Source of the DNA: an uncultured Gammaproteobacteria bacterium
GTDB taxonomy: Bacteria > Patescibacteriota > Patescibacteriia > Magasanikbacterales > UBA922
Assembly (NCBI GenBank): GCA_964612105.1
Contig: CAZTEU010000005.1
Coordinates: 45,039 to 109,038 of the forward strand
DNA: 64,000 nt
Direction: 5' to 3'
The notes below the pieces were generated by a model, which was given only the letters and a program-made list of their open reading frames with translations, was not told the DNA's origin and did not search any database. How positions within the stretch are numbered: the stretch's first letter is position 1; the number at the start of each line of letters is the position of its first letter. Below, in pieces: positions 1 through 64,000 of the stretch. The translations under genes and the position numbers were made by a program.

Positions 1-1308
1 TCTTGCTGCCATTGTTCCAAAAGTAATAATCTGTGCAACTTTATCCTGACCATATTTCTTTGTTACATACTCAATCATTTCATCTCTACGATCATCAGCA
101 AAGTCTGTATCAATATCAGGCGGACTAGGTCGAAATGGATTCAGAAAACGTTCAAACGGAAGTTTAAAACGAATTGGGTCAACTGTTGTAATACCTAATA
201 CATAAGAAACTAATGATCCAGCTGCAGAACCACGAGTGGATTCAACAATTCCATTTTCTTTTGCAAAACGAACATAGTCAGCAACACAAATAAAATATGG
301 GGCATATCCTTTCTTTTCTATAATTCCCAATTCGTAGTCCATTCTTTCCTTAAGTTCATCATTAATTTCACTATAATAATTTGGAGCTAACCTGTAAGCC
401 TCTTCCCTCAAAAACTCATCGTCTGTTTTCCCTTCCGGAATATCCACAGGAGCAAAATGCCAATCGTTCAAAGGTATTTCCACATTACAACGTTCAGCAA
501 TCTTACCTGTATTCTCAATTGCTTGTGGTACATGACGAAAACGAGAAGATATATCTTCTGGAAGATTCATGGAGCGATCTACATGACGATAATCCTCCCT
601 GTCAGTTTGGTCTACTCTCCAACCCTTTCCAATACACATCATAATATCCTGAGCTTCTGCATCATCAGGGTTTGTATAATGAACATCACGTGTAACCACA
701 AGAGGAATACCTGTATCCTCTGAAATCTTAATCAAATCATTATTTACACTGAGTTGACCTTCAACTGCAGGATGATCCTGCAACTCCAGAAAGAAATTAT
801 TTTTTCCAAGAATATTCTCAAACTCAATTGCTTTTTGTTTTGCCTCATCATATCTACCTTGTTTTAATAACTGAGGAATCTGACCACTGATATTTCCAGA
901 AAGAGCAATTAATCCTTTTGAATATTTTTTTAGTAAATCTGTATCAAAACGAGGGAATCCATTAAAAAAACCTTCAAGATGGCTTTCTGAGGTCAATCTC
1001 ATCAAATTTTGATAACCCTCAAAAGTTTCTGCTAAAAACACAAGCTGAAAAACATCCTTGTCCTCCTGATTATCCTTATCTGTCATTTTTCTGGGCCCAT
1101 GAAAAAGTTCTGCCCCCACTATTGGTTTTATCCCCGCATCCAAACACTTCTCATAGAACTGTATGATTCCATACATTCCACCTGTGTCTGTAAGCGCAAT
1201 TGCAGAAAATCCTCTCTCTTTTGTAGTATTAACCAAACGAGGGACTTTAGTAAGTCCCTTAAGGAAGGAGAAGTGTGAGTGCACATGAAGGTGTACAAAG
1301 TCTGCCAT
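1..1308 (-). CDS. dnaE: DNA polymerase III alpha subunit DnaE, N-terminal part (PHP domain); continues beyond window start
   Basis: Reverse translation from ATG at 1306-1308 gives MADFVHLHVHSHFSFLKGLTKVPRLV...ALTDTGGMYG... (PHP-domain His/Asp motifs), continuing into polymerase core with no stop before position 1. Confidence 0.85.
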   Translation of the reverse strand, partial: MADFVHLHVHSHFSFLKGLTKVPRLVNTTKERGFSAIALTDTGGMYGIIQFYEKCLDAGIKPIVGAELFHGPRKMTDKDNQEDKDVFQLVFLAETFEGYQNLMRLTSESHLEGFFNGFPRFDTDLLKKYSKGLIALSGNISGQIPQLLKQGRYDEAKQKAIEFENILGKNNFFLELQDHPAVEGQLSVNNDLIKISEDTGIPLVVTRDVHYTNPDDAEAQDIMMCIGKGWRVDQTDREDYRHVDRSMNLPEDISSRFRHVPQAIENTGKIAERCNVEIPLNDWHFAPVDIPEGKTDDEFLREEAYRLAPNYYSEINDELKERMDYELGIIEKKGYAPYFICVADYVRFAKENGIVESTRGSAAGSLVSYVLGITTVDPIRFKLPFERFLNPFRPSPPDIDTDFADDRRDEMIEYVTKKYGQDKVAQIITFGTMAAR

Positions 1309-1413
1309 AGTCCTTAAATAATAAATCAGATTGGATTAAAACGCAATGGCTGGTCAATTGACTATAGTAATCCTCAAGAGTATAATTAGAATACTAATTA
1401 TTATTTTTTTCAT

Positions 1414-1851
1414 ATGAAAAAACACTCTCTAGTTCGTACAATATATTTATATTTGTTCGCACTTATAGGACTTATCCTAATTGTGATTGGAACAGTGGAC
1501 TTTGTTGACATGGCTCTTAAAACATATGTATTCACAGAAGCAGATAATCAAGAACGAATACACGACTCACAACCTTTGATGGCTCCAAGAAAAGTTGCGC
1601 AAGTTGCAGCACTTGGACAAGTAGAACTAGATGGTGATTTAGAACTTACAGAAGAACAAATGAAAGAAGTTGAGGTTTGGTTAGTGGAATACAAGGAGTG
1701 GCAAGATAAGCAAGAAAAATTTGATGCTGTAAGGTCACGAAGACATAGAGACGCCTCAAGAAACTTAGCTTTCATGTTGGTAGGTCTTCCTTTATACCTT
1801 TACCACTGGTCTGTTATTAAGAGAGAAACAAAAGATAAGAAGAATGCTTAA
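1414..1851 (+). CDS. hypothetical small membrane protein (N-terminal TM helix, C-terminal TM)
   Basis: ORF track; hydrophobic N-terminus LYLFALIGLILIVIG; no recognised domain. Confidence 0.5.
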   Translation: MKKHSLVRTIYLYLFALIGLILIVIGTVDFVDMALKTYVFTEADNQERIHDSQPLMAPRKVAQVAALGQVELDGDLELTEEQMKEVEVWLVEYKEWQDKQEKFDAVRSRRHRDASRNLAFMLVGLPLYLYHWSVIKRETKDKKNA

Positions 1852-2281
1852 CAGTATGTTTAAGAAAATTTCATTGCTAATTGCAGGTTTTGCCGTGATT
1901 GCAATAGTTGGAGGTGGTTGCACATCTCAGGATGCAAAAATACAAACTGACGAATTATCAAAAGTAGAAGAGACAGGCGAAGTTTCACAACTAAATCTTA
2001 CACAGGAAGTTAAGGAATTTAGCATAATAGCAAAAAATTGGGAGTTTGAACCTTCTGAAATTAAAGTAAAAAAAGGAGATAAGGTTAAACTTACAATTAA
2101 AAGTATAGATGTGGAGCATGGATTTAGTATTCCGGACTTCAATGTATCAAAAAAACTAATACCAGACGAAACAGAAGTGATAGAATTTACTGCAGACAAG
2201 ACGGGTACATTTACGTTCTTCTGTAATGTGTGGTGTGGAGCAGGACACTCAACAATGAGTGGAAAACTAATAGTCGAATAA
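1844..2281 (+). CDS. cupredoxin-like (blue-copper/CuA-like) lipoprotein
   Basis: Lipobox-like GGC after signal peptide; C-terminal HGF...FFCNVWCGAGHSTMSG motif (H, C, H, M copper-ligand spacing typical of cupredoxin fold). Confidence 0.6.
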   Translation: MLNSMFKKISLLIAGFAVIAIVGGGCTSQDAKIQTDELSKVEETGEVSQLNLTQEVKEFSIIAKNWEFEPSEIKVKKGDKVKLTIKSIDVEHGFSIPDFNVSKKLIPDETEVIEFTADKTGTFTFFCNVWCGAGHSTMSGKLIVE

Positions 2282-2286
2282 TCATA

Positions 2287-2322
2287 TATTAAAAAATCCC
2301 CACACTGGGGATTTTTTTATTT
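2287..2322. terminator. bidirectional rho-independent terminator hairpin (AAAAAATCCCCACACTGGGGATTTTTTT)
   Basis: Perfect stem TCCCCA/TGGGGA flanked by A-run and T-run between convergent genes. Confidence 0.8.
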
Positions 2323-2329
2323 CTTGAAA

Positions 2330-2668
2330 TTATTTACTCTTCTTTTTGGTTTTCTTGGGGCTAGCCTTTTTCTTCGTAACACGCTTATCAAATTCCGCCC
2401 CCAACTTCCCTACAACCATTTTTTCTACTAATCCCCCAACTGCCCCACTTAGGAATCCCATTTTATTAGACACCTGATCAACCTTGTCTCGTATAAACTC
2501 TACAGCATCCGCAATAAGTTCTAGCTTCTCCATTAAGTTCTCAATAATATCATTAGCATTTTTAAGAACTCTTGCTGCTTGATACAAAAGCCAGCATAAA
2601 AATATAGTAAACCACAAAACTGACAATGAGAGTGCTATATACAGCAAATCTTGTGATGAATCAAACAT
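2330..2668 (-). CDS. hypothetical protein with N-terminal TM helix and Lys-rich C-terminus
   Basis: ORF track; TG-extended -10 promoter 35 nt upstream. Confidence 0.5.
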   Translation of the reverse strand: MFDSSQDLLYIALSLSVLWFTIFLCWLLYQAARVLKNANDIIENLMEKLELIADAVEFIRDKVDQVSNKMGFLSGAVGGLVEKMVVGKLGAEFDKRVTKKKASPKKTKKKSK

Positions 2669-2699
2669 AGACAGGCAATTAAAAGTAAAATTAAGTAAT

Positions 2700-2713
2700 A
2701 ATATTATAGCACA
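2700..2713 (-). promoter_or_regulatory. TG-extended -10 promoter (TTGTGCTATAAT on minus strand)
   Basis: Plus-strand TATTATAGCACAA; same 13-mer recurs at 10027-10040 and 38317-38330, each just upstream of a minus-strand gene. Confidence 0.55.
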
Positions 2714-2741
2714 ATTTGTTGATGAGATAAAATATCAACAA

Positions 2742-2990
2742 CTATATCAAACTATTCATTGTCTTTAACTCTTTTAGGTCCTTATTGTACTTATCTAATG
2801 TTTCTCCATGTCTACTTAAACCATGACGTATCATAATAACTTCCTGCTCAGTCCTTTTTACTATCCCAAGTATCTGATCCATAAAATCAACAACTACGTT
2901 GTGATCCTCTCTTTTAACCATGTTTTCCTCAATTCTATCCAATCTGTCTCTGTGGTTTAAGAGCATAAGGATAACTTTTTCCTCCTCCAT
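2742..2990 (-). CDS. hypothetical protein (82 aa)
   Basis: ORF track only. Confidence 0.35.
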   Translation of the reverse strand: MEEEKVILMLLNHRDRLDRIEENMVKREDHNVVVDFMDQILGIVKRTEQEVIMIRHGLSRHGETLDKYNKDLKELKTMNSLI

Positions 2991-3088
2991 AAATATATAG
3001 CTTATAAATTATATATCTATAATATCAACCCTATTATTCCAAGTCAAAAAAGTTGGCATTTATATACCAAAAGTAAACGAACTGTTTA

Positions 3089-5485
3089 CTAATCGCGAAT
3101 ATTAGCCCCAAACTTCTTCTTAAGTACTTCTTTTATTTTCTTCTCAATCTTACCAACCTCTTCTGTCTCTAATGTTTTCTCATCTGACCTATACTCTATA
3201 TGATATGCCATACTCTTTTTGCTTTCACCAAGTTTTTTACCTTCAAATACATCGAACAGCTCTGCGTTCACAACCAGATTATTTGATTTCAGTACTGTAT
3301 TCACAATCTGTGCATGTTCAACACTTTTGTCTACAACAAGAGCAATATCATGTATTACACTTGGGTATACAGGTAATCTAGAATATGACCCCTCTTCTAG
3401 CACTAGGCCTGATAGTACACTTAAATTAATTTCCGCAATTGCAACACGATTATCTATACCAAAAGCTTCCTGTGTTGCGGGGTGTAATTCTCCAACAAAA
3501 CCAACATCTGTACCATTTACTTTTATCTCAGCAAACCTACCAGGGTTTATAAATGGTAAACCTGTCTTACCAGATGTTGAAATTATTTCTATTTCTTTGT
3601 TATTTAATGAATCTGTAACAGCATTACTTACTTCATAGAAAGGAACATCATTTCCTTTCTGCGTAAACGCAACAGCAAGCATTGTATCTTGTCTTTCTAT
3701 ATTTTTATTATCAAATGTTCTTCCAATCTCAAACAGCTTTACTGAATTAAATCTATGAGCATTCATCTCTATTTTCTCCAGTAGGTTTGGAATTAGATGT
3801 TTTCTTAAATATGGTCGTTCTTTAGAAACCGGATTGTCTAATTCTAAATAGTCTTTTTTGTTAAGCCCTACTCTTACTATTGTCTGCCCTGACACGAAAG
3901 AATAATTATGAACCTCTGAGTATCCTTGCCCATAGGCTAATTGTTCTGTAATTTTCCTCTCCAGAGAGCGTATAGGATTATTAGCTGGTGGCTTTATTCC
4001 AAACGTAGGTAAAGTAGGTTGTATATTTTCATATCCATATATACGTGCAACTTCCTCAACTATATCTTCTGCAATAGAAATATCTTTAGTTGCTCTCCAA
4101 GATGGAACACTAACACTAAATACTCCACCTTTTACTTTCACACCAAAACCAAGCCTATCTAATATGTTCACCGCAATGCCCATTTCTATACTTTCTCCAA
4201 TTCTTTCCTCTATATAGGAGAAATCAATTTCAATAGGACCTTGATTAAGTTCAAAATTACTTTCATCAACAATATTACTACTCACTTCTGCACCAGGAAT
4301 TAATTCTTTCACTAGTTCTACTGCACGCCTAAGAGCAATTTCTGCATTGTTTGGATCTAAACTCTTTTCAAAACGAGATGATGAGTCTGTTCTTACACCA
4401 ATTGCTGTAGAAGTTTTCCTAACATTTGTAGAATCAAAATTTGCAGATTCAAAAACGATGTCTGTTGTTCCTTCTTCTACCTCACTATTTGCACCACCAA
4501 TTACCCCAGCAATTGCTATAGCTTTATTCTTGTCTGCAATAACAAGATTCTCACTTGTTAATGTTTGTTTTTGTCCGTCTAGAGTATCAATACCCTCTCC
4601 CTTTTTTGCATTCCTAATAATTATTTCATCCCCTATCTTACTTCCATCAAAAGCATGCATTGGCTGTCCAATATCCAACATTACATAATTTGTTATATCC
4701 ACTATATTGTTTATAGGACGCACGCCAACAGATTGCAATCTTGACTGCATCCAAGAAGGCGATGAGCCTATCTTAATTCCACTCATAGCAACAGCCATAT
4801 ATCGCGGACAAAGAATCTTATCTTTTACTTTTGCAGATAACTTACGCTTCCTTCCTGCTTTTATCTTTGCGGGTTTATATTCAATTAATTTTTTCTGATA
4901 AATTGCTGAGGCTTCGCGTGCTATTCCATAATGACCCCACAGGTCTGGGCGATGTGTCATTGATTTATTATCTACCTCCAAAACAACATCATCTTGTGCC
5001 AAAGCTTTCATTAATGGTGTCCCAATCTCAAAATCCAAATGACTTAAATCTATAATTTCCTTTTCGTCTTTCTGAGGAAAAAGTTCGCCTAAACCAATTT
5101 CTTCCGATGCACAAATCATTCCAAAACTTTCCACACCTCTTATTTTTGTTTTTTTGAGCTCTATTAATTCTTCTTCTCCGTGCCATTTTACTTTTGCACC
5201 AAGTTTTCCTAGTGCAACCTTCATCCCTTTTGTAACATTAGAACCACCGCACACAACTTGCACCTCTCCATTACCAATATCTACATGACATACTTTTAGT
5301 CTATCTGCGTCTGGATGTTTCTCTACTTTATTAACTAGACCAATTACAACATTGTGTAACAACTCCCCAAGAGTTGATACACCTTCAATTTCTACTGTTC
5401 TAATTGTGAGTTTCTCAGCTAAATCTTCCGGAGTTACCTTTTCCAGATTTACATAATCAGAAAGCCAATTTTTTGAAATCAACAT
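3089..5485 (-). CDS. pheT: phenylalanine--tRNA ligase beta subunit
   Basis: 798 aa; N-terminal MLISKNWLSDYV..., B3/B4 and FDX-ACB-like C-terminus; immediately downstream of pheS. Confidence 0.95.
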   Translation of the reverse strand: MLISKNWLSDYVNLEKVTPEDLAEKLTIRTVEIEGVSTLGELLHNVVIGLVNKVEKHPDADRLKVCHVDIGNGEVQVVCGGSNVTKGMKVALGKLGAKVKWHGEEELIELKKTKIRGVESFGMICASEEIGLGELFPQKDEKEIIDLSHLDFEIGTPLMKALAQDDVVLEVDNKSMTHRPDLWGHYGIAREASAIYQKKLIEYKPAKIKAGRKRKLSAKVKDKILCPRYMAVAMSGIKIGSSPSWMQSRLQSVGVRPINNIVDITNYVMLDIGQPMHAFDGSKIGDEIIIRNAKKGEGIDTLDGQKQTLTSENLVIADKNKAIAIAGVIGGANSEVEEGTTDIVFESANFDSTNVRKTSTAIGVRTDSSSRFEKSLDPNNAEIALRRAVELVKELIPGAEVSSNIVDESNFELNQGPIEIDFSYIEERIGESIEMGIAVNILDRLGFGVKVKGGVFSVSVPSWRATKDISIAEDIVEEVARIYGYENIQPTLPTFGIKPPANNPIRSLERKITEQLAYGQGYSEVHNYSFVSGQTIVRVGLNKKDYLELDNPVSKERPYLRKHLIPNLLEKIEMNAHRFNSVKLFEIGRTFDNKNIERQDTMLAVAFTQKGNDVPFYEVSNAVTDSLNNKEIEIISTSGKTGLPFINPGRFAEIKVNGTDVGFVGELHPATQEAFGIDNRVAIAEINLSVLSGLVLEEGSYSRLPVYPSVIHDIALVVDKSVEHAQIVNTVLKSNNLVVNAELFDVFEGKKLGESKKSMAYHIEYRSDEKTLETEEVGKIEKKIKEVLKKKFGANIRD

Positions 5486-5486
5486 A

Positions 5487-6497
5487 TTAAAACTGTTTCA
5501 AAAATCTTAAATCCCCACTCCTTAAGTGGCGTATGTCTTCAATATGATACTTAAGCATCACAAGACGATCAAAACCAATACCAAAGGCAAGTCCCTGATA
5601 CTCTGCTGGATCTAAACCAGCCTCACGAATAACATTCGGATGCATAAGGCCACAGCCTAACATTTCCATCCATTTTTCATTTCCGTTAACATCTGTATAT
5701 TTTATATCCAATTCAAAACCAGGCTCAACAAACGGGAAATAACCTGGACGCAACCTTACATCCATCTCTTTCCCATAAAAACCAGAGATAAGTTCCTTCA
5801 TAACCCCTATTAAATGCCCTACTGTTATATTTTTATCAACTACAAATGCTTCAAACTGTTCAAAAGTATGTTCGTGTGTTGAATCCAGAGCCTCATTACG
5901 ATATACACGACCTGGATAAGCTATGCGCAAAGGTGCACCATATTTTTTTAGCAAACGTACCTGCATGTTAGAAACATGAGGGCGCATGCACATTTTTTCA
6001 TTTCCTTTTATATAAAACGTGTCTTGACTATCTCTTGCAGGGTGGTACGCAGGAATATTTAACGCTTCAAAACAATAATAATCACTATCCAGCTCTGGAC
6101 CATCTTCCACCATAAAACCCATTCTCTTAGCCACATCTTCCATATGCCACATTGCTTGTGTAATAGTATGTATATTCCCCTGTTCTCTTCTTGGTACTAA
6201 AGGTTGAGTTACATCAATCTTTTCTGCCTTTGCTACATCATCCCACTTTTTTCTTTTAAGCTCTTGTTTCTTTTCTTCAATGCCTCCAACCATAATTTGT
6301 TTTATCTCATTGGCTGTTTTACCAACTTCTTTTCTCATATCCTCAGATAAGTCTTTCATCTCTTTCATAACTAAACTCATCTTTCCTGTCTTACGAGCAA
6401 AAAAATCTTGTTCTAACTCTTCTAGAACATTAAGAGTGCCAACCTTCTTTAATTGCTTAACGAATGAATCCTGAAGTTTTTTAAGTTTATTTTCCAT
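5487..6497 (-). CDS. pheS: phenylalanine--tRNA ligase alpha subunit
   Basis: 336 aa; class II aaRS motifs (FRNE..., GxGxGFDRLVML). Confidence 0.95.
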   Translation of the reverse strand: MENKLKKLQDSFVKQLKKVGTLNVLEELEQDFFARKTGKMSLVMKEMKDLSEDMRKEVGKTANEIKQIMVGGIEEKKQELKRKKWDDVAKAEKIDVTQPLVPRREQGNIHTITQAMWHMEDVAKRMGFMVEDGPELDSDYYCFEALNIPAYHPARDSQDTFYIKGNEKMCMRPHVSNMQVRLLKKYGAPLRIAYPGRVYRNEALDSTHEHTFEQFEAFVVDKNITVGHLIGVMKELISGFYGKEMDVRLRPGYFPFVEPGFELDIKYTDVNGNEKWMEMLGCGLMHPNVIREAGLDPAEYQGLAFGIGFDRLVMLKYHIEDIRHLRSGDLRFLKQF

Positions 6498-6897
6498 CTT
6501 TTCTTCTAAAAGGAATTACACTGTCCCCACCTTCTGCCCTAACTTCCGCACGAACTTCTTGCTCCTCCTCATTGTACATTCTTAACAACTCGTCTTTAAG
6601 TGCGTTTAGATATTTTGCCTTTTCTTTCACTAAGTGTTCTTGGGCAAGTATACCAAGATTTGCTTCATCAGAGCTGTCCAAATAATGCGTATAATGTTCT
6701 GCAAACCTGCGAAAAGCCTGTTCCACTTTCTCCTGGAATGAAAGTTCCGCTGTCTCTTTTTCCACACTTACATCATAAAAATCCGTTAGCAACCTCTCTG
6801 TCCAATTATCTGTGTCTTTCTGTATATAAGCCCCAAGTCTATCCACTTTGGATAACAGATTCTCAAACCTTCTCATTTGTACGGACACGACTGCCAT
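6487..6897 (-). CDS. hypothetical protein (136 aa), overlaps pheS start by 11 nt
   Basis: ORF track; acidic helical protein, no recognised domain. Confidence 0.45.
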   Translation of the reverse strand: MAVVSVQMRRFENLLSKVDRLGAYIQKDTDNWTERLLTDFYDVSVEKETAELSFQEKVEQAFRRFAEHYTHYLDSSDEANLGILAQEHLVKEKAKYLNALKDELLRMYNEEEQEVRAEVRAEGGDSVIPFRRKDGK

Positions 6898-6901
6898 ATT
6901 A

Positions 6902-8080
6902 TCAAATTAACTTTACAACATCTCTCCAAGTAACAACTATAATTAAAATCATAAGCAACACAAAACCTATCATATGTGCTGTCTGCTCATATTTCATTGG
7001 TACAGGTTTTTTTGTAATCTTCTCTATTATAACAAATAATAGGCGCCCACCGTCAAGTGCAGGGATTGGTAAAATATTTAATGCGGCCAAAGATAATGAA
7101 ATTACAGCACTAATGTGGATTAAATAGCTTATTCCCAACTTAGCACTTGCACCAATAACATTAGCTATACCAACAGGACCAGCAACCTCAAACAACAATC
7201 CTTGGCCTACAATAAGATTTTTAATTAACAAGAAAAATCCAATAAATATATTCACTAGCATTATGCCTGCTCCCATAAATCCTTTTACAATAGCTAGATG
7301 CCATGGGTAACGAACTATACCTGCGTTTCCAAGAATCACGCCAAGCTTTGGAACACTCTCTCCTTTTATCATAGCTGGGGCTATGGAATAGCTAATCTTT
7401 TCCTTTCCTCTTAATATTTCTAGTTCTATAGTATCAGAAGACGCTTCTGTATGCTCGTTAATATAACCAACCATTTCTGCCATGTCTTTAATCACCATTC
7501 CATTTATAGCAAGCACCTTATCTCCATATTGTATTCCAGCCTTATCTGCTGGAGTATCCACTTGCACCTGCTGTATCATTACAAAAGGACCCTCAACAAT
7601 AACTGCACTGTCATCAACACCACCACTAATATCTGTAGGTAAACCAATCATTAATCCTCCTGCTAGAAGCAACGCAGCAAGAATAAAATTCATTGTAACA
7701 CCAGCAACCAAAACCAAGGCTCTTTTCCATAACGAATGATACATAAAAGAGTCTTTCTCATTCCTTGCCTCACCATTCTCCCCTTTTATTTTTACAAAAC
7801 CACCTAGTGGTAACCAGTTAAAAGAATAAAGAGTCGTTGGATATTCCTGCTCTCTTTTCTCTCCACCAGCTGTTTGTTTTAATGAACTCTTTCCATTTCC
7901 CCACACCCACCTCCATTTTCCTGTTTTTGGATTCTTATAAACCCCACCAAGTCTTGGAGGAAAACCAAGACCAAATTCATATACTTTCATTCCGCTTTTG
8001 CGTGCAACAATAAAATGCCCCCATTCGTGGGCAATAACAAGTACAGATAATACCGCTAAGAAAATTATTAGTGTTAGCAT
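6902..8080 (-). CDS. rseP: RIP metalloprotease RseP / site-2 protease (M50) with PDZ domain
   Basis: HEWGHF (HExxH) in first TM, PDZ-like middle, C-terminal TMs. Confidence 0.85.
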   Translation of the reverse strand: MLTLIIFLAVLSVLVIAHEWGHFIVARKSGMKVYEFGLGFPPRLGGVYKNPKTGKWRWVWGNGKSSLKQTAGGEKREQEYPTTLYSFNWLPLGGFVKIKGENGEARNEKDSFMYHSLWKRALVLVAGVTMNFILAALLLAGGLMIGLPTDISGGVDDSAVIVEGPFVMIQQVQVDTPADKAGIQYGDKVLAINGMVIKDMAEMVGYINEHTEASSDTIELEILRGKEKISYSIAPAMIKGESVPKLGVILGNAGIVRYPWHLAIVKGFMGAGIMLVNIFIGFFLLIKNLIVGQGLLFEVAGPVGIANVIGASAKLGISYLIHISAVISLSLAALNILPIPALDGGRLLFVIIEKITKKPVPMKYEQTAHMIGFVLLMILIIVVTWRDVVKLI

Positions 8081-8208
8081 AATTAGAGAGATTATCTCAT
8101 ATAATTATGGATAATTCAACAAAACGTTTACTTCTTAGGATTTTCCTGAGTCCAATTTGAGTAATTCTCGGGTTTTAAGTATACTCTAAACATAATTGAT
8201 TAAAAATT

Positions 8209-8559
8209 ATGGATAAATACACAGTATGGCATAATCCCAGATGTGGAAATAGCCGAGGAACAATAGAACTGTTAAAAGAAAGAGGTATAGAGCCAGATAT
8301 AAAACTATATTTGGAGAACGTCCCAAGTGAAGATGAGCTAAAAAATGTTGCTAGACTTCTTAATAAAAAACCTATTGAGTTTACTAGAACAAAAGAGAAA
8401 GCGTTTAAAGAAGCAAATCTGAGAAAAGATAGTAGTGATGAAGAAATAATTAAGGCAATGAAAAAATATCCAATACTTATACAAAGACCAATTGTAATAA
8501 AAGACAATAAAACAGCAGTAATAAGTAGACCGCCAGAAACCGTGCTAGATTTCATATAA
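8209..8559 (+). CDS. ArsC/Spx-family protein (arsenate reductase-like, thioredoxin fold)
   Basis: MDKYTVWHNPRCGNSRGT... N-terminal Cys in ArsC/YffB-like context. Confidence 0.75.
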   Translation: MDKYTVWHNPRCGNSRGTIELLKERGIEPDIKLYLENVPSEDELKNVARLLNKKPIEFTRTKEKAFKEANLRKDSSDEEIIKAMKKYPILIQRPIVIKDNKTAVISRPPETVLDFI

Positions 8560-8560
8560 C

Positions 8561-8590
8561 AAAAAAAGCGCTATGCGCTTTTTTTAATAC
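8561..8590. terminator. rho-independent terminator (AAAAAAAGCGCTATGCGCTTTTTTT)
   Basis: Stem AAGCGC/GCGCTT with flanking A/T runs. Confidence 0.75.
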
Positions 8591-8679
8591 TAGACAAAAA
8601 GGTATGGGAGCGAACGAATCTTGTTTCTACGCCCCCTCAACCCCGCCCCAGATGGGACTAGTGTGGGACGGCGAGGCTA

Positions 8680-8916
8680 CTAACCCCTACTCGTGGTGTT
8701 GCTGTTCCAGACGAGGTCGAAGACCAGCGCCAGGAATAGGCTCATCGTGCAGATGCAGAACAGCACGATGCCGGTGTCGAACATCATGTGCTCGAAACCG
8801 TTCAGCCTGATACCATTGCAGCTGATGGCTGCACTTCGGTACATCGCGGATGCACCACCCACGATGAACAGAACTATGCAACCGATGAAGCAAGAACCAA
8901 ACAGCTTCCAGAACAT
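8680..8916 (-). CDS. small membrane protein (78 aa), island A gene 1
   Basis: Two hydrophobic helices; AAGGAGGGGAAA immediately upstream of ATG (rc of 8917-8932). Confidence 0.6.
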   Translation of the reverse strand: MFWKLFGSCFIGCIVLFIVGGASAMYRSAAISCNGIRLNGFEHMMFDTGIVLFCICTMSLFLALVFDLVWNSNTTSRG

Positions 8917-8990
8917 TTTCCCCTCCTTGAGGAATAGGTAACCTTACGGTCACCAGCGATAAGTACGTTCGCTCAACCTTTCTATCTAGT

Positions 8991-9040
8991 ATAGATTGTA
9001 AAGAGTTTTTGTTTTACCAAACAAAGAAGTGACGGGAGTG
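8991..9040 (+). repeat. intergenic repeat copy 1 (TTGTAAAGAGTTTTTGTTTT ... AAGAAGTGACGGGAGTGAA)
   Basis: Near-identical 20-mer plus related purine-rich 19-mer also at 9576-9628; third inverted partial copy at 9955-9975. Confidence 0.7.
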
Positions 9041-9084
9041 AATTGGATTCAGACTCGCCACCTCGCAGGCTCCTTCTCCTGCGA

Positions 9085-9498
9085 TCAGCGACGGCCCGTG
9101 TGTTGCTCGTCTGCGATCGTCGCCACCCCGGCGAACAGGATAGCGACACTGATGAGCCCAAGGATGGCCCACACCGTCGCCTCTGGATTCAGCACCATCT
9201 GGGCGCTGAATATTCCGCCGTACATGACGGCGGTGAAAACCATCCCAGCGAAGCTCGCCAACCAGACGAACATCCCCGTAACCAGGATTACCATCCCATC
9301 CCAGCGGGAGAAGGTCGACAGGTTGCAGATGCAACCCAAACCAGCCGCCACGAAGATGAAGGCGCCGATCAACAGCGCCAATGTCGCGAACTCGAGGAGG
9401 AACGGCAGGGTGAACACCCAGCCGAACACCTTCATGGCCACGCCCATGATGGTCGCGACTAGAGCCAAACTGACCGTCGGGATATCAAAGAAACGCAT
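9085..9498 (-). CDS. polytopic small membrane protein (137 aa), island A gene 2
   Basis: Four hydrophobic segments; CAAGGAGGAGAAAATG upstream. Confidence 0.6.
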   Translation of the reverse strand: MRFFDIPTVSLALVATIMGVAMKVFGWVFTLPFLLEFATLALLIGAFIFVAAGLGCICNLSTFSRWDGMVILVTGMFVWLASFAGMVFTAVMYGGIFSAQMVLNPEATVWAILGLISVAILFAGVATIADEQHTGRR

Positions 9499-9575
9499 TT
9501 TCTCCTCCTTGCTCGTCTACTGACGAGCTGTAGGCGTTTCGTCCAAAATTCACTCCACTTCTTTATTTGGTATAA

Positions 9576-9628
9576 GTTGTAAAGAGTTTTTGTTTTTCTA
9601 CTAAACAAGAAAGCGAGGAGGTGAACAT
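9576..9628 (+). repeat. intergenic repeat copy 2 (TTGTAAAGAGTTTTTGTTTTT ... AGAAAGCGAGGAGGTGAA)
   Basis: See copy 1. Confidence 0.7.
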
Positions 9629-9683
9629 AGTACGTTACAACCCCTCGCTGGAAACTGCTCCACAGGAAAAGGGTTGAAAGATC

Positions 9684-9920
9684 TCACTCGACGTCGTTGC
9701 ACACCGAGCGCACGGGCTCCTCATCGCTGTACCAGCCGAGGGGGGCTGCATAAACGACGAGGCCACCGATGCTCCCGAGGGAGGCCAGGGACAGACCCAG
9801 AATGGCCGTCTCCACCCGCCCCGCATCAGGGACGAGGAACAGGCCGGTGGCGAAGAGCCCCAGACCCACGAGGAGGAGGATGAAGAAACAGTGGGAATCA
9901 CGATCACGGCGACTACGCAT
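9684..9920 (-). CDS. small membrane protein (78 aa), island A gene 3
   Basis: Two hydrophobic helices; GGAG 8 nt upstream of ATG; TG-extended -10 promoter at 10027-10040. Confidence 0.5.
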   Translation of the reverse strand: MRSRRDRDSHCFFILLLVGLGLFATGLFLVPDAGRVETAILGLSLASLGSIGGLVVYAAPLGWYSDEEPVRSVCNDVE

Positions 9921-9954
9921 GGCAAACTCCAGCCTAGGTTACTTGAACGACGAT

Positions 9955-9975
9955 GTGTCGGACTTGTTCACCTCG
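9955..9975 (-). repeat. inverted partial repeat copy 3 (rc: AAGAAAGCGAGGTGAACA)
   Basis: Reverse complement matches purine-rich half of copy 2; lies about 40 nt upstream of island A gene 3. Confidence 0.6.
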
Positions 9976-10026
9976 CTTTCTTACTTAGTATATTTTAAGG
10001 TACTACTATCCTATTTTACCAACACA

Positions 10027-10040
10027 GTATTATAGCACAA
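10027..10040 (-). promoter_or_regulatory. TG-extended -10 promoter (TTGTGCTATAAT) pointing into island A
   Basis: Identical 13-mer to 2700-2713 and 38317-38330. Confidence 0.5.
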
Positions 10041-10042
10041 AA

Positions 10043-10070
10043 AACCCCTTTTGTCAAGGGGTTTTTATGG
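10043..10070. terminator. bidirectional terminator AAAAACCCCTTTTGTCAAGGGGTTTTT
   Basis: 10-bp perfect stem, loop TTGTC; related hairpin at 21637-21665. Confidence 0.8.
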
Positions 10071-10102
10071 TTTTTTGGCTTATTTTAGCTAAATTGTATA
10101 CT

Positions 10103-11485
10103 TTACTGTTTCTCAATAATACCCCTTATCTCCCCTATCCTACCACTCAAATCCTCTTTCTTCCATGTTTCCAGATTTAGGCGTAAAACAGGCTCAGTAT
10201 TACTCTTTCTTACATTAAACCATCCCCAGTTAAATTCCATCCATACACCATCTATATTATTACTAGAAATAGCCTCATTTTTGTATATTTCTCTTATTTT
10301 TTCCATCATTCCATCTTTATCCTCCACCTCAAAATTAATCTCTCCTGAGTGATAATATTTCTTTAATGGAGTTATAATCTCACTAAGAGATTTGCCTGCC
10401 TGCGAAATAAGCCTAAGTATGTACAAAAGTGATAGTTCTGTACATTCAATCTTGTACATTTCATCAAAATATAGGTGCAGAGAAAGCTCGGAGCCAAACA
10501 CTCCATTTTCCTCACTCATTATTTTTTTAATGTAAGTATGCCCAACCTGTGTCATTATAGTTTTTGCTCCTGCAGACTCATATGACTCTTTAACAATCCT
10601 ACTGGAACGAAGATCATACAGCATTGTTGCACCTGGATTATTTTTTAGCACTTCCAAACCAATAATTGTAGCAACAAAAGATGCATCCACCACTTCCCCC
10701 TTCTCATTAACAACACCTATCCTATCCGCATCTCCATCCAAAGCAAAACCAAAATCTGCACCAACCTCTATAACCTTTGCTTGTAAGTCTTTTAATGTTT
10801 CTGTCTTTAATGGATTAGCCTCATGGTTTGGAAAAGTGCCGTCCGGCTCTATATACATGTACTCAACATTCACTTGAGATAATTTTTCCAATAATCTTGG
10901 AAATGTTACTCCTCCCATTCCATTTGCAGAATCTATAACTATTTTTAATGGTTTAATATCTTCCGGCTTTACCAATTCTAGAATTCTCTCCTGGTACAGC
11001 GGAAACATATCTTTCTCTTCCACATTTCCTTTTTCTTCTTTTACTTCACCAAAATCATTTTTTATTACAGCATCACGAATCTCTTCCATACCGTTTACTT
11101 TACCAACAGCTAATCCATTCCCAAGAGCTAATTTAAAACCATTATATTCTGCCGGATTATGACTAGCTGTAACAATTACCCCCCCAGCATGCTCTTCTAA
11201 ATGAGCGCAGGAGAAATTAAAAAGTGGAGTTGTACTTTGTCCTATGTTTACAACATCCACACCCTCATCTGTAATACCTTTTATTACAGCTTCACTAAAA
11301 GGTTTACTGGTTGGTCTCATGTCCAACCCAACTACCATTTTTTTTGCAGAAAAATCCTCACCTTTATTTTTTAGGAAGTTTACATATGCACGCCCAAGTC
11401 TGTACGCCAAATCCTCACTAAGCTCACTATCTGCAAGCCCGCGAATATCGTATGACTTAAAGACATGTTCTGGAATATCTACCAT
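10103..11485 (-). CDS. phosphoglucomutase/phosphomannomutase family protein (alpha-D-phosphohexomutase)
   Basis: VTASHNPAEYNGFK active-site Ser motif, Mg-binding DGDADR; start probably at MVDIPEHVFKSYDIRG (ORF track start 11542 is upstream). Confidence 0.85.
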   Translation of the reverse strand: MVDIPEHVFKSYDIRGLADSELSEDLAYRLGRAYVNFLKNKGEDFSAKKMVVGLDMRPTSKPFSEAVIKGITDEGVDVVNIGQSTTPLFNFSCAHLEEHAGGVIVTASHNPAEYNGFKLALGNGLAVGKVNGMEEIRDAVIKNDFGEVKEEKGNVEEKDMFPLYQERILELVKPEDIKPLKIVIDSANGMGGVTFPRLLEKLSQVNVEYMYIEPDGTFPNHEANPLKTETLKDLQAKVIEVGADFGFALDGDADRIGVVNEKGEVVDASFVATIIGLEVLKNNPGATMLYDLRSSRIVKESYESAGAKTIMTQVGHTYIKKIMSEENGVFGSELSLHLYFDEMYKIECTELSLLYILRLISQAGKSLSEIITPLKKYYHSGEINFEVEDKDGMMEKIREIYKNEAISSNNIDGVWMEFNWGWFNVRKSNTEPVLRLNLETWKKEDLSGRIGEIRGIIEKQ

Positions 11486-11590
11486 ATAATTTTGTTGAAA
11501 AATAAGCGGATTTAGTATATAGTACGAGTATCTCATACGCAAGTTTCAGAGAGTTTTTATGTACAAAATCTATAAATAAGATATAGGATT

Positions 11591-14134
11591 ATGGACCCAA
11601 AACAACTTCTAGATCATTTCTCCTCTCACCTAAAAAATGTAATAGCAAAAGCAATTTCTGTATCTGCAAGCTTTTCTCATTCAGAAGTAATGCCTGCACA
11701 TTTACTTCTCGCACTAGTACAAGAAAAAGGATCTATTGCTTCTCAGTTACTGGAAAAGTCAGAAGTTTCTTCCAAGACTATTCTTTCTTACCTAAAATCT
11801 ATAACAAAACAACTTCCTGCAATGGACATAGCAACACGAGCGGCAATAGCCACTCTTCCAGAACTCAGTAAATCTTCTAAAAGAGTTTTGGAAAAAGCAA
11901 TGCTTACTGGTTATGAAAATGAACATACCCATGTTGGTACAGAACACTTGCTGTACGGATTATTACAAAGTAGAGATGTTGGAATAAAAGAGATACTATC
12001 CAAAACAAAAATTAAGAGAAAAGAGATGACACAGCAGTTGGAAATTATTTTTACAAGTACAAACAAATTTCCAGATGTGCAGGATATAGCAGAAGCAATG
12101 GGACATATAGAAGAATTGGCAGAAGGAGGTGGTGCGCTTGCAATTACTCCTGAAAAATCAAAAACTCAAAAGAAATCTAGAACACAAAAATACCAAGCAT
12201 TGTCTATGTTTGCTGTAGAATTGACAGATGTAGATGTGCAAAAAACAATTGATCCTGTAATTGGTCGTGAAAACGAAATAGAAAGACTAATCCATGTGCT
12301 TTCTCGCAGGAATAAAAATAACCCTATACTTGTTGGAGAGCCCGGGGTTGGTAAAACAGCAATTGTAGAGGGGCTTGCAAAAAGGGTTTCGGAAGGAAAG
12401 GTGCCGGCTGTATTACAGAACAAAAAAATATTTGCATTGGACTTAACATTACTTGTTGCAGGTACAATATATCGTGGGGAATTTGAGGCTCGTATTAAAC
12501 AGCTTGTAGATGAGGTGTCCAGTAGAAGTGATTTTATTCTTTTTATAGATGAAATCCACAATATAATAGGAACAGGTTCCAATCAAGGAACAATGGATGC
12601 AGCAAACATATTAAAGCCTGCACTTGCGCGTGGAAAACTTAGGTGTATTGGAGCTACAACTCATGATGAGTATAAGAAGTACGTTACAGCAGATCCTGCT
12701 CTGGAAAGACGTTTCCAGGCTGTTAATGTAGAAGAGCCTTCTCGCGAAGAGGCAATAGAAATATTAAAAGGTGTAAAAAAATATTACGATGAATTTCATG
12801 GTGCTTCTATCAGCGATTCAGCAATTACTACAGCAGTAGACTTATCCATGAGATATATTCATGATAATTACTTGCCAGATAAGGCAATTGACTTAATAGA
12901 CGAAGCATCTGCTTCTGTACGCACAAAGAAAAAACCAACTCCCCTACAAAAAAAGAGGTTGGGCATTATAAAAGAGTTAAACAGTATAAGAAAAGACAAA
13001 GATACAGCTATGGCAAGTGAAGACTTAGATTCAGCGACTGTTTTAAAGAAACGACTAGATGATTTAGAAGAAAAAATAGAATCTCTAGAAAAACAGACAA
13101 AGAAAACAAAGAAGGTGGCGAGATCACGTGTTACTAAGAGTGATGTAATAGAAGTACTAGCAAACAGATTGGGGCTAAATAAGAAACTATTGGAAGAAAA
13201 CCAATGGTCCAAATTACAAACTCTTTCGGATAGGCTTTCAAATCATATTGTAGGGCAGGACACTGTACTCAACAAACTAGAGAGAGTATTAAAACAAGCT
13301 CATCTAGGTATAAGAGATAAAAACAAACCGTTGTCGTCTTTGCTTTTTGTTGGTCCTAGTGGTGTAGGAAAAACAGAACTCGCAAAATCTTTGGCGAAGG
13401 AGCTATATCACGATGAAAAATCTCTTATTAGGTTGGACATGAGTGAGTTTGCAGAAGGGCATGGTGTATCTAAACTACTTGGCTCCCCTGCTGGATATGT
13501 GGGATACAAAGACAGAAACCACTTTATCGATAAGCTAAAACAAAGACCTTACTCAGTCGTATTGTTCGATGAGTTTGACAAAGCCCATCCGGATGTTATG
13601 AAATTATTATTACAGATTTTAGATGAAGGCACTTTGACAGATAGTAATGGTAAAAAAGTCCACTTCTGCCACTCAACTGTTATCCTTACAAGCAATGTTG
13701 GGGCGGAACTATATAAGAAGAGTGGTTTTGGTTTTGGTTCTTCCAAGCAAAAAAGTGTGGAAGGTACAAAAAAACGAGATGAAGCAATAAGCTCAAAATT
13801 AAGAGATGTGTTTGGAACTCCCCTTCTAGGAAGACTTCATGAGGTGTGTATCTTTTCTCCTTTGACTAATGAAAATATAATGGAAATAATTTCTAGACAC
13901 GCAATAAAAATTAGCTCAGACCTAAAAACACAGCAGGATATCGCCCTTACTCTTACAAAGACTGCTATTAAACAGCTTGCGATAGACTCTAAACATGATG
14001 ATCTTGGAGCAAGGAATGTTGAACGTATAGTAGATCATGTTATACAGGATTTAGTTGTAGGTGAATTACAAAAAGAAAGTAAGAAGAAACAATATAGACT
14101 ATCCCATAAACAATCTGCATACTATTTACAATAA
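11591..14134 (+). CDS. clpC: Clp/Hsp100 AAA+ chaperone, ClpC-like ATP-binding subunit
   Basis: Clp_N repeats, two Walker A motifs GEPGVGKTA and GPSGVGKTELAK, 847 aa. Confidence 0.9.
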   Translation: MDPKQLLDHFSSHLKNVIAKAISVSASFSHSEVMPAHLLLALVQEKGSIASQLLEKSEVSSKTILSYLKSITKQLPAMDIATRAAIATLPELSKSSKRVLEKAMLTGYENEHTHVGTEHLLYGLLQSRDVGIKEILSKTKIKRKEMTQQLEIIFTSTNKFPDVQDIAEAMGHIEELAEGGGALAITPEKSKTQKKSRTQKYQALSMFAVELTDVDVQKTIDPVIGRENEIERLIHVLSRRNKNNPILVGEPGVGKTAIVEGLAKRVSEGKVPAVLQNKKIFALDLTLLVAGTIYRGEFEARIKQLVDEVSSRSDFILFIDEIHNIIGTGSNQGTMDAANILKPALARGKLRCIGATTHDEYKKYVTADPALERRFQAVNVEEPSREEAIEILKGVKKYYDEFHGASISDSAITTAVDLSMRYIHDNYLPDKAIDLIDEASASVRTKKKPTPLQKKRLGIIKELNSIRKDKDTAMASEDLDSATVLKKRLDDLEEKIESLEKQTKKTKKVARSRVTKSDVIEVLANRLGLNKKLLEENQWSKLQTLSDRLSNHIVGQDTVLNKLERVLKQAHLGIRDKNKPLSSLLFVGPSGVGKTELAKSLAKELYHDEKSLIRLDMSEFAEGHGVSKLLGSPAGYVGYKDRNHFIDKLKQRPYSVVLFDEFDKAHPDVMKLLLQILDEGTLTDSNGKKVHFCHSTVILTSNVGAELYKKSGFGFGSSKQKSVEGTKKRDEAISSKLRDVFGTPLLGRLHEVCIFSPLTNENIMEIISRHAIKISSDLKTQQDIALTLTKTAIKQLAIDSKHDDLGARNVERIVDHVIQDLVVGELQKESKKKQYRLSHKQSAYYLQ

Positions 14135-14135
14135 T

Positions 14136-14495
14136 ATGGAGGATCAACAAAAACAGTGGGCAACAGAACTACAAAAAGCGATAAACAAAACAAAAAAGGA
14201 TTCTGGAGATACCGAAGGAAACACAAGAGTCATTAATAAAAAAATCGCAGAGAAAAAAGAGGAGATTATTAAGGTAGCAGAGAAAAAGGATATAGACGGA
14301 GCAAAGAAGCTCTTTTTTGAGTTAATACAACTTCGTGCAACACATACTGCGCTTGGAATAAAAAAGATGAAAGAAAATGGAAAACTAACAAAAGACCTTG
14401 CAGAAAAGGTTGCAGAATATTTTATTACAGACTGTATTAATCTAGCAATTGCGGTTGATTCAATACTAGGAATAAATTATGGTACTGACTCCTAA
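14136..14495 (+). CDS. hypothetical coiled-coil protein (about 120 aa; start taken at MEDQQKQ after clpC stop)
   Basis: In-frame continuation of ORF 14061..14495 but clpC stop at 14132-14134 makes 14136 the plausible start. Confidence 0.4.
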   Translation: MEDQQKQWATELQKAINKTKKDSGDTEGNTRVINKKIAEKKEEIIKVAEKKDIDGAKKLFFELIQLRATHTALGIKKMKENGKLTKDLAEKVAEYFITDCINLAIAVDSILGINYGTDS

Positions 14496-16206
14496 TATAA
14501 TAGCATCCAAGGGTTTGCTGTCATCCTTACTAAAAGGAAAGGTTGGTACTTTAGTTTTAACAAAGGCATTTGTTGCAGCCGGTCTTGGAGACATGGCTCC
14601 AATAGTTGCGCAGTTGATATCTCGAGATGGTGTATTAGATACATTACTCCCTGGTGTTCTGGCACAGGCTGATTCATACAGACAAAATGCGCAGGATTTT
14701 GTAAGAAATAAGTTTGCTTCTGTTGTAGAACCACCTGCTGGTGCATATGACCCAGGGCTTGCATATGCTGGAGGTCCACAAGAATTTGCTGTCGGTGATA
14801 GCTTCCTTAATGACGCAAAAAAACTTGCTAAGGAAAGCTCTGACTCTGTTAACAAGAATAAGCCAGTAGAATCTTCACCTGAAGTACAAAAAGATGATAT
14901 AATAGCTCCAGAAGCACAACCGCCGGTTGGTGGTGGTCTTGGTGGCGGAAAAACAACCCCTCAGGATGCACAAGAACAACAAGATAATGGTGTAGCGCCA
15001 GACAAATCACAGCAAGTTGGTTCACCAGATAAACAACCTCAAGAAGATGAGGAACAGGCACAGGAACCTGCTTCTAAGGAAAAGCCAGAGCCTAAACAAA
15101 AAGCTAGTGAAGGGCAAGCAAAAGGTGAAGATGCTCCCCAAATACCTATTAGTGTTACTCTGGATAAGCCTGAAGATAGTAGAACTATAAAACTAGATGA
15201 TGAAAGTGAGGGTGGAGCAGGGGGAGAACAGGCAGACGAGGTAGATCCAACAGAATCTCAACCTTCTGTATTAGATGATAAAGAACCCTCAGAAGAACCG
15301 GCTACAGAATCTCCTGAAGAGGGCGGTAAAGAAGGTGAGGAAATCCCCAAAACTAAAACACCAGAGGATAGAGAGAAAAAAGAAGAAGATGAAAAGGAGA
15401 AGGAAGATGATGAGGATAAAGAAGAAAGTGATAGTGATGAAGACGATGAGGATGAAGAAGGTACAGAAGAGGAAGATGATGGATTAGGTTTTGATAAACC
15501 AACAGATTTTAGCGCTCCCGCAGAAGACGATTCCTCTGGAGCAGAAGAGGAACAGAAAGACGATGATAAGAAAGATCCGGGGAAAGAAGCACAAACAGCA
15601 CAACAATTGAGTAAGGATAAGAATCTAGACGCAAAAGAGAAACGTGATAAGAAAGGAAAAGAATCCACTAAAGGTAAAGAAAAAAGACCGGATGCAGAAA
15701 GACATGGGTCATCTAGTAGCGTGATGGTTGTGCTATGGATGCTACACGATATAGTTGCTTTTGTTAACATGATTTTAATGTTAATTCCAGCACTAAATAT
15801 TTTGACCGGCTGGCTAGTCACACTGATGTTCCTTGGTCCAATACTATTTATGCCATTTGTAGACGGTGATATATTCTGGTTTACAGTTGCATATATAATA
15901 GGAAAAAGAACTCCTAGAGGGCCTGAGGATGAGAAGCAGAATGTTGTAGACAGATTCACAAAAGAAAAGAAAGAGCAGGTTGTAGACTTAGCAGAACAAG
16001 AAGGAAAGAGATTAGCAAAGGAGGCTATAAAGTCGTTGGGCTGGTATGCGCTAATAATACCTGGAATAATTATATTATTCCCTGTCGACTTAGTAATATA
16101 CTGGATAATCGTGATTAGATTTACAGCAGCAAAAAGGCCTACAGCTAAGAAATCAAAAGAGGTTGCATTCAGCATTCTAGAACAAGCAAAAATAGCAAAA
16201 AAATAA
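14479..16206 (+). CDS. hypothetical envelope protein with D/E/K-rich low-complexity centre and C-terminal TM helices
   Basis: 575 aa; about 200-aa acidic low-complexity tract (EEDEKEKEDDEDKEESDSDEDDEDEEG), three hydrophobic helices near C-terminus. Confidence 0.6.
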   Translation: MVLTPNIIASKGLLSSLLKGKVGTLVLTKAFVAAGLGDMAPIVAQLISRDGVLDTLLPGVLAQADSYRQNAQDFVRNKFASVVEPPAGAYDPGLAYAGGPQEFAVGDSFLNDAKKLAKESSDSVNKNKPVESSPEVQKDDIIAPEAQPPVGGGLGGGKTTPQDAQEQQDNGVAPDKSQQVGSPDKQPQEDEEQAQEPASKEKPEPKQKASEGQAKGEDAPQIPISVTLDKPEDSRTIKLDDESEGGAGGEQADEVDPTESQPSVLDDKEPSEEPATESPEEGGKEGEEIPKTKTPEDREKKEEDEKEKEDDEDKEESDSDEDDEDEEGTEEEDDGLGFDKPTDFSAPAEDDSSGAEEEQKDDDKKDPGKEAQTAQQLSKDKNLDAKEKRDKKGKESTKGKEKRPDAERHGSSSSVMVVLWMLHDIVAFVNMILMLIPALNILTGWLVTLMFLGPILFMPFVDGDIFWFTVAYIIGKRTPRGPEDEKQNVVDRFTKEKKEQVVDLAEQEGKRLAKEAIKSLGWYALIIPGIIILFPVDLVIYWIIVIRFTAAKRPTAKKSKEVAFSILEQAKIAKK

Positions 16207-16215
16207 ATAAAAAAT

Positions 16216-17451
16216 ATGGATAAAAAAAGAATCTTGTTTATCGTAGCATTCGTTATAGCAACAATAGTGATAGGCTTTGCTATGTATCGAGTGTTCTTTT
16301 ATACTCCAAAACCTGCAGAACGACCTGGAACTATTGCAACAGAACCATCCAAGTTCCCATCATCTGGAGAGGCAGGAGAAATAGACAGACCAACAATCCC
16401 ACCATCAGAAGTGTTACCTCCATCTGTCACAGCACCAAGTCAACCAGGAGTAGGTGATGGAATAGGAGTTGGAGAAGATGTACAAAAAATAGTGCAATCT
16501 GTTATAAACACACCTGTTGTTGGTATGGATATAAGTAATCAGAGTGGGCAGGCTAGATTCTATAACCAAGAAGACGGGAAGTTTTATTCTGTAGACGCAC
16601 TCGGACAACCAAGGGAACTAACAGACCAGGTTTTCTTTAACGTAGAAAATGTAACATGGTCCCCTACTCAAAGTGAGTCGATTATAGAATACCCAGACGG
16701 TGCAAATATTTATTATAATTTCAATACAAAAAAACAAGTTACATTACCAAAACACTGGGATTCTTTCTCATTTACAGATACAGGAGATAAAATAGCAGCA
16801 AAGAGTCTAGGGTTCTCTGAAGAAAACAGGTGGCTCATTAGTTCAGACCCAACAGGAAGTAATATAAACCTAATAGAGCCTCTTGGTAGTAACGCAGATA
16901 AAGTAATTGTAGACTGGTCTCCAAATAAACAGATTGTTGGGTTATCAGCTACTGGTGAAGAGCTTGGTTCTGATAGACAAGAGATATTATTTGTTGGACA
17001 GAATGGTGAGAATTTTAAATCAACAATAGTAGAAGGTAGAGATCTGAGGACAGAATGGTCAAAGACAGGTTCTAAACTATTGTACAGCGTTCATAATTCA
17101 CGAAATGATTTCAAGCCAGAGCTTTGGGTTGTAAAAGGTAGTGGAGAAAACTTGGGGGGAGGAAGAAAGCTACTTAATGTGGATACATGGGCAGATAAGT
17201 GTTCATTCTCAGATGATAGGTATGCCTATTGTGGAGTACCGCAAATACTAGAAAAAGGTTCTGGTTTTGCACCAGCCCTTGCGGACTCAACACCAGACGA
17301 CTTGTACAAGATAGATGTGGAGACAGGACTAAAGGTGCAAATACCTCTAGATGATTTCCATGTAATCGATACTATTTCATTAAGTCCGGACGGGAAGACA
17401 TTGTATTTTACAGACAAAAACATTCCAGGACTATATAAAGTACAGTTATAA
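16216..17451 (+). CDS. TolB-like beta-propeller (PD40/WD40-like) protein with N-terminal TM anchor
   Basis: N-terminal TM, Pro-rich linker, repeated ...W..SP.G..I.. propeller-like repeats, C-terminal LSPDGKTLYFTD. Confidence 0.6.
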   Translation: MDKKRILFIVAFVIATIVIGFAMYRVFFYTPKPAERPGTIATEPSKFPSSGEAGEIDRPTIPPSEVLPPSVTAPSQPGVGDGIGVGEDVQKIVQSVINTPVVGMDISNQSGQARFYNQEDGKFYSVDALGQPRELTDQVFFNVENVTWSPTQSESIIEYPDGANIYYNFNTKKQVTLPKHWDSFSFTDTGDKIAAKSLGFSEENRWLISSDPTGSNINLIEPLGSNADKVIVDWSPNKQIVGLSATGEELGSDRQEILFVGQNGENFKSTIVEGRDLRTEWSKTGSKLLYSVHNSRNDFKPELWVVKGSGENLGGGRKLLNVDTWADKCSFSDDRYAYCGVPQILEKGSGFAPALADSTPDDLYKIDVETGLKVQIPLDDFHVIDTISLSPDGKTLYFTDKNIPGLYKVQL

Positions 17452-17453
17452 AT

Positions 17454-18092
17454 ATGCCTAGTCACAAGCAATTATTAACTTTATTTGTACCAGCCCTTGC
17501 TGTTGTTGCTATTGGTTTAATAATTGCGATTATACAGTACGACCCTCTCTACCCAAAAGAGAACAATAATAAATCAGAGGCTTCTGATCTAATACCTATT
17601 TTTACAGAAGATCCAATTGTCGGATACAAGAAAGCTCCTATTACAATTATTGCGTTTGAAGACTTTGGTTGTGAAGGATGCAAAGCTCAATCAGATATTT
17701 TCGATCAAATAATGCTCAAACACCCAAAAAAAATAAAGGTTGTTTGGAAATCACTTACAGTAACAAGATTCCCAATTTCTACACAACGAGCTCATGAGTA
17801 TGGATTATGTGCAAACGAACAAGGTAAGTTTAGCGAATTCAAAGAACTTGCTTTTGTTAACGGGCTTAACCTGTCCCAAGGAATATTAGATTTAATAGTA
17901 GAAGAAACAGAAATGAGTGAACGCAAACTAACATCCTGCCTAAACTCAGCAAAACCTACAAAATATCTGTCACAAAACGAATCTCTAGCTAACCTGCTAA
18001 ACGTACAGGCAGTACCTACAATATTTATAGACAATGTACAGATTAATACACCTTCTAGTATAGAAGAATGGGAAATGGTCCTAGGATTATAA
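17454..18092 (+). CDS. DsbA-like thioredoxin-fold thiol:disulfide oxidoreductase
   Basis: N-terminal TM, CEGC (CxxC) motif. Confidence 0.75.
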   Translation: MPSHKQLLTLFVPALAVVAIGLIIAIIQYDPLYPKENNNKSEASDLIPIFTEDPIVGYKKAPITIIAFEDFGCEGCKAQSDIFDQIMLKHPKKIKVVWKSLTVTRFPISTQRAHEYGLCANEQGKFSEFKELAFVNGLNLSQGILDLIVEETEMSERKLTSCLNSAKPTKYLSQNESLANLLNVQAVPTIFIDNVQINTPSSIEEWEMVLGL

Positions 18093-18094
18093 TT

Positions 18095-19834
18095 ATGAAA
18101 TCAATACTCCCTAAAAAAATATTATTCTCACTGGGAATTTTTTTATTTGTTTTTGGAGTAATGAGTTATCCCCCACAAGCTAAGTCTGCAAAGTTAGACT
18201 TTGGAGCTGTTTGTACAGGAGATTCTCAATGCGATTCTGGAGAATGCGAAAACAGCACAAAAAAAGATGCGAAAGGACAGACAATAGCCTACTGTGTGTG
18301 TGAGGAAGAAGTTGTAGGAGAAGATGGTTTAGATTGTGCAAAGAAATATGGTGGAACATCTTCTGACTGGACTTGTGAAGATGGTGGAGATGCAAGTTGG
18401 AATATAAACTATTGTGTTAGTACAAAAGATGATAATGATAAGAGGTATGCTGTTCCAGTAAAGATACTAGGTGCTCTAAGTGGAGTTTCAGATGCAATCA
18501 TAAAATCCGGTACTGGAGTAACGAAAGACGAAATAGACACCTTAGTTACAACACCTCAACCTAGGATAAAAATCCCTGGATTAAACTTTACTAAAGTGGA
18601 AAACCTGCGAGATTTAGCTACCAAAGAACAAACTCCAGACGGTCGAGAAGAGTTATATATAAACATACCATTTTTTGGGGAATACATAGCTACTATATAT
18701 AGATTTGCAGTAATACTTGCTAGTATTTGGGCCATTGTATACATGATGGACGCTGGACTACTACTAATAATTGCTGGAGGTAATGCAGAAAAAATTCAAC
18801 AGGCAAAACATAAAATAGTACGGGGTTTCTCTGGATTGTTCATTATATTAGGATCATATGTGCTGTTATACACATTAAATCCAGAGTTGGTGACGTTTAA
18901 GAATCTAAGGATATTGTATGTAGAGACAGAGCCATATCCAGAGATAACACATGAAACTGCTCATCAGGGTCCAGGTGGAACTTTGCTTCCTGCGAATGGA
19001 TTAGTAGCAAAAAAAGTAACCTCATTTGGTGAGCTTACAGAACAAGATTTTACAAAAGATAAAATGAACGCAATAATGACTGACGGATGGAAAGTTTGGC
19101 AATCTTTTACACAAACAGAAAAACAGGAGGTTTTACCACATTTATTTAAGTATATTGGCGAATGCCCACAATCTTCTAGCTTAATTAACATGGGTATTAA
19201 TCATGCCAACTGGTCCAAGAAAAAAATCCACAAGGATGCACTTCCGGCAGCCCAGCTACTTGCAAAAATTGCAGATAGAGAAGGGTTCAGGATATATATA
19301 TCCTCTACTTATCGCACAACTTTGAGACAAACACAGATATGGAATACAGGAATAGTGGCGAGGTATAAGCAAAAAAGATCAGGATGGAAAAGAAATGAGG
19401 GTAAAATCGGACGCCCTTCGTGTGGTTCACCACATAACTCCGGAGCTGCAATGGATGTAAATCTGAAAATACCAGTAAAGAAAGGCGGTAAAATAACATA
19501 TAAGTGCGTGGCTTGTCAGAACGATAAAAAGTACTTTATAACAGCAAAGACCGACTCAGCGGCCATAAAACAATATGAACAACAGTATCTAGGTGGAAGC
19601 GATGGTGGACTATATAGATTAATACTGGAAGAGATGTTCAAAGAGGCTGGTTGGGTAAGATACTGTGATGAGTATTGGCATTTTGAGACTGCAGTTACAA
19701 CACGTTACAACAAGTGGGATAAAGCTCCAGAGACACGTTGTGTAAGACACTATAAAAATTGGAAGCCTGAAATAGAAGACAATATAAAGAAAAAAGCAAA
19801 CTCTCTTACAAAAACTGGCACATTGTTTAAATAA
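18095..19834 (+). CDS. secreted Cys-rich / pilin-like TM / peptidase M15 (VanY/LAS-type D,D-carboxypeptidase) fusion protein
   Basis: Signal peptide from MKSILPKK; 18-Cys N-domain; two-helix hydrophobic hairpin resembling TrbC/VirB2 pilins; C-terminal SPHNSGAAMDV (H-x6-D) and EYWHFE Zn-ligand motifs of M15 peptidases. Confidence 0.6.
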   Translation: MKSILPKKILFSLGIFLFVFGVMSYPPQAKSAKLDFGAVCTGDSQCDSGECENSTKKDAKGQTIAYCVCEEEVVGEDGLDCAKKYGGTSSDWTCEDGGDASWNINYCVSTKDDNDKRYAVPVKILGALSGVSDAIIKSGTGVTKDEIDTLVTTPQPRIKIPGLNFTKVENLRDLATKEQTPDGREELYINIPFFGEYIATIYRFAVILASIWAIVYMMDAGLLLIIAGGNAEKIQQAKHKIVRGFSGLFIILGSYVLLYTLNPELVTFKNLRILYVETEPYPEITHETAHQGPGGTLLPANGLVAKKVTSFGELTEQDFTKDKMNAIMTDGWKVWQSFTQTEKQEVLPHLFKYIGECPQSSSLINMGINHANWSKKKIHKDALPAAQLLAKIADREGFRIYISSTYRTTLRQTQIWNTGIVARYKQKRSGWKRNEGKIGRPSCGSPHNSGAAMDVNLKIPVKKGGKITYKCVACQNDKKYFITAKTDSAAIKQYEQQYLGGSDGGLYRLILEEMFKEAGWVRYCDEYWHFETAVTTRYNKWDKAPETRCVRHYKNWKPEIEDNIKKKANSLTKTGTLFK

Positions 19835-19889
19835 CGGATACATGTAATAATATAGGAACCTGTCGTGAGACAGGTTTTAATATACAAAT

Positions 19890-21224
19890 ATGACAAAAGA
19901 AACAATAATCTTCGTGTGCTCTAACTGCGACGCTCAATTCCAGAAATGGACTGGACAATGCTTCGAATGTGGTAAATGGGGTACAGTAGAAAACAAGACA
20001 GCAATCACAGATAACAAATCTGGAGACAGTAAAGTTATTGGTGTAGGTGTAAACACACAAAAGCTAGGTGAAATAAAAAATGTAGATTCTTTTAGGAACT
20101 CCTCAAAAATTGGAGAACTAGATCGTGTTCTTGGTGGTGGAATAGTACCAGGTAGTTTAATACTTCTTGGAGGAGAGCCTGGTATTGGAAAATCCACTCT
20201 TTCTTTGCAAATTGCAAACAATATGAAAAAGTCACTATACATTTCTGGAGAAGAATCAATAAATCAGATTAAGATGAGAGCAGACAGACTTGGTAATGCA
20301 AATGCAGATATGTTAGTTATGCATGAGAATGATATAGAAAATATATGCGCAACAATAAAAAAAGAGTCTCCGGAGATTGTAATAATAGACTCAATACAAA
20401 CAATGATATCCAATGACACAAGTGGAGAGCCTGGAAATGTAAATCAGGTGCGTGTGTGTGCAACAAAGCTTTTGGATTCTGCTAAGCAAAGTAAGAGTGC
20501 TATAGTTATTATTGGTCATGTTACAAAAGATGGTTCTGTTGCTGGACCAAAGACTCTGGAACATCTAGTAGATACTGTTTTGTACATTGAGGGAGATAGG
20601 TACTACCAAACAAGACTTTTGAGAACAATAAAAAATAGGTTTGGCTCTACAGATGAAGTAGGTGTCTTTGAAATGAACGAACTCGGTCTTAAGGAAGTAA
20701 AAAACCCATCATCTGCTTTCTTAGAAGAGCGTGCAGATGATACGCCTGGCAGTGTTGTTACTTGTCTTATAGAAGGCACTCGCCCACTACTAATTGAGGT
20801 GCAGGCATTAGTAAATAAAACTAGTTTTGGATATCCTGTACGCAAAGCAAGCGGTTTCGATCTAAATAGATTACATGTACTTGTAGCTGTACTACAAAAA
20901 AGAGCAGGACTGCAGTTAGGTCAGTATGATATCCATGTAAATGTAGTTGGAGGATTAAAAGCACAAGAGCCGGCTGCAGACTTAGCAGTATGTCTTGCTA
21001 TAGCAAGCTCTTTTAAGGACAAGGTACTTGGTGGAGATTTGGTAGTTTTTGGAGAAGTTGGATTAGGTGGAGAAGTAAGAAGAGTAAATCAGTCTCAAAA
21101 AAGAATAAAAGAGTGTGAGAAACTTGGTATGCAACGAGTAGTAACTTCCAAAAACCCAGGTAATGTTCATGGAACAAAGATTATAGAAGTAAAGAATATA
21201 GCAGAACTAATCCAGAAAACATAA
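19890..21224 (+). CDS. radA: DNA repair protein RadA (Sms)
   Basis: N-terminal C4 zinc finger (CSNCDAQFQKWTGQCFECGKWG), RecA-like Walker A GEPGIGKST, KNRFG motif, Lon-like C-terminus. Confidence 0.95.
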   Translation: MTKETIIFVCSNCDAQFQKWTGQCFECGKWGTVENKTAITDNKSGDSKVIGVGVNTQKLGEIKNVDSFRNSSKIGELDRVLGGGIVPGSLILLGGEPGIGKSTLSLQIANNMKKSLYISGEESINQIKMRADRLGNANADMLVMHENDIENICATIKKESPEIVIIDSIQTMISNDTSGEPGNVNQVRVCATKLLDSAKQSKSAIVIIGHVTKDGSVAGPKTLEHLVDTVLYIEGDRYYQTRLLRTIKNRFGSTDEVGVFEMNELGLKEVKNPSSAFLEERADDTPGSVVTCLIEGTRPLLIEVQALVNKTSFGYPVRKASGFDLNRLHVLVAVLQKRAGLQLGQYDIHVNVVGGLKAQEPAADLAVCLAIASSFKDKVLGGDLVVFGEVGLGGEVRRVNQSQKRIKECEKLGMQRVVTSKNPGNVHGTKIIEVKNIAELIQKT

Positions 21225-21244
21225 AACCACCTTGTGGGTGGAAT

Positions 21245-21610
21245 ATTGACCGCCGACCCGCCCGAACCACTCAGAAGCAAGCTTCTTTGTGATCCGGACA
21301 GGTCAGACGTGTGAGACTGGTTGAGAACTACACCATACCAACGTGGGCATTGGAGATTCCGATGGAACCCCTGATGATCTGGCCAGACGCTGTGAGGTTG
21401 TAGTTGGAACAGGCACGAACATACCCGCGGTAATTCTCACGGTCATCTTCCGTGCGATTACCGCTCAGAATCCACCTCGCGTAGTCCTGAGGGATTCTGT
21501 GCTCAACACGGAGCCTGGCAACAATCTGTCGCCCCTGTGAAAATTCGCTCTGATGGACACTCATGCTCTCTTTCCTCCTGTTTAGGGGTATTTACCCCTA
21601 AGAAATTGAA
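21245..21610. other. GC-rich micro-island B
   Basis: 60-nt sample 21251-21310 counts 36/60 G+C versus 20/60 in adjacent recG 3' end; flanked by hairpins CCACCTTGTGGGTGG and AGGGGTATTTACCCCT. Confidence 0.7.
21328..21564 (-). CDS. hypothetical 78-aa protein, island B
   Basis: CAGGAGGAAAGAGAGCATG upstream; no recognised domain. Confidence 0.5.
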   Translation of the reverse strand: MSVHQSEFSQGRQIVARLRVEHRIPQDYARWILSGNRTEDDRENYRGYVRACSNYNLTASGQIIRGSIGISNAHVGMV

Positions 21611-21636
21611 TTCGTCAAAAACTATATACTAAAATA

Positions 21637-21665
21637 TCCCTTTTGTCAAGGGATACTTTTTATTC
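21637..21665. terminator. terminator hairpin ATCCCTTTTGTCAAGGGAT + T-run
   Basis: Shares CCCTTTTGTCAAGGG core with 10043-10070. Confidence 0.7.
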
Positions 21666-23726
21666 CAAATGTACTGTCTTTTCCCACTCTTTTAACTTCT
21701 CCTTAATACTTGGTACCTTATCAAAATCTATATCCCTAGCTAATTCCCTAGCTGTCTTAATCAGCTCAACATCCTGCATAGTAGCAAACTGCAATTGCAT
21801 TAATCCACTTTGAGATGTCCCATATACTTCTCCCGGTCCTCGCATAGCAAGATCATATTCTGCAACATCAAAACCGTCTGTGTTTTTCTCAAAAAAACCA
21901 AGCCTGTCTTTTACAAAATCAGAATCACTGTCTGTAAATAAAAGACAAAATGATTGATGAGAACTTCTTCCAACCCTACCACGAAACTGATGAAGTTGTG
22001 CAAGACCAAACCTGTCCGCCCCCTCAATCATCATAACAGACGCATTTGGAATATCTACACCAACCTCAACAACAGACGTAGACACAAGAATATCTGTCTT
22101 CCCATTCGCAAAATCTTTCATTACCCTGTCCTTTTCCTCTGTCTTCATCTTTCCATGCAAATAATCCATGCTTAGTTTTGGAAAAATATCTCTGTTTAGC
22201 TTCTCATATTCTTGCATTACAGATTTCTTCTCAGCACCTTTTGTTGCGTCTATCATTGGACATATTACAAAAATCTGTCTACCTTTTTTTACCTGCTGTT
22301 CTATAAAATCATATGCCATTCCCCTATTCTTTGGTTCCACTAAACGAGTTTTAATAGGTTTTCTTCCTTGTGGCATTTCCTTAATTACAGATAAATCTAA
22401 ATCTCCATAAAGAGTAAGAGCAAAAGAACGAGGAATAGGTGTAGCTGTCATACTAAGAAAGTGCGGTTGAGTGTCCGGATCCCCTGACTTTTCCCTAAGT
22501 TTCTTCCTCTGTTTAACACCAAACCTGTGTTGTTCGTCTACAATTACCAATCCAAGATTGTGAAATACAACATCGTCAGAAAGTATAGCGTGGGTTCCTA
22601 CAAGCACATCTATATTCCCCTCCTCTATATTCCTATACAACTCTCTTTTCCTTCCTGCTTTTGTTTTTTCTTTTAATTCTATACCAATAGTCTCCAACTG
22701 AGAACGTGTAACAAGCGCAATAGCAATTTCTTTCCCTAAAACTTTCTGTAATGATTCAAAATGTTGTTTTGCAAGTATTTCCGTAGGTGCCATCATTATT
22801 GTCTGGAAATTACTCAAAACAGAATTATACATAACCAAACCAGCAACAACCGTCTTTCCAGAGCCTACATCCCCCTCCAAAAGCCTGTTCATTGGATTAG
22901 CCCTCCCTAAATCTTGCAATATATCCCATGCAGATACCTTTTGTGCATTAGTAAGATTAAAAGGAAGTCTTGCAACAAACTCTTTCACCTCCTTTTCCCT
23001 AAACTCAATTTGTGGAGCACTGTGTCTTTTTAATGACTGACGTAACATTTCTGCACGAAGCTGAAGAATAAAAAGTTCATCAAATTTGAGTCTTTTTTGC
23101 GCATGAGTTAGCTCATCCTTATCATCTGGAAAATGAATAGAGCGCACAGCTTCTGCATATGGCATTATATCCACCTCTTCTCTTATATCATCTGGAATCC
23201 AATCCTCCAAACTATCTGCTAGATGTACAACCTGACTCATTAAAAAACGTAATTGTTTCTGTGTAATACCGGCAGTAAGAGAATACATAGGGACAATTCT
23301 TCCTGTATGTACAGTTTCACTTTTCATTTTCTCATAACTGGGGCTTTTCATAACAGTACCAAACATATCTGTACTAACTTTTCCAGAGAAATAAACCATA
23401 TCACCGGATTTTATATTCTTAGAAATATATGGTTGCCCCCACCACACAATTCTCAATTGTTCCTCATCATCACTAACAACAGCTTCTGTTATTATTTTTC
23501 TCTTCTTATAACTTCTTTTACTATTAATTAATTCTACCCTTGCCAACACAGTTACCTGCTCTCCTTCAACAAGATTAGATATAGGGACAGTCTGACTAAA
23601 GTCTTCATAACGAAATGGAAAGTAAAACAACAAATCCCCTGCTGTCTCTATTCCAAGGCGTGACAGGCGGGTAGACAATGCTTTCCCTACTGTCTTAAGT
23701 GCAGATATTGGGGTTTGTTTATTCAT
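21660..23726 (-). CDS. recG: ATP-dependent DNA helicase RecG
   Basis: 688 aa; wedge domain, DEQHRFGV (DExH), helicase motifs. Confidence 0.95.
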   Translation of the reverse strand: MNKQTPISALKTVGKALSTRLSRLGIETAGDLLFYFPFRYEDFSQTVPISNLVEGEQVTVLARVELINSKRSYKKRKIITEAVVSDDEEQLRIVWWGQPYISKNIKSGDMVYFSGKVSTDMFGTVMKSPSYEKMKSETVHTGRIVPMYSLTAGITQKQLRFLMSQVVHLADSLEDWIPDDIREEVDIMPYAEAVRSIHFPDDKDELTHAQKRLKFDELFILQLRAEMLRQSLKRHSAPQIEFREKEVKEFVARLPFNLTNAQKVSAWDILQDLGRANPMNRLLEGDVGSGKTVVAGLVMYNSVLSNFQTIMMAPTEILAKQHFESLQKVLGKEIAIALVTRSQLETIGIELKEKTKAGRKRELYRNIEEGNIDVLVGTHAILSDDVVFHNLGLVIVDEQHRFGVKQRKKLREKSGDPDTQPHFLSMTATPIPRSFALTLYGDLDLSVIKEMPQGRKPIKTRLVEPKNRGMAYDFIEQQVKKGRQIFVICPMIDATKGAEKKSVMQEYEKLNRDIFPKLSMDYLHGKMKTEEKDRVMKDFANGKTDILVSTSVVEVGVDIPNASVMMIEGADRFGLAQLHQFRGRVGRSSHQSFCLLFTDSDSDFVKDRLGFFEKNTDGFDVAEYDLAMRGPGEVYGTSQSGLMQLQFATMQDVELIKTARELARDIDFDKVPSIKEKLKEWEKTVHLE

Positions 23727-23794
23727 ACTGAGTTATTGTACGGGATTTTTGTAATAAAAACAAAAAAACACCATTTTGGGTGTTTCTGGTCCGC

Positions 23795-24100
23795 TGGCTC
23801 GACCACTACTCCGTAGAGTGTGGCCAAGCCAGAGGACATGTTCTACCTCTCCTTCTGTGAACGTACAAACCGTCGTCGTGCTTTCGCAACGATTTCGGAA
23901 ATACGCATGAGTTCCTTGAGTCGACTGAGATCAACCCTGTTCGCTTGCCTTTTCGGTGTTTCAACCTTACCCAGGTATGAAACACCTGGACGATCAAAAC
24001 GAGTCTCTCCGTATGGTCCCCCCATGACTGGCCTCCTGATTGTGCTTCGTTTCTATGGGTTTTTATATCACTGTAGGACATGTCTGTCAATTTAAAAACA
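23795..24100. other. GC-rich micro-island C
   Basis: G+C-rich segment between two AAAAACACC...GGTGTTTT hairpins. Confidence 0.65.
23843..24025 (-). CDS. hypothetical highly basic 60-aa protein, island C
   Basis: AGGAGG 6 nt upstream of ATG; overlapping antisense ORFs lack RBS. Confidence 0.45.
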   Translation of the reverse strand: MGGPYGETRFDRPGVSYLGKVETPKRQANRVDLSRLKELMRISEIVAKARRRFVRSQKER

Positions 24101-24130
24101 AAAAAACACCCTTACAGGTGTTTTATTTTG

Positions 24131-24147
24131 TGCTCCCGACAGGAATA
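24131..24147. repeat. 17-nt direct repeat of tRNA-Arg 3' end (GTGCTCCCGACAGGAAT)
   Basis: Exact match to 24208-24224 inside the tRNA gene, about 60 nt away; att-like duplication. Confidence 0.75.
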
Positions 24148-24210
24148 CTGAGGTGTCCCTAGCTGGAATCACTCACATAAAAAAGTGTGCAAGCACACTT
24201 TTTTGCGTTC

Positions 24211-24282
24211 GTGCTCCCGACAGGAATCGAACCTATACCGATGGCTCCGCAAGCCACTGTTCTATCCATTAAACTACGGGAG
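24211..24282 (-). tRNA. tRNA-Arg (anticodon GCG by manual fold)
   Basis: rc folds as cloverleaf: acceptor GCTCCCG/CGGGAGC, anticodon stem GTGGC/GCCAT, loop TTGCGGA, T-loop TTCGATT; 72 nt, no encoded CCA. Confidence 0.8.
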
Positions 24283-24338
24283 CTTGATTGTTATCAACGC
24301 GAAAATTATATACCAAAAAACAGGTAGTGTCAACCTGT

Positions 24339-24842
24339 TTAATGAAACCTCCACTTCCTAGCGAAAGTGTCAGCATGAGGTTCGTTCTCTTTGTCTAGGT
24401 CTTCTTCTAGGTAGTGGCGTAGTGTTTTACGTATTTCTATTGGATTGTTATCCATAAGAGGCACTCTTAGCAAAGGACGTACGTTGGATTTTGTATCAAA
24501 GAATAGCATTTTTACTTCTGGTGGGTCATATATAATGTAAAAATCATATAATTCACTATATGTGTAAAACCTGTTTCCTACAATTACACCAAGGCTGGAT
24601 ATAGCAAAGGAAACATCCATTGGGTCTTGTTTGCCTTGTACAAACAATATAATTCCAGCTAATACAATAACAAGAGCAAATAGAAAGTTACCACTTATTA
24701 CTCCATAGAGCACTAAAAGTGACATGAGAATACCAACAACAACGTACCATGCCATTGGACGCTCATGTTTTTCGAACTCTTTTACTGTCCACTGATGCTC
24801 TATGTCACCAATGAGTGTAGATTCTGTTATTGCTTTTGGCAT
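24339..24842 (-). CDS. hypothetical membrane protein (start taken at MPKAITE)
   Basis: ORF track 24339..24917; two TM helices. Confidence 0.45.
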   Translation of the reverse strand: MPKAITESTLIGDIEHQWTVKEFEKHERPMAWYVVVGILMSLLVLYGVISGNFLFALVIVLAGIILFVQGKQDPMDVSFAISSLGVIVGNRFYTYSELYDFYIIYDPPEVKMLFFDTKSNVRPLLRVPLMDNNPIEIRKTLRHYLEEDLDKENEPHADTFARKWRFH

Positions 24843-24899
24843 GACAATATTATACCACAATTGCAAATATGGGGAAAATAGGCTATACTCAGCGCTAGT

Positions 24900-26333
24900 A
24901 TGCGACACGAGTACCATAATTTTGCCACTGAGAGGGAAAAACCATCACGCCCTAAATACTGGGGCTATTTCTTATTGTTTTTGGTATTCCTGTTCTTTAT
25001 GACAGGCTGTCTAAGATTTTTGTTTGGGTCTAGATTAATCTCAGAAGACCCTATGGCATATGATCCGGTAACTCTAGATCCAAAGCCACCTGAGGGACTT
25101 ATTAAAAGAATTGGTCATTTTGTTCTGAGTCGGGATGTCACCCTGTCCGGACAAAGAAAAGATCGTATTAATATATTGCTACTAGGTATGGGTGGAGAAG
25201 GTCATGATGGACCCTATCTTACAGATACAATAATTGTTGGGAGTGTAAAACCGTCTACGGGACAAGTCGCTCTTGTTTCTATCCCACGCGATCTTGGAGT
25301 AAAGATTCCGGGGAGAGGTGTAAGGAAAATTAATCATGCCAATGCGTATGGTGAAGCAAAAAAAACAGATTGGGGGGCAGCATTTGCTACAGAAGTAATA
25401 GAAGATACTTTTGATGTGGATATAAACTATTATATACGTTTAGATTTTAGTGCGTTTAAGCAAATTATTGATGAGGTTGGAGGTATTACGGTTAATGTAG
25501 AGAGAAGTTTTGCAGATCACACTTACCCAGCAGATAATAATGATTTCCAAACTGTTAGTTTTACAAAAGGTATTACAAAAATGGATGGAGACATGGCACT
25601 AAAGTATGCGCGCTCTCGTCACGGAAATAATGGAGAAGGTTCAGATTTTGCAAGAGCTCGTCGTCAACAAAAAATGCTATTAGCATTAAAGAAAAAAATA
25701 TTATCTTTTTCTACATTATCTAATCCTGTTCGTTTACACAACATCGTAAAAACACTAGATAAGCACATAACAACAAACATGGAGTTTTCAGATATAATAG
25801 CGTTTGTTAGGTTGGCAAGAGAAGCAGACACTGGTACCATGAAAACAGTGGTGCTGGACAGTTCTGTTAATGGTTTTTTACAAAATGGATATAGTCCAGA
25901 CGGAGCGTTTATCCTAGAATCCAAGACAGGATCATTTAAGGAGATAAGGAAGATGATAGATAATATATTCGAAGAAGATGTAGAGCTCGGAGTTGAGGGT
26001 GCCCCAACACCTATTCCTGTACAAGAAGAACCAGAGATTGCACAAGTAAACCTAGAGATACAAAATGGTACATGGAGAGCAGGACTTGCTGCAAGAATGA
26101 GAAAGAGGTTGCAGGATAAAGGATTTAAAGTAAGTAATATTGGAAACACAGAAGAAAGACCTCAATTTGCAAGTGGAATATATGACATTGTTGGCAATGA
26201 CGACTCTCACGAATTAGTGACAGCATTACAGGATGAATTACACATTCCTGTAAAACAAAAAGTTCCAGATGGATTAAGTGCAACAAGCACAACAGAAATT
26301 CTAATTATATTAGGGGAAGATATACAAGAGTGA
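24900..26333 (+). CDS. LCP family protein (LytR-CpsA-Psr) cell-envelope phosphotransferase
   Basis: N-terminal TM, INILLLGMGGEGHDGPYLTDTIIVGS...IPRDL LCP core, C-terminal LytR_C-like region. Confidence 0.85.
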   Translation: MRHEYHNFATEREKPSRPKYWGYFLLFLVFLFFMTGCLRFLFGSRLISEDPMAYDPVTLDPKPPEGLIKRIGHFVLSRDVTLSGQRKDRINILLLGMGGEGHDGPYLTDTIIVGSVKPSTGQVALVSIPRDLGVKIPGRGVRKINHANAYGEAKKTDWGAAFATEVIEDTFDVDINYYIRLDFSAFKQIIDEVGGITVNVERSFADHTYPADNNDFQTVSFTKGITKMDGDMALKYARSRHGNNGEGSDFARARRQQKMLLALKKKILSFSTLSNPVRLHNIVKTLDKHITTNMEFSDIIAFVRLAREADTGTMKTVVLDSSVNGFLQNGYSPDGAFILESKTGSFKEIRKMIDNIFEEDVELGVEGAPTPIPVQEEPEIAQVNLEIQNGTWRAGLAARMRKRLQDKGFKVSNIGNTEERPQFASGIYDIVGNDDSHELVTALQDELHIPVKQKVPDGLSATSTTEILIILGEDIQE

Positions 26334-26334
26334 T

Positions 26335-27729
26335 ATGGCAAAAGCAACAGAAATAACCCAAAGCAACTTACCTACTATTTGTTTAGTTGGTCGTGTTAAT
26401 GTTGGAAAATCTAGATTGTTTAACCGTCTTATTGAGAAGGAAAAAGCAATTGTAAGTGAAATTGGAGGAACAACTCGCACAAATAATGAAGGTATAGTTA
26501 TATGGAGAGGAAAGGAAATAAATATTGTAGACACAGGTGGACTAACATTCAAGGATGATGTTCCGTTTGAGGAGGACATAATTAAGCAAACAGAGTATGC
26601 AATTAAACATGCATCTCTGATTGTGTTTGTTACAGATGGTACAACAGGACTACTTTCTCAAGAAAGAGAGTTGGCAAAAAGACTGAGAAAGAAATCAATT
26701 CCTGTTATTGTTGTTGCAAACAAGATAGACAATGCAAAAAAAGCACAAGAATTAGTTAGTAAGGAGTGGATGGCACTTGGGTTTGGAGAACCTATTCCTG
26801 TTTCTGCTGCAAACGGAAGAAATGTTGGAGATTTCTTGGATATTGTCTGGAAAACCTTATCAAAACAAAAAGTGCGTCCGAAAAGTCCAAAAAAGACAAA
26901 AAAAGAGATGATAGAAGTTAGTATCATAGGCAAACCAAATGCTGGTAAATCCTCTCTTTTTAATAAACTTATAGGTCAGGAAAAAGTTATTGTGAGTGAT
27001 GTTGCCCACACAACACGTGAACCTCATGATACTCATGTTACATATTCATACAAAGTTGGTAAGAAAGATTTAAAACAAGAAATTAATTTCATAGACACCG
27101 CAGGTATAAGGCGCAAAGCAAAAGTAAAAGGTGGTTTAGAACATGCGGGTATAGGTAAAAGTATAGAATCCATAGAGGAGTCCGATATAATTCTTTTTGT
27201 AATAGATGGAAGTGAAACAATATCTAGTCAGGATAAGCAACTGGCTGGATTAATAGAAAAACGAGGTAAGAGTGTTATTATTTTAGTAAACAAATGGGAT
27301 CTTACAGAAGAAACTTCAGATAAATATCGTAATGATGTAACAAAAATGATTAGATCCCACTTCCCTCACCTAAGTTTTGCACCAATATTATATGTTAGCG
27401 GATTAACTGGATTAAAAGTACATGATATATTTCCGACAATAATGCATGCGTGGAGAACACGTCATATAGAAATACCAGAACATGCATTGGAAAAATTCTT
27501 AGAACAAACAACAAAACAACATAGGCCATCCAGAGGAAAAGGAACTAGACATCCAAAATTGCTTGGAATACATCAGATTGGAGTGTCCCCTCCTATATTT
27601 GAGATATTTGTTAAGTACAGGACATCCTTGCATCGTTCATATATAAACTTCTTAAAAAATAAACTAAGAGATCAGTTTGACTTTACAGGAACACCAGTTA
27701 TAATCAAATTAAAGAAACTTAAAAAATAG
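26335..27729 (+). CDS. der: ribosome-biogenesis GTPase Der (EngA)
   Basis: Two tandem GTPase domains (GRVNVGKSRLFN, GKPNAGKSSLFN) plus KH-like C-terminus. Confidence 0.95.
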   Translation: MAKATEITQSNLPTICLVGRVNVGKSRLFNRLIEKEKAIVSEIGGTTRTNNEGIVIWRGKEINIVDTGGLTFKDDVPFEEDIIKQTEYAIKHASLIVFVTDGTTGLLSQERELAKRLRKKSIPVIVVANKIDNAKKAQELVSKEWMALGFGEPIPVSAANGRNVGDFLDIVWKTLSKQKVRPKSPKKTKKEMIEVSIIGKPNAGKSSLFNKLIGQEKVIVSDVAHTTREPHDTHVTYSYKVGKKDLKQEINFIDTAGIRRKAKVKGGLEHAGIGKSIESIEESDIILFVIDGSETISSQDKQLAGLIEKRGKSVIILVNKWDLTEETSDKYRNDVTKMIRSHFPHLSFAPILYVSGLTGLKVHDIFPTIMHAWRTRHIEIPEHALEKFLEQTTKQHRPSRGKGTRHPKLLGIHQIGVSPPIFEIFVKYRTSLHRSYINFLKNKLRDQFDFTGTPVIIKLKKLKK

Positions 27730-27730
27730 C

Positions 27731-28276
27731 ATGAAATTAATAGTTGGGCTTGGTAATCCAGGGAAACAATACGAAAAGACACGTCATAATATTGGCTTTA
27801 TTGTTCTTGATGCACTTCATGAGAAATTAAAAGATAAAAACATATCAGAATGGTCATTAAGTAAAAAGTTTAACGCAAAAATTGCAGGCGGAACAATTGA
27901 TGGAGAAAAGATATTCCTCGCAAAGCCAATGACCTTTATGAATGATTCTGGACAAGCTGTGCAACTAATTGCAAAGTATTATAAGATACCTGTAAAGGAT
28001 ATTCTGATTGTACATGATGACAAAGATTTAGAACTTGGAAAAGTTAAGATGCAGGAAGACAGAGGGCATGCTGGACATAATGGTGTGCGCTCCATATTAG
28101 CTCTTCTTAAGACTAAGTCTTTCGCAAGAGTGAGGGTTGGTGTTGGAAATGAAAAAAAACAATCAAAGATGGGAACAACAAACTTTGTGTTGGGGCGTTT
28201 TGGAATCTTTGAAAAAAAATCTGTTCAGGCTGTAGTGGAAGAATCATTAAAATATATAACTGAATTCTTAAAATAA
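27731..28276 (+). CDS. pth: peptidyl-tRNA hydrolase
   Basis: MKLIVGLGNPG...TRHNIGF signature. Confidence 0.95.
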   Translation: MKLIVGLGNPGKQYEKTRHNIGFIVLDALHEKLKDKNISEWSLSKKFNAKIAGGTIDGEKIFLAKPMTFMNDSGQAVQLIAKYYKIPVKDILIVHDDKDLELGKVKMQEDRGHAGHNGVRSILALLKTKSFARVRVGVGNEKKQSKMGTTNFVLGRFGIFEKKSVQAVVEESLKYITEFLK

Positions 28277-28282
28277 TAGACT

Positions 28283-29161
28283 ATGACAATATCAAAGGAG
28301 GGGCTCGTTGCTTTTTATAGCAAAATAACTTATGGGCGATACTGTCAGATACAAAAAAACTTCTCCTCTTTTGAGGAGTTTTGGGGTGCTAGTCCTGACG
28401 AATTATTCTTGCGTCTTAGGTGGAAAGAAGATTTGATTTCTCACTTCTGCTCTTGGCGAAAAGATTTAGAGTACAATAAAATAGAAGAGTTAATGCAAGA
28501 ACAAGAAATGTATCTGGTTTTAATGGATGATAAGGACTATCCCCCACTACTAAAAGAGATACATAGCCCACCTATTGCACTTTTTGTTCGTGGAACATTG
28601 GAAAACATAAGAAAACCATTAGCTGTTGTTGGTACAAGGAAATGTTCTACGTACGGAAAACAGATTACAAGGACACTTGTGAGTGAACTAGCAAAAGAAG
28701 GAATCAGTATTATTAGCGGTCTAGCATATGGGATAGACGCAAGTGCTCATTATGCAACCCTACAAGCAAGTGGTAATACAATTGCTGTTCTGGGATCTGG
28801 ATGTGATGAAAACACAATAACCCCAGCCCCACATAGAAAACTAGCACAACAGATAGTAGAATCTGGAGGGGCTGTTATATCTGAGTACCCACCAGGTACT
28901 CATCCTACTAAATATTCTTTTCCAGAGAGAAACAGAATTATATCTGGAATTAGTATAGGGACACTTGTTATTGAGGCTCCTGAAAAATCTGGAGCATTAA
29001 TTACTTCTGATTTTGCACTTAACCAAAACCGAGAGGTCTTTGCTGTACCTCATAATATAACAAATATAAACGGGGCTGGTACAAATGAATTAATTAAAAA
29101 AGGTTCTCACGTTGTAACAAACTCAAGAGATATATTACATGTTTTTGAATCTAATCCATGA
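28283..29161 (+). CDS. dprA: DNA processing protein DprA (Smf)
   Basis: Rossmann-like LAVVGTRKCSTYG...SGLAYGIDASAH. Confidence 0.9.
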   Translation: MTISKEGLVAFYSKITYGRYCQIQKNFSSFEEFWGASPDELFLRLRWKEDLISHFCSWRKDLEYNKIEELMQEQEMYLVLMDDKDYPPLLKEIHSPPIALFVRGTLENIRKPLAVVGTRKCSTYGKQITRTLVSELAKEGISIISGLAYGIDASAHYATLQASGNTIAVLGSGCDENTITPAPHRKLAQQIVESGGAVISEYPPGTHPTKYSFPERNRIISGISIGTLVIEAPEKSGALITSDFALNQNREVFAVPHNITNINGAGTNELIKKGSHVVTNSRDILHVFESNP

Positions 29162-29264
29162 ATTAAAATATAAAATAGGAATAACTATAGAGCTTTGACA
29201 CTTTGCTCTATTATGTGCTATTCTTATCTAGATTAAAATATATATAAATAAATATATAAAATAT

Positions 29265-29948
29265 ATGAAACATATAAAGAAAGAAAAGGTGGTGTTTTTT
29301 GTTCTATTCGTAGTGGTAGGACTTCTTAGCATGAAGGTTCCATTTAGCCAAATGGTAGGTGCAGAAAACATGAGATTTAATCTGTTCGACTTCTTTGGGC
29401 CTATTGCAGGTGCATTTGTAGGTCTTTGGGGACTACTTACAGTACTAGTAATGCAACTAATAAATTGGGGAGCAAATGGTTTTGCCACAGAAGCAACCTC
29501 AATTATACGTATGATTCCAGTACTATTTGCTGTACTATACTTTTCAAAGAATTTCCGTAAACTAACACTTATAGTGCCAGTTATTGCAATGTTGGTGTTC
29601 TGGGCTCACCCAGAAGGGCGTGCAGCTTGGTACTATGCACTTTACTGGTTAATTCCATTGGTTTCTTACCTATTCGCAGATAAGTATGTATTTGCACGTG
29701 CTCTTGGAGCAACATTTACACAACATAGTGTTGGTGGAGCAATGTGGATTTGGGCAACAGGAATGAAAAGTACATTATGGATTTCTTTAATCCCTATTGT
29801 GTGGAGAGAAAGATTGCTTATGGCAATTGGAATTATGGTCACATTTATTGCAGTAAACTACTTACTAAGCATAGTAAGAGAAAAAACAAGCTGGAAACTT
29901 TCATTCGCATCTATAAACAAGAAATACGCGATTGGACACAAATCATAA
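29265..29948 (+). CDS. hypothetical polytopic membrane protein (possibly ECF-type transporter S component-like)
   Basis: Six hydrophobic segments; no confident family assignment. Confidence 0.45.
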   Translation: MKHIKKEKVVFFVLFVVVGLLSMKVPFSQMVGAENMRFNLFDFFGPIAGAFVGLWGLLTVLVMQLINWGANGFATEATSIIRMIPVLFAVLYFSKNFRKLTLIVPVIAMLVFWAHPEGRAAWYYALYWLIPLVSYLFADKYVFARALGATFTQHSVGGAMWIWATGMKSTLWISLIPIVWRERLLMAIGIMVTFIAVNYLLSIVREKTSWKLSFASINKKYAIGHKS

Positions 29949-29981
29949 TAAACATATCCTAAACCCCCACATTGGGGGTTT

Positions 29982-31259
29982 TTGCTTTCTATGACCTTTT
30001 CTCAAGCAGAACAATTTCTATATTCACTCATGAACATGCCGAGGCGTGAATATATGAAAGATGCAAGCATGTGTGATGTCTATCTAAAACGACTGCAGTT
30101 CTTTTTGGATATACTAAACAATCCTGAAAGGAAAATACCTCACTATATTCATGTTGGAGGAACAAGTGGAAAGGGATCTATTGTAAACATGTTACATGGT
30201 GTTCTACTGGCAGATGGTAAAAAAGTAGGCTCTCATATTTCTCCACACGCAACACAGATTACAGAACGATGGAGAATTGGGAACAGAGAAATGAGTAAGA
30301 AAGAGTTTGTTAATCTTGTTAAGAAAATAAAACCAGCATTAGACGAATATATACGGACATCTCCTTATGATATGCTCTCTTTTTTCGAACTTAATGTTGC
30401 AATGACCTATCTGTATTTTGCAGAAAACAAAGTTAAGTGGGCTGTTATAGAGGTTGGCTGTGGTGGAAGATATGAAGGAACAAATATAATGCCGTATAAA
30501 GATGTTGCCATAATAACTAACATAGGAAAAGATCATACTCATATTCTAGGGAATACAAAAAAACAAATAGCGTATGAGAAGGCTGGTATTATAAAGAAAG
30601 GCTGTCATGTGTTCACAATGGAAAAAAATAGTAAAATCCTTGATATCCTCAAAAAAGAAGCTGAGACAGTAAAAGCAAAATCATTTACTCAAATTAAATA
30701 CAAGGATAAGCAAGGTCTCAAACTAAAATCAATTGGAGAACATCAGAAGAAAAATGCATTCCTTGTACTCAGTGTCGCCAAGAAAATAGGTATAAGTGAA
30801 AAAAACGCACTAAAAGGGCTTTCTTCTGTAAAACAGCCTCTACGCTTGGAAGTGGTATCAGATAAGCCAATGACAATACTAGATAGTGCGCATAATACTG
30901 ACAAGATGAAAACAACAGTTACTGCTTTGGAAAAAATAGGAGAGAAAAAAGAAGTAAATTTAGTTTTAGGGTTCAGCCAAAACAAAGAGTGGAAGAAGAT
31001 GATTGATTTACTTTTGGAGTTGAAACCAAAAAAAATATTTTGCACAAGGCAAACACAAAATATATATCGTACTGTAGTCACCCCACAAGATATTTCTAAT
31101 TATATTAAAAGCAAGAAAAGTGACATAAAAACAGAAATATATATTGATCCAGTGGATGCATTTGATCAAGCAAAGAAAAAGACAAAGAAATCTGATATAA
31201 TACTTCTCACTGGTTCACTGTTCTTAAGTGGCGAAATAAAACCACACTTGACAAGCTAG
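29982..31259 (+). CDS. Mur ligase family protein (folylpolyglutamate synthase FolC-like)
   Basis: HVGGTSGKGS P-loop of Mur ligase/FPGS family; 425 aa. Confidence 0.8.
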   Translation: MLSMTFSQAEQFLYSLMNMPRREYMKDASMCDVYLKRLQFFLDILNNPERKIPHYIHVGGTSGKGSIVNMLHGVLLADGKKVGSHISPHATQITERWRIGNREMSKKEFVNLVKKIKPALDEYIRTSPYDMLSFFELNVAMTYLYFAENKVKWAVIEVGCGGRYEGTNIMPYKDVAIITNIGKDHTHILGNTKKQIAYEKAGIIKKGCHVFTMEKNSKILDILKKEAETVKAKSFTQIKYKDKQGLKLKSIGEHQKKNAFLVLSVAKKIGISEKNALKGLSSVKQPLRLEVVSDKPMTILDSAHNTDKMKTTVTALEKIGEKKEVNLVLGFSQNKEWKKMIDLLLELKPKKIFCTRQTQNIYRTVVTPQDISNYIKSKKSDIKTEIYIDPVDAFDQAKKKTKKSDIILLTGSLFLSGEIKPHLTS

Positions 31260-31285
31260 CTATATTGCAATAGAATCGCATTTAT

Positions 31286-33568
31286 ATGAAAAAACTGGTA
31301 ATCGTAGAGAGTCCAACAAAAGCTAAGACAATAACAAAATTTCTAGGAAAGGACTATGTCGTTGAGTCCTCTTTTGGTCATGTACGTGACTTACCAAAAA
31401 GTAAGATGGGTGTTGATATTGATGCAGGAACTTTTGAACCCACATATGTTGTTCCAAAAGATAAAGCTAAAAGAGTAAAAGATTTAAAATCTCTAGCAAA
31501 AAAATCAGATGAAATTATCTTTGCTACTGATTCAGATAGAGAAGGAGAGGCAATTTCCTGGCACCTAACTAAACTACTTGATATCGATCCAGAAAAAGCT
31601 AAGCGCATTGTCTTTCATGAAATAACAAAACATGCGATTGACGAAGCATTAGAAGAACCTCGCCACCTAAACCAAAACCTTGTAGATGCACAACAGGCAA
31701 GGCGTGTTCTCGATCGTCTTGTTGGATACGAACTATCTCCCCTACTATGGAAAAAGATAACTAGAGGATTGTCTGCAGGACGTGTACAATCTGTTGCTGT
31801 ACGTCTAATTGTAGAACGGGAGAGAGAAATACAAGATTTTAAATCCGATGAATATTGGAAGATAGAAGGTCTGTTTACTCCAGAAAAAGAGAAGGAAAAA
31901 GAATTTCCTGCTTTTCTTCACTCAATAGATTCAAAAAAACTAGACAAATTAGCAATTGGAGGAAAAAGTGAAGTAGATAAAATAGTAAAAGATCTTAAAG
32001 ACGTAAAATACTCCATAAAAAAGATAACAAAAAAGGAAACCAAACGCACACCCCCTCCTCCATTTACGACATCTACGCTTCAGCAAAATGCTCATAATAA
32101 GTTAGGTTATTCTTCCAAGCAAATAATGAGACTGGCTCAACAATTATATGAAGGAATAGAACTTCATGGTGAGGAGCATGTTGGTTTAATTACATACATG
32201 CGTACAGATTCCACAAATCTATCAAAAAAATTCTTGGATGAAACAGGAGCGTTTGTAAAAGAAAAATACGGAAAAGAATATAGTTTAGATAAACCAAAAG
32301 TATTTAAAACCAAAAGCAAAGGAGCGCAAGAAGCCCACGAAGCAATCCGTCCAACAGATCCTACACGCACTCCAGAGTCGATAGAAAGCAAGCTTACCCC
32401 TCAACAGCACAAACTGTATTCTCTTATCTGGAAGCGTGCGGTAGCAACGCAGATGGCTCCAGCAAAGCTGGACAAAACATCAATAGACATAGAAGCTAAG
32501 AAGTACATGTTCCGTGCTACAGGACAAACAATGATATTCCCTGGTTGGCTTACATTATATCCTCAAGCTGTTAAAGAAAGCATGCTACCAGAAATGAAAG
32601 AGGGAGAAAATGTAAACCTAAAGGAACTAACACCATCACAGCACTTCACAGAACCTCCTGCTAGATATTCAGATGCTACACTTGTTAAATCTCTGGAAGA
32701 GTTTGGAATTGGGCGACCATCTACGTATGCACCAACAATTGCAACCATAGAAGCACGTGGATATGTAGAAAGAAATGATGATAAAAGATTACAGCCTCAG
32801 AGCGTAGCTTTCCTGGTTAACGATCTTCTTGTAGAACACTTTAAAGATATTGTGGATTACAAGTTTACAGCCAAAGTAGAAGATGATTTCGATGAAATAG
32901 CCCATGGTAAAATGGACTGGCATAAGATGATTAGTGATTTCTATAAACCATTTCACAAGAACCTGGAAGAAAAGACAGAGTCAATAGACAGAGAAGATGT
33001 AATGCATATTCGTGAAGTAGGAATAGACCCTGAAACAAAAAAACCAATCTTTTCTAGAATTGGAAGGTATGGTCCTTTTGTACAACTAGGTTCAAAAGAT
33101 GATGAAGAAAAACCCAAGTTTGCAGCATTAGAGAAAGGGCAGACAACAGAAAGTGTTACATTGGAAGAAGCGTTAAAATTATTGAGTCTTCCAAAGATTG
33201 TAGGTCAAGACGAGGAAGGAAATGACATGCTTGTAGATCGTGGTAGGTTTGGTCCATATGTAAAGGTATTAAAGAAATACTATTCAATAAAAGAAATAGA
33301 TCCATATACAATAACAAAGGAGCAGGCACTAAAAGTAATAAAAGATAAAAAAGAGGCAGACGCTAAAAAAGAAATTAAAACTTTCGAGGGAGAAGATATA
33401 CAAATACTAGATGGCAGATACGGTCCATATGTAAAGGACTCAAAGAACAAGAAAAATGCTAGAATACCAAAAGAGACAGATCCAAAAACACTTACTTTAG
33501 AACAGTGTAAAGAATTACTAGAAAAAGCACCTGCTAAAAAGCGCAGACCTAGAAAGAAAAAAGAATAA
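31286..33568 (+). CDS. topA: DNA topoisomerase I
   Basis: Toprim MKKLVIVESPTKAKTI, active-site region, C-terminal zinc-ribbon-like repeats (GRYGPYV x3). Confidence 0.95.
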   Translation: MKKLVIVESPTKAKTITKFLGKDYVVESSFGHVRDLPKSKMGVDIDAGTFEPTYVVPKDKAKRVKDLKSLAKKSDEIIFATDSDREGEAISWHLTKLLDIDPEKAKRIVFHEITKHAIDEALEEPRHLNQNLVDAQQARRVLDRLVGYELSPLLWKKITRGLSAGRVQSVAVRLIVEREREIQDFKSDEYWKIEGLFTPEKEKEKEFPAFLHSIDSKKLDKLAIGGKSEVDKIVKDLKDVKYSIKKITKKETKRTPPPPFTTSTLQQNAHNKLGYSSKQIMRLAQQLYEGIELHGEEHVGLITYMRTDSTNLSKKFLDETGAFVKEKYGKEYSLDKPKVFKTKSKGAQEAHEAIRPTDPTRTPESIESKLTPQQHKLYSLIWKRAVATQMAPAKLDKTSIDIEAKKYMFRATGQTMIFPGWLTLYPQAVKESMLPEMKEGENVNLKELTPSQHFTEPPARYSDATLVKSLEEFGIGRPSTYAPTIATIEARGYVERNDDKRLQPQSVAFLVNDLLVEHFKDIVDYKFTAKVEDDFDEIAHGKMDWHKMISDFYKPFHKNLEEKTESIDREDVMHIREVGIDPETKKPIFSRIGRYGPFVQLGSKDDEEKPKFAALEKGQTTESVTLEEALKLLSLPKIVGQDEEGNDMLVDRGRFGPYVKVLKKYYSIKEIDPYTITKEQALKVIKDKKEADAKKEIKTFEGEDIQILDGRYGPYVKDSKNKKNARIPKETDPKTLTLEQCKELLEKAPAKKRRPRKKKE

Positions 33569-33569
33569 A

Positions 33570-33600
33570 ATCATGTACACAAAAGCCCCCATAAACTGGG
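33570..33600. terminator. terminator AAAAGCCCCCATAAACTGGGGGCGTTT
   Basis: 6-bp GC stem after topA stop. Confidence 0.7.
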
Positions 33601-33869
33601 GGCGTTTGTGTAGCGGAGAGGAGGTAACCTCAATGCCTGTGGTAATATAAAGGCCCTCAACCCGCTACAAAATACAGGATATCAGAAAAAAGGAGAAAAT
33701 ACAAGAAAAAGAAAAGTCCCGAATAATTTCGGGATTTTTCTCGGCCTTGGGATTACCCTACCTCTATATTACCTACGGACAATTATAGCAATAAAATATA
33801 GATTTGTCAAGTAGGAGTGTAAATAAATCGGAAAAATAAAAAATCATCCTTTTTTAGGATGAATCGTTT

Positions 33870-35060
33870 CACCCTGCCCAGCGTTTCTTGCTGAGCAGGG
33901 TGTGCCTCCTTTTTTGGTAAGGTCATGAGAGACCGAGTGTCCGAGGAACCAAGTTCCACTACCCGAGAGCCAAGGAACCTAGCATCCTAGGGCTGACGCT
34001 TGCTACGGACGAGAAAACGAGAGCGGTCACCCCAGCCGCCGTCAAACCAGCGGAGATAAGTTAAGAGGTGCTGACCGTTGCCGTCGCTCCAGACACACGG
34101 GCAGCCCCGGTCACCGTTCAGGTCCTGCCAGACGCTTCCGAGCGCGACCAGTGGCCATTCCAGACCGACTTCTTGATGTTCGGCGCAGTATACGAGCAAA
34201 TCGCGCAACGAGGCGACCTCGTAGCCTTGTTTCTTGATCTCATCCAGCACTGCTGTGGTGTGCAAACGCTTGTTGAAATGCAAAACCTCGAGACTGTACT
34301 CGTAGTCAGGCTGGTCATCCGGAAGGGGGAAATTCTCGGTAGTGATGTTATATTCGACGTAACCGAACCCACATGCCCCAATGAGCTGTTGTAATTCATC
34401 CGGAGAGGTCTCTTCATCAGAAACGGTCTTCTTACGACGGACCAGGAAACGGTAGTAGTTGATCCACCTGCTCTCAAGCCAGTCGAAATCCAGACGCCGA
34501 CCGTTTCTATCACGCCAGACAAACGGACAACACTGGCCACCGTGCACATTCTGCCAAGTACTCCCGAGTGCGGACAATGGCCAGTCCAGGCCGACTTTGG
34601 AATGTTCGGCGCAGTATACGAGCAAATCGCGCAACGAGGCGACCTCGTAGCCCTGCTTCTTGATCTCATCCAGCACTTCCGTGGTGGTCAGACCCTTGTT
34701 GAGGTGCAGAACCTCGAGACTGTACTCGTAGTCAGGCTGGTCATCCTCGAGCGGGAATTTCTCGCCCATGATGTTATCATCCACTGAGTGGAACTTGCAT
34801 GCTCCAATGAGCTGTTGCAGTTCGTCCGAGATAGGCACTTCGACCAGCTTGTCGAACCGCCCTTCCACAATCGCTTGGAGCGCTTTTTTGACCAGAGCTG
34901 GGTCGTACGGGCACCCCCTCTTCTGCCGAAGCAACCTCTTGATCTCGTGGAGCTGACCATCAATCTCGAAATACAGATCGCCTGCAACGCTAAACGCCAT
35001 GACAATCTCCTCTTTTCTAAGCTACAAATGCCAACGCACTCGCGCCAACACTCTTGCCTG
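33870..35060. other. GC-rich micro-island D
   Basis: Sharp compositional shift; single long minus-strand ORF with RBS, multiple overlapping antisense ORFs typical of high-GC DNA. Confidence 0.7.
33987..35000 (-). CDS. hypothetical 337-aa protein built from two tandem ~150-aa repeats (unrecognised domain), island D
   Basis: AAGAGGAGA upstream of ATG; internal repeat SDELQQLIGAC.F...DDQPDYEYSLEVLH.NK..TT.VLDEIKKQGYEVASLRDLLVYCAEH..VGL.WPL.ALGS.WQ....G..CP.VW.D.NG present twice. Confidence 0.6.
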   Translation of the reverse strand: MAFSVAGDLYFEIDGQLHEIKRLLRQKRGCPYDPALVKKALQAIVEGRFDKLVEVPISDELQQLIGACKFHSVDDNIMGEKFPLEDDQPDYEYSLEVLHLNKGLTTTEVLDEIKKQGYEVASLRDLLVYCAEHSKVGLDWPLSALGSTWQNVHGGQCCPFVWRDRNGRRLDFDWLESRWINYYRFLVRRKKTVSDEETSPDELQQLIGACGFGYVEYNITTENFPLPDDQPDYEYSLEVLHFNKRLHTTAVLDEIKKQGYEVASLRDLLVYCAEHQEVGLEWPLVALGSVWQDLNGDRGCPCVWSDGNGQHLLTYLRWFDGGWGDRSRFLVRSKRQP

Positions 35061-35157
35061 TTTTGGAACTGGATAAAGCATACCAAAATATCACTATATG
35101 TCAAGTATGGTGCTAGAACTTGCCAAAATAGTAAAAAATGGTTAAAGTAAATGGGCT

Positions 35158-36636
35158 ATGGCTAGAAGAATTACAGGCACAATCGAAGATCTTATTGAGA
35201 AAGTTGGTGAATATGCACCAGCTGCGGATTTAGATATGCTTCGTTTAGCATATGATTTTGCTGCAAAGGCTCACAAAGGACAAGTACGTAAATCTGGGGA
35301 GCCATACATAACTCACCCACTAGCGTCTGCTCACATACTTGCAGATATGCGTATAGATCCTGTAATTGTAACAGCCACACTTCTTCATGATGTTCCAGAA
35401 GATACTGATGTTACTTTGGAAGAAATAGAAAAGAATTTTGGTAAGGATATCAAATCAATGGTTGAGGGTATTACAAAGCTTGGAAAACTAAAATATCGTG
35501 GTGTAGAAAGATATATAGAAAATCTTCGTAAAATGTTTGTTGCAATGGCAGAAGATATACGTGTCATGATTATTAAGTTTGCAGATCGTAGCCATAATCT
35601 TACAACACTTGGGGCACTACCGCCTCAGAAACAATATCGTATTGCTTTGGAAAGTCTAGAAATATATGCACCGATAGCAAACAGACTTGGAATGGACGAA
35701 ATGAAGGGGCAGTTGGAGGACTTGGCATTCCAATATGTATATCCAAAAGAATTTCAGAGAGTAAAAAAACTTAGAGATGAAAAACTAAAAGGAAAAGAGA
35801 AATTTTTTAAGATGATGGAAAACAAGGGAGAAAAAGAATTAAAGCAGGCAGGAATTCCTATCAAATACATTAAAGGAAGAAACAAAAGACTATACAGTTT
35901 TTATAAAAAATTACTAAGAAAAGACAATCAGGTAGCAAAAATATATGACTTAGTGGCACTGAGAATTGTTGTCCCAACAGTAGCAGATTGTTATGCAACG
36001 CTTGGAATATTACATAAGATATGGAAACCTGTAAAAGGAAGGATAAAAGACTATATTTCCCAACCAAAACCAAATGGATATCAGTCATTACATACGACTG
36101 TTTTTGCAGAGGGAGGAGAGGTTGTAGAGTTCCAAATACGTACACCAGAAATGCACGAGGAAGCTCAGTTCGGTTTTGCAGCTCACTGGCATTATGATGA
36201 GCATGGTTCACGTTTGCCTGCACGTGAAGTAAAGTGGGCAAAAGAGCTTGCGGAGATTCAGAAGGACATGCTCAACAAACTAACAGATCTTGAAGAAATA
36301 AAAGTTAATTTTCTACAATCTCGTATATTTGTATTTACACCAAAAGGTGATGTTATAGATTTACCAGAAGCAGCAACACCGGTAGACTTCGCGTATCACA
36401 TTCACACAGAAATAGGCAATACATGTGCAGGTGCTATTGTAAATGATAAGATGACAAGTCTAGATACAGAACTAAAGAATGGAGATGTTGTGGAGATTAC
36501 AACAGATAGAAACCGCAAGGGGCCGAATCCTGAATGGTTAGAATTTGTGAAAACAAATACAGCCAAGACTCATATAAAAGCGCAACAAAAAACAAAGATA
36601 GCTAGTTGGTTAAAGTCAGTACTACCAAAACAATAA
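35158..36636 (+). CDS. rel: RelA/SpoT-family (p)ppGpp synthetase/hydrolase (HD + synthetase + TGS domains)
   Basis: HD motif region (HDVPED), synthetase domain, TGS-like C-terminus; 492 aa. Confidence 0.85.
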   Translation: MARRITGTIEDLIEKVGEYAPAADLDMLRLAYDFAAKAHKGQVRKSGEPYITHPLASAHILADMRIDPVIVTATLLHDVPEDTDVTLEEIEKNFGKDIKSMVEGITKLGKLKYRGVERYIENLRKMFVAMAEDIRVMIIKFADRSHNLTTLGALPPQKQYRIALESLEIYAPIANRLGMDEMKGQLEDLAFQYVYPKEFQRVKKLRDEKLKGKEKFFKMMENKGEKELKQAGIPIKYIKGRNKRLYSFYKKLLRKDNQVAKIYDLVALRIVVPTVADCYATLGILHKIWKPVKGRIKDYISQPKPNGYQSLHTTVFAEGGEVVEFQIRTPEMHEEAQFGFAAHWHYDEHGSRLPAREVKWAKELAEIQKDMLNKLTDLEEIKVNFLQSRIFVFTPKGDVIDLPEAATPVDFAYHIHTEIGNTCAGAIVNDKMTSLDTELKNGDVVEITTDRNRKGPNPEWLEFVKTNTAKTHIKAQQKTKIASWLKSVLPKQ

Positions 36637-36665
36637 AAGAACCCCGGAAATCCGGGGTTTTATGA
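36637..36665. terminator. bidirectional terminator AACCCCGGAAATCCGGGGTTTT
   Basis: Perfect 7-bp stem between convergent rel and parB. Confidence 0.8.
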
Positions 36666-37529
36666 TAGTTCTTCTATAAGCCGCTTTAGTTCATCGCTTG
36701 AATGATAGTGTATTGTGATTCTTCCTTTTGCACCTTTCTGTGTTATTTCTACTTTTGTACCAAGACGATCCTCTAGAAGCATCTCCTGAGCACGTATATT
36801 TGGATCTCTACGAGTAGAACCCTTACGAGAAGAGGCTGGTTGATTATGATAAACTTCTCTTTCTACTTCTGCAGATGTCATACCCTTGCCAATCATGGAC
36901 TTAAACATGCTAAGTTGGTCCTTAGTACTCTTAAGACTAACTAATGCTCTAGCCTTTCCAACATTTATTTTCCCATCAATAAGCGCCTTTTGTATTTCTT
37001 CAGGTAAATCTAGTAGACGAATAGCGTTACTTACAACCGGCCTTGATTTTCCAACCTTTTGTGCTATTTCATCATGAGAAAGAGAAAACTCCTCATGTAA
37101 TCTTTTATACGAAAAAGCTTCCTCGATTGGGTTTAGGTTCTCTCTTTGTATGTTTTCTATAAGAGCAAGCTCTAGCTTGTTTTGTTGTGTTGCGCTACGC
37201 ACTAAAGCCGGAACAGTAGAGAGTCCAGCAATCTGTGATGCTCTTAAACGCCTTTCTCCTGCAATAAGTTCATAACCACCATCTTCCTTTTCTGTTACAG
37301 TTAATGGCTGTAAAATACCATGTTCTTTTATGGACATTACAAGACCTTCCATCTCATCATGACCAAAAGTCTTTCTTGGTTGCTCTGAGTTTGGAACAAT
37401 CTCTGAGATGGGAATATGCCATATCTTATCTTTAGAATTCTCGGCAGGACCAGAAGAGGTCTGTGAACGACTCTTCTTTTTTGATTTAGTAGGTGGAATC
37501 AATGATTGTAGACCTTTACCCAATGCCAT
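36660..37529 (-). CDS. parB: chromosome partitioning protein ParB/Spo0J
   Basis: ParB box GERRLRASQIAGL, HTH. Confidence 0.9.
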   Translation of the reverse strand: MALGKGLQSLIPPTKSKKKSRSQTSSGPAENSKDKIWHIPISEIVPNSEQPRKTFGHDEMEGLVMSIKEHGILQPLTVTEKEDGGYELIAGERRLRASQIAGLSTVPALVRSATQQNKLELALIENIQRENLNPIEEAFSYKRLHEEFSLSHDEIAQKVGKSRPVVSNAIRLLDLPEEIQKALIDGKINVGKARALVSLKSTKDQLSMFKSMIGKGMTSAEVEREVYHNQPASSRKGSTRRDPNIRAQEMLLEDRLGTKVEITQKGAKGRITIHYHSSDELKRLIEELS

Positions 37530-37530
37530 A

Positions 37531-38307
37531 TTAATATATTGATGTAGTGTGAATATCTAAAACTTCTCTTGCAAGACGCTCGTATGCTTTTGCCCCCCTG
37601 CTTCTAGGGTCATAATGAAAAATACTTTGTCCAAAGCTTGGGGCTTCTGCAAGTCTTACAGTCCTTGGGATTACAGAACGAAATATTGTATTTGGAAAAA
37701 ACCTATACAACTCCCCCATTACATCATCTGCTAACTTTGTGCGCTTATCAAACATTGTTATCACTGCTCCAAGTACAGATAATTCCGGTTTTAGGTGAGT
37801 TTGTACGAGCTGTATTGTCTGTAATAACTGCCCTAGTCCTTCCAAAGCATAATATTCCGCCTGTACAGGAATGAGTAGCTCATCTGCTGCCACAAGCGCA
37901 TTCACAGTCAACAATCCAAGTGATGGAGGGCAATCGATAATAATATAATCATACGCATGACGTACCTCTTCCAATATGTCTGATAACTGGTGCTCTCGTC
38001 TCTCCATTCCAACTAATTCTATATTTGCTCCAGCTAGATGATGGTTACATGGGATAATTCTTAAACCTTCGTGTGCTGTATTGTGTACTACATCATGTAT
38101 TCTTTTCTGTCGTGCCATTGCTTCATAGAGACTGTTGTCTAGCTCATTTCTTTGTATCCCATATCCACTAGATGCATTACCTTGAGGATCCATATCTACC
38201 AATAAGACAAAACGGCCACTCTCAGCAAGTGCGGCAGCCAGATTCATTGAAGTTGTCGTTTTCCCCACTCCACCTTTTTGGTTCACTACGGCGATAATTT
38301 TGCTCAT
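37531..38307 (-). CDS. parA: chromosome partitioning ATPase ParA/Soj
   Basis: Deviant Walker A KGGVGKTTTSMNLAAALAE. Confidence 0.9.
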   Translation of the reverse strand: MSKIIAVVNQKGGVGKTTTSMNLAAALAESGRFVLLVDMDPQGNASSGYGIQRNELDNSLYEAMARQKRIHDVVHNTAHEGLRIIPCNHHLAGANIELVGMERREHQLSDILEEVRHAYDYIIIDCPPSLGLLTVNALVAADELLIPVQAEYYALEGLGQLLQTIQLVQTHLKPELSVLGAVITMFDKRTKLADDVMGELYRFFPNTIFRSVIPRTVRLAEAPSFGQSIFHYDPRSRGAKAYERLAREVLDIHTTSIY

Positions 38308-38316
38308 ATTTACGCG

Positions 38317-38330
38317 TATTATAGCACAAT
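38317..38330 (-). promoter_or_regulatory. TG-extended -10 promoter (TTGTGCTATAAT) about 10 nt upstream of parA start; implies leaderless/near-leaderless mRNA
   Basis: Same 13-mer as 2700-2713 and 10027-10040. Confidence 0.5.
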
Positions 38331-38374
38331 ATTGACAAAGGAGCTACTCTAGAATATAATTATCAACACCGCAT

Positions 38375-38456
38375 GCCCGAGTGGCGGAACTGGTAGACGC
38401 GCACGACTCAAAATCGTGTTCCTTCGGGAGTGAGAGTTCGAGTCTCTCCTCGGGCA
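38375..38456 (+). tRNA. tRNA-Leu (anticodon CAA), type II with long variable arm
   Basis: GCCCGAG...CTCGGGC acceptor, anticodon loop CTCAAAA, T-loop TTCGAGT; followed by terminator. Confidence 0.9.
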
Positions 38457-38490
38457 CAAAAAAAACACCCTTGTTTGGGGTGTTTTATAT
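38457..38490. terminator. terminator AAAAAAAACACCCTTGTTTGGGGTGTTTT
   Basis: Member of recurring AAAAACACC...GGTGTTTT hairpin family. Confidence 0.75.
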
Positions 38491-38985
38491 TATAGCTCTT
38501 ATTGTACCCCCAGCAAAAAGAGTGATTAGTGTAACAAGGGTGGCTGCAATACAAATACCGATTGCTATCAAAGGTACAGATTTTTTGAAAGGTATATTAA
38601 AAACAAAAGAAGCAAGTGAGCCTGTCCATGAGCCTGTAAACGGAAGAGGTATACCAACGAATATAACGAGTCCAATAGCACCATATTTCGAGTACTTGCC
38701 TGCAAAAGCCTTTTCTGCTTTTCTTAGGTGGTGAGAAAGTACAGGTCCTAGTATTCTACGCTTCATCACCCAATCATGTAAAAGTGGCATTAAATATAGT
38801 ATTGCCAGTGCTGGAATTAAATCACCAATAACAGCAATTATCCATGTTTTCCATATTTCTAGACCGTATATCTCAATACCAATTGGAATAGATGCGCGTA
38901 ATTCTGTTACAGGAATCATAGATAATAACAAAACAGCTAGTTCTGGACTCATGTTAGAAAAAAGTTGTATAAAATAATCTGCCAT
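38485..38985 (-). CDS. small multidrug-export-like membrane protein (COG2426-like); start taken at MADYFIQ
   Basis: Polytopic; conserved PVTELR motif region. Confidence 0.5.
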   Translation of the reverse strand: MADYFIQLFSNMSPELAVLLLSMIPVTELRASIPIGIEIYGLEIWKTWIIAVIGDLIPALAILYLMPLLHDWVMKRRILGPVLSHHLRKAEKAFAGKYSKYGAIGLVIFVGIPLPFTGSWTGSLASFVFNIPFKKSVPLIAIGICIAATLVTLITLFAGGTIRAII

Positions 38986-38986
38986 A

Positions 38987-40003
38987 CTATTCGGGCCACT
39001 TATATGAATTATATACTGCAAGAGCAATGTCTCTTGCTTCTGTGAAGCGAGCTTCGTGCTGGTTTGCCCCTAAAATCACTATGTCTAGTATTATACCATC
39101 TTCATTAGAAACTCTTGTAGTGAAATTGTAACCAGAAGCATCTATATATCCGGTTTTTCCACCATGCATATTTAAATTATTTGGAATCCAACCAAGTAAC
39201 ATCCAGTTAGTGTTCCACATACCATGCCTTTTTTTCCTCTCATTAGAATATAATGTATGCTCCCTTCTCTTTAGTGTGTCTCTAATTTTTTTCTCACCCA
39301 ACGCTTCGTAAAGAAGTATTGCAATATCTGATGCTGTAGAAACATTATTAGGACTTAAACCTGTCGGTTCTTCAAAAACAGTCTGTGTCATACCTAGTTC
39401 CAAGGCCTTTTCATTCATCTTTTGAACAAATTCTGGTTTTGCTAGACCACTAGATCTAGCCAGGGTTAGGATTGCCTTATTAGACGAACCAATTAATGCA
39501 GAGCGCCACAAGTCTTCCAAAGTGAATGTGTCCCCTGCATACATATGTGTATCCATCACGTCATCAGTTACAACTTTCACCTTTTCTTTCCAGTCAGGAT
39601 TCTCTTTTAGAAATATCAAAGAGCTCATTAATTTAGTAATACTAGCAGAGGCACGTTCTTCATATTGAGACTTACCAAACAGAACAACACCTGTTTCATA
39701 GTCTTTTACTATAATTGCTCTAGCGCTAAATGAAGACGGATCAGGGAGCTCATTGACAAGCTCTGGTATTGGCGGAGCTGGTGGCTCTACTATGACATCA
39801 CCCTCTTGTTGTACACTTTCTTCCACTGCCAATGTAATATGAGCTTCTTTAGATGCAACCTCATCAGAAGGAGCGTAATTATTATATGCTACAACTCCAA
39901 TCCCTCCACCAAAAAAAATAATAAAAATGAAAAAAATGTTTCTCCATATATTAGAGAGATTGTTATTTGTCTCTATGTCTAAAAAATTACTGGACATACT
40001 CAC
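38987..40003 (-). CDS. D-alanyl-D-alanine carboxypeptidase (serine-type, peptidase S11/PBP5-like)
   Basis: N-terminal TM; SITK (SxxK) active-site motif, SGN-like motif region. Confidence 0.8.
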   Translation of the reverse strand: MSMSSNFLDIETNNNLSNIWRNIFFIFIIFFGGGIGVVAYNNYAPSDEVASKEAHITLAVEESVQQEGDVIVEPPAPPIPELVNELPDPSSFSARAIIVKDYETGVVLFGKSQYEERASASITKLMSSLIFLKENPDWKEKVKVVTDDVMDTHMYAGDTFTLEDLWRSALIGSSNKAILTLARSSGLAKPEFVQKMNEKALELGMTQTVFEEPTGLSPNNVSTASDIAILLYEALGEKKIRDTLKRREHTLYSNERKKRHGMWNTNWMLLGWIPNNLNMHGGKTGYIDASGYNFTTRVSNEDGIILDIVILGANQHEARFTEARDIALAVYNSYKWPE

Positions 40004-40533
40004 TCTTCCAATGCTAATTGGACATTTTCATGCTGTGATAGCGTCTCATAGTTTGGAAGTTCATTTATAGACTTAATTCCTAGGTGCGCCAATGCTTTTA
40101 CAGAAACCTCATACACTGGCAATAGCTTGTTTTTATCTTCTCTGTCTGTAATTAATCCTCTAACCATTAGATTTCTTAGGATTACAGCACAATTGACTCC
40201 ACGTATTTGTTCTAACTCTGGTCTTGTTACTGGGGCTTGATACGCAATAACAGTCAGTGTTTCCAGCTGAGCCTTTGTTAGTTCATCTGTAACTTCCTGC
40301 TTAACAAAACCTTTTATAACCTCTGAGTGTTCTGGGTTTGCACCCATACGAATCATATCACCAGATATTAAAATATGAATACCGCTGTCATCGCGATTAT
40401 ACTTCATCCTTAATGTTTCTATAGCTTCTTCTACTTCACCTTCATTCTTACCAACAGCCTTAGCAACTCTCTTTATCTTTAATGGTTGAGAAGCTACGAA
40501 TAGTATTGATTCTATTTGGGAAATTATAGACAT
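40000..40533 (-). CDS. scpB: segregation and condensation protein B
   Basis: Tandem winged-helix ScpB signature; adjacent to scpA. Confidence 0.85.
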   Translation of the reverse strand: MSIISQIESILFVASQPLKIKRVAKAVGKNEGEVEEAIETLRMKYNRDDSGIHILISGDMIRMGANPEHSEVIKGFVKQEVTDELTKAQLETLTVIAYQAPVTRPELEQIRGVNCAVILRNLMVRGLITDREDKNKLLPVYEVSVKALAHLGIKSINELPNYETLSQHENVQLALEE

Positions 40534-40534
40534 G

Positions 40535-41227
40535 CTATGAGCGAGTAATTATTATATCTTTAAACTGATTATTTTGTTGCAAATGTACTTCTTGTTTTTT
40601 TACAAGTTCTAATAATGCAAGAAAGCCAATTATTACTTCTGTTTTATTAGAAGAAGATTTTATTGTGTCTTGGAAATTCACCTTCTTTTTCTTTTTTAAC
40701 ATGGATTGAATCCGCTTTATTGTTTGTTTTAGCGTTACGCTTCTATCAATTTCTGTACTAGCAATTTGCTTCGGTGGTTCTAAACGACTCAACAATTGTA
40801 CCATACTTTGGTGCATTAGCTCTAGGGATAGATTCTTTGGAGCTACAAATTCGTCTGGTACATGTGGAGGCTCCACATGGAAGTGTGCTCTGTGTTTTGA
40901 TTCCCACCGTTTGTTTATTTCTTTACTCGCCTCCAAAAACCCCTTATATCTCTTTAGCTGTTCTTCTAAAGTAGGACCTTCATCTTCATCTGGTAGGAAC
41001 TGCGGAAGTAGTGAGCTGGATTTTAGTAATAGTAGCCTTGCAGCCACAACAAGAAAATCTGACAAGCTTACAACATCTGTCTCCTCCATCTTTTCTACAT
41101 ACTCAATATATTGTTCTGTAACTTCTGAGAGAGCCAGCTCTGATATCTCAAGTTTGTTACTGCCAATAAGATTTAGGAGTAATTCCAAAGGACCTGAAAA
41201 TTGTTTTAGCCTAACATCTATATTCAT
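40535..41227 (-). CDS. scpA: segregation and condensation protein A
   Basis: ScpA family N-terminal LELLLNLI... ; operon with scpB. Confidence 0.85.
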   Translation of the reverse strand: MNIDVRLKQFSGPLELLLNLIGSNKLEISELALSEVTEQYIEYVEKMEETDVVSLSDFLVVAARLLLLKSSSLLPQFLPDEDEGPTLEEQLKRYKGFLEASKEINKRWESKHRAHFHVEPPHVPDEFVAPKNLSLELMHQSMVQLLSRLEPPKQIASTEIDRSVTLKQTIKRIQSMLKKKKKVNFQDTIKSSSNKTEVIIGFLALLELVKKQEVHLQQNNQFKDIIITRS

Positions 41228-42930
41228 ATTTGTTTTGCACGGAATACAACATAATGCCCATTCTCGTGTACTTTTTCAAAATATTCACTCTGAAATAATT
41301 CCTTAGAGAATAGTAATGTCTCCTCTTTTAGTCCATTTGGGAAATTATCTAAATGGAAATACAGAGGATATCCTTCATTCACACCTTTGTAAAAAACAAA
41401 GTAATTTATCTCTCCCCATTCAGAACTCTGCGTTACCTCCCATAATTTTTTAGAACTATCAATCTGTGTAGCATCCTTTATGTAGTAGAAACGCTGTGAG
41501 AAGTTTGCTCCTGGGTGTGAATAATGCTGATTATAATACAAAAAATCATCTACTGGAAGAGTTGCGTGTAATTCTGGAATTCCAGATGTTAGTATTCTAC
41601 TATTTCTTAAATCTACGCCCTCAAAAAAACCTATCAACTTCACTATACCAGGACGAAATTCTTTAGCGCGATTATGAACACCCAAAACCTCATAGCTGTT
41701 CGAGAAAGTACCAAAAATGAGTTGTGTTCCAACCAATATTAATCCAATAACTGTAACTACTGTTCTCCATTCCTCACTTCTAGTCACAGCATACTTATTC
41801 CATATTCTTTCTATACCATACCCAACAGCAAGTGCTAGTACTGCCCCATTCCAAAACATAAACCCTTTAGACTCCTGCAATGGTGACGCAAAAAACAAAA
41901 TAGTAAAAAGCCCTATAGTTTGCCAAATATACGGAATAGAAAATAGAACTAGTACTGATCTTGCATAAACTTTTTTTACATAGAAAACTAAAGTTCCAAA
42001 CCCAAACAAAGCAAGTATTCCCTTGATGCTCAACTCAACAAAAGGAGCGTGCAATAAAAGTCTTTCTATTGTCGTGTAACCAAGCTGGAAATTCTCTGCT
42101 CCACTTGTTAAGTATATTTTAGCTAAAGGAAACCAGAACGGAGAACTAAAAAGTAATATTAGAAAACCCACAAGAAAAGTATGTAAATATTGCTTGCCTG
42201 TAATTTTCTTTCCAGAAAATAAGTTAAACACAGCCACACCAATCGCAGAAAAGAAGAACCAAAAATAAAAAGACATAAACAACAAACCCCCAGTAATTCC
42301 AAGAACAATAATATTTTTTCTATTTAGTTTGTTGCTGTGTAGCAAATGTATAAAAAAGATTGTCCACAACACCACAAGAGAAGCAGAAACAAATTCATAT
42401 TGCTTTAGTATTATTGCATCAGTATCCACAAACACAAATAATAATAATGCAGACACAAACCAAGCTATACTTCCAGGGGTATTATTACTTTTATGTTTTT
42501 TCCAAAATAATTCCTGTATGTAATAAAAGATTACTGGAAAAAAGAAAAATACAGAAAGGTTAGCTAGTTTTGCTATTTGTATTCCGTTCCAATCAAAGAT
42601 TTTTCCAAAAATTCCAAAGAACCAGAAAAATAGTGGTGGGTAGAACGCCGGTAAATTGGAGTAAGCAAAGTCTGCAAAAAAACTACTGTGTGCTCCTGCA
42701 TAATATAATGCAGAAATAAAATTCTCATCACCTTGCATCCCCCAGAACATTAATTGTGTTCCTTGAGACAGTGCAAAATATGCGCGTGCCAATAACATTC
42801 CAATAATAAACAAGAATGGTCCATAATCTATCTTCTTCCGAATTGCAAATATTCCAAATACAATAAAAATAAAAAATACCACTTTTATTGCGATAATTTG
42901 TTGCAGATCTGCAAATGACAATATTTCCAT
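41224..42930 (-). CDS. large polytopic membrane protein, GT-C-like glycosyltransferase candidate (hypothetical)
   Basis: 568 aa, more than 10 TM helices plus periplasmic C-terminal domain; family not recognised with confidence. Confidence 0.4.
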   Translation of the reverse strand: MEILSFADLQQIIAIKVVFFIFIVFGIFAIRKKIDYGPFLFIIGMLLARAYFALSQGTQLMFWGMQGDENFISALYYAGAHSSFFADFAYSNLPAFYPPLFFWFFGIFGKIFDWNGIQIAKLANLSVFFFFPVIFYYIQELFWKKHKSNNTPGSIAWFVSALLLFVFVDTDAIILKQYEFVSASLVVLWTIFFIHLLHSNKLNRKNIIVLGITGGLLFMSFYFWFFFSAIGVAVFNLFSGKKITGKQYLHTFLVGFLILLFSSPFWFPLAKIYLTSGAENFQLGYTTIERLLLHAPFVELSIKGILALFGFGTLVFYVKKVYARSVLVLFSIPYIWQTIGLFTILFFASPLQESKGFMFWNGAVLALAVGYGIERIWNKYAVTRSEEWRTVVTVIGLILVGTQLIFGTFSNSYEVLGVHNRAKEFRPGIVKLIGFFEGVDLRNSRILTSGIPELHATLPVDDFLYYNQHYSHPGANFSQRFYYIKDATQIDSSKKLWEVTQSSEWGEINYFVFYKGVNEGYPLYFHLDNFPNGLKEETLLFSKELFQSEYFEKVHENGHYVVFRAKQI

Positions 42931-42934
42931 AATA

Positions 42935-43231
42935 CTATTTGAGAGGTAAACGTTTTTGTTTTTCCATTATTATTTTCTGAGCCTGCTTTTTTCCTTTTGC
43001 TGTTAACTTAATATGAGTGATAAACCACTTCTGCTCTGTTCTCCTTCCATATCCTACCATATATCCACTAGAAATTAACCTCTCTAAACTCTTAGTAACA
43101 TTGTTAGTTTGGTTTTTAATGTCCTTACCTCGGTCTGTTTTATAGAACCCTAAAAACACCTCACGATCCACTCGCCCCCCTTTATTCATTGAGGTAAGTA
43201 AAATGTGGCGCTGTAGTGCCCTAATTGCCAT
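42935..43231 (-). CDS. hypothetical basic 98-aa protein (possible winged-helix)
   Basis: ORF track only. Confidence 0.4.
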   Translation of the reverse strand: MAIRALQRHILLTSMNKGGRVDREVFLGFYKTDRGKDIKNQTNNVTKSLERLISSGYMVGYGRRTEQKWFITHIKLTAKGKKQAQKIIMEKQKRLPLK

Positions 43232-43436
43232 ATTTTTGGCTTAGTTGAGCTAAATTTCTATTGTAATTATATCATAATTCTGCTTGTAATATCAAGGAAT
43301 AGTCAAGTTGACAGGCATACTTTTTTGTGCAACAATGAAAAAACCAGCGTCGTTATGGCGGGGTCATCCCAATGCGGGATTAGGGTGTCTTCTTCTTCCA
43401 CACCAACAAAGGAAGATTTTTCAAGGAGGTGTCGTT

Positions 43437-43799
43437 ATGGCATCTAGACAGTATGAGTTTTTGGACAAGACCGGAGAGACTTGGTACCACATCGTAGAAG
43501 GTATGTGTCCCGGCATTTGGGACCTGATTATCAACTCACTTGTGCGCGGTAACCAGTGCACTGTGATAATCTACACCCAAAGCCAAGCCTCTGGACAAAG
43601 ACTGGGCATCGAGCTGACACACCTGAAGAGTGTCACCAACCTCACGTCGTACGTCGACAAAGAGTGCGAAGAGTGGGCACTCGTTGCAACAACCCCGTGG
43701 AACTGGGTAACCGTGCGGTTCAACACCAAGACGCGACATGGACGCCTCCGGTTCCTGACGAAAGAGGAAGAGAGGGTGTGCACCACGCTCATGGAGTAG
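43437..43799 (+). CDS. hypothetical 120-aa protein, island E (start at MASRQYEF after AAGGAGG)
   Basis: CAAGGAGGTGTCGTTATG; ORF track's longer 43308 start lacks RBS. Confidence 0.5.
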   Translation: MASRQYEFLDKTGETWYHIVEGMCPGIWDLIINSLVRGNQCTVIIYTQSQASGQRLGIELTHLKSVTNLTSYVDKECEEWALVATTPWNWVTVRFNTKTRHGRLRFLTKEEERVCTTLME

Positions 43800-43821
43800 A
43801 GGTAACCCCACACAGACGACA

Positions 43822-43862
43822 AGACCCCCGTTCCTGCAAGGTTCGGGGGTCAATTCTTTTTT
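43822..43862. terminator. terminator GACCCCCGTTCCTGCAAGGTTCGGGGGTC + TTTTTT
   Basis: 8-bp GC stem. Confidence 0.75.
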
Positions 43863-43868
43863 ATAAGA

Positions 43869-45641
43869 TTATTTCTTTTTCTCTTTTCTTTTCTCTAAAC
43901 CTAACTCTTCCAACTGTTCTTTGTCTACCTCTGCAGGACTTCCCATCATTGGTTCTTCTGCTTTCTGGTTTTTAGGGAATGGCACAACAGAACGGATATT
44001 GTTTTCTCCAAGTAGTAACATTGCCAATCTTTCTATTCCAGGTGCAAAACCGCAATGAGGAGGTGCTCCATATTCAAAAGCATCTATCATGTGTCCAAAC
44101 TTTTTGTCTACATCATCTTTGGAATAACCTGCAATTTCAAAAGCTTTGTACATAATCTCCGGATCCTTGTTTCGTACAGCTCCAGATGATAATTCTAATC
44201 CGTTTGCAATAATATCATACTGATAACCCAGTATATCCAATGGGTCTTTATTTTCTAGCGCCTCCATTCCACCTTGTGGCATAGAGAATGGATTATGACT
44301 AAAGTCTATCTTGCCTGTTTCTTTGTCTTTTTCATACATTGGAAAATCTACAATCCAAGCCCACGCAATCATGTTTGGATCTGCTAGTTCCATGTTCTTT
44401 CCAACAAGATGACGAACAGCACCTAGTGCTTCACAACTCACCTTCCAACTGTCTGCAACAAAAAACACAATACTCCCCTCCTCTGGTTCTAATCTTTCTT
44501 GTAAGTCATTTAATGCTACGCCTGTAAAGAGTTTCTTAATTGGTCCACTAAATCCACCATGCTCGAATTTCATCCAAGCAAGACCTTTTGCATGATTTCG
44601 CTTTGCTACATCTTCATATTCATCAGTTATATCTTTTCTAGAAAATGAAGCTCCACCTGGAACATACAATGCTTTTATACTCTCTGCTTCTTTAAAAATA
44701 TTAAAATCTGTTGCATTTCCCCAGTCTGTAAGATCTATTAGTTCCAAATCGTAACGCAAGTCTGGACGATCTGAACCATATCTGTCCATTATTTCTGTAA
44801 ATGCTAACCGAGGTATTTTTTTATCTTTTAATTTCTTTTTAGCAACCTTCGTTGTAAGTTCTATAAAAAGAGGTTCCATTAAATCGAAAAACTCATCCTG
44901 TGTCATAAAGCTTACTTCACAATCTAGCTGATAAAACTCTCCTGGCGAACGGTCTGCTCGCGGATCTTCGTCTCTCATACAAGGCGCAATCTGATAATAT
45001 TTATCAAAACCTGCAACCATTAGTAATTGCTTGTATTGTTGAGGCGCCTGAGGCAGAGCATAAAATTTTCCTGGATGAATTCTACTTGGAACCAAAAAAT
45101 CTCTAGCACCTTCTGGAGAGCTCACTGTAAGAAGAGGTGTGGCAATATTTATGAAATCATTCTTTTCCATATAATTGCGAATATGCTTTTCCATTTTCGA
45201 TCGAAACAATACGTTATTCTTCAACTTCTCACGTCGCAATTCAAGGAAACGATACTTTAGACGCAACTCCTCTTCCTCTTCACCCTTACCAGAGTCGAAA
45301 ATCTCAAACGGCATTGTTTTTGCCTCACTTAAAATCTCTAGCTCGCTAGCTAAAACTTCAATCTCTCCTGTTTTTAATTTTTTATTTACTGTTTTTGAAT
45401 CTCTTTTTACAACCTTTCCAGTAATTTTTATTATAAATTCATATTTTAAAGTCTCTGCCAAACCAAAGTCTGATACTTTGTCAGGATTAAATACAACCTG
45501 AGTAATTCCATAGCGATCTCTTAAATCAACAAAAATAAGACCACCTAGGTCTCTGCGCTTATGCACCCATCCGGCCAAAGAAACCTCTTTGCCTGTGTTT
45601 TTTTTGCTTAATTCTGCGCAATTGTGAGTTCTATATGACAT
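43869..45641 (-). CDS. aspS: aspartate--tRNA ligase (bacterial type with GAD insertion)
   Basis: 590 aa, anticodon-binding OB fold N-terminus, class II motifs, FRDE/GGSIR-type region. Confidence 0.9.
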   Translation of the reverse strand: MSYRTHNCAELSKKNTGKEVSLAGWVHKRRDLGGLIFVDLRDRYGITQVVFNPDKVSDFGLAETLKYEFIIKITGKVVKRDSKTVNKKLKTGEIEVLASELEILSEAKTMPFEIFDSGKGEEEEELRLKYRFLELRREKLKNNVLFRSKMEKHIRNYMEKNDFINIATPLLTVSSPEGARDFLVPSRIHPGKFYALPQAPQQYKQLLMVAGFDKYYQIAPCMRDEDPRADRSPGEFYQLDCEVSFMTQDEFFDLMEPLFIELTTKVAKKKLKDKKIPRLAFTEIMDRYGSDRPDLRYDLELIDLTDWGNATDFNIFKEAESIKALYVPGGASFSRKDITDEYEDVAKRNHAKGLAWMKFEHGGFSGPIKKLFTGVALNDLQERLEPEEGSIVFFVADSWKVSCEALGAVRHLVGKNMELADPNMIAWAWIVDFPMYEKDKETGKIDFSHNPFSMPQGGMEALENKDPLDILGYQYDIIANGLELSSGAVRNKDPEIMYKAFEIAGYSKDDVDKKFGHMIDAFEYGAPPHCGFAPGIERLAMLLLGENNIRSVVPFPKNQKAEEPMMGSPAEVDKEQLEELGLEKRKEKKK

Positions 45642-45738
45642 ATTTTAATATACCTACGAATAGCATTATTTTACCAATAATACAGGGCAAATGCAAGAAC
45701 CCAGCATTCTTATAGCTTTGTGATATAATATATCTATT

Positions 45739-46749
45739 ATGAGGCTATTTCTTGCTATAACTACCATTTTTGCTGTCATTGCGGCAGCTATTTTTGTTGT
45801 TTTCAAATTTGGAAATATTGAGAGTTACGTAGTAGAAATTCCTCCAGCAGTACAACAAGAGCAAGAAGTGGTTAAAAAAGAAAAACTACCTGTAGCAGTA
45901 AAAAGACCAGTCAAACAACCAGAACCACCAATTATTGAGCCTGTGGTTCCAGAAACGAAAGCAGAACTAGTAGAAATACCAGAAAAAGAGGTGGTAAAAA
46001 AGATTGAAGAAGTCGCTAAAATTTCAATCCCAGAAAAAGAAACTAACGCTCCCACTCCAATTGTATATAAAATTGTAAAAGCAGGCTCAAGCTCTTTTCT
46101 TTCTTATGATGGAGTTTTCACCCTGACAAACAGTCATAGAGCACAAAATGGACACGGACCACTTGAGCATAACTCTCTTTTGGACAGCGCGGCACAAATG
46201 AAACTGCAGGACATGTTTGATCAACAATATTTTGCACATGTAGGACCAGACGGAAAAGAACCTTCCACATGGGTAAACGCAGCTGGATACAATTACAAAA
46301 CAACAGGGGAAAATCTTGCACAGGGAAATTTTGAAACAGATGCAGTTTTGGTTCAAGGGTGGATGGACAGCCCTGGACATCGTGCAAACATATTAAACAC
46401 AACTTTTACTCAAATAGGAATTGCTGTTGGCAAAGGCATGTTCGAGGGTCAAGAAACATGGTTGGCAGTACAGGTTTTTGGTAAACCAATGCCAATTTGT
46501 GACCAGCCCGAGCAAGTATTAAAAGATCAAATAGAAGCAGAGAATGTAAAAATAGATCAAACGCAACAAAAAATAAATGGTCTACAAAACGAAATCGACT
46601 CCACTTCTGACGTGGAACTACATAATCAAAAAGTAGATGAATATAATGCGCTTATTCCAATATTCAACGATCTAATTGAAAAAACAAAAGCGCTGACAAG
46701 TAAATTCAACGCTCAAGTTAATGTTTATAATCTATGTATTGATCAGTAA
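45739..46749 (+). CDS. CAP/SCP/PR1-like domain protein with N-terminal TM and C-terminal coiled coil
   Basis: CAP signature HRAQNG...GENLAQG...GW.DSPGHRANIL. Confidence 0.7.
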   Translation: MRLFLAITTIFAVIAAAIFVVFKFGNIESYVVEIPPAVQQEQEVVKKEKLPVAVKRPVKQPEPPIIEPVVPETKAELVEIPEKEVVKKIEEVAKISIPEKETNAPTPIVYKIVKAGSSSFLSYDGVFTLTNSHRAQNGHGPLEHNSLLDSAAQMKLQDMFDQQYFAHVGPDGKEPSTWVNAAGYNYKTTGENLAQGNFETDAVLVQGWMDSPGHRANILNTTFTQIGIAVGKGMFEGQETWLAVQVFGKPMPICDQPEQVLKDQIEAENVKIDQTQQKINGLQNEIDSTSDVELHNQKVDEYNALIPIFNDLIEKTKALTSKFNAQVNVYNLCIDQ

Positions 46750-47493
46750 CTAAAAAGTTTCTATATCAAATGAATCGACTCCATTCCATTTCATTCTAAG
46801 TATATCAATACCAGAAATAACTTCTTCTGCTCTTATTACAACCCCATACCTGGGAAGAATATAAAGATAATTTCTAACATTTTGCTCATTATTTTCTTCT
46901 AATCCTTTTTTTTCTAGGATTGACCAAAATAAATCTTCAACAGCCTCAACCTCTATTTTTGGAACAAGATCCTTTCTCTCTACCCAAACACCTTTATTAT
47001 TTTCAATAAAATACAACTCCTGTGAGCACATAGGACCACACCCAGCGAACTCGATTGCCACAACCCCGAGCTTAGGACCTCTTGTAAACACAGTCATTGT
47101 GTACCAAGATTCAGAGCCAGTTAATCTTATATAATAATTATCTTTATCAACAATTGGATCAGAACCAGGAAACTGTTCGTAACCTTTTTTTAATAATTCT
47201 AACCTGTTCTCTTTAGTATCTTCAATATACCCCCATTTTATTTCTGGAATATATTTAGCAGGTATATTTAAAAAATAATCTTCTATTTCCCAAGTAGCGG
47301 ACTTCTCTACTGCTTCAGTGCTTTTTTTTAAAATCTCCTCTACTTCTGCTTTTTCAACTTGCCCACTTAAATTCACCTCATTTTTAACTTGATTATCAGA
47401 TAACGATACTTCTACCTCACTTGACTTATTTTGCGAACAACCAAAGCCTAGTAAAGCGAAAAAGGCCAATAGTATAAATATTTTATTTCTCAT
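46750..47493 (-). CDS. hypothetical lipoprotein
   Basis: Signal peptide with lipobox LGFGCSQ. Confidence 0.5.
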   Translation of the reverse strand: MRNKIFILLAFFALLGFGCSQNKSSEVEVSLSDNQVKNEVNLSGQVEKAEVEEILKKSTEAVEKSATWEIEDYFLNIPAKYIPEIKWGYIEDTKENRLELLKKGYEQFPGSDPIVDKDNYYIRLTGSESWYTMTVFTRGPKLGVVAIEFAGCGPMCSQELYFIENNKGVWVERKDLVPKIEVEAVEDLFWSILEKKGLEENNEQNVRNYLYILPRYGVVIRAEEVISGIDILRMKWNGVDSFDIETF

Positions 47494-47496
47494 ATA

Positions 47497-48789
47497 TTAG
47501 GGCTTTACCCTGTTTACTAATCTTGGAAATGGAATACACTCACGAATGTGTTCTGTACCAGAAATCCAGCGCACCATTCGCTCCAATCCAATTCCAAATC
47601 CAGAATGCGGCACACTGCCGTATTTTCTTAAATCCAAATACCATTCATACTCTTTTTCATCCAATCCTTCTTTACGAATTCTTTCAAGTAAAATCTCATA
47701 ACTGTCTTCACGTTGTGATCCGCCAGAAATCTCCCCCGCCCCCTCTATTCCTATTAAATCATTATTTAAAACATAGTCAGAATTTTCTGGATCTATTTTC
47801 ATATAAAATGGTTTAATATTTTTTGGCCATCGTTCTATAAAAACAGGAACCTCACTATCCTTTGTAAGAATTCCTTCGTCGTCATTTCCTAAGTCCTCTC
47901 CATGCTTTATGTCTGAACCAAGCTCATTTAATTTTTTAATCGCGTCGTCATATTTTAGTCGGGCAAAAGGTTTGTCTAACATGTTTTTAAGTGCAGTCGT
48001 GTCCCTACCAAGAACCTCAAATTCTTTTACACACTTACCTAGACACTCTTTTACAATTGCTTTCACTAACCCCTCTTGAATGTCCATATTTTCTTCATGC
48101 TCAACAAATGCAGCCTCTGCATCCATCATCCAAAATTCTGTAAGATGGCGCTTTGTTGTGGACTTCTCACTCCTAAAAGTTGGCCCAAAGTCATAGCACC
48201 TCCCTACAGAGCCTATTAGGGCTTCTAGGTATAATTGGCCAGTTTGTGCTAAATAAGCCTCTCCAAGGTCAAAATAAGGCACAGAGAACAGCGTGGTAGT
48301 ACCTTCTGCAGAGTTTGGGGTGAATATTGGAGAATCTGTCCTTACAAAGCTATTTTCGTACATATACATCCCAATAGCCATCTGTACAGTACTGCGTATT
48401 TTGAGGATAGCCCATTGTCTCCTTGAGCGTAACCACAGGTGCCTGTTGTTGAGTAGAAAATCTGGACCATGTTCTTTCTTTGTAATAGGAAACTCTACCG
48501 CCCCATGAAGCAATTCTATTTTACTAACTTGTAGTTCAAAAACATCTTCCTTCTTTGGGTGTTTACTTACAGAACCTGTAACAATTACTGATGACTCCTG
48601 AGTTATTTCATTTACAGTATTAAAAGCTTCTTCAGAAGCACTCTGAGACACAATAGCTTGTACAAAACCAGAACCATCCCTAATCTGCAAGAAAGAAATT
48701 TTACCTGACGAACGGAGATTATATACCCAACCACGTATGGTAACATCTTTACCTACATGCTCGGAAATTTTGGATATTTGTATATTCAT
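47497..48789 (-). CDS. asnS: asparagine--tRNA ligase (class IIb; archaeal-type AspRS not excluded)
   Basis: 430 aa, OB-fold N-terminus, class II motifs, C-terminal GFGIGLERMV. Confidence 0.8.
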   Translation of the reverse strand: MNIQISKISEHVGKDVTIRGWVYNLRSSGKISFLQIRDGSGFVQAIVSQSASEEAFNTVNEITQESSVIVTGSVSKHPKKEDVFELQVSKIELLHGAVEFPITKKEHGPDFLLNNRHLWLRSRRQWAILKIRSTVQMAIGMYMYENSFVRTDSPIFTPNSAEGTTTLFSVPYFDLGEAYLAQTGQLYLEALIGSVGRCYDFGPTFRSEKSTTKRHLTEFWMMDAEAAFVEHEENMDIQEGLVKAIVKECLGKCVKEFEVLGRDTTALKNMLDKPFARLKYDDAIKKLNELGSDIKHGEDLGNDDEGILTKDSEVPVFIERWPKNIKPFYMKIDPENSDYVLNNDLIGIEGAGEISGGSQREDSYEILLERIRKEGLDEKEYEWYLDLRKYGSVPHSGFGIGLERMVRWISGTEHIRECIPFPRLVNRVKP

Positions 48790-48819
48790 AACGGTTTAAT
48801 ACTAGCTTATAATTATATA

Positions 48820-49554
48820 TTAGGCAAGACGACTAATACGACCCCAATCTGGAATGTGTCTCTCATGATAGAATCGCACAAACGAATATATACAGCTGTG
48901 AACTATATAATACTGTTGAGGGGTGAGATTTAGGCGCATTGCTATATCTGGTTTGTTTACAAGAATCTTTAATACCTTTTGTGCTCCCGGACCACACGGC
49001 AATATTTTTTCTCCTCTAGATATTTCTCCACCACGACAGTTAGAACAAATAACTCCCCCTCCAGAAATAATGAAGCCGTGTAACTTTTTCTTTTCTAAAC
49101 ACATCACACAGTGATCTAAAGTTGGACATAATCCAAAGTGCGAATATAGTTGCAATACAAACGTATCTAAATTAACAACTTTTGGTTTTTTACTCTGAGC
49201 CAACTCTTTTAGCCACGCAATCAAGAAGTCATACACAAAAGGATCTGGTGCGTTAGTCTCCAAGAGCCTGTTTACAATTACTAGTGCGTAAGATGCTAAT
49301 AATCTTTTCTTTAAATCTTTCTGAATCAACAAAAAACTTTCCACTGGGATCGCTCTTGTAAGATGGTCTACTCGCTTACCTGGAATAATATCCACATTTG
49401 CTATACGACACTGACCTAAACAAGAAGAGTTTTTACTTGTAATTTTTTTTATTCCACGAGCAAGAACATGGCGTTTGCCATGCTCCTTTGTAATTAGGGT
49501 TATCATTTGATCTGACTCACGAATATCGTAACGTGCAAGTACAAGAGCGTGCAT
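48820..49554 (-). CDS. recO: DNA repair protein RecO
   Basis: OB fold N-terminus, C4 zinc motif CVMC...CSNC. Confidence 0.85.
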   Translation of the reverse strand: MHALVLARYDIRESDQMITLITKEHGKRHVLARGIKKITSKNSSCLGQCRIANVDIIPGKRVDHLTRAIPVESFLLIQKDLKKRLLASYALVIVNRLLETNAPDPFVYDFLIAWLKELAQSKKPKVVNLDTFVLQLYSHFGLCPTLDHCVMCLEKKKLHGFIISGGGVICSNCRGGEISRGEKILPCGPGAQKVLKILVNKPDIAMRLNLTPQQYYIVHSCIYSFVRFYHERHIPDWGRISRLA

Positions 49555-49555
49555 A

Positions 49556-49939
49556 TTATTTTTTCAAGTAACTCTGTAAGATTACCATAGCAGATTTTTC
49601 ATCGCGAGTAGCCTCCCCTCCCATTTCATCTGCTTCAGCAGAGCTAAACCTTTCATCTACAAACTCAACAGGAATATCTATGTCTTTTTTTAGCTCTTCT
49701 ACAAAAGCACGGACTCGCTTTGTGTTTTCGTTTTCTTCAACATCACTGTCTGCACTAATTGGTAAACCTACCACTAACTTGTCCGCTCTTTCTTCTTTTA
49801 TTAAATTAACAAGTTGCTCATGTCGGGATTCACCTGGTTTTTCTTCTACCACACCATACGGTAAAACAACTCCAAGTTCTTTTTGCACCCATGCTAACCC
49901 AATCTTTTTTGTACCAAAATCTATTGCAAGTATATTCAT
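49556..49939 (-). CDS. ruvX: Holliday-junction resolvase-like YqgF/RuvX
   Basis: MNILAIDFGTKKIGLA signature. Confidence 0.9.
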   Translation of the reverse strand: MNILAIDFGTKKIGLAWVQKELGVVLPYGVVEEKPGESRHEQLVNLIKEERADKLVVGLPISADSDVEENENTKRVRAFVEELKKDIDIPVEFVDERFSSAEADEMGGEATRDEKSAMVILQSYLKK

Positions 49940-49940
49940 A

Positions 49941-51458
49941 TTATTTTAGGAATACGTCTATGTTAACTATCCCACTCTTTTCATCCTCCTCAGTAAATTT
50001 CTTGTTTATACTTTTCTTTTCTAAACCATCTTTCTCCACAACAAGAGTAAAATCCCCGACAGCTACAGGCAAAAAATATCTACCAAACATATCTGTAACT
50101 GTGTATGCTATTCTTTTCTCATACGGTTTCTTAAACAAAGACACCACGGCCCCAGATATTGCTTTGTTATCTTTCGTGTATATCTTTCCAAATTTCTTAC
50201 GTTTATCTTTTCTTGTAAGTCTGAGGAATATAATTAAGAGTACAACGTGCACAGCAACAAGTACCCATACCCACCATGAACGAACAAAGAGTAAGGCCAG
50301 AGCAGAAAGGAATGGCGCAATATAACCAACTGTACGACCAATTCTCCTTTGCCATTTTTTTAACTTAAACCTACCAACGCTCGGCTTACCTTCATCTGGA
50401 TCTAAAGGAACTTGTTTGTCTATAACCACTTCCTTATTCTTAACATCCACACTTCCTCCTAAATAATTCTCTGGATTATCTTTTCCAAATACAGACGGAA
50501 AGGAAAAGCTTTGTTTACTTGCCTCTAACTCATACACTCCCGGAGGAGTAAGGAATAAGTAGTTTCCATTCTTGCCTGTAACAGCACTTTTAATAACTTT
50601 CTTTGTATTAGAATCTATAAGCCTTACAGAACTTAGGTCTAATGGATTTTTTGTAATGGAATTAAATACTGTTCCCCAAGTCTTATACTTTCTTCTCCTT
50701 AATAACAGCAATGGTTGTGCAAGTACAAATTGACCAAACAGTATGGTTGTATGTATGCCACTTGCAAAAGGAATGTTTAACACAGCTAGCCCCGCAATGA
50801 CAGGGGCTGTCTTTTTAATGACACACTGTTCTACGTATGAGTAGTCTTTTTCTGTTGGGTTTGTTATTAAGGTTGTAATGTCTGCAACATTATTAACTTC
50901 TAAAGATTCTTTTGCACAGTCTATAACAACTGCTGTCTTACCATACGTATTTGCAAGACTTTCTAAACCAACAGATCCAAAACAATTAGAAATTTCATTC
51001 TGCACCTCTGCGCTTATAGCCCCAGAAAGATTATATGTATTGTTTAGTCTTTCTATACATTCACCCACCTCTTTTGACTGCTCATTTGTAATATTACTTA
51101 AATCTGAATACTGAGCAGAAAGCGTGTCCTTTAGTACAGGTAATTCCCAAACTTTGTTTAATGATTGCTCTTCATAGCACGCAGATAACTCTTTCTGATA
51201 CTCCTGATACAACCTACCCTGACTACAATCTGCCAGTAGTACTATGTATTCTGGATTAGAGGTATCATCCGCATACTTATCATTTACTCCAGCTATACAC
51301 TCCTGCGAAGAGGCGCTGTATTCTTCTGTTACACGCTTAATACAATCTGCAGATGCCTGCTGTCCATCATTCTGTGCATGTACCACACCAAAAGACACAA
51401 AAAAAGAGCCAAAAAGGACAGCAAACAGTAAAAGAGATGTTTTGATGTGTTGTCTCAT
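49941..51458 (-). CDS. hypothetical secreted Cys-rich protein with TM and C-terminal transthyretin/CarboxypepD_reg-like beta domain
   Basis: Signal peptide; Cys-rich N-domain; GKNGNYLF...PGVYEL beta-sandwich-like motif. Confidence 0.45.
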   Translation of the reverse strand: MRQHIKTSLLLFAVLFGSFFVSFGVVHAQNDGQQASADCIKRVTEEYSASSQECIAGVNDKYADDTSNPEYIVLLADCSQGRLYQEYQKELSACYEEQSLNKVWELPVLKDTLSAQYSDLSNITNEQSKEVGECIERLNNTYNLSGAISAEVQNEISNCFGSVGLESLANTYGKTAVVIDCAKESLEVNNVADITTLITNPTEKDYSYVEQCVIKKTAPVIAGLAVLNIPFASGIHTTILFGQFVLAQPLLLLRRRKYKTWGTVFNSITKNPLDLSSVRLIDSNTKKVIKSAVTGKNGNYLFLTPPGVYELEASKQSFSFPSVFGKDNPENYLGGSVDVKNKEVVIDKQVPLDPDEGKPSVGRFKLKKWQRRIGRTVGYIAPFLSALALLFVRSWWVWVLVAVHVVLLIIFLRLTRKDKRKKFGKIYTKDNKAISGAVVSLFKKPYEKRIAYTVTDMFGRYFLPVAVGDFTLVVEKDGLEKKSINKKFTEEDEKSGIVNIDVFLK

Positions 51459-51489
51459 AATGGATGTAGTTTAGCAGAATGAGAGTAAA

Positions 51490-52060
51490 TAGCAAAACAA
51501 AAAAACACCATATTAGTGTTCTTTTGAATTGGGCCGAGATTTTGTATAGGTACTCGGCCGTTTAACCTATGTTGTCGTACTCCCCTTACTCGGTAGGCAT
51601 CTCGACATCGCTGACGTCGACACCTAGAGCCAAGGCGCATACTTGGTAGTCCGCGACGCGATTCTGGTAGATCGACCCTCCAACGCATCGCACGAAGCGC
51701 GTAACGAAGTCCTTGAACCCGTGGTCCAGGTCCATGGCAGTACAGATGATGTGAGATGCCGCATACCTGAAGTCTTCGTCGACCATACCATACATGAAGT
51801 TCTGCAGGGCACTCTCGCAGAGTCCACCACACAGTGAGTCAGCCAGAGGGATGTCCTTCCAGGCGATGTAGGTACGGTTATTGTAGCCACGTTCCTCGTG
51901 AAAGAGTGTTTCATATGAGACCCCCTTCTCTTGAATCGCCGCTTTATTGAGGAGCCAAACCTTCAGACACTTGCTGACCTGGGCTTGCAGATACTGATTC
52001 ATTTCCATCTCCTTGTAAAGAGCCTCTATTTTGTCCTCCACCACGCCTTTTTGTGATTTC
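51490..52060. other. GC-rich micro-island F
   Basis: Compositional shift bounded by hairpins (AACACCATATTAGTGTT, GGCCGAG...CTCGGCC). Confidence 0.65.
51586..52002 (-). CDS. hypothetical 138-aa Cys-containing protein, island F (start at MNQYLQ after AAGGAG)
   Basis: CAAGGAGATGGAAATG; ORF track GTG start further upstream lacks RBS. Confidence 0.5.
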   Translation of the reverse strand: MNQYLQAQVSKCLKVWLLNKAAIQEKGVSYETLFHEERGYNNRTYIAWKDIPLADSLCGGLCESALQNFMYGMVDEDFRYAASHIICTAMDLDHGFKDFVTRFVRCVGGSIYQNRVADYQVCALALGVDVSDVEMPTE

Positions 52061-52205
52061 AGAACGCCTTAATATACCACGAAATGGAGCGTATGTCAAT
52101 GGTTATATAATGCCATAGGTCTGTTATAAGGCTATACATAGCCCTTTTTGTTAATGTTGTCAGAAGTATTGACATATCAAGCATATTATGCTATACTATA
52201 TACAT

Positions 52206-53021
52206 ATGATTGCAGAACGCCATTTAATACAATTAGGCCTTTCTGAGAAGGAATCTCAGCTATATATCTCTACTCTTAAACTTGGATCTGGAACAGTGCA
52301 GGAAATAGCTAAAAATGCCTCTATTAAGCGCCCTACTGCCTATGTTGTGTTGGATCAGCTGGTAGAAAAAGGTCTTGTATCTAAAAAACTAGGCAGTTCT
52401 GGTACCTCATATATTGCAGAAAATCCGGATAAGTTAGAAGGTCTTGTAGATAAACAGAAGTTTGCACTTTCTAATGCTCTCCCTCTACTAAAAGACATAT
52501 ACAAAGAAGAGGTAAATAAACCCCATGTAAAGATATATGAAGGAATAGAGGGAATGAAAAAAGTATATTTTGATACTGTATGGAAAAGTAAGTCAGAAAT
52601 ATTATACTTTGCTTCTATAAGAAAAATAGATCAACTATACCCTGGACTGTTAGATCAGTGGGTAAAGAACTTTAAGACAAAGTATGATTTTCAGCCGGTG
52701 GCTAGAGAATTAATTAATCCAGACAAGGAAGATTTAGAATACGGTGTTGAATTTTCTTTATCAGATAAGAATAGACAAACACGTGTTATTCCAAAGGGCT
52801 TCCCTACTAAATTTGTTGGTACGGATAATGCTATTTTTGATGACAAGGTTATGTTTGTCTCTCTGGAAGGAAAGTTGTTTACAACCCTAATACAAAATAA
52901 GATATTAGCAGACACTATGCGTACGCTCTATGAACTTGCCTGGAGTGCTTCTGTTCCTATTGAAGAGTACATAGAAAAAAATAAAGAGGAATTCCCTGAT
53001 TTGTATAAAAAACTCAAATAA
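52206..53021 (+). CDS. TrmB-family HTH transcriptional regulator
   Basis: N-terminal HTH LSEKESQLYISTLKLGSGTVQEIAK, TrmB-like C-domain; start at MIAERH. Confidence 0.7.
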   Translation: MIAERHLIQLGLSEKESQLYISTLKLGSGTVQEIAKNASIKRPTAYVVLDQLVEKGLVSKKLGSSGTSYIAENPDKLEGLVDKQKFALSNALPLLKDIYKEEVNKPHVKIYEGIEGMKKVYFDTVWKSKSEILYFASIRKIDQLYPGLLDQWVKNFKTKYDFQPVARELINPDKEDLEYGVEFSLSDKNRQTRVIPKGFPTKFVGTDNAIFDDKVMFVSLEGKLFTTLIQNKILADTMRTLYELAWSASVPIEEYIEKNKEEFPDLYKKLK

Positions 53022-53088
53022 TTATGAACAAACAAAAAGAGCTTCTTTTACTAGATGCTCTTTTTTGTATTTTATTTTCTCTCGTTTC

Positions 53089-53898
53089 CTATTTCTCACC
53101 AGGTCGCCTTGTTACAACAAGAGGTCCTTTAGCGTCGATTATGATCGTATGCTCTGCATGCGCACTCAAACTTCCGTCTTTAGTGCTAATGCTCCATCCG
53201 TCGTCTGCAGTAGTAACTTCATGATTACCTAACGTAATCATAGGTTCTAGAGCAAGCACCACACCTTCTTTTAGTTCCCACTGTTCCATTTCTTCGCTGT
53301 AATAGTTTGGTACATGTGGCTCTTCATGAACATCATGCCCAACACCATGTCCCACTAAATCTCTTACAATTCCATATCCCTGTGGCTTAACATAATCTTC
53401 TACAGCTCTTCCAATATCTGCGATTGTACCTCCAGGCTGACATGCTTCTATTGCAAGTTCCAATGCTTTGTTTGTTACAGAAACTAATTGTTTTGTCTTT
53501 TCATCTACTTCCCCAACTAGAACTGTGGTGGCTGTGTCTGTAAAGAAACCATTTCCATTTTTTCCTTCACCTTTGTTTGCTGGCCATTGCATGCCAATAT
53601 CTATACTAAAAATATCCCCGCTTTTGAGTACTTTTTCTTTTGATGGAATACCATGAACAATTTCCTCGTTGATACATGCACAAATAGCTCCAGGAAACGG
53701 ACTACCACTGCCACCGGAGTATCCCTTAAAAGCAGGTAAACCTCCAACCTTTTCTATTAGTTCTACGGCTCTTTCATCTATTTTTAGTGTAGCGACACCA
53801 GGCTTTGCCATGCGACCAAGCTCCTCTAGAATCTCACCAATAAGCTTACCACCTTGTGTTAGTAGTTTTATTTCTCTTTTGCTTTTAGTATAGGACAT
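53089..53898 (-). CDS. map: methionine aminopeptidase type I
   Basis: Pita-bread fold metal ligands (D, D, H, E, E spacing); 269 aa. Confidence 0.9.
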   Translation of the reverse strand: MSYTKSKREIKLLTQGGKLIGEILEELGRMAKPGVATLKIDERAVELIEKVGGLPAFKGYSGGSGSPFPGAICACINEEIVHGIPSKEKVLKSGDIFSIDIGMQWPANKGEGKNGNGFFTDTATTVLVGEVDEKTKQLVSVTNKALELAIEACQPGGTIADIGRAVEDYVKPQGYGIVRDLVGHGVGHDVHEEPHVPNYYSEEMEQWELKEGVVLALEPMITLGNHEVTTADDGWSISTKDGSLSAHAEHTIIIDAKGPLVVTRRPGEK

Positions 53899-53933
53899 AT
53901 AAAATCCACTCTATCAGGAGTGGAGGGAAAAAT

Positions 53934-54062
53934 CAAGTAATGTATTTCAGAAGTAGAAAAGCAATAATACCAAGGAAAAGAAAGAATAGGAACAACAGAT
54001 CATTGCTGTAATGTTGTTTTTCTTTATGATGATGTGGTGAAACTATGTGTTCGTCCATCATA
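53934..54062 (-). CDS. candidate small ORF (42 aa) MMDEHIVSPHHHKEKQHYSNDLLFLFFLFLGIIAFLLLKYIT: His-rich N-terminus + single TM
   Basis: Manual translation of map-adk gap; below ORF-track length cutoff; no RBS. Confidence 0.25.
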
Positions 54063-54101
54063 TCTTATGAGTATAGCAAAATGTATACAAGAATGCACAC
54101 C

Positions 54102-54770
54102 TTACTCATCTTTATGCAATACTTCCTCTATTAAATCGTCTACTTCTGATATTTCCAAACTTCCATCAACGCTTACTAAAATACCTAATTCTTTGTAATA
54201 ATTTACAATTGGAGATAGTGCAGTATTACCCTGCTCTTTTATTCTCTTCTGTATTATTTCTGGCTTATCATCATGGCGAACCTGCAACTTAGCTCCACAC
54301 TCTGTACACTCTTCTACAAGATGATTGTCTGGTGAGTAAGGAATTATATGTCCACACTTTTCACAAACTTTACGCTTTGTAAGTCTCTTATGACTTGTTT
54401 CATCATCTAAGCGCATTTCTATCGCAATGACTTCACCTTCCACACCTTTTTCTACAAAGAACTCCTGATATTTCTTTGCCTGCTCTACAGAACGAATTGC
54501 CCCATCTAGAATAACTCCTTTACTGTCTGAAAAGTTTTTTTCAATCTCTGCAAAAGCAAGTTTATACACTAAATCATCTGAAACTAATTTTCCAGATTTC
54601 ATATCTTCCAGCATTTTCTTATCATTAGGATCTGCATTTTCATCTGCACCTAGTGCACGCAATAGATCACCGGTAGATATTTGTCCATAACCATAGCGAT
54701 CTACTAACAATCTTGCTTGTGTCCCCTTTCCACTGCCAGGCACACCCAGGAGGATAATTATTTTTTTCAT
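54102..54770 (-). CDS. adk: adenylate kinase (zinc-lid type)
   Basis: GVPGSGKGTQ P-loop; CEKCGH...CTECG lid. Confidence 0.95.
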   Translation of the reverse strand: MKKIIILLGVPGSGKGTQARLLVDRYGYGQISTGDLLRALGADENADPNDKKMLEDMKSGKLVSDDLVYKLAFAEIEKNFSDSKGVILDGAIRSVEQAKKYQEFFVEKGVEGEVIAIEMRLDDETSHKRLTKRKVCEKCGHIIPYSPDNHLVEECTECGAKLQVRHDDKPEIIQKRIKEQGNTALSPIVNYYKELGILVSVDGSLEISEVDDLIEEVLHKDE

Positions 54771-54772
54771 AA

Positions 54773-55111
54773 CTATTTCTTACTAAAGTATTTTTCAAAC
54801 TGTTTTACAATTCCTTTACGATCGAACTCACTTATTTTTCTTTGATTTTGTAGTTTATATAATGTTTCATCTACCTGCCGTAACGATATCTTTCCATCTC
54901 CTTTTCTTCGCTTTATAATTGCATTCTCTATAATAACTTCTTCACGGGCATCTAAACTCTTCGTTGTAACAGAAGAAACTAGTTCTTTTATTTTTTCACT
55001 TGTAACAGAATATTCTTTCTGAGAATACTTACTACCTGTGCCAAATATTTCACTTAATATGCCCATATTTTTTAGTTTAATAACTATACCAGAGGGATAA
55101 CCTAAAATCAA
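54773..55111 (-). CDS. hypothetical protein (112 aa) between secY and adk
   Basis: ORF track only. Confidence 0.4.
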   Translation of the reverse strand: MILGYPSGIVIKLKNMGILSEIFGTGSKYSQKEYSVTSEKIKELVSSVTTKSLDAREEVIIENAIIKRRKGDGKISLRQVDETLYKLQNQRKISEFDRKGIVKQFEKYFSKK

Positions 55112-55159
55112 GAGTTAAAAAAAGGCCATATTGGCCAATATTCCTATGACCTACCCATG

Positions 55160-56455
55160 TTACACACGATCGTATTCATGCATCATTATTTGTGCATCTA
55201 TTTGTTTTGCAACCTCAATTGCCACACTTACAACAATAAGCATACTCATACCACCAATTGCTAAAGACTGTATTCCAGACACCATCTGCACTATTACAGG
55301 CATGACAGCAATAGCACTCAAGAAGGTTGCTCCTGTAAACACAAGTCTTCCCATAATTTTACTTAGGTACTGTTCTGTCTGCTTACCCGGACGAATTCCA
55401 GGAATAAATCCACCTTGTCTTTGTAAGTTTTCTGCTATTTTGTCTGGTTTGAAAATAATTGCAGTATAGAAATATGTAAAACCAAATACCAGTAGGAAAT
55501 AAATTAAAGCGTAGATTATCTGATTACTAAATGCTGTACTTACTACTTTTGCAATACTTCCAATTACATCTGGACGATTTATAAAAAATTGTGCAATCAT
55601 TGGTGGGAACAACACAAGTGATACAGCAAAGATAATTGGAATAACACCTGCCATATTTACACGCAATGGAAGATGGGAGTTAGAACCCTGCCCCCTTACA
55701 CCTCTTGCCTTTGCATAACTAATAGGAATATTTCTCTGTCCTTCTGTTACAAATATTACTCCCACAATTGTAATAACTGCAATTACCAAAAAGAGAATAT
55801 AAGTGTATAAGTCAGCTGGATTATAGTTTACTATCAGATTCTGAGTTGTTGTAGGTAAAGCAGAAACAATAGCTGCAAAGATAAGAAGAGAAATACCATT
55901 TCCTACATTCTTTTCTGTGATAAGCTCACCAATCCACATAAGGAAAACAGTACCTGCTGTTACAGATAACAGCATGAACACAAATTGTAGGGTTGAGTTA
56001 CTGCCTAATATTCCTTGTGTTCCTTGTAATAGTTTAATAAGACTAAAAGCCTGTAACAATGCCAAAGGTATTGTAGATAAACGAGTATACATGTTTATCT
56101 TCTGCTGGCCGGACTCACCCTCTTTTGATAATTCTTCTAGCTGAGGAACAACCATAACAAGAAGCTGGAATATAATAGAGGCTGTAATGTATGGAGCAAC
56201 ACCAAGCATTACAATGGAAAAGTTTTCAATAGTACCACCAGAGAATAGGTTAAGCAGTCCTAGAATCTGGTTTCCAGAAAGTACATTCTTTAGTGCTTCC
56301 GCATCAACACCTGGCATTGGAATATGTGCTGTAAGACGGAATATGGTTAACATTGCAACCACAAAGAGTACGCGGTTGCGTACATCTTTAATTTTCCAGA
56401 TTTTCTCAAGTTTATCAAACATGTTAGAAGGTAACTTTTCCACCCTTCTTTTCAA
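55160..56455 (-). CDS. secY: preprotein translocase subunit SecY
   Basis: 10 TM helices, conserved SecY signature regions. Confidence 0.95.
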   Translation of the reverse strand: MKRRVEKLPSNMFDKLEKIWKIKDVRNRVLFVVAMLTIFRLTAHIPMPGVDAEALKNVLSGNQILGLLNLFSGGTIENFSIVMLGVAPYITASIIFQLLVMVVPQLEELSKEGESGQQKINMYTRLSTIPLALLQAFSLIKLLQGTQGILGSNSTLQFVFMLLSVTAGTVFLMWIGELITEKNVGNGISLLIFAAIVSALPTTTQNLIVNYNPADLYTYILFLVIAVITIVGVIFVTEGQRNIPISYAKARGVRGQGSNSHLPLRVNMAGVIPIIFAVSLVLFPPMIAQFFINRPDVIGSIAKVVSTAFSNQIIYALIYFLLVFGFTYFYTAIIFKPDKIAENLQRQGGFIPGIRPGKQTEQYLSKIMGRLVFTGATFLSAIAVMPVIVQMVSGIQSLAIGGMSMLIVVSVAIEVAKQIDAQIMMHEYDRV

Positions 56456-56867
56456 TTATTTCAAGGGCTTTTTTTGTTACAACACATCCTTTAAGGTTTA
56501 CTGAATGAGATAACTCACCACCTGCTACAACCTTTACTCCATTTCTTGCTTTCTTAATTACTCCAAGCTTTTCTAACATATATGGAGTAACTGTCTCGCC
56601 TTCTTTAGAAACACGGGAGAGAACAGCAAGTGTAACTGTTTGTTTTGGTGGTTTGATAGATTTAAAACCGCGTACTTTAGGAACTTTCTGTAATGCCTGT
56701 TTTAATCCTCTTACTTTTAAACCACCTTTACCACCAGAACGAGACCTCTGTCCTTTAAGACCACGAGTTGAATAAGTACCTCTTCCTGAGGCATTACCAC
56801 GACCAACTCGCTTCTTAGTTTTGCGAGATCCTTTTGCACTCTTAATTGTACTTGCTGAAAGTGTCAT
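56424..56867 (-). CDS. rplO: 50S ribosomal protein L15
   Basis: Gly/Arg-rich N-terminus typical of L15. Confidence 0.9.
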   Translation of the reverse strand: MTLSASTIKSAKGSRKTKKRVGRGNASGRGTYSTRGLKGQRSRSGGKGGLKVRGLKQALQKVPKVRGFKSIKPPKQTVTLAVLSRVSKEGETVTPYMLEKLGVIKKARNGVKVVAGGELSHSVNLKGCVVTKKALEIIEKKGGKVTF

Positions 56868-56876
56868 AGTCTAGTA

Positions 56877-57485
56877 TTATTTTGTACCCTTAACTTCCTT
56901 TACTTCTTCTACTTTTGGAGTATCTGTTACTGTCTTTTGCTTTGTATTTTTCTTTTGTGAATCAGCAATTTTCTTTGCTTTCGCTACAGCCTTAGGTCTA
57001 AACATTCCAAGTGCTTTAAACACTGTCTTTACATTTGTAATCTTATTATTAGTTTTTCCAACCATTTTGGAACTTGCATTTGGTACACCTGCCAATTCTA
57101 GGATTGTACGGATAGAACTACCTGCAATTATACCAGATCCTCTCGGTGCTGGCTTTAGTAGAATTCTACCTGCCTTAAACTTTGTTTCTATTCTATGAGG
57201 AATAGTGTCGTTCACAATTGGAATACGAATCATGTTCTTTTTTGCTTGACGCACAGCTTTCTCAACAGCAATTTGCACATCTTTTCCTTTTTGTACTCCA
57301 TATCCAACACGCCCTTTGCGATCACCAATTAGAATACAAACCCTAAAACTTAGTTGCTTTCCACCTTTTGTAACACGTGTAACACGAGCAAGGTCAACAA
57401 TTTGCTGATCAAACTCAGGCTTCTCTTTTTTAAACTTTGAGCCTCTGTGATTACGTTTATTACGTTTTCCTTGCTGTTTTTCCAT
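56877..57485 (-). CDS. rpsE: 30S ribosomal protein S5 (with K-rich C-terminal extension)
   Basis: S5 dsRBD and C-domain signatures. Confidence 0.9.
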   Translation of the reverse strand: MEKQQGKRNKRNHRGSKFKKEKPEFDQQIVDLARVTRVTKGGKQLSFRVCILIGDRKGRVGYGVQKGKDVQIAVEKAVRQAKKNMIRIPIVNDTIPHRIETKFKAGRILLKPAPRGSGIIAGSSIRTILELAGVPNASSKMVGKTNNKITNVKTVFKALGMFRPKAVAKAKKIADSQKKNTKQKTVTDTPKVEEVKEVKGTK

Positions 57486-57493
57486 AATTTCTA

Positions 57494-57868
57494 TTAAAAT
57501 TTCAGACCACCATCACGAGCGCCTTCTGCTACAGCCTGCACTCGCCCATGATAGGCATTTCCACCACGATCAAAAACTACAGTGGAGATTTTTTCTTGCT
57601 GTGCCTTTTCTGCAATAACCTTACCCAAAAGATATGCAACAGCTACTTTTCCAGTTCTCTCGCCAGCGTCTCCCTTACCTGCGTCTTTCTTTGAATTAAC
57701 ACTTACTATAGTTTTTCCTGATGTGTCATCAATAAGCTGTACATATAGTCCCTTAAGACTTCTTCCAACGTGGAGTCTTGGACGACTAGATGTTCCACTA
57801 ACAACCGCACGTACACGTGCGTGACGTCTTTGTCGTCTTTTGGATTTTGTCTGAGGTATTTTGCTCAT
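57494..57868 (-). CDS. rplR: 50S ribosomal protein L18
   Basis: Homology pattern. Confidence 0.9.
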   Translation of the reverse strand: MSKIPQTKSKRRQRRHARVRAVVSGTSSRPRLHVGRSLKGLYVQLIDDTSGKTIVSVNSKKDAGKGDAGERTGKVAVAYLLGKVIAEKAQQEKISTVVFDRGGNAYHGRVQAVAEGARDGGLKF

Positions 57869-57874
57869 ATTATA

Positions 57875-58420
57875 TTATTCTGCAGTTTTAGCAGTTTTTC
57901 CAGCTTTGCGACGGATTACTTCATCAATATATTTAATTCCTTTACCTTTGTATGGTTCTGGTTTACGGATACTTCTAATTTCTGCAGCAACCTGCCCAAC
58001 CAACTCTTTGTCTGCTCCGTTGATTGTAATTACATTTTTTTCAACTTCTGCTTTAATTCCTTCTGGAACTTTATAAATAACAGGGTGAGAAAAACCAACT
58101 TCTATTTTTAGATCTGTCCCCTGTGGAGCTACACGATAACCAACTCCATTTATTTCTAATTGTTTTTTAAAACCTTCTGATACTCCAACTACCATGTTCT
58201 TAAGATGAGAAGCAAAAGTACCCCACAATGCGCGTTGTACCTTATCTTCTTTGTCTGGAACATCAACAGTAGCAATACCATCTGCAACATTTACTGTAAC
58301 TGGTTCTACAATCTTGCGCTCAAGAGTGTCCTTTGGTCCTTGCACCTTTAACAAACCATCAGCTACGCTTACGGTTACACCTTGCGGAATTGCTATTTCT
58401 TGTTTTCCTATACGTGACAT
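57875..58420 (-). CDS. rplF: 50S ribosomal protein L6
   Basis: Homology pattern. Confidence 0.9.
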   Translation of the reverse strand: MSRIGKQEIAIPQGVTVSVADGLLKVQGPKDTLERKIVEPVTVNVADGIATVDVPDKEDKVQRALWGTFASHLKNMVVGVSEGFKKQLEINGVGYRVAPQGTDLKIEVGFSHPVIYKVPEGIKAEVEKNVITINGADKELVGQVAAEIRSIRKPEPYKGKGIKYIDEVIRRKAGKTAKTAE

Positions 58421-58421
58421 A

Positions 58422-58811
58422 TTAGTAGATTGAACAAATTACTTCTCCTCCAATTCCTTGTTTCTTTGCATCCTTATTTGTCATTAAACCTTTTGATGTA
58501 GAAACAATAGCTATACCATATCCGTTTAATACTGTAGGAAGTTCATCAGCTTTTCTGTACACTCTGTGTCCAGGCTTACTCTCTCTCTTTATAGAAGCAA
58601 TAGCTGGTTGTTTATCTTCATACTTCAATTCAACCACTAGCTGTACTGGCAATCCATCTTGTTCTGATATTTTTCCTACATAACCCTCATTGCTCAAAAT
58701 CTCAACAACTGCTCTTTTCACTTTTGATGCAGGAATTAAAACCTCACGCTTCTTTGAAAGTTGAGCGTTACGGATTCTTGTTAACATGTCTGCTATTGGA
58801 TCGGTCATCAT
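58422..58811 (-). CDS. rpsH: 30S ribosomal protein S8
   Basis: Homology pattern. Confidence 0.9.
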   Translation of the reverse strand: MMTDPIADMLTRIRNAQLSKKREVLIPASKVKRAVVEILSNEGYVGKISEQDGLPVQLVVELKYEDKQPAIASIKRESKPGHRVYRKADELPTVLNGYGIAIVSTSKGLMTNKDAKKQGIGGEVICSIY

Positions 58812-58820
58812 ATGTTTATT

Positions 58821-59006
58821 TTACCAGCTGGATTTACGAACACCTGGTAACTTTCCTTGATTAGCTAATTCTCTAAAACAAATACGGCATAAACCAAACT
58901 TGCGCATATATCCACGCTTTCTACCACATTTCCAACATCTGCGAGATTCGCGTGTGCTGAACTTTGGCTTTCTGTTTGATTGTGCAATCTTTGCCTTTGT
59001 TGCCAT
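58821..59006 (-). CDS. rpsZ: 30S ribosomal protein S14 type Z (zinc-binding)
   Basis: [20 protein letters not shown]. Confidence 0.9.
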
Positions 59007-59008
59007 AT

Positions 59009-59554
59009 TTATTTCTTTTTAAATGGGAAACCTAGTCTAGATAGTAACGCTAGTCCTTGTTCATTATTATCCGCTGTAGTTGAAATAACTACTTCCATTC
59101 CATGAATCCTTTCCATACCTTCTGCATTTACTTCTGGAAATGCTATGTTTTCCTTAAAACCAATTGTATAGTTTCCTTTTCCATCAAAACTCTTTGGACT
59201 AATTCCTCTAAAATCACGAACACGCGGAAGAGCAACATTCACCATTCTGTACAGAAATTCGTACATCTTATCTCCACGTAAAGTTACAGATGCTCCGATT
59301 GGCATTCCTTCACGAATCTTAAAGTTAGAAATAGATTTCTTTGCTTTATTATGTACAGGTTTTTGTCCTGTAATTACTGTAAGCGTGTTATCTACATTTT
59401 CTATAAATGACTTGTCCTTGTTGTGACGACCGTATCCAACATTAACAACAACCTTACTTATCTTTGGTACTTCCATTATGTTGCTCTTTCCTAACTCCTC
59501 TTTTAGGGCAGGTACAACATCTTTTATATATTGTTTGTATAGGTTGCTTTTCAT
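59009..59554 (-). CDS. rplE: 50S ribosomal protein L5
   Basis: Homology pattern. Confidence 0.9.
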
Positions 59555-59555
59555 A

Positions 59556-59876
59556 TTAACTTATAAACTCTCCACTTACACGAGAAATTCTTTTCTTGTC
59601 TGAACCTTCTTTTTTGAACCCAACTCGTGTTGGCTTGTTTGATTTTGGATCTATTAACTGAACATTACTAACATCCATAGGAGCCGGAAGTTCTATAATC
59701 TGTCCTTTTTCACCGCGGTTTCTTGTTCGTAGGTGCTTCTTTAGTATGTTTAGTTTGTCTACAACTATTGATACTTTGTTATTTTTCTTGTTTTTTAGTA
59801 CCTGAACAACCTTACCAGTTTTTCCGCGGTCCTTACCTACTAATATCTTTACTTTGTCGCCTGATTTAATCTTCAT
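59556..59876 (-). CDS. rplX: 50S ribosomal protein L24
   Basis: KOW motif. Confidence 0.9.
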   Translation of the reverse strand: MKIKSGDKVKILVGKDRGKTGKVVQVLKNKKNNKVSIVVDKLNILKKHLRTRNRGEKGQIIELPAPMDVSNVQLIDPKSNKPTRVGFKKEGSDKKRISRVSGEFIS

Positions 59877-59877
59877 A

Positions 59878-60249
59878 TTATAATACTTCCGGTGCTAATG
59901 AAATAATCTTTTGAAAACCTTTGGTTCTAAGCTCTCTTGCAACAGGTCCAAAAATACGAGTAGCTTTTGGTTCTTTAGTCTTACGATCTATAACTACAGC
60001 TGCATTTTCATCAAAACGAATATATGTGCCATCTTTACGTCTCATTTCTTTTCTTTGACGAACAATTACAGCATGGATAACCTCACCTTTTTTAACATTT
60101 GTACGTGGCTCTGCTTCTTTTACAGAACAAGTTACAATATCTCCGATTCTTGCAAAGCGTTTTTTGTAACCACCAAGAACACGAATACATTTAAGTTTCT
60201 TTGCTCCAGAGTTATCTGCTACTTTTAGCATGCTTTGATCTTGAATCAT
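59878..60249 (-). CDS. rplN: 50S ribosomal protein L14
   Basis: Homology pattern. Confidence 0.95.
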
Positions 60250-60258
60250 ATTCTTAGA

Positions 60259-60537
60259 TTAGATGGCTTCTTTTACAACCTTAGTTAATCTCCATCTCTT
60301 TGTCTTACTTAATGGTCTACATTCTTGAAACTTTACAGTATCACCAACATTTGCTTCATTCTTTTCATCGTGTATAGCATATTTCTTAATTGTTACATAC
60401 TGTTTGCGGTATTTTGAATGCATTTTAGTGGTACGAACAGCCACATGAATTGTTTTGTCTTCTTTTACACTAACAACAACTCCATCAAATTCTCTCTTGA
60501 TAGTTTCTCTTTTTGGTTGTATTTTTTTATCTTCCAT
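60259..60537 (-). CDS. rpsQ: 30S ribosomal protein S17
   Basis: Homology pattern. Confidence 0.9.
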   Translation of the reverse strand: MEDKKIQPKRETIKREFDGVVVSVKEDKTIHVAVRTTKMHSKYRKQYVTIKKYAIHDEKNEANVGDTVKFQECRPLSKTKRWRLTKVVKEAI

Positions 60538-60539
60538 AC

Positions 60540-60758
60540 TTATGATGTTGTTTCATTTTTCTGAGGCTCCATAATAGCATGAGAACCAAGTGCCGTCAAT
60601 AACTGTGCAATGTTCTTTCTTGTCTTTCTTATTGCACGCACATCTTTTAACTGATTTTCTCCAGCATGAAAACGAAGCTCACGTAACTTTGCGCGTTGCT
60701 CTGTTAGCAATTCATTCAATTCTTTCTTATTTTTGTGCTTGATTTCTTTAGAATCCAT
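60540..60758 (-). CDS. rpmC: 50S ribosomal protein L29
   Basis: Homology pattern. Confidence 0.85.
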   Translation of the reverse strand: MDSKEIKHKNKKELNELLTEQRAKLRELRFHAGENQLKDVRAIRKTRKNIAQLLTALGSHAIMEPQKNETTS

Positions 60759-60764
60759 ACTTCT

Positions 60765-61178
60765 TTATTTACGTTCCACAATTTTTGCCTGAACTGGCAA
60801 TTTGTGTCTAGCTTTGTCCAATGCCTCACGTGCCTTGTCTTCTGGAATCCCACCTATTTCAAACATAATTGTTCCAGGTTTCACTACTGTCATATAATAT
60901 TCTGGTGCACCTTTTCCTTTTCCCATGGGTACCTCAGAACCTTTCTTAGTTACTGGATGATCTGGAAATAGACGAATCCATACTTTTCCACCACGACGCA
61001 CGTAACGTGTCAAAACACGACGTGTTGCCTCTATCTGTCTAGAATTAACCCAAGCATGTCCAACTGATTTCAATCCGTGAGAGCCAAAAGAAACCTTGGT
61101 CATTCGCGTAGCGACACCCTTGTTCATTCGTCTTGGCTTGTGCCATTTTCTATGTTTTACCTTTTTTGGAATTAACAT
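60765..61178 (-). CDS. rplP: 50S ribosomal protein L16
   Basis: Homology pattern. Confidence 0.95.
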   Translation of the reverse strand: MLIPKKVKHRKWHKPRRMNKGVATRMTKVSFGSHGLKSVGHAWVNSRQIEATRRVLTRYVRRGGKVWIRLFPDHPVTKKGSEVPMGKGKGAPEYYMTVVKPGTIMFEIGGIPEDKAREALDKARHKLPVQAKIVERK

Positions 61179-61180
61179 AC

Positions 61181-61936
61181 TTATTTATCAGTCTTTTGTG
61201 TTTTACTTGCTTCTTGCTTGTTATCACCTGATCTATTTTTTCTGTGTGATCTCTTTGGTTTTCTACCTTCCTTTTGTTCACCTTGTTCAAAATGATTCTT
61301 TCTTCCAAAAACTTCCCCGTGGTAGATCCATACCTTAATTCCAATTACACCGTATACAGTATTAGCTTCCACTGCTGCGTACTCAATATCACTACGAAGT
61401 GTGATTAGGGGAATCTTTCCTGCTGAAATAGTTTCTGTACGTGCAATGTCTGCTCCATTAAGACGACCAGCCATAGATACCTTTATACCCTTTGCGTTCG
61501 CCTTCATTGTACGATCAATTGCTTGTTTCATTACACGACGGAATGGAATACGTCTTTCTATGTCTGAAGCCATTGATTGAGCCATAACCTGTGAAGAAAG
61601 AGATGGGTTTCTAACTTCTTGCACATTTAGTTTCACTTTTAATGAAAACTTAAGGATCTGTCTTTCAATGTGCTTTCTTACTAATTCCAACCCCTGTCCA
61701 CCACGACCTATAATAAATCCAGGTTTTGCAGCTTGTACAGTGATTGTCATGTTTTTTGGACCACGTTCAACACGGATAGCATCAATTCTTGCATCTTTAA
61801 ACTTCTTTCCAAGAAATTCACGGATACGAATATCCTCTTTAGCAAACTTTGCATAGTTCTTTCTTGAGAACCAACGTGAGTGCCAAGTGTAAATTACTTG
61901 TGTGCGATGAATTGTGGGGTGGACTTTGTGACCCAT
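61181..61936 (-). CDS. rpsC: 30S ribosomal protein S3 (with basic C-terminal extension)
   Basis: KH domain + S3 C-domain. Confidence 0.95.
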   Translation of the reverse strand: MGHKVHPTIHRTQVIYTWHSRWFSRKNYAKFAKEDIRIREFLGKKFKDARIDAIRVERGPKNMTITVQAAKPGFIIGRGGQGLELVRKHIERQILKFSLKVKLNVQEVRNPSLSSQVMAQSMASDIERRIPFRRVMKQAIDRTMKANAKGIKVSMAGRLNGADIARTETISAGKIPLITLRSDIEYAAVEANTVYGVIGIKVWIYHGEVFGRKNHFEQGEQKEGRKPKRSHRKNRSGDNKQEASKTQKTDK

Positions 61937-61938
61937 AA

Positions 61939-62496
61939 TTATTTATTACCTTTACGTATTGCTTGTGTTTGTTTCTTTGAGGCAGTATTGGGTTTGCTGT
62001 GCTTTCCTGTGTCTATATTATGACGTTTAGGAACTGATGCCTGCTTCTTTTCTGAATCTTCTTCTTTGTTTTCTACTTTCTCACTTTCGTTGTTATTTTC
62101 AGCTTTGGATTTTTCTTTTTTCTTCTCAGCTTCAGCTTTCTTCAATGCTTTTTCATCTACATCACCTTCTAGGACTAGTGTAATGTGGGATGTTCTTTTG
62201 CGTAATGGTGTAGCACGTCCAAACGCACGTGGCATCCAACGGTGAAATGTTGGTCCGCCATCTACCATAATTGTTTTTACAACTAAACTATCTTCTACCA
62301 TGCTGTGATTGTGAATTGCATTTGCAATCGCACTTCTTATAAGTTTTTCTACTGGACGAGCAGCATGTTTTTTTGAAAACTGTAATTGCAACAAAGCTTT
62401 CTTTGTATCCATACCACGAACAAGATCAGCAATAAGGCGAACCTTTCTAGGGCTAATTCTCAATCGTCTTAATTTTGCTGTTGTTTGCAATTTCAT
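61939..62496 (-). CDS. rplV: 50S ribosomal protein L22 (with K/E-rich C-terminal extension)
   Basis: Homology pattern. Confidence 0.9.
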   Translation of the reverse strand: MKLQTTAKLRRLRISPRKVRLIADLVRGMDTKKALLQLQFSKKHAARPVEKLIRSAIANAIHNHSMVEDSLVVKTIMVDGGPTFHRWMPRAFGRATPLRKRTSHITLVLEGDVDEKALKKAEAEKKKEKSKAENNNESEKVENKEEDSEKKQASVPKRHNIDTGKHSKPNTASKKQTQAIRKGNK

Positions 62497-62499
62497 ATA

Positions 62500-62778
62500 T
62501 TATTTTTGTCCCTTTGCAAGTTTACCTCCATGACCTTTAAAGGTTCTTGTTGGGGAAAACTCACCAAGTTTGTGTCCTACCATATTTTCATCAACAAGAA
62601 TATCAATAAACTTGCGCCCATTGTGGACTGCAAAGTACAACCCTACCATTTCTGGTGTTATTGTTGATGCTCTTGCCCATGTCTTGATAGGTTTCTTATC
62701 TCCAGTAGCCTTAGCTGCTGCAACCTTTTTCATGAGCTTTTCATCTATAAATGGTCCTTTTTTTAAACTACGTGACAT
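62500..62778 (-). CDS. rpsS: 30S ribosomal protein S19
   Basis: Homology pattern. Confidence 0.95.
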
Positions 62779-62780
62779 AT

Positions 62781-63629
62781 TTATGATCTTTTCTTCTTTT
62801 TACGTGGTGACACAATAAACTTGTTACTTGATTTTCCTTTCTTTCTTGTCTTAACACCCAAAGCTTTCTTACCCCATGGAGTTTTTGGTCCACCTTTTAG
62901 ACCAATAGGCTGTGCACCTTCTCCACCTCCATGCGGGTGATCTACTGGGTTCATAGCTTTACCTCTAACAGTAGGTCTCCAACCCATGTGGCGTCTACGA
63001 CCAGCTTTTCCAAGTCTTACTAATTTGTAATCTGAGTTACTAACTTTACCAATAGTAGCAAGATTTTCCTTTTTTACAAGTCTTACCTCTCCAGACGGAA
63101 GTTTGAGTTGAGCAAATTTTCCTTCCACAACCTGTAACTGAGCACCATTTCCTGCTCCACGTACCATCTGACCACCTTTACCAGGAGTAATTTCCAAATT
63201 GTATACAAATAAACCTGTTGGGATGTGCTCTAGTGGCATACGGTTTCCAACCACAGCTTCTATCTTCTTGTCAGAAGAAAGCACCTTATCACCAACCTTC
63301 ATGCCTGCAGCCGCTAATATATAGCTCTTCTTACCGTCTTCGTATTGGATAAGAGCAATTCTAGGTCCACGATTTGGGTCGTACTCAATAGCAATTACTT
63401 CTGCTTGTTTATCAAAAGCATATCTCTTGAAATCTATAATACGATATAGTTTCTTTGCTCCACCACCACGGTGACGTACCATAATTTTACCAGTGTTATT
63501 GCGTCCACTGTGTCTTTTTAGGCGTTCAACAAGTGATTTCTCTGGTCTCTTTTTTGTTACATCAGAAAAATCCTGTACGCTTGCGCCACGTCGTCCCGGA
63601 GTTGTTGGTTTGTATTTCTTTACTGCCAT
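62781..63629 (-). CDS. rplB: 50S ribosomal protein L2
   Basis: Homology pattern. Confidence 0.95.
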
Positions 63630-63638
63630 ATATTAGTA

Positions 63639-63914
63639 TTAAACACCGGAGTGAACATCAATAGTCTTCCCTTTCGGTAATGTAATAATTGCCTTTTTCC
63701 AGTCTTTACGTTTTCCTCTAATTCTTCCTGTGCTTGTCTTTTTTCCATCCATGTGAATTACACGAACTTTTACTGGTAAAACTCCATACACATCCTTAAC
63801 TGCGTTCTTTATTTCAACCTTAGAAGACTCTCTGTTAACTACAAAAGTATATTTTCCAAATATTTCTTCGGATGTAGCCTTTTCTGTAACATGTGGTTTG
63901 ATCAGAACTGAGTG
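63639..63914 (-). CDS. rplW: 50S ribosomal protein L23 (start codon not identified; frame stays open upstream)
   Basis: Manual translation ...RAHSVLIKPHVTEKATSEEIFGKYTFVVNRESSKVEIKNAVKDVYGVLPVKVRVIHMDGKKTSTGRIRGKRKDWKKAIITLPKGKTIDVHSGV* ; stop TAA at 63639-63641. Confidence 0.75.
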   Translation of the reverse strand, partial: HSVLIKPHVTEKATSEEIFGKYTFVVNRESSKVEIKNAVKDVYGVLPVKVRVIHMDGKKTSTGRIRGKRKDWKKAIITLPKGKTIDVHSGV

Positions 63915-64000
63915 AGCTCTACTATGTGAAAGAGGTTTTTTGGATACACTTGTCTTTTTCTCTGCTTCCTTCTTGATCTCTTCCTTTTTTTCTTCTTTCT
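63915..64000 (-). CDS. rplD: 50S ribosomal protein L4, C-terminal part (continues beyond window); frame relative to L23 unresolved
   Basis: Conserved operon order L4-L23-L2; K/E-rich open frame to window end. Confidence 0.4.

Follow-up and report, generated by a model that had tools for sequence, protein, structure and literature searches.

The five genes packed between clpC and radA in the window analyzed here (the whole 64-kb stretch of DNA) are read, with moderate confidence, as the extracytoplasmic half of an ABY1-type patescibacterial T4SS locus, in which wall hydrolases anchored by a pilin-type module are accompanied by a dedicated DsbA. Because related genomes hold these genes inside a T4SS cluster, they probably encode the outward-facing part of a wall-crossing machine. 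The bacterium itself is tiny and probably symbiotic, a Magasanikbacteria-like member of the CPR. The neighborhood of the cluster is otherwise given over to housekeeping, wall genes among it (LytR at 24900-26333, a Mur ligase and the S11 peptidase DacA).

The original prediction had described five consecutive plus-strand genes lying almost without gaps, and the reading frames bear this out: o1 (14136-14495, 119 aa), o2 (14479-16206, 575 aa), o3 (16216-17451, 411 aa), o4 (17454-18092, 212 aa) and o5 (18095-19834, 579 aa, or 588 aa from an alternative ATG at 18068) all lie on the plus strand, with spacings from the clpC stop through o5 of +1, -17, +9, +2 and +2 nt. The AAA+ chaperone gene clpC (11591-14134, plus strand; Pfam Clp_N, AAA, AAA_2 and ClpB_D2-small) is the first of this co-directional string, ending 1 nt before o1; it is a context gene, not counted as a functional part of the module, and over 24 loci the gene after clpC follows at a median distance of 8.5 nt. 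On the other side lies radA (19890-21224, plus strand; Pfam Zn_ribbon_LapB, AAA_25, ChlI and Lon_C), likewise context and the constant downstream neighbor, 55 nt beyond o5. Within that gap an 8-bp stem-loop (19857-19876, plus strand; AACCTGTC-GTGA-GACAGGTT followed by TTTAATAT) could act as a weak terminator or attenuator. In relatives a median of only 9 nt separates the final pilin gene from radA, so that transcription is likely to read through into radA.

The product of o5, previously described as a large Cys-rich secreted fusion, is indeed a multi-domain secreted or membrane protein with 14 Cys, running from a signal peptide through a disulfide-rich domain and a pilin-type carrier module to a VanY/M15 peptidase (AF2 model, pLDDT 76.6). 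The putative signal peptide (aa 1-32, MKSILPKKILFSLGIFLFVFGVMSYPPQAKSA; 18095-18190, plus strand) was read from the sequence, and AF2 places a helix at aa 5-24. The small beta domain that follows (aa 33-124; 18191-18466, plus strand) has 8 Cys, at positions 40-107, and is modeled at pLDDT about 90-95; its position is occupied by variable cargo in relatives, and conservation collapses upstream of aa 141. High, gap-free conservation is confined to aa 145-278, that is, to the carrier module of ~135 residues (aa 145-280; 18527-18934, plus strand), a T4SS_pilin (PF18895)-type hairpin. Here a PQPRIxIPGLxF motif and a beta-hairpin precede two hydrophobic helices, both long (aa 193-226 and 231-261, nt 18671-18877; pLDDT >92) joined by a basic turn, with an NPELVxFKNL motif at the end.

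By sequence the o5 hairpin can be assigned to the PF18895 T4SS_pilin family. The protein itself scores 18.3 bits against PF18895 (E 0.0025), below the Pfam gathering cut-off of 26.6 bits, and among its 88 closest homologue clusters 65 match the family, the best with E 5.9e-22. A phmmer search against 1.84 billion representatives returned 8076 representative clusters at E<=1e-3, and a profile of the carrier core matches pilins of genuine T4SS loci: those of L030 at 1e-25 to 1e-27, and those of L034, where PrgI, TraC-like, VirB4 and three pilin genes adjoin dnaA, at 1e-12 to 1e-47. The comparison with pilins that had been proposed for this TM hairpin succeeds for PF18895, though not for canonical TrbC/VirB2 (PF04956), which no member of the o5 family matched among the reported families, nor for solved pilin structures: a profile search found no pilin among PDB sequences, and fold searches returned generic helical hairpins only. 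To our knowledge, pilus formation has never been demonstrated for PF18895 proteins.

Downstream of the hairpin lies a VanY/M15 (LAS-fold) zinc peptidase (19082-19831, plus strand; Pfam VanY 2e-8, above cut-off) whose fold matches VanY_B and VanX. Both motifs are intact, SxHxxGxAxD as SPHNSGAAMD (aa 445-454, nt 19427-19456) and ExxH as EYWH (aa 526-529, nt 19670-19681), and the enzyme looks active. Cell-wall remodeling, as first suggested, is therefore right for o5; the identity of this C-terminal peptidase and the design of a carrier with exchangeable enzymes had been overlooked. Copies of this module in relatives bear amidase, lytic transglycosylase, SGNH, NlpC/P60, M23, C39-like, nuclease/phosphatase (EEP, Metallophos), glucosaminidase or CHAP domains, and enzymes stand on both sides of the hairpin (SGNH-hairpin-SLT, EEP-hairpin, hairpin-VanY/M23/C39_2/glucosaminidase). 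Since differing domains are borne at either end, the pilin module is a carrier with exchangeable cargo. Even at the same locus in close relatives, both the class of cargo and the number of pilin-module copies (one to two) vary.

Such variability could also mark a set of polymorphic anti-host effectors, the module being a delivery or display domain for exchangeable enzymes that attack host peptidoglycan or nucleic acids. A conserved, N-proximal carrier with sharply bounded and highly variable cargo, one to two paralogues per locus whose enzyme classes differ among close relatives, and thousands of divergent clusters would all suit this, and patescibacterial pilin arrays are hypervariable (PMC12102498) and essential for the epibiotic growth of Southlakia (PMC10633639). 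We nonetheless consider it unlikely: no immunity-like genes were noted adjacent, nothing indicates export of these proteins beyond the producer membrane, Magasanikbacteria have no known host, and VirB1-like cutting of the cell's own wall accounts more simply for the same enzymes.

The DsbA-like CxxC oxidoreductase of the original prediction is recovered in o4, which matches Thioredoxin_4 (1.6e-16) and DSBA (1.5e-7), both above cut-offs, and carries its CxxC as CEGC (aa 73-76, nt 17670-17681); it is predicted to be a membrane-anchored DsbA-like thiol:disulfide oxidoreductase. For o3, the anchored propeller stands and the name TolB does not. Its predicted structure (pLDDT 86) has an N-terminal TM helix (aa 3-28), a disordered Pro/Ser-rich linker (aa 38-89) and a seven-bladed beta-propeller (aa 93-411) with an invariant Cys329/Cys339 pair. 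With a conservation equal to that of ClpC, o3 is the most conserved member of the cluster.

As first described, the 575-aa o2 combines an acidic tract of low complexity (aa 130-405, nt 14866-15693; 92 D/E vs 39 K/R) with C-terminal membrane helices at about aa 405-560, and composition and hydrophobic helices agree with that description. It has no match in Pfam or NCBIfam. Its positional counterparts, of 156-765 aa, all have a C-terminal TM hairpin and form several subfamilies that cannot be aligned to each other; o2 evolves fast and corresponds to them by position, invariably lying between clpC/o1 and o3. The small o1, a putative coiled-coil protein in the original prediction, helical-looking and without a signal peptide, gave no Pfam match above threshold and no NCBIfam match, and its poorly conserved alignment shows L..LRA.Q and DC motifs.

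Complete clpC-to-radA intervals were available for 20 loci (18 species-representative genomes and two contigs), and the order [o1], o2-position gene, o3, DsbA and one or two pilin-module genes is kept in every one of them, with no scattering of the genes. The dsbA gene adjoins o3 in 19/20, between the two Cys-bearing exported proteins, and o1 is present in 11. ClpC identity across these relatives is only 43-57% and median intergenic gaps are 2-28 nt; the arrangement of the five genes is not a matter of chance.

It is in other clades that the secretion genes appear. On 18 distinct metagenome contigs of a sister clade the order is PrgI, TraC-like, VirB4, a 180-aa anchored protein, an IDR+TM protein, a pilin, o3, [a pilin], radA and recG. 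VirB4 of these contigs matches P-loop_TraG (1e-28), the o3 orthologue can be aligned end to end (41% identity), and of the pilins near o3, 34/35 match PF18895 and 7/35 bear VanY, 3D, Amidase_2 or M23 domains. The similarly built IDR+TM gene of this operon has no detectable homology to o2 (hhalign probability 10.8%). One locus, L091, joins the clpC-o3 and T4SS layouts: clpC, a 368-aa gene and o3 are followed, on the minus strand, by recG, a 168-aa gene, comF, a VirB8-position gene, VirB4, TraC-like and PrgI. A third clade has o3 next to comF and a type IV pilus operon, without T4SS genes, and so o3 does not belong to T4SSs alone. ABY1 T4SS loci are independently reported to lie with comF, recG and radA, and VirB4 is scored 'Yes' for two Magasanikbacteria assemblies in Table S1 of the same study (PMC12102498).

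A search for nearby VirB4/VirD4 or PilB/PilT ATPases had been proposed at the outset. VirB4, PrgI, VirD4, PilB and PilT are all absent from the 64-kb window, and none of them occurs in the 10 kb around the cluster in Magasanik-type loci, which means that in this lineage the T4SS link is drawn from homology and from the gene order of other clades. Of the host-attachment or piliation apparatus originally envisaged, the sister-clade synteny upholds the link to secretion and piliation, not host attachment.

The missing ATPase, together with the housekeeping string around the cluster (pgm, clpC, radA, recG, lytR, der, pth) and the core-gene-like conservation of o3, would suit an autolysin module, in which the hairpin is a mere membrane anchor, DsbA serves as the general oxidase, the propeller controls hydrolase activity, and the cell remodels its own wall in growth or division with no secretion system involved. 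Amidase, M15, SLT, NlpC/P60, M23 and glucosaminidase are, moreover, the ordinary autolysin repertoire. This reading is improbable: the anchor is more than a generic TM segment, being a conserved, sharply bounded module homologous to VirB4-operon pilins, and o3 and pilin-module genes are contained in T4SS operons on the 18 contigs; shifts of cargo type and copy number between close relatives are unusual for a core division function, and the EEP and Metallophos cargos are not wall enzymes.

The neighborhood of o3 brings DNA uptake to mind: a relaxase-less ABY1 T4SS and/or a type IV pilus would import DNA, with o3 and the enzymes opening the wall or handling DNA and the genes co-transcribed with the recombination helicase RadA. 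Among 72 distinct metagenome loci, radA lies <=3 genes downstream of o3 in 36, comF is the downstream neighbor in 17, and a divergent type IV pilus operon is the neighbor in 16; the tiny gaps to radA, the EEP domain on one pilin module, and dprA, recG and recO elsewhere in the window point the same way, as do the comF/recG/radA association and the lack of relaxases (PMC12102498) and the suggestion that T4SSs may mediate uptake (PMC11665869). This is adjacency only, however, and o3-radA-recG may be an ancestral gene order; Pfam and NCBIfam detect no DNA-binding domain in the five proteins, a possible terminator precedes radA here, and Southlakia can do without competence (comEC) but not without its T4SS (PMC12857230). 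We regard DNA uptake as quite doubtful.

Under the favored T4SS reading, the Magasanikbacteria-like lineage would keep the outer half of the system between clpC and radA, apart from its VirB4 ATPase genes. The o5 protein would be inserted by Sec and lose its signal peptide, and its two long helices would form a membrane hairpin with the basic loop in the cytoplasm; with the loop on that side, both the disulfide-rich domain and the peptidase would face outward. Enzymes at both hairpin ends fit such a topology, with both ends on the same, outer side, and the pilins of the F pilus have outward-pointing termini and an inter-helix loop turned toward the lumen (PMC5018250). The substrates of DsbA would be o5, with its 14 Cys, and the invariant Cys pair of o3. 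The peptidase would trim or cut stem peptides of peptidoglycan, presumably of its own wall or a host's, locally where a secretion or pilus structure crosses, doing the job of the VirB1-like hydrolases of other monoderm T4SSs while tethered through a pilin-type module that would work with a T4SS in this bacterium and might itself polymerize. The propeller of o3 is probably a tethered scaffold or receptor for pilin-module proteins, o2 is a rapidly evolving membrane protein, and o1 seems dispensable.

Among the closest known systems are the patescibacterial VirB2-like PF18895 pilin arrays (Wang et al. 2023, PMC10633639; Quinonero-Coronel et al. 2025, PMC12102498), most genomes with which lack VirB1 (PMC12102498). 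The hairpin family and Sec signal are common to o5, the multiplicity of paralogues, high divergence and ABY1-class radA/recG/comF association to this cluster, and homologues are encoded beside PrgI/VirB4. In o5, by contrast, the hairpin sits mid-protein (579 aa), between a disulfide-rich domain and an enzyme, and the cluster lacks VirB4/PrgI and has its own DsbA and conserved propeller. No description of enzyme-fused pilin modules was found in the literature searched. The VirB1-like hydrolases of monoderm T4SSs (PrgK of pCF10, TraG of pIP501, CwlT) are membrane-associated, encoded with a T4SS, often of two domains (SLT plus CHAP/NlpC-P60), and open the wall locally (PMC12102498); SLT, NlpC/P60 and CHAP occur on o5 relatives too, besides amidase and M23. 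Theirs is a simple TM anchor, whereas o5 has a pilin-family hairpin, an M15/VanY enzyme and no adjoining virB4, and the class of cargo is exchangeable between genomes. With VanY and the M15 (LAS) D,D- or L,D-peptidases o5 shares Pfam match, motifs and fold, but its enzyme forms the C-terminal part of a large protein with a hairpin anchor, outside any vancomycin-resistance context. What o3 has in common with TolB is an extracytoplasmic beta-propeller with envelope or pilus genes nearby; the C-terminal propeller of PilY1, able to dock on pilins in type IV pili (PMC8179133), is an analogy only. The modular type IV pilins, such as PilB/PilC of Streptococcus sanguinis (Raynaud et al. 2021, PMC8179133), join a small pilin module to a bulky effector in many architectures, CPR examples included, and share the carrier-linker-effector principle with o5. 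They have a class III signal peptide and a single alpha-1N helix, are PilB/PilC-assembled and carry mostly adhesion or lectin cargo, whereas o5 has a two-helix VirB2-type hairpin and its family bears mostly peptidoglycan hydrolases, on either terminus.

The five plus-strand open reading frames between clpC (11591-14134) and radA (19890-21224) were all found as the original prediction gave them: o1 at 14136-14495, o2 at 14479-16206, o3 at 16216-17451, o4 at 17454-18092 and o5 at 18095-19834, with junctions of +1, -17, +9, +2 and +2 nt from clpC onward and a 55-nt spacer before radA that contains an 8-bp stem-loop. A scan for promoters and terminators was uninformative, with promoter-like sites rarer than in shuffled sequences. 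The genes had been taken for an envelope or surface cluster and a candidate host-attachment or piliation apparatus; this observation stands, and the interpretation finds partial support. The cluster is probably a patescibacterial type IV secretion system (T4SS) pilin locus, in a form that combines an enzyme-carrying pilin module with a DsbA and a propeller and stands apart from the ATPase genes.

An o3 profile run against one genome per species yielded 30 loci, to which further loci were added via o5 homologues. The proposed check of gene order in relatives came out clearly, the order [o1]-o2-position gene-o3-DsbA-pilin-module gene(s) being kept in 20 of the 20 loci that show the full clpC-to-radA interval. 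Within these, o1 is present in 11 and DsbA in 19, with one pilin-module gene in 13 and two in the other seven; pgm flanks the syntenic loci upstream and recG downstream. Because median gaps are only 2-28 nt throughout, including into radA, the cluster is operon-like in appearance. Mean identity to the window proteins is 61% for RadA, 50% for o3, 48% for ClpC, 37% for DsbA and 36% for o5 (the last for the best local segment), so that o3 appears as constrained as a core chaperone. Magasanikbacteria are placed in the patescibacterial class ABY1 (Table S1, PMC12102498).

The o5 protein begins with a signal peptide (aa 1-32) and a small, confidently modelled beta domain with 8 Cys (aa 33-124), after which a linker leads into a conserved module (aa 145-280) that combines the motifs PQPRIxIPGLxF and NPELVxFKNL with a beta-hairpin and a pair of long hydrophobic helices. 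Structure prediction used homologue sequences in place of locus-derived ones; in the AF2 model, helices span aa 5-24, 193-226 and 231-261, the latter two (pLDDT above 92) forming a hairpin whose turn has a basic flank, the stretch AEKIQQAKHKIVRG following an AGGN turn. Beyond a disordered linker lies a C-terminal VanY/M15 domain. The zinc-binding and catalytic motifs of VanY-family enzymes are SxHxxGxAxD and ExxH, and both are intact here, as SPHNSGAAMD (aa 445-454) and EYWH (aa 526-529). The profile PF02557 matches aa 376-456 with 34.6 bits against a cut-off of 25 (E 2e-8), and fold comparison finds the LAS fold in this domain. Profile, motifs and fold all place o5 in the M15/VanY family, and the suggestion of cell-wall remodelling is upheld for o5 by this peptidase domain with its motifs intact.

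The central module belongs to a pilin family, although o5 itself scores below threshold against it: the match to T4SS_pilin (PF18895) has 18.3 bits (E 0.0025) against a cut-off of 26.6 bits. The word-indexed search returned one match with the core and five with full-length o5; the family being invisible to the word index, an exhaustive phmmer search was required (query aa 116-292, against 1.84 billion representatives), which gave 8076 clusters at E<=1e-3, of which 1560 reach E<=1e-10. PF18895 is matched by 65 of the 88 closest core homologues (best E 5.9e-22; core identity 40-49%) and by 20 of 40 syntenic paralogues. Judged from these profile matches, o5 probably belongs to PF18895 at the family level. 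The canonical TrbC/VirB2 pilin (PF04956, with F TraA and T-pilus VirB2) was considered too, and is not demonstrable for o5: there is no PF04956 match, PDB sequences searched with the core profile gave nothing at E<=10, and a fold search was uninformative on this similarity. The original prediction had singled out the transmembrane hairpin for comparison with pilins; it stands as regards PF18895 homology, while PF04956 and the solved VirB2-type pilins are unmatched. We know of no PF18895 protein for which an experimental pilus has been demonstrated.

What surrounds this module is highly variable. Across 139 homologues, aa 145-278 of o5 are gap-free and highly conserved, and conservation drops within a few residues on either side; 144 of the 148 closest homologues extend more than 100 aa beyond the core and 78 carry more than 100 aa ahead of it. 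Most of the 88 closest homologues bear a wall-hydrolase domain, the cargo comprising Amidase_2 (15), VanY, M15_4 and M15 (14, 6 and 4), SLT (11), SGNH (8), Peptidase_C39_2 (7), NlpC/P60 (2) and one each of M23, CHAP and Glucosaminidase; a few have Exo_endo_phos or Metallophos instead. Syntenic paralogues show a similar range. Enzymes are found at both ends of the hairpin, as in SGNH-hairpin-SLT (loci L004 and L005) and EEP-hairpin (L006), with hairpin-VanY, hairpin-M23, hairpin-C39_2 and hairpin-glucosaminidase in other relatives. The o5 family is thus a carrier with exchangeable cargo. We found no description of such enzyme-fused pilin modules in the literature searched, PMC12102498 included. 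Cargo of this kind might also be that of a purely housekeeping autolysin module, which we consider rather unlikely, or represent anti-host polymorphic effectors, to which we likewise give little credence.

Two departures from the common architecture were seen among the homologues. Cargo other than wall enzymes includes an N-terminal Exo_endo_phos domain (L006:12052-14490) and Metallophos in the homologue P0180 (L038:585-3413). Three or four tandem PF18895-type hairpins occur in one polypeptide in P0150, P0166, P0183, P0186, P0238 and P0254; P0150 (L034:7788-10463) is the final gene of a PrgI-TraC-like-VirB4-pilin-pilin-pilin locus beside rnpA/yidC/dnaA/dnaN.

ATPases of a secretion or pilus system had been suggested as something to look for nearby, and none emerged: Pfam searches of all large ORFs find no VirB4, VirD4, PilB or PilT in the 64-kb window, which contains a single PF18895-type core. 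The link to secretion and piliation comes instead from relatives. The o5-core profile matches pilins of unambiguous T4SS loci, such as L034, which runs PrgI, TraC-like, VirB4, a 97-aa product and three pilins and adjoins rnpA/yidC/dnaA. A metagenome scan with o3 orthologues of a sister clade yielded 72 distinct loci, 18 of which place o3 and pilin-module genes beside PrgI/VirB4, in the order PrgI - TraC-like - VirB4 (P-loop_TraG 1e-28) - an anchored protein of ~185 aa - a polar-IDR+TM protein of ~200 aa - pilin - o3 - [pilin] - radA - recG (minus strand). The pilins of these operons match PF18895 in 34 of 35 cases and carry VanY, 3D, Amidase_2 or M23 in seven of 35, most of those devoid of enzyme domains having long Cys-rich tails. 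At locus L091, clpC, a 368-aa gene and o3 are followed by recG, one 168-aa gene, comF, a VirB8-position gene, VirB4, TraC-like and PrgI (the genes after o3 all on the minus strand), a layout that bridges the clpC-type and T4SS-type arrangements. Published work agrees with this independently: hypervariable arrays of PF18895/VirB2-like pilins occur across Patescibacteria, ABY1 T4SS loci often include comF, recG and radA, a VirB1 homologue is missing in most genomes that have these pilins, and two assemblies of Magasanikbacteria are recorded as VirB4-positive (PMC12102498).

The sister-clade loci have features of their own. VirB4 is divided between two ORFs in all of them (L043-L093, e.g. L050:5170-7744), one TraC-like (~220 aa) and one with the P-loop (~630 aa); L062 and L063 have a 1322-aa version, and Pfam matches neither of the two large genes (~880 and ~590 aa) that lie upstream of PrgI. 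In the nearly identical loci L030 (8261-8883), L040 and L042, two 108-aa ORFs separate the last pilin from o3; one is nucleotidyltransferase-like, and the pair may be of a HEPN/NT toxin-antitoxin type.

A third clade complicates the assignment of o3. In 16-17 loci (L086, L087, L096-L098, L105, L106, L112 and L115 among them), o3 precedes comF and lies divergent from a complete type IV pilus operon (PilM ... PilB, PilC, pseudopilins), and T4SS genes are absent from these o3 loci. Beyond comF lie a 593-601-aa gene (ThrRS by eye) and the genes of a thioredoxin-like protein with a TM anchor (CPHC) and of a membrane protein with CPVC. In every clade o3 has radA or comF on its downstream side and a pilus system of some kind on its upstream side. 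Because of this constancy o3 cannot be named a T4SS subunit outright; it also keeps alive a competence reading, in which the cluster would have an accessory role in DNA uptake, though we judge this distinctly improbable. The likelihoods attached here to the T4SS-linked role and its alternatives refer to partly overlapping readings.

As for the o3 protein itself, an identity as TolB has to be rejected. The PD40 match (16.3 bits) lies below the 20.9-bit cut-off, and the model shows ~28 strands forming seven blades, preceded by a TM helix with a disordered linker, whereas TolB is a diderm protein with a six-bladed PD40 propeller and an N-terminal TolA-binding domain encoded in a Tol-Pal operon; o3 lacks the N-domain, and the 64-kb window holds no tol or pal genes. 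Its best structural matches are 7-bladed WD40 or S9-peptidase propellers, and an o3-family profile found zero matches among PDB sequences. The oxidoreductase claim for o4, on the other hand, is well founded: the 212-aa protein matches Thioredoxin_4 (61.4 bits) and DSBA (31.8 bits; cut-off 25.6), both above cut-off, and has a CEGC active site at aa 73-76 and an N-terminal hydrophobic anchor, LLTLFVPALAVVAIGLIIAII. From these sequence features, o4 is predicted to be a membrane-anchored DsbA-like thiol:disulfide oxidoreductase, and its gene sits between those of two Cys-bearing exported proteins, o3 and o5.

The first two genes are less constant. Neither o1 nor o2 has any family assignment in Pfam or NCBIfam, and o3, too, is without an NCBIfam match. 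The 119-aa o1 is weakly conserved; an idea that it might be a ClpC adaptor, drawn from adjacency alone, was dropped, as o1 is missing in nine of 20 loci. In the 575-aa o2, composition analysis recovers the predicted acidic tract (92 D/E vs 39 K/R at aa 130-405), followed by hydrophobic helices. Proteins in the o2 position of relatives are 156-765 aa long, each ending in a TM hairpin, and form several subfamilies with no alignment between them. For the IDR+TM gene at the equivalent place in the sister clade, homology to o2 is undetectable (hhalign 10.8%), and the two correspond in position and architecture only.

The AT-rich window (~36-40% GC) holds mostly housekeeping genes, including pheST, rseP, pgm, clpC, radA, recG, lytR, der, pth, dprA, a Mur ligase, topA, relA/spoT, parAB, dacA, scpAB, aspS, asnS and recO. 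Genes of recombination and transformation are concentrated within 30 kb (radA; recG, 21660-23726, minus; dprA, 28283-29161; topA, 31286-33568; recO, 48820-49554, minus). Further envelope genes encode a CAP-domain (cysteine-rich secretory) protein (45739-46749), a repeated-CarboxypepD_reg protein (49941-51458, minus) and an AftA-like membrane glycosyltransferase (41224-42930, minus). A GC-rich island at 8600-10000 (200-nt windows of 0.58-0.66 GC vs a background of ~0.36) has ORFs that are small, hydrophobic and on the minus strand (9085-9498, 9684-9920, 8680-8916), just downstream of an ArsC/Spx-like gene (8209-8559). Rfam gives nothing for the island at E<=0.1; it may represent acquired DNA or an RNA not yet recognised. 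Finally, a 337-aa ORF (33987-35000, minus; GC 0.456, above its surroundings) consists of two tandem ~140-aa repeats (ELQQLIGAC...DDQPDYEYSLEVLH...ASLRDLLVYCAEH...) and has no match in Pfam, NCBIfam or Rfam.

We lean, if only slightly, toward a T4SS-linked wall-opening role for the cluster. After Sec insertion and signal cleavage, the o5 hairpin would cross the membrane and keep its basic loop inside, which would leave both cargo domains outside, where the DsbA could oxidise them along with the invariant Cys329/Cys339 of o3. The M15 peptidase would then cut peptidoglycan stem peptides locally, at the wall crossing of the T4SS or pilus structure, a VirB1-type function delivered via a pilin module, and o3 may scaffold or dock the pilin-module proteins. 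Since the pilin termini of the F pilus point outward (PMC5018250), the geometry would allow proteins with terminal cargo to be built in as minor or tip subunits. A bolder and, in our view, unlikely extension would have the PF18895 hairpin polymerise as a true VirB2-type pilin, with enzyme-bearing forms as its minor or tip subunits; such a filament would carry peptidoglycan hydrolases, and now and then nucleases or phosphatases, on the outside and digest through the host wall, with o3 as base or docking factor, while the system would feed DNA or nutrients towards RadA/ComF. An enzyme-armed conjugative-type pilus of this kind, if real, would correspond in the VirB2 world to the modular type IV pilins and give CPR bacteria a means of breaching host envelopes.

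Epibiotic growth requires the patescibacterial T4SS in the single species tested, and the role of this system has been called completely unknown (PMC11665869); VirB2-like pilins distinguish it from other monoderm systems (PMC12857230). Here, in a large groundwater lineage, the pilin module routinely carries exchangeable wall-degrading enzymes, accompanied by a dedicated DsbA and by a propeller that is strongly conserved but has no database name. The cluster supplies testable candidates for passing a secretion or pilus structure through a wall, the cell's own or its host's, and enzyme-carrying pilin modules offer an explanation for the missing recognisable VirB1 in most such genomes. The physical tie of the apparatus to radA/comF bears on possible DNA import. 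Specialists may find the locus moderately surprising, and the question of CPR T4SS function becomes more directly testable. A VirB2-type example is also added to the "modular pilin" principle, to our knowledge described until now for type IV pili only.

Like o5 as predicted, PF18895 pilins combine a Sec signal, two hydrophobic helices and a short basic loop. They are small, however, essentially the hairpin alone, whereas o5 has 579 aa, and they cluster with virB4/prgI, a setting not shared by o5 in the window but seen for its homologues in L030, L034 and 18 sister-clade contigs. With the VirB1-like hydrolases of monoderm T4SS (PrgK/TraG/CwlT), o5 shares hydrolase identity; those enzymes are encoded within the T4SS and needed by it, whereas T4SS linkage of o5-type proteins is seen in sister clades only, where seven of 35 operon pilins carry enzymes. 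The modular type IV pilins (PMC8179133) offer a parallel carrier-plus-cargo design, in the unrelated T4P system.

What the first reader, a model, noticed from the sequence alone, without database searches (positions are those of the whole stretch)
18095..19834. Unusual three-part fusion: 18-Cys secreted domain + pilin-like TM hairpin + M15 peptidoglycan peptidase
The N-terminal domain (about 120 aa) has 18 cysteines in CxxC/CxC patterns. A DsbA-like gene is adjacent, consistent with extracytoplasmic disulfides. The middle has two long hydrophobic helices separated by a short charged loop (AGGNAEKIQQAKHKIVRG). The C-terminus carries the Zn-ligand motifs of VanY/M15 LAS peptidases (SPHNSGAAMDV; EYWHFE). 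A cell-wall hydrolase tethered to a pilin-like anchor is reminiscent of VirB1/CwlT-type conjugation hydrolases in Gram-positive T4SS. It could open peptidoglycan, of self or host, for a surface appendage.
Basis: partly seen in the sequence, partly recalled or inferred. Interest (0 to 1): 0.5.

Follow-up and report, generated by a model that had tools for sequence, protein, structure and literature searches.

The report
Pilin-anchored cell-wall peptidase of CPR bacteria
This gene encodes an exported, membrane-anchored zinc peptidase that probably cuts bacterial cell wall; it belongs to a large, apparently undescribed family in ultra-small (CPR) bacteria in which a secretion-system pilin-like anchor carries interchangeable wall-cutting enzymes.

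Summary
The three-part protein is real (ORF 18095-19834, 579 aa), but one detail is wrong. The N-terminal domain has 8 cysteines, not 18, and no CxxC/CxC pattern.

- **Middle domain:** it is a two-helix membrane hairpin. It matches Pfam T4SS_pilin only below threshold here, but above threshold in homologues that align end to end.
- **Family:** the protein is not a one-off. The exhaustive search gave 1,522 cluster representatives at E<=1e-10, and the 80 genome loci examined are all CPR/Patescibacteria.
- **Swapped enzymes:** the same core carries M15, Amidase_2, SLT, C39-like, NlpC/P60 or M23 domains, often in the same chromosomal slot (DsbA-like gene, this gene, radA).
- **T4SS link:** in 17 of 80 species loci a VirB4 ATPase lies within 10 kb. 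None lies in this window.

Best reading: a disulfide-stabilised, pilin-scaffolded wall hydrolase that plays the VirB1-like role for the CPR type IV secretion/pilus apparatus. Rivals are an ordinary autolysin and a host-directed weapon. I rate it a new variant of a known kind, of moderate-to-high interest.

The parts
18095..19834 (+). Whole ORF, 579 aa plus stop: signal peptide, 8-Cys domain, pilin-like membrane hairpin core, M15 peptidase
   Evidence: (P0001 100% identical, 579 aa)
18095..18181 (+). Signal peptide (residues 1-29; KK n-region, hydrophobic 4-27)
   Evidence: Hydropathy and low pLDDT. The cleavage site is inferred, not predicted with a tool.
18182..18469 (+). N-terminal 8-Cys extracytoplasmic domain (residues 30-125), mostly beta, with no known fold match
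18542..18934 (+). Conserved family core (residues 150-280): PxPxIxIPGLxF motif, beta-hairpin, TM helix 1, basic loop, TM helix 2, invariant N262-P263, short strand
   Evidence: core present in all 153 hits. (near-invariant columns). (helices 193-226 and 231-261). (PF18895).
18773..18826 (+). Short basic loop AGGNAEKIQQAKHKIVRG (residues 227-244), predicted cytoplasmic by the positive-inside rule
   Evidence: The topology is inferred.
18992..19831 (+). C-terminal M15/LAS zinc peptidase domain (residues 300-579), with extra N-terminal subdomain and insertions
19313..19315 (+). R407, invariant; aligns to VanX Arg71
19427..19459 (+). SPHNSGAAMDV: zinc ligands H447 and D454 (H-x6-D)
19670..19687 (+). 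EYWHFE: catalytic E526 and zinc ligand H529
17454..18092 (+). Membrane-anchored DsbA/Thioredoxin_4-like oxidoreductase (CEGC motif); conserved upstream partner
   Evidence: (64 of 80 loci).
16216..17451 (+). Membrane-anchored TolB-like beta-propeller protein (411 aa); conserved partner, also present in VirB4 loci
   Evidence: TolB E about 5e-8. (69 of 80 loci).
14479..16206 (+). 575-aa protein with a long acidic low-complexity region and C-terminal hydrophobic helices. A gene of 297-575 aa occupies this position in the close relatives inspected. Function unknown.
   Evidence: no Pfam hit. (gene at this position in each locus). (sequence match at E<=1e-5 in only 2 of 87 loci).
14136..14495 (+). 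Small protein of about 119 aa, conserved in position directly after clpC. Function unknown.
11591..14134 (+). ClpC-like AAA+ chaperone; upstream flank of the conserved block
19890..21224 (+). RadA/Sms; downstream flank of the conserved slot
   Evidence: (51 of 80 loci).

Best explanation
**What the protein is.** The gene encodes a Sec-exported membrane protein with both large domains outside the cell.
- After the signal peptide comes a roughly 96-aa domain with 8 invariant cysteines, presumably forming 4 disulfides made by the adjacent membrane-anchored DsbA-like enzyme.
- Next is a two-helix membrane hairpin with a short basic cytoplasmic loop. It is homologous to the VirB2-like 'T4SS_pilin' module of CPR bacteria.
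- Last is an M15/LAS zinc peptidase with a complete active site.

**What it does.** The enzyme acts on peptidoglycan stem peptides next to the membrane. The protein is one member of a family found so far only in CPR bacteria, in which the same pilin-like scaffold carries interchangeable wall hydrolases. That family is physically linked to VirB4 type IV secretion loci in several lineages.

**Most likely role.** It is the wall-opening (VirB1-like) enzyme of the CPR T4SS/pilus apparatus. The pilin-like module would hold it at the machine, and it would work with the TolB-like propeller protein encoded two genes upstream.

**Shown versus inferred.**
- *Shown:* the domain architecture, the conservation of catalytic residues, the family, the synteny and the linkage to VirB4 in relatives.
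- *Inferred:* the topology, the disulfides, the substrate and bond cleaved, the physical association with a T4SS, and the presence of a T4SS in this genome.
For: - **Architecture:** the AF2 model has mean pLDDT 87.6, with three confident domains and low-confidence linkers.
- **M15 identity:**
  - VanY PF02557 scores 34.6 bits against a cut-off of 25.
  - R407, H447 and D454 are invariant, and E526, W528 and H529 are conserved in at least 90% of 28 homologues.
  - The family profile hits LdcB/YodJ at 1.3e-10 and VanX at 3.5e-10, with the catalytic residues aligned.
- **Pilin-like core:**
  - PF18895 matches 64 of 87 relatives, best E 1.4e-8.
  - It scores above its cut-off in P0035 and P0037 and in L085, L069 and L075 ORFs.
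  - The core HMM also finds stand-alone small PF18895 pilins next to fusion genes.
- **Swappable hydrolases:** VanY, M15, M15_4, Amidase_2, SLT, C39_2, NlpC/P60 and M23 all occur on the same core. Directly after DsbA, 58 loci carry M15 (19), Amidase_2 (13), C39_2 (3), SLT (2), M23 (1) or an unclassified domain (20).
- **T4SS link:**
  - VirB4 lies within 10 kb in 17 of 80 species loci, mostly 2-6 kb upstream on the same strand.
  - L085 reads VirB4, core protein, TolB-like, DsbA, [T4SS_pilin+SLT], RadA, RecG. The same slot there holds a VirB1-type domain.
- **Literature:**
  - PMC12102498 reports that most CPR genomes with VirB2-like pilins lack a VirB1. It also reports that Magasanikbacteria T4SS loci often include recG and radA.
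  - In S. epibionticum, the essential gene next to virB4 (SEML1_0007) ends in a Hedgehog/DD-peptidase (LAS) domain (PMC10633639 supplement).
- **DsbA partnership:** 64 of 80 loci.
Against: - No VirB4 or any other recognisable T4SS gene lies in the 64-kb window, or within 10 kb in the closest relatives L001 and L008. The neighbours are housekeeping genes (clpC, radA, recG).
- For this protein the PF18895 match is below the curated cut-off (18.3 against 26.6 bits).
- Fold comparison of the hairpin finds only generic helical hairpins and no T4SS pilin.
- A 579-aa protein with two bulky external domains is unlikely to polymerise like a 70-aa pilin.
Confidence: 0.55

Rival explanations
1. It is an ordinary housekeeping autolysin or stem-peptide peptidase for growth, division or wall maturation. 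The two-helix hairpin is only a membrane anchor that happens to descend from a pilin. The protein works with the TolB-like propeller and the DsbA-like enzyme as a wall-remodelling module independent of any T4SS.
For: - The gene sits in a core-genome, operon-like block running clpC ... radA, with 2-55 nt gaps between genes (3-10 nt from 16206 to 18095) and no convincing + strand terminator.
- The same block recurs in about 70 of 87 loci.
- No T4SS gene lies in the window.
- No match exists in the phage or plasmid collections.
- The closest M15 relatives are the wall-maturation carboxypeptidases LdcB and VanY.
Against: - A wall-maturation enzyme would be expected to keep its bond specificity. 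Instead the orthologous slot carries amidase, lytic transglycosylase, M15, M23 or C39-like domains in different species.
- The same module, TolB-like gene included, sits directly downstream of VirB4 with stand-alone pilins in 14 or more loci.
- The window also encodes a separate S11 DD-carboxypeptidase at 38987-40003.
Confidence: 0.28
2. It is a host-directed weapon. The hydrolase is displayed at the contact site on a T4SS pilus, or released from its anchor, to breach the peptidoglycan of the host bacterium on which the CPR cell lives. The swappable C-terminal domains and the 8-Cys domain would adapt it to different host walls, as in polymorphic effector families.
For: - There is a polymorphic C-terminal enzymatic domain on a constant N-terminal scaffold.
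- Tandem duplicates with different C-domains occur in 30 of 80 loci.
- N262-P263, directly after the second helix, is invariant in the 150-member alignment and could be a release site.
- The 8-Cys domain has no known fold and occurs only in this family.
- The CPR T4SS is essential for epibiotic growth and lacks relaxase and coupling protein (PMC10633639, PMC12102498).
Against: - No immunity-like gene follows it. radA follows directly in 51 of 80 loci.
- The enzyme would be exposed to the producer's own wall.
- There is no evidence of release or of pilus incorporation.
- Nothing is known of the lifestyle or host of this organism.
Confidence: 0.15
3. It is a prophage-derived holin-endolysin fusion, with a two-helix holin joined to an M15 endolysin.
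Against: - There is no tblastn match in 50,697 phage records.
- No phage genes lie nearby.
- The chromosomal position is conserved across many CPR classes.
- A cleavable signal peptide, an extracytoplasmic 8-Cys domain and a DsbA partner do not fit a holin.
Confidence: 0.02

Closest known systems
VirB1 / CwlT / PrgK / TraG(pIP501)-type T4SS peptidoglycan hydrolases
   Same: These are membrane-tethered or exported wall hydrolases that serve a type IV secretion machine. Paralogues in the family found here carry the same catalytic domains (SLT, NlpC/P60, M23) and sit next to VirB4.
   Different: This protein has an M15 zinc peptidase rather than an SLT, lysozyme or CHAP domain. Its anchor is a VirB2-like two-helix hairpin rather than a single helix or lipobox. 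It also carries an extra 8-Cys domain and has obligate DsbA-like and TolB-like neighbours. It is not encoded in a T4SS locus in this window.
CPR VirB2-like pilins (Pfam PF18895 T4SS_pilin; pilin arrays of Southlakia and TM7x)
   Same: It shares a signal peptide, a two-helix hairpin with a short basic loop and sequence homology of the core. The known distribution is CPR/Patescibacteria.
   Different: Stand-alone pilins are about 100-200 aa. This protein is 579 aa with globular domains on both termini, plus a family-specific pre-hairpin motif (PxPxIxIPGLxF) and a post-hairpin NPxLV motif. The query itself scores below the Pfam cut-off. Polymerisation is unlikely and untested.
M15 (LAS) peptidases: VanX, VanY, LdcB/YodJ, phage endolysins Ply500 and LysB4
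   Same: It has the same fold and the complete R / H-x6-D / E-x2-H active site.
   Different: Identity is only 14-22%. The domain is about 280 aa against about 180, with an added N-terminal subdomain, an insertion at about residues 456-505 and a C-terminal extension. It has four conserved cysteines (C357, C443, C524, C549). Bond specificity is unknown.
SEML1_0007 of Southlakia epibionticum ML1 (essential gene next to virB4)
   Same: It is a CPR protein with a C-terminal Hedgehog/DD-peptidase (LAS) domain encoded in a T4SS locus, and it is essential for epibiotic growth (PMC10633639 supplement).
   Different: It is 1,113 aa with an unrelated N-terminal region as far as its annotation shows.

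Membership tests
Peptidase M15 / LAS (VanY, VanX, LdcB) | Profile match at or above the curated threshold | tested here: met
   Pfam VanY PF02557 scores 34.6 bits against a cut-off of 25, E 2e-8. A family profile against PDB sequences gives 4ox3 at 1.3e-10 and 1r44 at 3.5e-10.
Peptidase M15 / LAS (VanY, VanX, LdcB) | Zinc ligands H-x6-D plus a distal H, with the catalytic Glu and Arg | tested here: met
   H447, D454 and R407 are invariant, and E526 and H529 are conserved in at least 90% of 28 homologues. They align to the GYRP / SSHSRGSAID / EWWHY motifs of VanX.
Peptidase M15 / LAS (VanY, VanX, LdcB) | LAS (Hedgehog/DD-peptidase) fold | tested here: met
Peptidase M15 / LAS (VanY, VanX, LdcB) | Zinc-dependent hydrolysis of a peptidoglycan peptide bond | not testable with these tools
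   This needs the purified domain, muropeptide analysis and active-site mutants.
T4SS_pilin (PF18895) / VirB2-like pilin | Profile match at or above the Pfam gathering score | tested here: inconclusive
   The query scores 18.3 bits against 26.6, so the cut-off is not reached. Homologues whose core aligns end to end do pass it: P0035 28.9 and P0037 28.4, L085 ORF 32.0, L069 ORFs 31.6 and 29.5. In all, 64 of 87 relatives hit at E<=0.01.
T4SS_pilin (PF18895) / VirB2-like pilin | Signal peptide followed by two membrane helices joined by a short basic cytoplasmic loop | tested here: met
   Hydropathy and loop sequence. AF2 helices 193-226 and 231-261. The orientation is inferred from the positive-inside rule.
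T4SS_pilin (PF18895) / VirB2-like pilin | Small protein that polymerises into a pilus | tested here: not met
   The protein is 579 aa with globular domains of 96 aa and 280 aa on either side of the hairpin. Polymerisation itself cannot be tested here. I therefore file it as 'contains a pilin-like module', not as a pilin.
T4SS_pilin (PF18895) / VirB2-like pilin | Structural similarity to solved T4SS pilins | tested here: inconclusive
T4SS_pilin (PF18895) / VirB2-like pilin | Encoded with VirB4 and other T4SS genes | tested here: not met
   None lies in the 64-kb window. The feature is met for distant family members: 17 of 80 loci have VirB4 within 10 kb.
VirB1 / CwlT / PrgK T4SS hydrolases | SLT or lysozyme-like and/or CHAP or NlpC/P60 catalytic domain | tested here: not met
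   This protein carries M15 only. Family paralogues carry SLT (8 of 87), NlpC/P60 (3) or M23 (3).
VirB1 / CwlT / PrgK T4SS hydrolases | Encoded in a T4SS locus and required for its function | tested here: not met
   The locus criterion is not met in this window. The requirement for function cannot be tested here.

The most novel reading that the evidence does not exclude
CPR bacteria possess an 'armed pilin' system. A VirB2-like pilin scaffold is built into, or released from, the essential T4SS pilus. It presents interchangeable peptidoglycan-cutting enzymes, together with an 8-Cys binding domain of unknown fold, to the wall of the host bacterium. Domain swapping in a fixed chromosomal slot would then track host wall chemistry. 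A dedicated DsbA and a TolB-like propeller would serve as maturation and assembly factors.
Probability: 0.18. Interest if true: 0.85.

Novelty: new variant of a known kind. Interest (0 to 1): 0.6.

Why it matters
[quoted passage not shown] A recent survey concluded that most CPR genomes with VirB2-like pilins lack a VirB1 wall hydrolase (PMC12102498).

The family described here offers a concrete answer. The wall-cutting activity is fused to a pilin-like module, with at least six different catalytic domains, and is partnered with a dedicated DsbA-like gene and a TolB-like gene.

This gives testable candidates in the genetically tractable Saccharibacteria. It also defines a conserved three-gene module for annotating thousands of 'hypothetical' CPR proteins, and an 8-Cys domain with no structural match in the PDB. 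If the enzymes act on the host wall rather than the producer's own, they would be a direct molecular handle on how epibionts breach their hosts.

Tried and rejected
- **Single-sequence search of PDB sequences:** nothing found. A family profile was needed.
- **Word-index homologue search with the full protein:** only 5 hits. The exhaustive search was needed to see the family.
- **The search for related loci with the 150- and 28-sequence alignments:** An 8-sequence alignment worked.
- **N-domain:**
  - The afdb50 library was unavailable.
  - A profile search of the 5.8-billion-protein index found nothing.
  - Its function therefore stays unknown. The weak Pfam hits to nodulin, defensin and EB modules I regard as cysteine-spacing artefacts.
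- **Fold test of the hairpin against pilins:** uninformative.
- **Second core-bearing gene, or VirB4, in the window:** none.
- **The 575-aa upstream protein as a degenerate core protein:** no match.
- **Phage or plasmid origin:** no tblastn match, so the holin-endolysin idea is rejected.
- **Rfam at gathering and at E<=0.01:** only two tRNAs.
- **Literature:** four full-text searches and four papers read. None describes a pilin-hydrolase fusion. This is absence in the held library, not proof that it is unpublished.
- **NCBIfam:** gave no name for the neighbouring genes.
Full report
**1. The observation**

The + strand ORF ends at 19834. Its likely start is the ATG at 18095, giving 579 aa.
- The alternative ATG at 18068 overlaps the stop of the upstream gene.
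- The 18095 start has an AGGA about 10 nt upstream.
- It equals a database protein of 579 aa (P0001) and matches the N-termini of homologues.

- a hydrophobic signal peptide at residues 4-27;
- two long hydrophobic helices at about 197-231 and 240-266;
- the loop AGGNAEKIQQAKHKIVRG at residue 227;
- SPHNSGAAMDV at 445 and EYWHFE at 526.

The cysteine count is wrong. The N-terminal domain has 8 cysteines (40, 46, 51, 67, 69, 81, 94, 107) and the whole protein has 14. The N-domain has a single CxC, and the only CxxC lies in the C-domain.

The 8 cysteines are nevertheless a real feature.
- They are invariant, with one Gly, one Ser and one Trp, in 34 aligned N-domains of 29-44% identity to the query N-domain.
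- Nearly all of the 98 homologues with this domain carry 8-10 Cys before the core, most often exactly 8, or 13-20 (mostly 16-17) in longer N-terminal regions, presumably doubled.

**2. Domain anatomy**

An AlphaFold2 model built on 150 homologues has mean pLDDT 87.6. It parses the protein as follows.

| Residues | Segment | Confidence / features |
|---|---|---|
| 1-29 | signal peptide | low pLDDT |
| 30-125 | N-domain, mostly beta | pLDDT above 90 |
| 126-143 | linker | disordered |
| about 150-280 | core | beta-hairpin 176-191, helices 193-226 and 231-261, strand 271-275 |
| 281-296 | linker | disordered |
| 300-579 | C-domain | pLDDT above 90 |

The signal peptide and the net-positive loop between the helices predict an N-out/C-out topology. 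That places both globular domains outside the cytoplasmic membrane. This is an inference from the positive-inside rule, with no topology predictor run.

**3. The C-domain is an M15/LAS zinc peptidase**

- Pfam VanY scores 34.6 bits against a cut-off of 25.
- In 28 homologues with this domain, R407, H447 and D454 are invariant. E526, W528 and H529 are conserved in at least 90%.
- A profile of these sequences finds B. subtilis YodJ/LdcB (1.3e-10), VanX (3.5e-10), B. anthracis LdcB, VanXY, VanY, Ply500 and LysB4 among PDB sequences.
- It aligns xYRx / SPHxxGxAxD / ExWH to the GYRP / SSHSRGSAID / EWWHY motifs of VanX. These hold VanX Arg71, His116, Asp123, Glu181 and His184; the residue numbering is from my own knowledge of VanX.

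What cannot be read from this is the bond cleaved. The best matches are dipeptidases and carboxypeptidases, and the lytic M15 endolysins match somewhat less well.

**4. The middle part and the family**

On its own, the query hits Pfam T4SS_pilin (PF18895) below threshold, at 18.3 against 26.6 bits.

An exhaustive phmmer search of 1.84 billion cluster representatives found 7,276 proteins at E<=1e-3, 1,522 at E<=1e-10 and 100 at E<=1e-30. All 153 proteins retrieved share the roughly 130-residue core. Near-invariant positions include P154, I158, P161, G162, F165, P192, G195, Y202, G221, S254, Y255, L258, N262, P263 and L265.

Of 87 family members scanned, 64 match PF18895, with a best E of 1.4e-8. 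Several pass the curated cut-off. A core HMM also detects stand-alone 150-210-aa PF18895 pilins encoded next to fusion genes.

The core is therefore homologous to the CPR 'VirB2-like' pilin module, which the literature treats as the T4SS pilin (PMC12102498, PMC10633639, PMC12857230). Fold comparison of a two-helix hairpin is uninformative.

**5. Interchangeable hydrolases**

The part after the core differs between members.

| C-terminal domain | Members of 87 |
|---|---|
| VanY | 26 |
| Peptidase_M15 | 17 |
| Peptidase_M15_4 | 10 |
| Amidase_2 | 10 |
| SLT | 8 |
| Peptidase_C39_2 | 6 |
| Peptidase_C39 | 4 |
| NlpC/P60 | 3 |
| M23 | 3 |

Several clusters have no Pfam match. Most of the recognisable domains are peptidoglycan hydrolases; the C39-type papain-like domains are the uncertain ones.

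The part before the core is the 8-Cys domain in 98 of 153 hits, sometimes doubled. In others it is an SGNH hydrolase or another domain, or it is absent.

The full 8-Cys + core + M15 architecture recurs in P0006, P0007, P0009, P0019, P0021 and P0022 among others.

**6. Genomic context**

In this window the gene lies in a tight same-strand block:
- clpC (11591-14134);
- a small ORF;
- a 575-aa acidic/membrane protein;
- a 411-aa membrane-anchored protein;
- a DsbA-like gene (17454-18092);
- this gene;
- radA (19890-21224).

recG lies opposite. Gaps between genes are 2-55 nt (3-10 nt between 16206 and 18095). The consensus scan shows no convincing + strand terminator inside the block, which is weak evidence.

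The 411-aa protein has a TolB-like beta-propeller (profile against PDB TolB, E about 5e-8).

The same order is found around homologues at 24-45% identity and in most of 80 species-representative genomes. Those whose record title gives a lineage are all CPR/Patescibacteria, and about 30 MAG records titled 'uncultured Gammaproteobacteria' share the same synteny. They are mainly Magasanikbacteria, with Uhr-, Falkow-, Buchanan-, Moran-, Kerfeld- and Peregrinibacteria, Paceibacter and Saccharibacteria.

| Feature in the 80 species loci | Loci |
|---|---|
| DsbA-like gene within 2.3 kb upstream, same strand | 64 |
| TolB-like gene present | 69 |
| radA directly downstream | 51 |
| two or three core genes in tandem | 30 |

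These are lower bounds, because many contigs are cut.

The ORF directly after the DsbA-like gene carries M15 in 19 loci, Amidase_2 in 13, C39_2 in 3, SLT in 2, M23 in 1 and an unclassified domain in 20. The scaffold and the slot are conserved while the catalytic domain is exchanged.

**7. Link to type IV secretion**

No VirB4 or other T4SS gene is in the window. Every ORF of 500 aa or more was scanned against Pfam, and three VirB4 queries found nothing.

In 17 of 80 species loci, however, a VirB4/TraC-type ATPase (Pfam P-loop_TraG, AAA_10, TraC_F_IV) lies within 10 kb.
- In 14 of them it is 2-6 kb upstream on the same strand, with one to three genes between.
- Locus L085 bridges the two arrangements: x228, VirB4, 239-aa ORF, core protein, TolB-like, DsbA-like, [T4SS_pilin 32 bits + SLT 65 bits], radA, and recG opposite. 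The slot occupied here by the M15 fusion holds there a fusion with the canonical VirB1 catalytic domain.
- In L054, L058 and L076 the clpC...radA block is kept, and VirB4 lies a few kb past recG on the other strand.

This matches the published note that Magasanikbacteria T4SS loci often include recG and radA (10.1101/2025.01.22.634366). That study also states that most CPR genomes with VirB2-like pilins lack VirB1 (PMC12102498).

In Southlakia epibionticum, the essential gene adjacent to virB4 (SEML1_0007) ends in a Hedgehog/DD-peptidase (LAS) domain. The next gene (SEML1_0006) has lysozyme-like and cysteine-protease domains (PMC10633639 supplement).

**8. Mechanism proposed**

- *Shown:* an exported protein with a complete M15 active site; a pilin-homologous membrane hairpin; an invariant 8-Cys domain; conserved adjacency to a DsbA-like and a TolB-like gene; and family-level linkage to VirB4.
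- *Inferred:*
  - the DsbA-like enzyme oxidises the 8-Cys domain and the four conserved cysteines of the C-domain (C357, C443, C524, C549);
  - the hairpin inserts N-out/C-out;
  - the enzyme cuts stem peptides in the producer's own wall close to the membrane;
  - the pilin-like module targets or retains it at the T4SS/pilus assembly site, supplying the missing VirB1-like activity.

I put this at about 0.55. The rivals are a T4SS-independent autolysin module (about 0.28), a host-directed, pilus-displayed or released weapon (about 0.15), and a phage holin-endolysin relic (about 0.02). The last is contradicted by the absence of any phage or plasmid match and by the core-genome context.

**9. Comparison with the known, and novelty**

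The protein works like a VirB1/CwlT/PrgK-type hydrolase but fails that family's membership tests, because it has a different catalytic domain and is not in a T4SS locus here.
- It is a member of peptidase family M15.
- It contains, but is not, a T4SS_pilin-type pilin.

The papers I could search and read describe CPR pilin arrays and separate VirB1-like hydrolases. They do not describe fusion of the pilin module to hydrolases, or its DsbA-like and TolB-like partners. That is absence in the held library only.

I therefore rate it a new variant of a known kind, with interest 0.6. The finding is not a rarity of this window. It is a doorway to a large, coherent and apparently unremarked CPR family that bears on an open question: how the essential CPR T4SS crosses a wall, and whose wall.

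Noticed in passing
window 8560-10050: An island of about 1.5 kb at 50-60% GC sits in a genome of about 37% GC, between an ArsC-like ORF (8209-8559) and the phosphoglucomutase gene (10103-11542, minus strand). It has only short overlapping ORFs on both strands, one of them a 137-aa hydrophobic ORF (9085-9498, minus) with no Pfam hit, and no Rfam hit at E<=0.01. The relative L001 has only a 168-aa ORF at this position. It may be a foreign insertion or an unknown structured RNA.
   Followed up: partly
window 34000-36000: This is a second region of raised GC (0.456). The ORF 33987-35000 (minus strand, 337 aa) has no significant Pfam match.
   Followed up: partly
window 18878-18883 (N262-P263): An Asn-Pro pair directly after the second membrane helix is invariant in the 150-member family alignment (both are also invariant). 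Asn-Pro bonds are chemically labile, so this could be a processing or release site for the C-terminal enzyme. That idea is speculation.
   Followed up: no
window 16216-17451: This 411-aa protein has an N-terminal membrane anchor and a TolB-like beta-propeller, with invariant K328, C329, C339 and P342. It is a conserved neighbour of the pilin-hydrolase genes in 69 of 80 species loci and also occurs in VirB4 loci of Saccharibacteria and Moranbacteria. It may be an unrecognised T4SS-associated component.
   Followed up: partly
window 14479-16206: This 575-aa protein has a region of about 270 aa rich in Asp, Glu and Lys, then several hydrophobic helices. A gene of very variable length (297-575 aa) occupies the same position in the relatives inspected. 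It has no Pfam or NCBIfam match.
   Followed up: partly
L078:6368-7033 (also L075, L079, L080, L087): An Rce1-like CPBP intramembrane protease gene lies between VirB4 and a 937-aa membrane protein in Moranbacteria-type T4SS loci, just upstream of the pilin-SLT fusion. It is a candidate pilin-processing peptidase.
   Followed up: no
L008-L087 record titles: About 30 of the 80 MAG records that carry this CPR-specific gene block are titled 'uncultured Gammaproteobacteria bacterium'. Their synteny and gene content match Magasanikbacteria and other CPR, so the titles look like placeholder or wrong taxonomy.
   Followed up: no
window 11591-14134 and 19890-21224: clpC and radA are adjacent in the Bacillus ctsR-mcsA-mcsB-clpC-radA-disA operon (my own knowledge). 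Here, five envelope genes sit between them in the block that recurs across many CPR lineages. This suggests an old insertion of the module into that operon.
   Followed up: no
window 28283-29161, 31286-33568, 38987-40003: DprA and topoisomerase I lie downstream, which fits the competence and recombination flavour of the neighbourhood. A separate S11 DD-carboxypeptidase (PBP5-like) is also encoded in the window, so the M15 enzyme is not the only stem-peptide peptidase here.
   Followed up: no

Follow-up and report, generated by a model that had tools for sequence, protein, structure and literature searches.

The convergent genes radA and recG lie 435 nt apart in the 64-kb stretch of DNA analyzed here (the window), and about 355 nt of the gap between them has a GC content of 52–54%. 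This GC-rich block, island B, carries a single open reading frame (ORF) of 78 codons on the strand of recG, preceded by a Shine-Dalgarno (SD) sequence and bordered by hairpins (Table 1). The two flanking genes were assigned from Pfam families on identical genes in sibling contigs, and their products are 61–68% (RadA) and 51–73% (RecG) identical to those of Candidatus Magasanikbacteria MAGs, which places the uncultured organism in the CPR/Patescibacteria. Nearby genes include dprA, pth, der, a LytR-family gene, and a VanY-domain gene. A first-pass annotation, made from the sequence of the window, had described a GC-rich block of about 360 bp between radA and recG, an island holding a single ORF behind a perfect SD. 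The block is present, and the sequence upholds this description; in GC content and codon usage the islet is of foreign type.

Table 1. Features of the radA–recG interval, in window coordinates.
Feature	Position	Strand	Details
radA	19890-21224	+	Pfam families on identical genes in sibling contigs
Terminator hairpin plus tail, UUUUAUGUUU	21241-21217	-	overlaps the radA stop codon
Predicted intrinsic terminator, CCACC-CACAA-GGTGG	21227-21241	-	followed by TTTTATGTTT, into the radA stop codon
GC-rich block	21245-21601	.	about 355-360 nt, foreign composition; edges formed by the long 3' hairpin and the 5' hairpin
Long 3'-UTR hairpin	21249-21312	-	27 bp, five G.U pairs, 2x2 internal loop, CUUG loop
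ORF, 78 aa	21328-21564	-	ATG 21564-21562, TAG 21330-21328
Shine-Dalgarno sequence, AGGAGG	21574-21579	-	6/6, 9-nt spacer to the ATG (21562-21564)
5'-UTR hairpin, UUAGGGGU-AAAU-ACCCCUAA	21582-21601	-	8 bp, G+C-rich; centroid structure
Promoter-like sequence of the first-pass annotation, TTGACG-18-TAAATA	21589-21618	-	TTGACG 21618-21613, TAAATA 21594-21589
Candidate promoter P1, TTGACA-17-TATAGT	21621-21649	-	-35 box 21649-21644, -10 box 21626-21621; 11/12 consensus
Predicted bidirectional terminator hairpin, TATCCCTT-TTGTC-AAGGGATA	21635-21655	both	end of recG
recG	21660-23726	-	stop at 21660; Pfam families on identical genes in sibling contigs

Composition and integrity of the locus

In 200-nt windows across positions 21200–21600, the GC fraction was 0.515–0.535, compared with 0.33–0.41 within radA and recG and about 36% for the window as a whole. 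The block itself is GC-rich, and the predicted promoter and terminators lie in AT-rich DNA. At least 15 contigs, drawn from JGI, ENA, and Logan assemblies and representing at least 10 samples and three pipelines, were identical over positions 21225–21659; three are short contigs with the ORF called as a protein, and more than a dozen are longer. The source samples belong to the JGI 33000075xx–33000093xx series and the SUTE22-1/SCRA20-1 series. Because these contigs come from different samples and agree across the whole gap, an assembly artefact at the junctions is excluded. None of them carries a SNP in the island; the flanks do contain SNPs. The population is clonal, with all contigs of the window's own species identical at the island, which leaves zero variable sites there for a dN/dS estimate from population variation.

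The genes called in the roughly 6 kb to each side include no transposase or integrase. Within the window the island and its long hairpin are single-copy, on which ground we dropped an identity as a repeat or MITE; the sole piece that recurs is a 15-mer promoter hairpin, described below.

Coding potential of the 78-aa ORF

Translation of the minus strand gave exactly the 78 residues quoted in the first-pass annotation, and the SD ahead of the ORF is perfect, as had been stated. The GC content of the ORF at the three codon positions is 0.54/0.44/0.62, the value for third positions comparing with 0.24–0.28 in radA and recG. When the six frames were scored with a codon model whose training set was the remaining island ORFs, the ORF frame ranked first and was the only one with a positive score (+8.0 bits, against −4.4 bits for the next). 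The island codon model also outscored the native model on the ORF by 58.6 bits.

We weighed these signals against the possibility that the ORF is spurious or a non-functional relic, that is, leftover foreign or once-functional DNA in which a frame stays open since GC-rich DNA is poor in stop codons. ATG-initiated ORFs of at least 78 codons occurred in 5.7% of shuffles of the block, and the 10 arginines and zero lysines of the predicted product are, by our arithmetic, close to a random translation of the same base composition. Both observations are compatible with a relic, as is the behavior of gene callers, which reported the ORF on three short contigs only and left it out on every long one. 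A relic would not be expected to carry a 6/6 SD at ideal spacing before the first ATG of the ORF, a coincidence that adds a further factor of about 2 × 10−3 by our arithmetic from base composition. Nor would it be expected to place its frame at the top of the six, or to fit exactly between the leader hairpin on its 5' side and the hairpin and terminator on its 3' side.

The same SD signature recurs elsewhere in the window, which contains six GC-rich islets, each organized as a separate expression unit. All of their ORFs are orphans when judged against four HMM libraries (Pfam, PHROGs, PADLOC, and NCBIfam). Matches to AGGAGG at five or more of six positions precede 7 of 8 island ORFs, compared with none of about 42 native genes when their assigned starts are used; counting any in-frame start within the first 50 codons, the native figure becomes 3 of 43. 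Island C, on the opposite side of recG, has the layout of island B, with a promoter and CAGGAGG ahead of a 60-aa ORF, then the window's strongest hairpin and a terminator. Island C also contains a second copy of 17 nt from the 3' end of tRNA-Arg. An island protein of 137 aa shows four hydrophobic, TM-like segments when read from its sequence. Another, of 337 aa, has a conserved internal duplication; the genome also encodes a paralogue of it, and a sibling strain about 98% identical at the DNA level carries an allele with a single repeat. Genuine proteins are clearly encoded by at least some of the island genes, and the sharing of an SD signature with such genes argues against a relic. The occurrence of perfect SDs alongside an SD-less native gene set is an oddity in its own right.

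The first-pass annotation had also pointed out that two island A ORFs have the same length of 237 nt. The lengths do agree, but the sequences share zero similarity: all-against-all BLASTP ruled out kinship between the product and the two 78-aa island A ORFs. The equal length is best treated as a coincidence and would carry no information.

The predicted product has a mass of 8.9 kDa and a pI of 9.6 and is hydrophilic (GRAVY −0.59), with a maximum 19-residue hydropathy of 0.6 and thus no TM segment. We rejected a small toxin of a type I toxin-antitoxin system on the missing TM segment and on the promoter scan, which shows no antisense promoter inside the island. Predicted tryptic peptides of this Lys-free product are IPQDYAR, WILSGNR, ACSNYNLTASGQIIR, and GSIGISNAHVGMV. 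A role as a small nucleic-acid-binding protein or an accessory strain-specific protein would be only a guess from these properties.

Expression signals and RNA structure

The promoter-like sequence TTGACG-N18-TAAATA proposed in the first-pass annotation exists, but it was not among the sites listed by our consensus scan, and its −10 box falls within the loop of the 5' hairpin. The scan instead yielded a stronger candidate, P1, the best promoter match in the region, with a predicted start near position 21614 and a leader of about 50 nt. Its −35 box sits within the recG terminator hairpin, whose loop and 3' arm carry TTGACA. P1 would be the likelier promoter of the two, and it occupies the same position as the post-recG promoters found in relatives (see below). 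The recurring 15-mer, CCCTTGACAAAAGGG, folds as a hairpin and carries the −35 box. It is present in exactly two copies in the window, each just upstream of island genes; the second copy (10046–10060) lies upstream of the island A genes and belongs to a 12/12 promoter match with an extended TG.

The hairpin at the end of recG is followed by CTTTTTATTC on the plus strand, where the scan listed it, and by TTTTAGTATA on the minus strand. It would terminate recG on the minus strand and would be the first T-run terminator met by plus-strand transcription from radA. Both framing hairpins of the first-pass annotation, CCACCTTGTGGGTGG at 21227–21241 and AGGGGTATTTACCCCT at 21584–21599, were located. 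The one on the recG side, part of the 5'-UTR hairpin, marks the boundary of the GC-rich block; the 5'-UTR hairpin ends 3 nt before the SD, and the 61-nt leader folds with z = −1.95. On the radA side, the CCACC...GGTGG terminator was listed by the scan on the minus strand only, and the plus side continues as AATATTGACC, which has no T-run. The promoter and the terminator of the cassette are predicted elements, identified as consensus matches only.

The long 3'-UTR hairpin has a dG of −40.5 kcal/mol, compared with −22.1 kcal/mol for shuffled sequences (z = −5.7), and 0 of 200 shuffles were as stable. Its stability is strand-specific, the plus strand giving z = −0.9, and among 80-nt folds across both strands of the 64-kb window only one is more stable. 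The window contains no second copy of it, and its 20-mer is absent from IMG/VR. The cassette as a whole unit folds with z = −5.2. Both P1 and this strand-specific hairpin had been overlooked in the first-pass annotation.

In an AT-rich genome, a GC-rich block often proves to be a structured RNA. This background, with the fold of the hairpin on the minus strand and that of the whole unit, favors the alternative that the transcript is functional as RNA and the ORF incidental. The active part would chiefly be the 27-bp hairpin. It might serve as an sRNA, be an RNase III substrate or a signal for processing, bind a protein, or form a barrier to transcription between radA and recG. The 237-nt ORF segment, however, does not fold beyond its shuffles (z = −1.3). 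Structure is confined to the UTRs, as expected for a protected mRNA and not for a structured RNA gene, and a 3' hairpin is equally expected as an mRNA stabilizer for a coding unit. An RNA-only role would also leave the SD and the codon-frame signals unexplained. Rfam gave no match to the island at gathering thresholds, and a relaxed E-value added only chance-level matches (snoZ278, 22.6 of 36 bits; Xist_exon4, 14.5 of 100 bits), on which basis we rejected a known RNA family.

Homology and structure searches

A word-indexed search of 5.8 billion proteins returned the ORF itself only. Searches of Pfam, PHROGs, PADLOC, and NCBIfam produced zero family matches, including anti-phage defense and phage families, in agreement with the earlier statement that no domain is recognizable. 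Neither tblastn against phage and plasmid records nor a scan of IMG/VR matched the ORF; with both the protein and the hairpin 20-mer unmatched, we dropped an origin from phage, plasmid, or IMG/VR sequences.

Exhaustive HMMER searching of 1.84 billion representatives yielded, besides the ORF itself, only polyubiquitins and Cna_B repeat proteins. The polyubiquitin E-values of 2.7e-8 and 6.6e-14 are sums over 5–9 repeats of a local match in which a single repeat contributes only 4.7 bits (i-Evalue of about 570). BLASTP against mono-ubiquitin gave nothing at E ≤ 100, and Pfam PF00240 did not match. We therefore rejected a ubiquitin or beta-grasp identity, and the Cna_B matches represent the same repeat-summation artefact.

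Structure prediction, which the first-pass annotation had proposed for the 78-aa product, brought no structural support. The AF2 single-sequence model contained three helices and a beta-hairpin at a pLDDT of 53.7, an antisense control ORF reached a higher value of 62.4, and the best Foldseek match in the PDB had E = 3.5. A winged-helix reading was dropped on account of the control.

The poor model with its better-scoring control and the want of a homologue in any database searched both favor a relic, and the first-pass annotation had stated that absent expression together with absent homologues would suggest one. That no homologue was found anywhere searched is correct, but relic status does not follow, because the same slot in relatives holds other orphans, one of them a conserved family.

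The radA–recG junction in related genomes

Comparing the radA–recG junction across related genomes, another proposal of the first-pass annotation, showed that the slot recurs with different ORFs. Convergent radA and recG are kept across Patescibacteria, with a gap that ranges from overlap (0) to 3144 bp and contents that are unrelated across about 45 loci. As a rule, the gap in Magasanikbacteria has a higher GC content than the flanking DNA. The closest genome (L020) has a gap GC of 0.58–0.67 compared with 0.37, and like the window it has GC-rich islets in both slots beside recG. At nine loci (L020, L012, L005, L007, L014, L084, L087, L006, and L013), a strong predicted promoter, TTGACA/TTGACG-17-TATAxT, stands directly after the recG stop, followed by a GC-rich small ORF and then a GC-rich hairpin. 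The small ORF has a clear SD in L014, L084, L013, and L006.

These slot ORFs are mutually unrelated except for one family, shared by L004, L006, and L087; the 110-aa ORF of L020 is likewise an orphan. The window ORF gave negative results against the slot ORFs of relatives in blastn, tblastx, and all-against-all BLASTP, and against the L004/L006/L087 family in hhalign, and on these results homology to the occupants was rejected. Between L005 and L087, whose RadA proteins are 93% identical, the leader and 3' modules are 80–82% identical and the ORF segment has been replaced. A sibling strain at 98–99% ANI is seen in ERZ23499059 and ERZ23499079. A contig (L184) from a sibling of 99.2% DNA identity departs from the window 27 nt before the radA stop and ends 31 nt later; these 31 nt at most hint that the junction may differ even within the species. 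Because the predicted promoter is conserved, the ORFs are unrelated, and replacement has occurred inside conserved flanks, the radA–recG junction is, on this comparative reading, a hypervariable slot downstream of recG, equipped with a conserved putative promoter. This conservation of the promoter slot, and the conserved protein family formed by at least one resident ORF, also count against a relic. With all of this evidence considered, we regard it as unlikely that the ORF is a relic.

The small proteins of L006 and L087 are only 43% identical, compared with 89% for RadA, indicating that slot genes evolve very fast. Such rates lend weight to the possibility that the window ORF is a positional orthologue, namely the ancestral post-recG small gene of Magasanikbacteria, diverged past recognition and not acquired. 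Position, strand, promoter placement, and 3' hairpin are alike in many relatives, and all slot occupants are GC-rich, as descent would have it. On the other side, BLASTP, tblastx, and profile comparison found no similarity, and in the L005/L087 pair the ORF was replaced outright while the flanks stayed conserved, a pattern unlike gradual divergence. With age, foreign codon usage and the presence of an SD among SD-less genes would be expected to fade. We consider such descent very unlikely.

In several relatives the terminator is preceded, on the same strand, by a conserved rod-like RNA element about 100 nt long; its consensus fold has 41 pairs, 3 of which show compensatory changes. Its presence at the same junction is a point in favor of an RNA-level element in the window as well. 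A covariance model (R1) built from L004, L005, L006, and L087 detects the element in seven distinct genomes, with true members scoring 32–144 bits. Against the window island, with filters off, R1 gave 4.3 bits (21223–21308), so the island is not a detectable homologue. In view of this score, and of the ORF segment with no excess structure and the coding signals described above, a role as RNA with an incidental ORF seems to us distinctly unlikely.

Every slot occupant is GC-rich and has a high GC3, which is odd for lineages that share only about 65% identity in RadA. Simple recent transfer would not explain this consistent GC-richness.

Discussion

We consider it on balance probable that island B is a self-contained, moron-like single-gene transcription unit of foreign composition, lying in a hypervariable post-recG slot of Candidatus Magasanikbacteria. 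Counting against this reading are the want of a homologue and of conservation or dN/dS support for selection at the protein level, together with the shuffle frequency, the amino-acid make-up, the gene-caller behavior, and the poor structural model noted above. The interpretation given in the first-pass annotation is partly supported: it appears largely right but incomplete. The locus would be an orphan moron-like cassette in a variable slot.

Phage morons are extra single genes, with their own promoter and terminator and a deviant GC content, inserted between conserved genes (Hendrix/Juhala; PMC3594210). The cassette resembles them in its one gene with a predicted promoter and terminator (both consensus matches), its deviant GC (0.52–0.54 compared with about 0.36), and its insertion between conserved genes. 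The window's cassette is, moreover, absent from the same position in related genomes. Unlike morons, it is flanked by chromosomal radA and recG, housekeeping genes and not phage genes, and nothing phage-like emerged from the called genes in the 6 kb to each side or from the phage and IMG/VR searches with the ORF. A further difference is that its promoter appears to be part of the conserved host slot, being AT-rich and kept in position, and not part of the insert. Because it lacks a phage context, the cassette is not a moron in the strict sense.

Hotspots of horizontal gene transfer (HGT) between core genes, without mobile-element genes, provide a second comparison (Oliveira et al. 2017, PMC5635113). 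Like these hotspots, the radA–recG interval has different accessory content in different genomes and lacks integrase and transposase genes, as would fit exchange by homologous recombination in the flanks. Turnover between close relatives, a feature of such hotspots, was seen in the pair L005 and L087; contigs of the window's own species are identical, as the population is clonal. In contrast to hotspots, the slot holds one tiny ORF at a time behind a conserved built-in promoter, and its occupants, uniformly GC-rich and in several cases SD-led, stand in genomes that are AT-rich and SD-less.

Two further kinds of element share features with the cassette. Integron cassettes carry an attC site with R''/L''-L'/R' boxes (RYYYAAC ... 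GTTRRRY), and an intI integrase lies nearby. Island B is similar in combining a short, foreign, promoter-less ORF with a long imperfect hairpin behind a resident upstream promoter, at a site whose occupants vary in relatives. It differs in that the 3' hairpin has no paired R boxes (TCTCAAC, a 6/7 match, on one side and nothing on the other), the cassette is single and not part of an array, and no integrase is called within about 6 kb. An attC-like site was rejected, as the R boxes are missing at the hairpin base. Compared with ORFan small genes, the ORF is alike in having no homologue in very large databases, in its short length and atypical composition, and in being missed by callers. It is set apart from them by unusually complete predicted expression signals and by a slot that recurs across a class-level lineage.

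If island B is indeed a moron-like transcription unit, the following working can be proposed. A sigma-70-type promoter within the recG terminator hairpin would start the transcript near position 21614, as suggested by the consensus match and by the promoter position in relatives. The leader of about 50 nt would contain the 8-bp G+C-rich hairpin and then AGGAGG-9-ATG, both of which are seen in the sequence. Given the SD contrast between island and native genes, we infer that translation would depend on the SD and would yield a basic, Lys-free, soluble protein of 78 residues. Beside the radA stop, the 27-bp hairpin and the intrinsic terminator would end the mRNA and probably stabilize it. The radA-side hairpin has no plus-strand T-run, and therefore radA transcription may read antisense through the cassette to the hairpin at 21635–21655. 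Most likely, the cassette was acquired or exchanged by recombination in the slot, and not by a recognizable mobile element.

A broader and rather speculative model, which we would regard as improbable in its full form, is that Magasanikbacteria keep "expression slots", in which a strong resident promoter is fused to the terminator hairpin of a core gene. The arrangement behind recG would be one case, and the 15-mer hairpin/−35 module recurs upstream of island A. GC-rich, SD-bearing orphan mini-genes from a common, unseen GC-rich pool would be swapped in and out of such slots, captured without an integrase or attC. Since the host's own genes lack SDs, the products of these cassettes might make up a distinct class of small, strain-specific proteins with its own mode of translation, perhaps active in host or phage interaction.

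By itself, the 78-aa ORF is one more orphan gene; the slot and the SD pattern are less ordinary. Genes of this class are probably under-annotated, because standard callers skipped this ORF on long contigs. The coexistence of two gene classes, one AT-rich and SD-less and the other GC-rich with a perfect SD, raises the question of how a CPR ribosome handles both. If slots of this kind are general in CPR, they would explain part of the large share of orphan small proteins in these reduced genomes and would indicate where to seek strain-specific symbiosis or defense factors.

Two gene classes in the window

The gene set of the window splits into two classes, AT-rich native genes and the ORFs of six GC-rich islets. 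Whereas none of the approximately 42 native genes has a Shine-Dalgarno sequence at its start, an AGGAGG-type Shine-Dalgarno sequence precedes seven of the eight islet ORFs. Searches of Pfam, PHROGs, PADLOC and NCBIfam returned zero matches for all island proteins.

Coordinates of features in the window and at related loci (L numbers)
Feature	Position	Strand	Description
GC-rich islets	8560-10000, 21245-21601, 23727-24211, 33800-35157, 43300-43868, 51520-52100
15-mer	10046-10060, 21638-21652	minus	CCCTTGACAAAAGGG, exact copies
Island A spacers	8968-9042, 9549-9625		78-nt terminator-plus-promoter module, TTGTTT...AAACAAAAACTCTTTACAA
Island C cassette	23727-24211	minus	between tRNA-Arg (24212-24283) and recG start
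Island C candidate promoter		minus	TTGACA-17-TATAAA
Island C SD		minus	CAGGAGG
Island C ORF	23843-24025	minus	60 aa
Island C hairpin	about 23775-23830	minus	most stable in window, -47 kcal/mol per 80 nt
Island C terminator		minus	GGTGTTTTTTTGTTTT
Island D gene	33987-35000	minus	337-aa protein
Candidate RNA	L005 6355-6502; L087 5417-5540; L004 6458-6592; L006 6974-7095; L085 3262-3360; L019 7074-7174; L084 5509-5619	minus	radA-recG gap
Small-protein family	L004 6644-6895; L006 7174-7551; L087 5620-5880	minus	downstream of recG

Islands A and B share an exact 15-mer that, within the window, is confined to two sites, each with GC-rich island genes directly downstream. The 15-mer forms a terminator hairpin with a -35 box inside, and its island A copy is part of a candidate promoter (TTGACA-17-TATAAT plus an extended TG, 10057-10029) that matches the consensus perfectly. 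The terminator-plus-promoter modules in the two island A spacers are 76% identical. Because this module is common to the spacers, each island A gene would, judging from sequence, constitute its own transcription unit.

The island D protein contains an internal duplication (333 nt, 80% identical), and a paralogue, 49% identical, is encoded on the same 390-kb genome contig. In a sibling strain (contig L183; DNA identity approximately 98%), the allele has only one repeat and encodes 195 aa.

radA in other contigs

A second sibling-strain contig (L184; ENA ERZ23499079) aligns to 18956-21197 of the window with 99.2% identity. It departs from the window sequence 27 nt upstream of the radA stop, giving a RadA of 438 aa, and stops 31 nt past the divergence point; those 31 nt were found nowhere else. 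The junction may be structurally polymorphic, or the end of this contig may be chimeric. Of two further assemblies compared (L166 and L167), one has a run of N inside radA (20771-20780) and the other lacks 34 nt (20747-20780), which splits the gene; both irregularities probably stem from faulty local assembly and have no biological cause.

The radA-recG region in relatives

In related Magasanikbacteria, the radA-recG gap carries a candidate conserved non-coding RNA, proposed from sequence comparison: a rod-like hairpin of approximately 100 nt (AACCACUCGCACCUC...CGAGUGGUU) whose tip varies and which precedes a terminator. Its consensus fold has 41 pairs, with compensatory changes in three. The element had no Rfam match, and no copies were found in the window. 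Downstream of recG, three relatives encode a family of small proteins (approximately 70-75 aa; motifs DFG..A..G and AR.AAGV; high GC3) with no Pfam annotation. These proteins evolve very fast, with 43% identity compared with 89% for RadA.

A second cassette beside recG

On the other side of recG, island C matches island B in layout and constitutes a second such cassette. Adjoining it, at about 24140-24156, the last part of tRNA-Arg, its 3' end, is duplicated over 17 nt (ATTCCTGTCGGGAGCAC); this copy resembles an attachment-site scar. In the closest complete genome (L020, OZ246405.1), the interval separating recG from the tRNA upstream of it likewise contains a GC-rich islet, at 9200-10000. This islet mirrors island C, and both recG-flanking slots are therefore filled in that genome and in the window.
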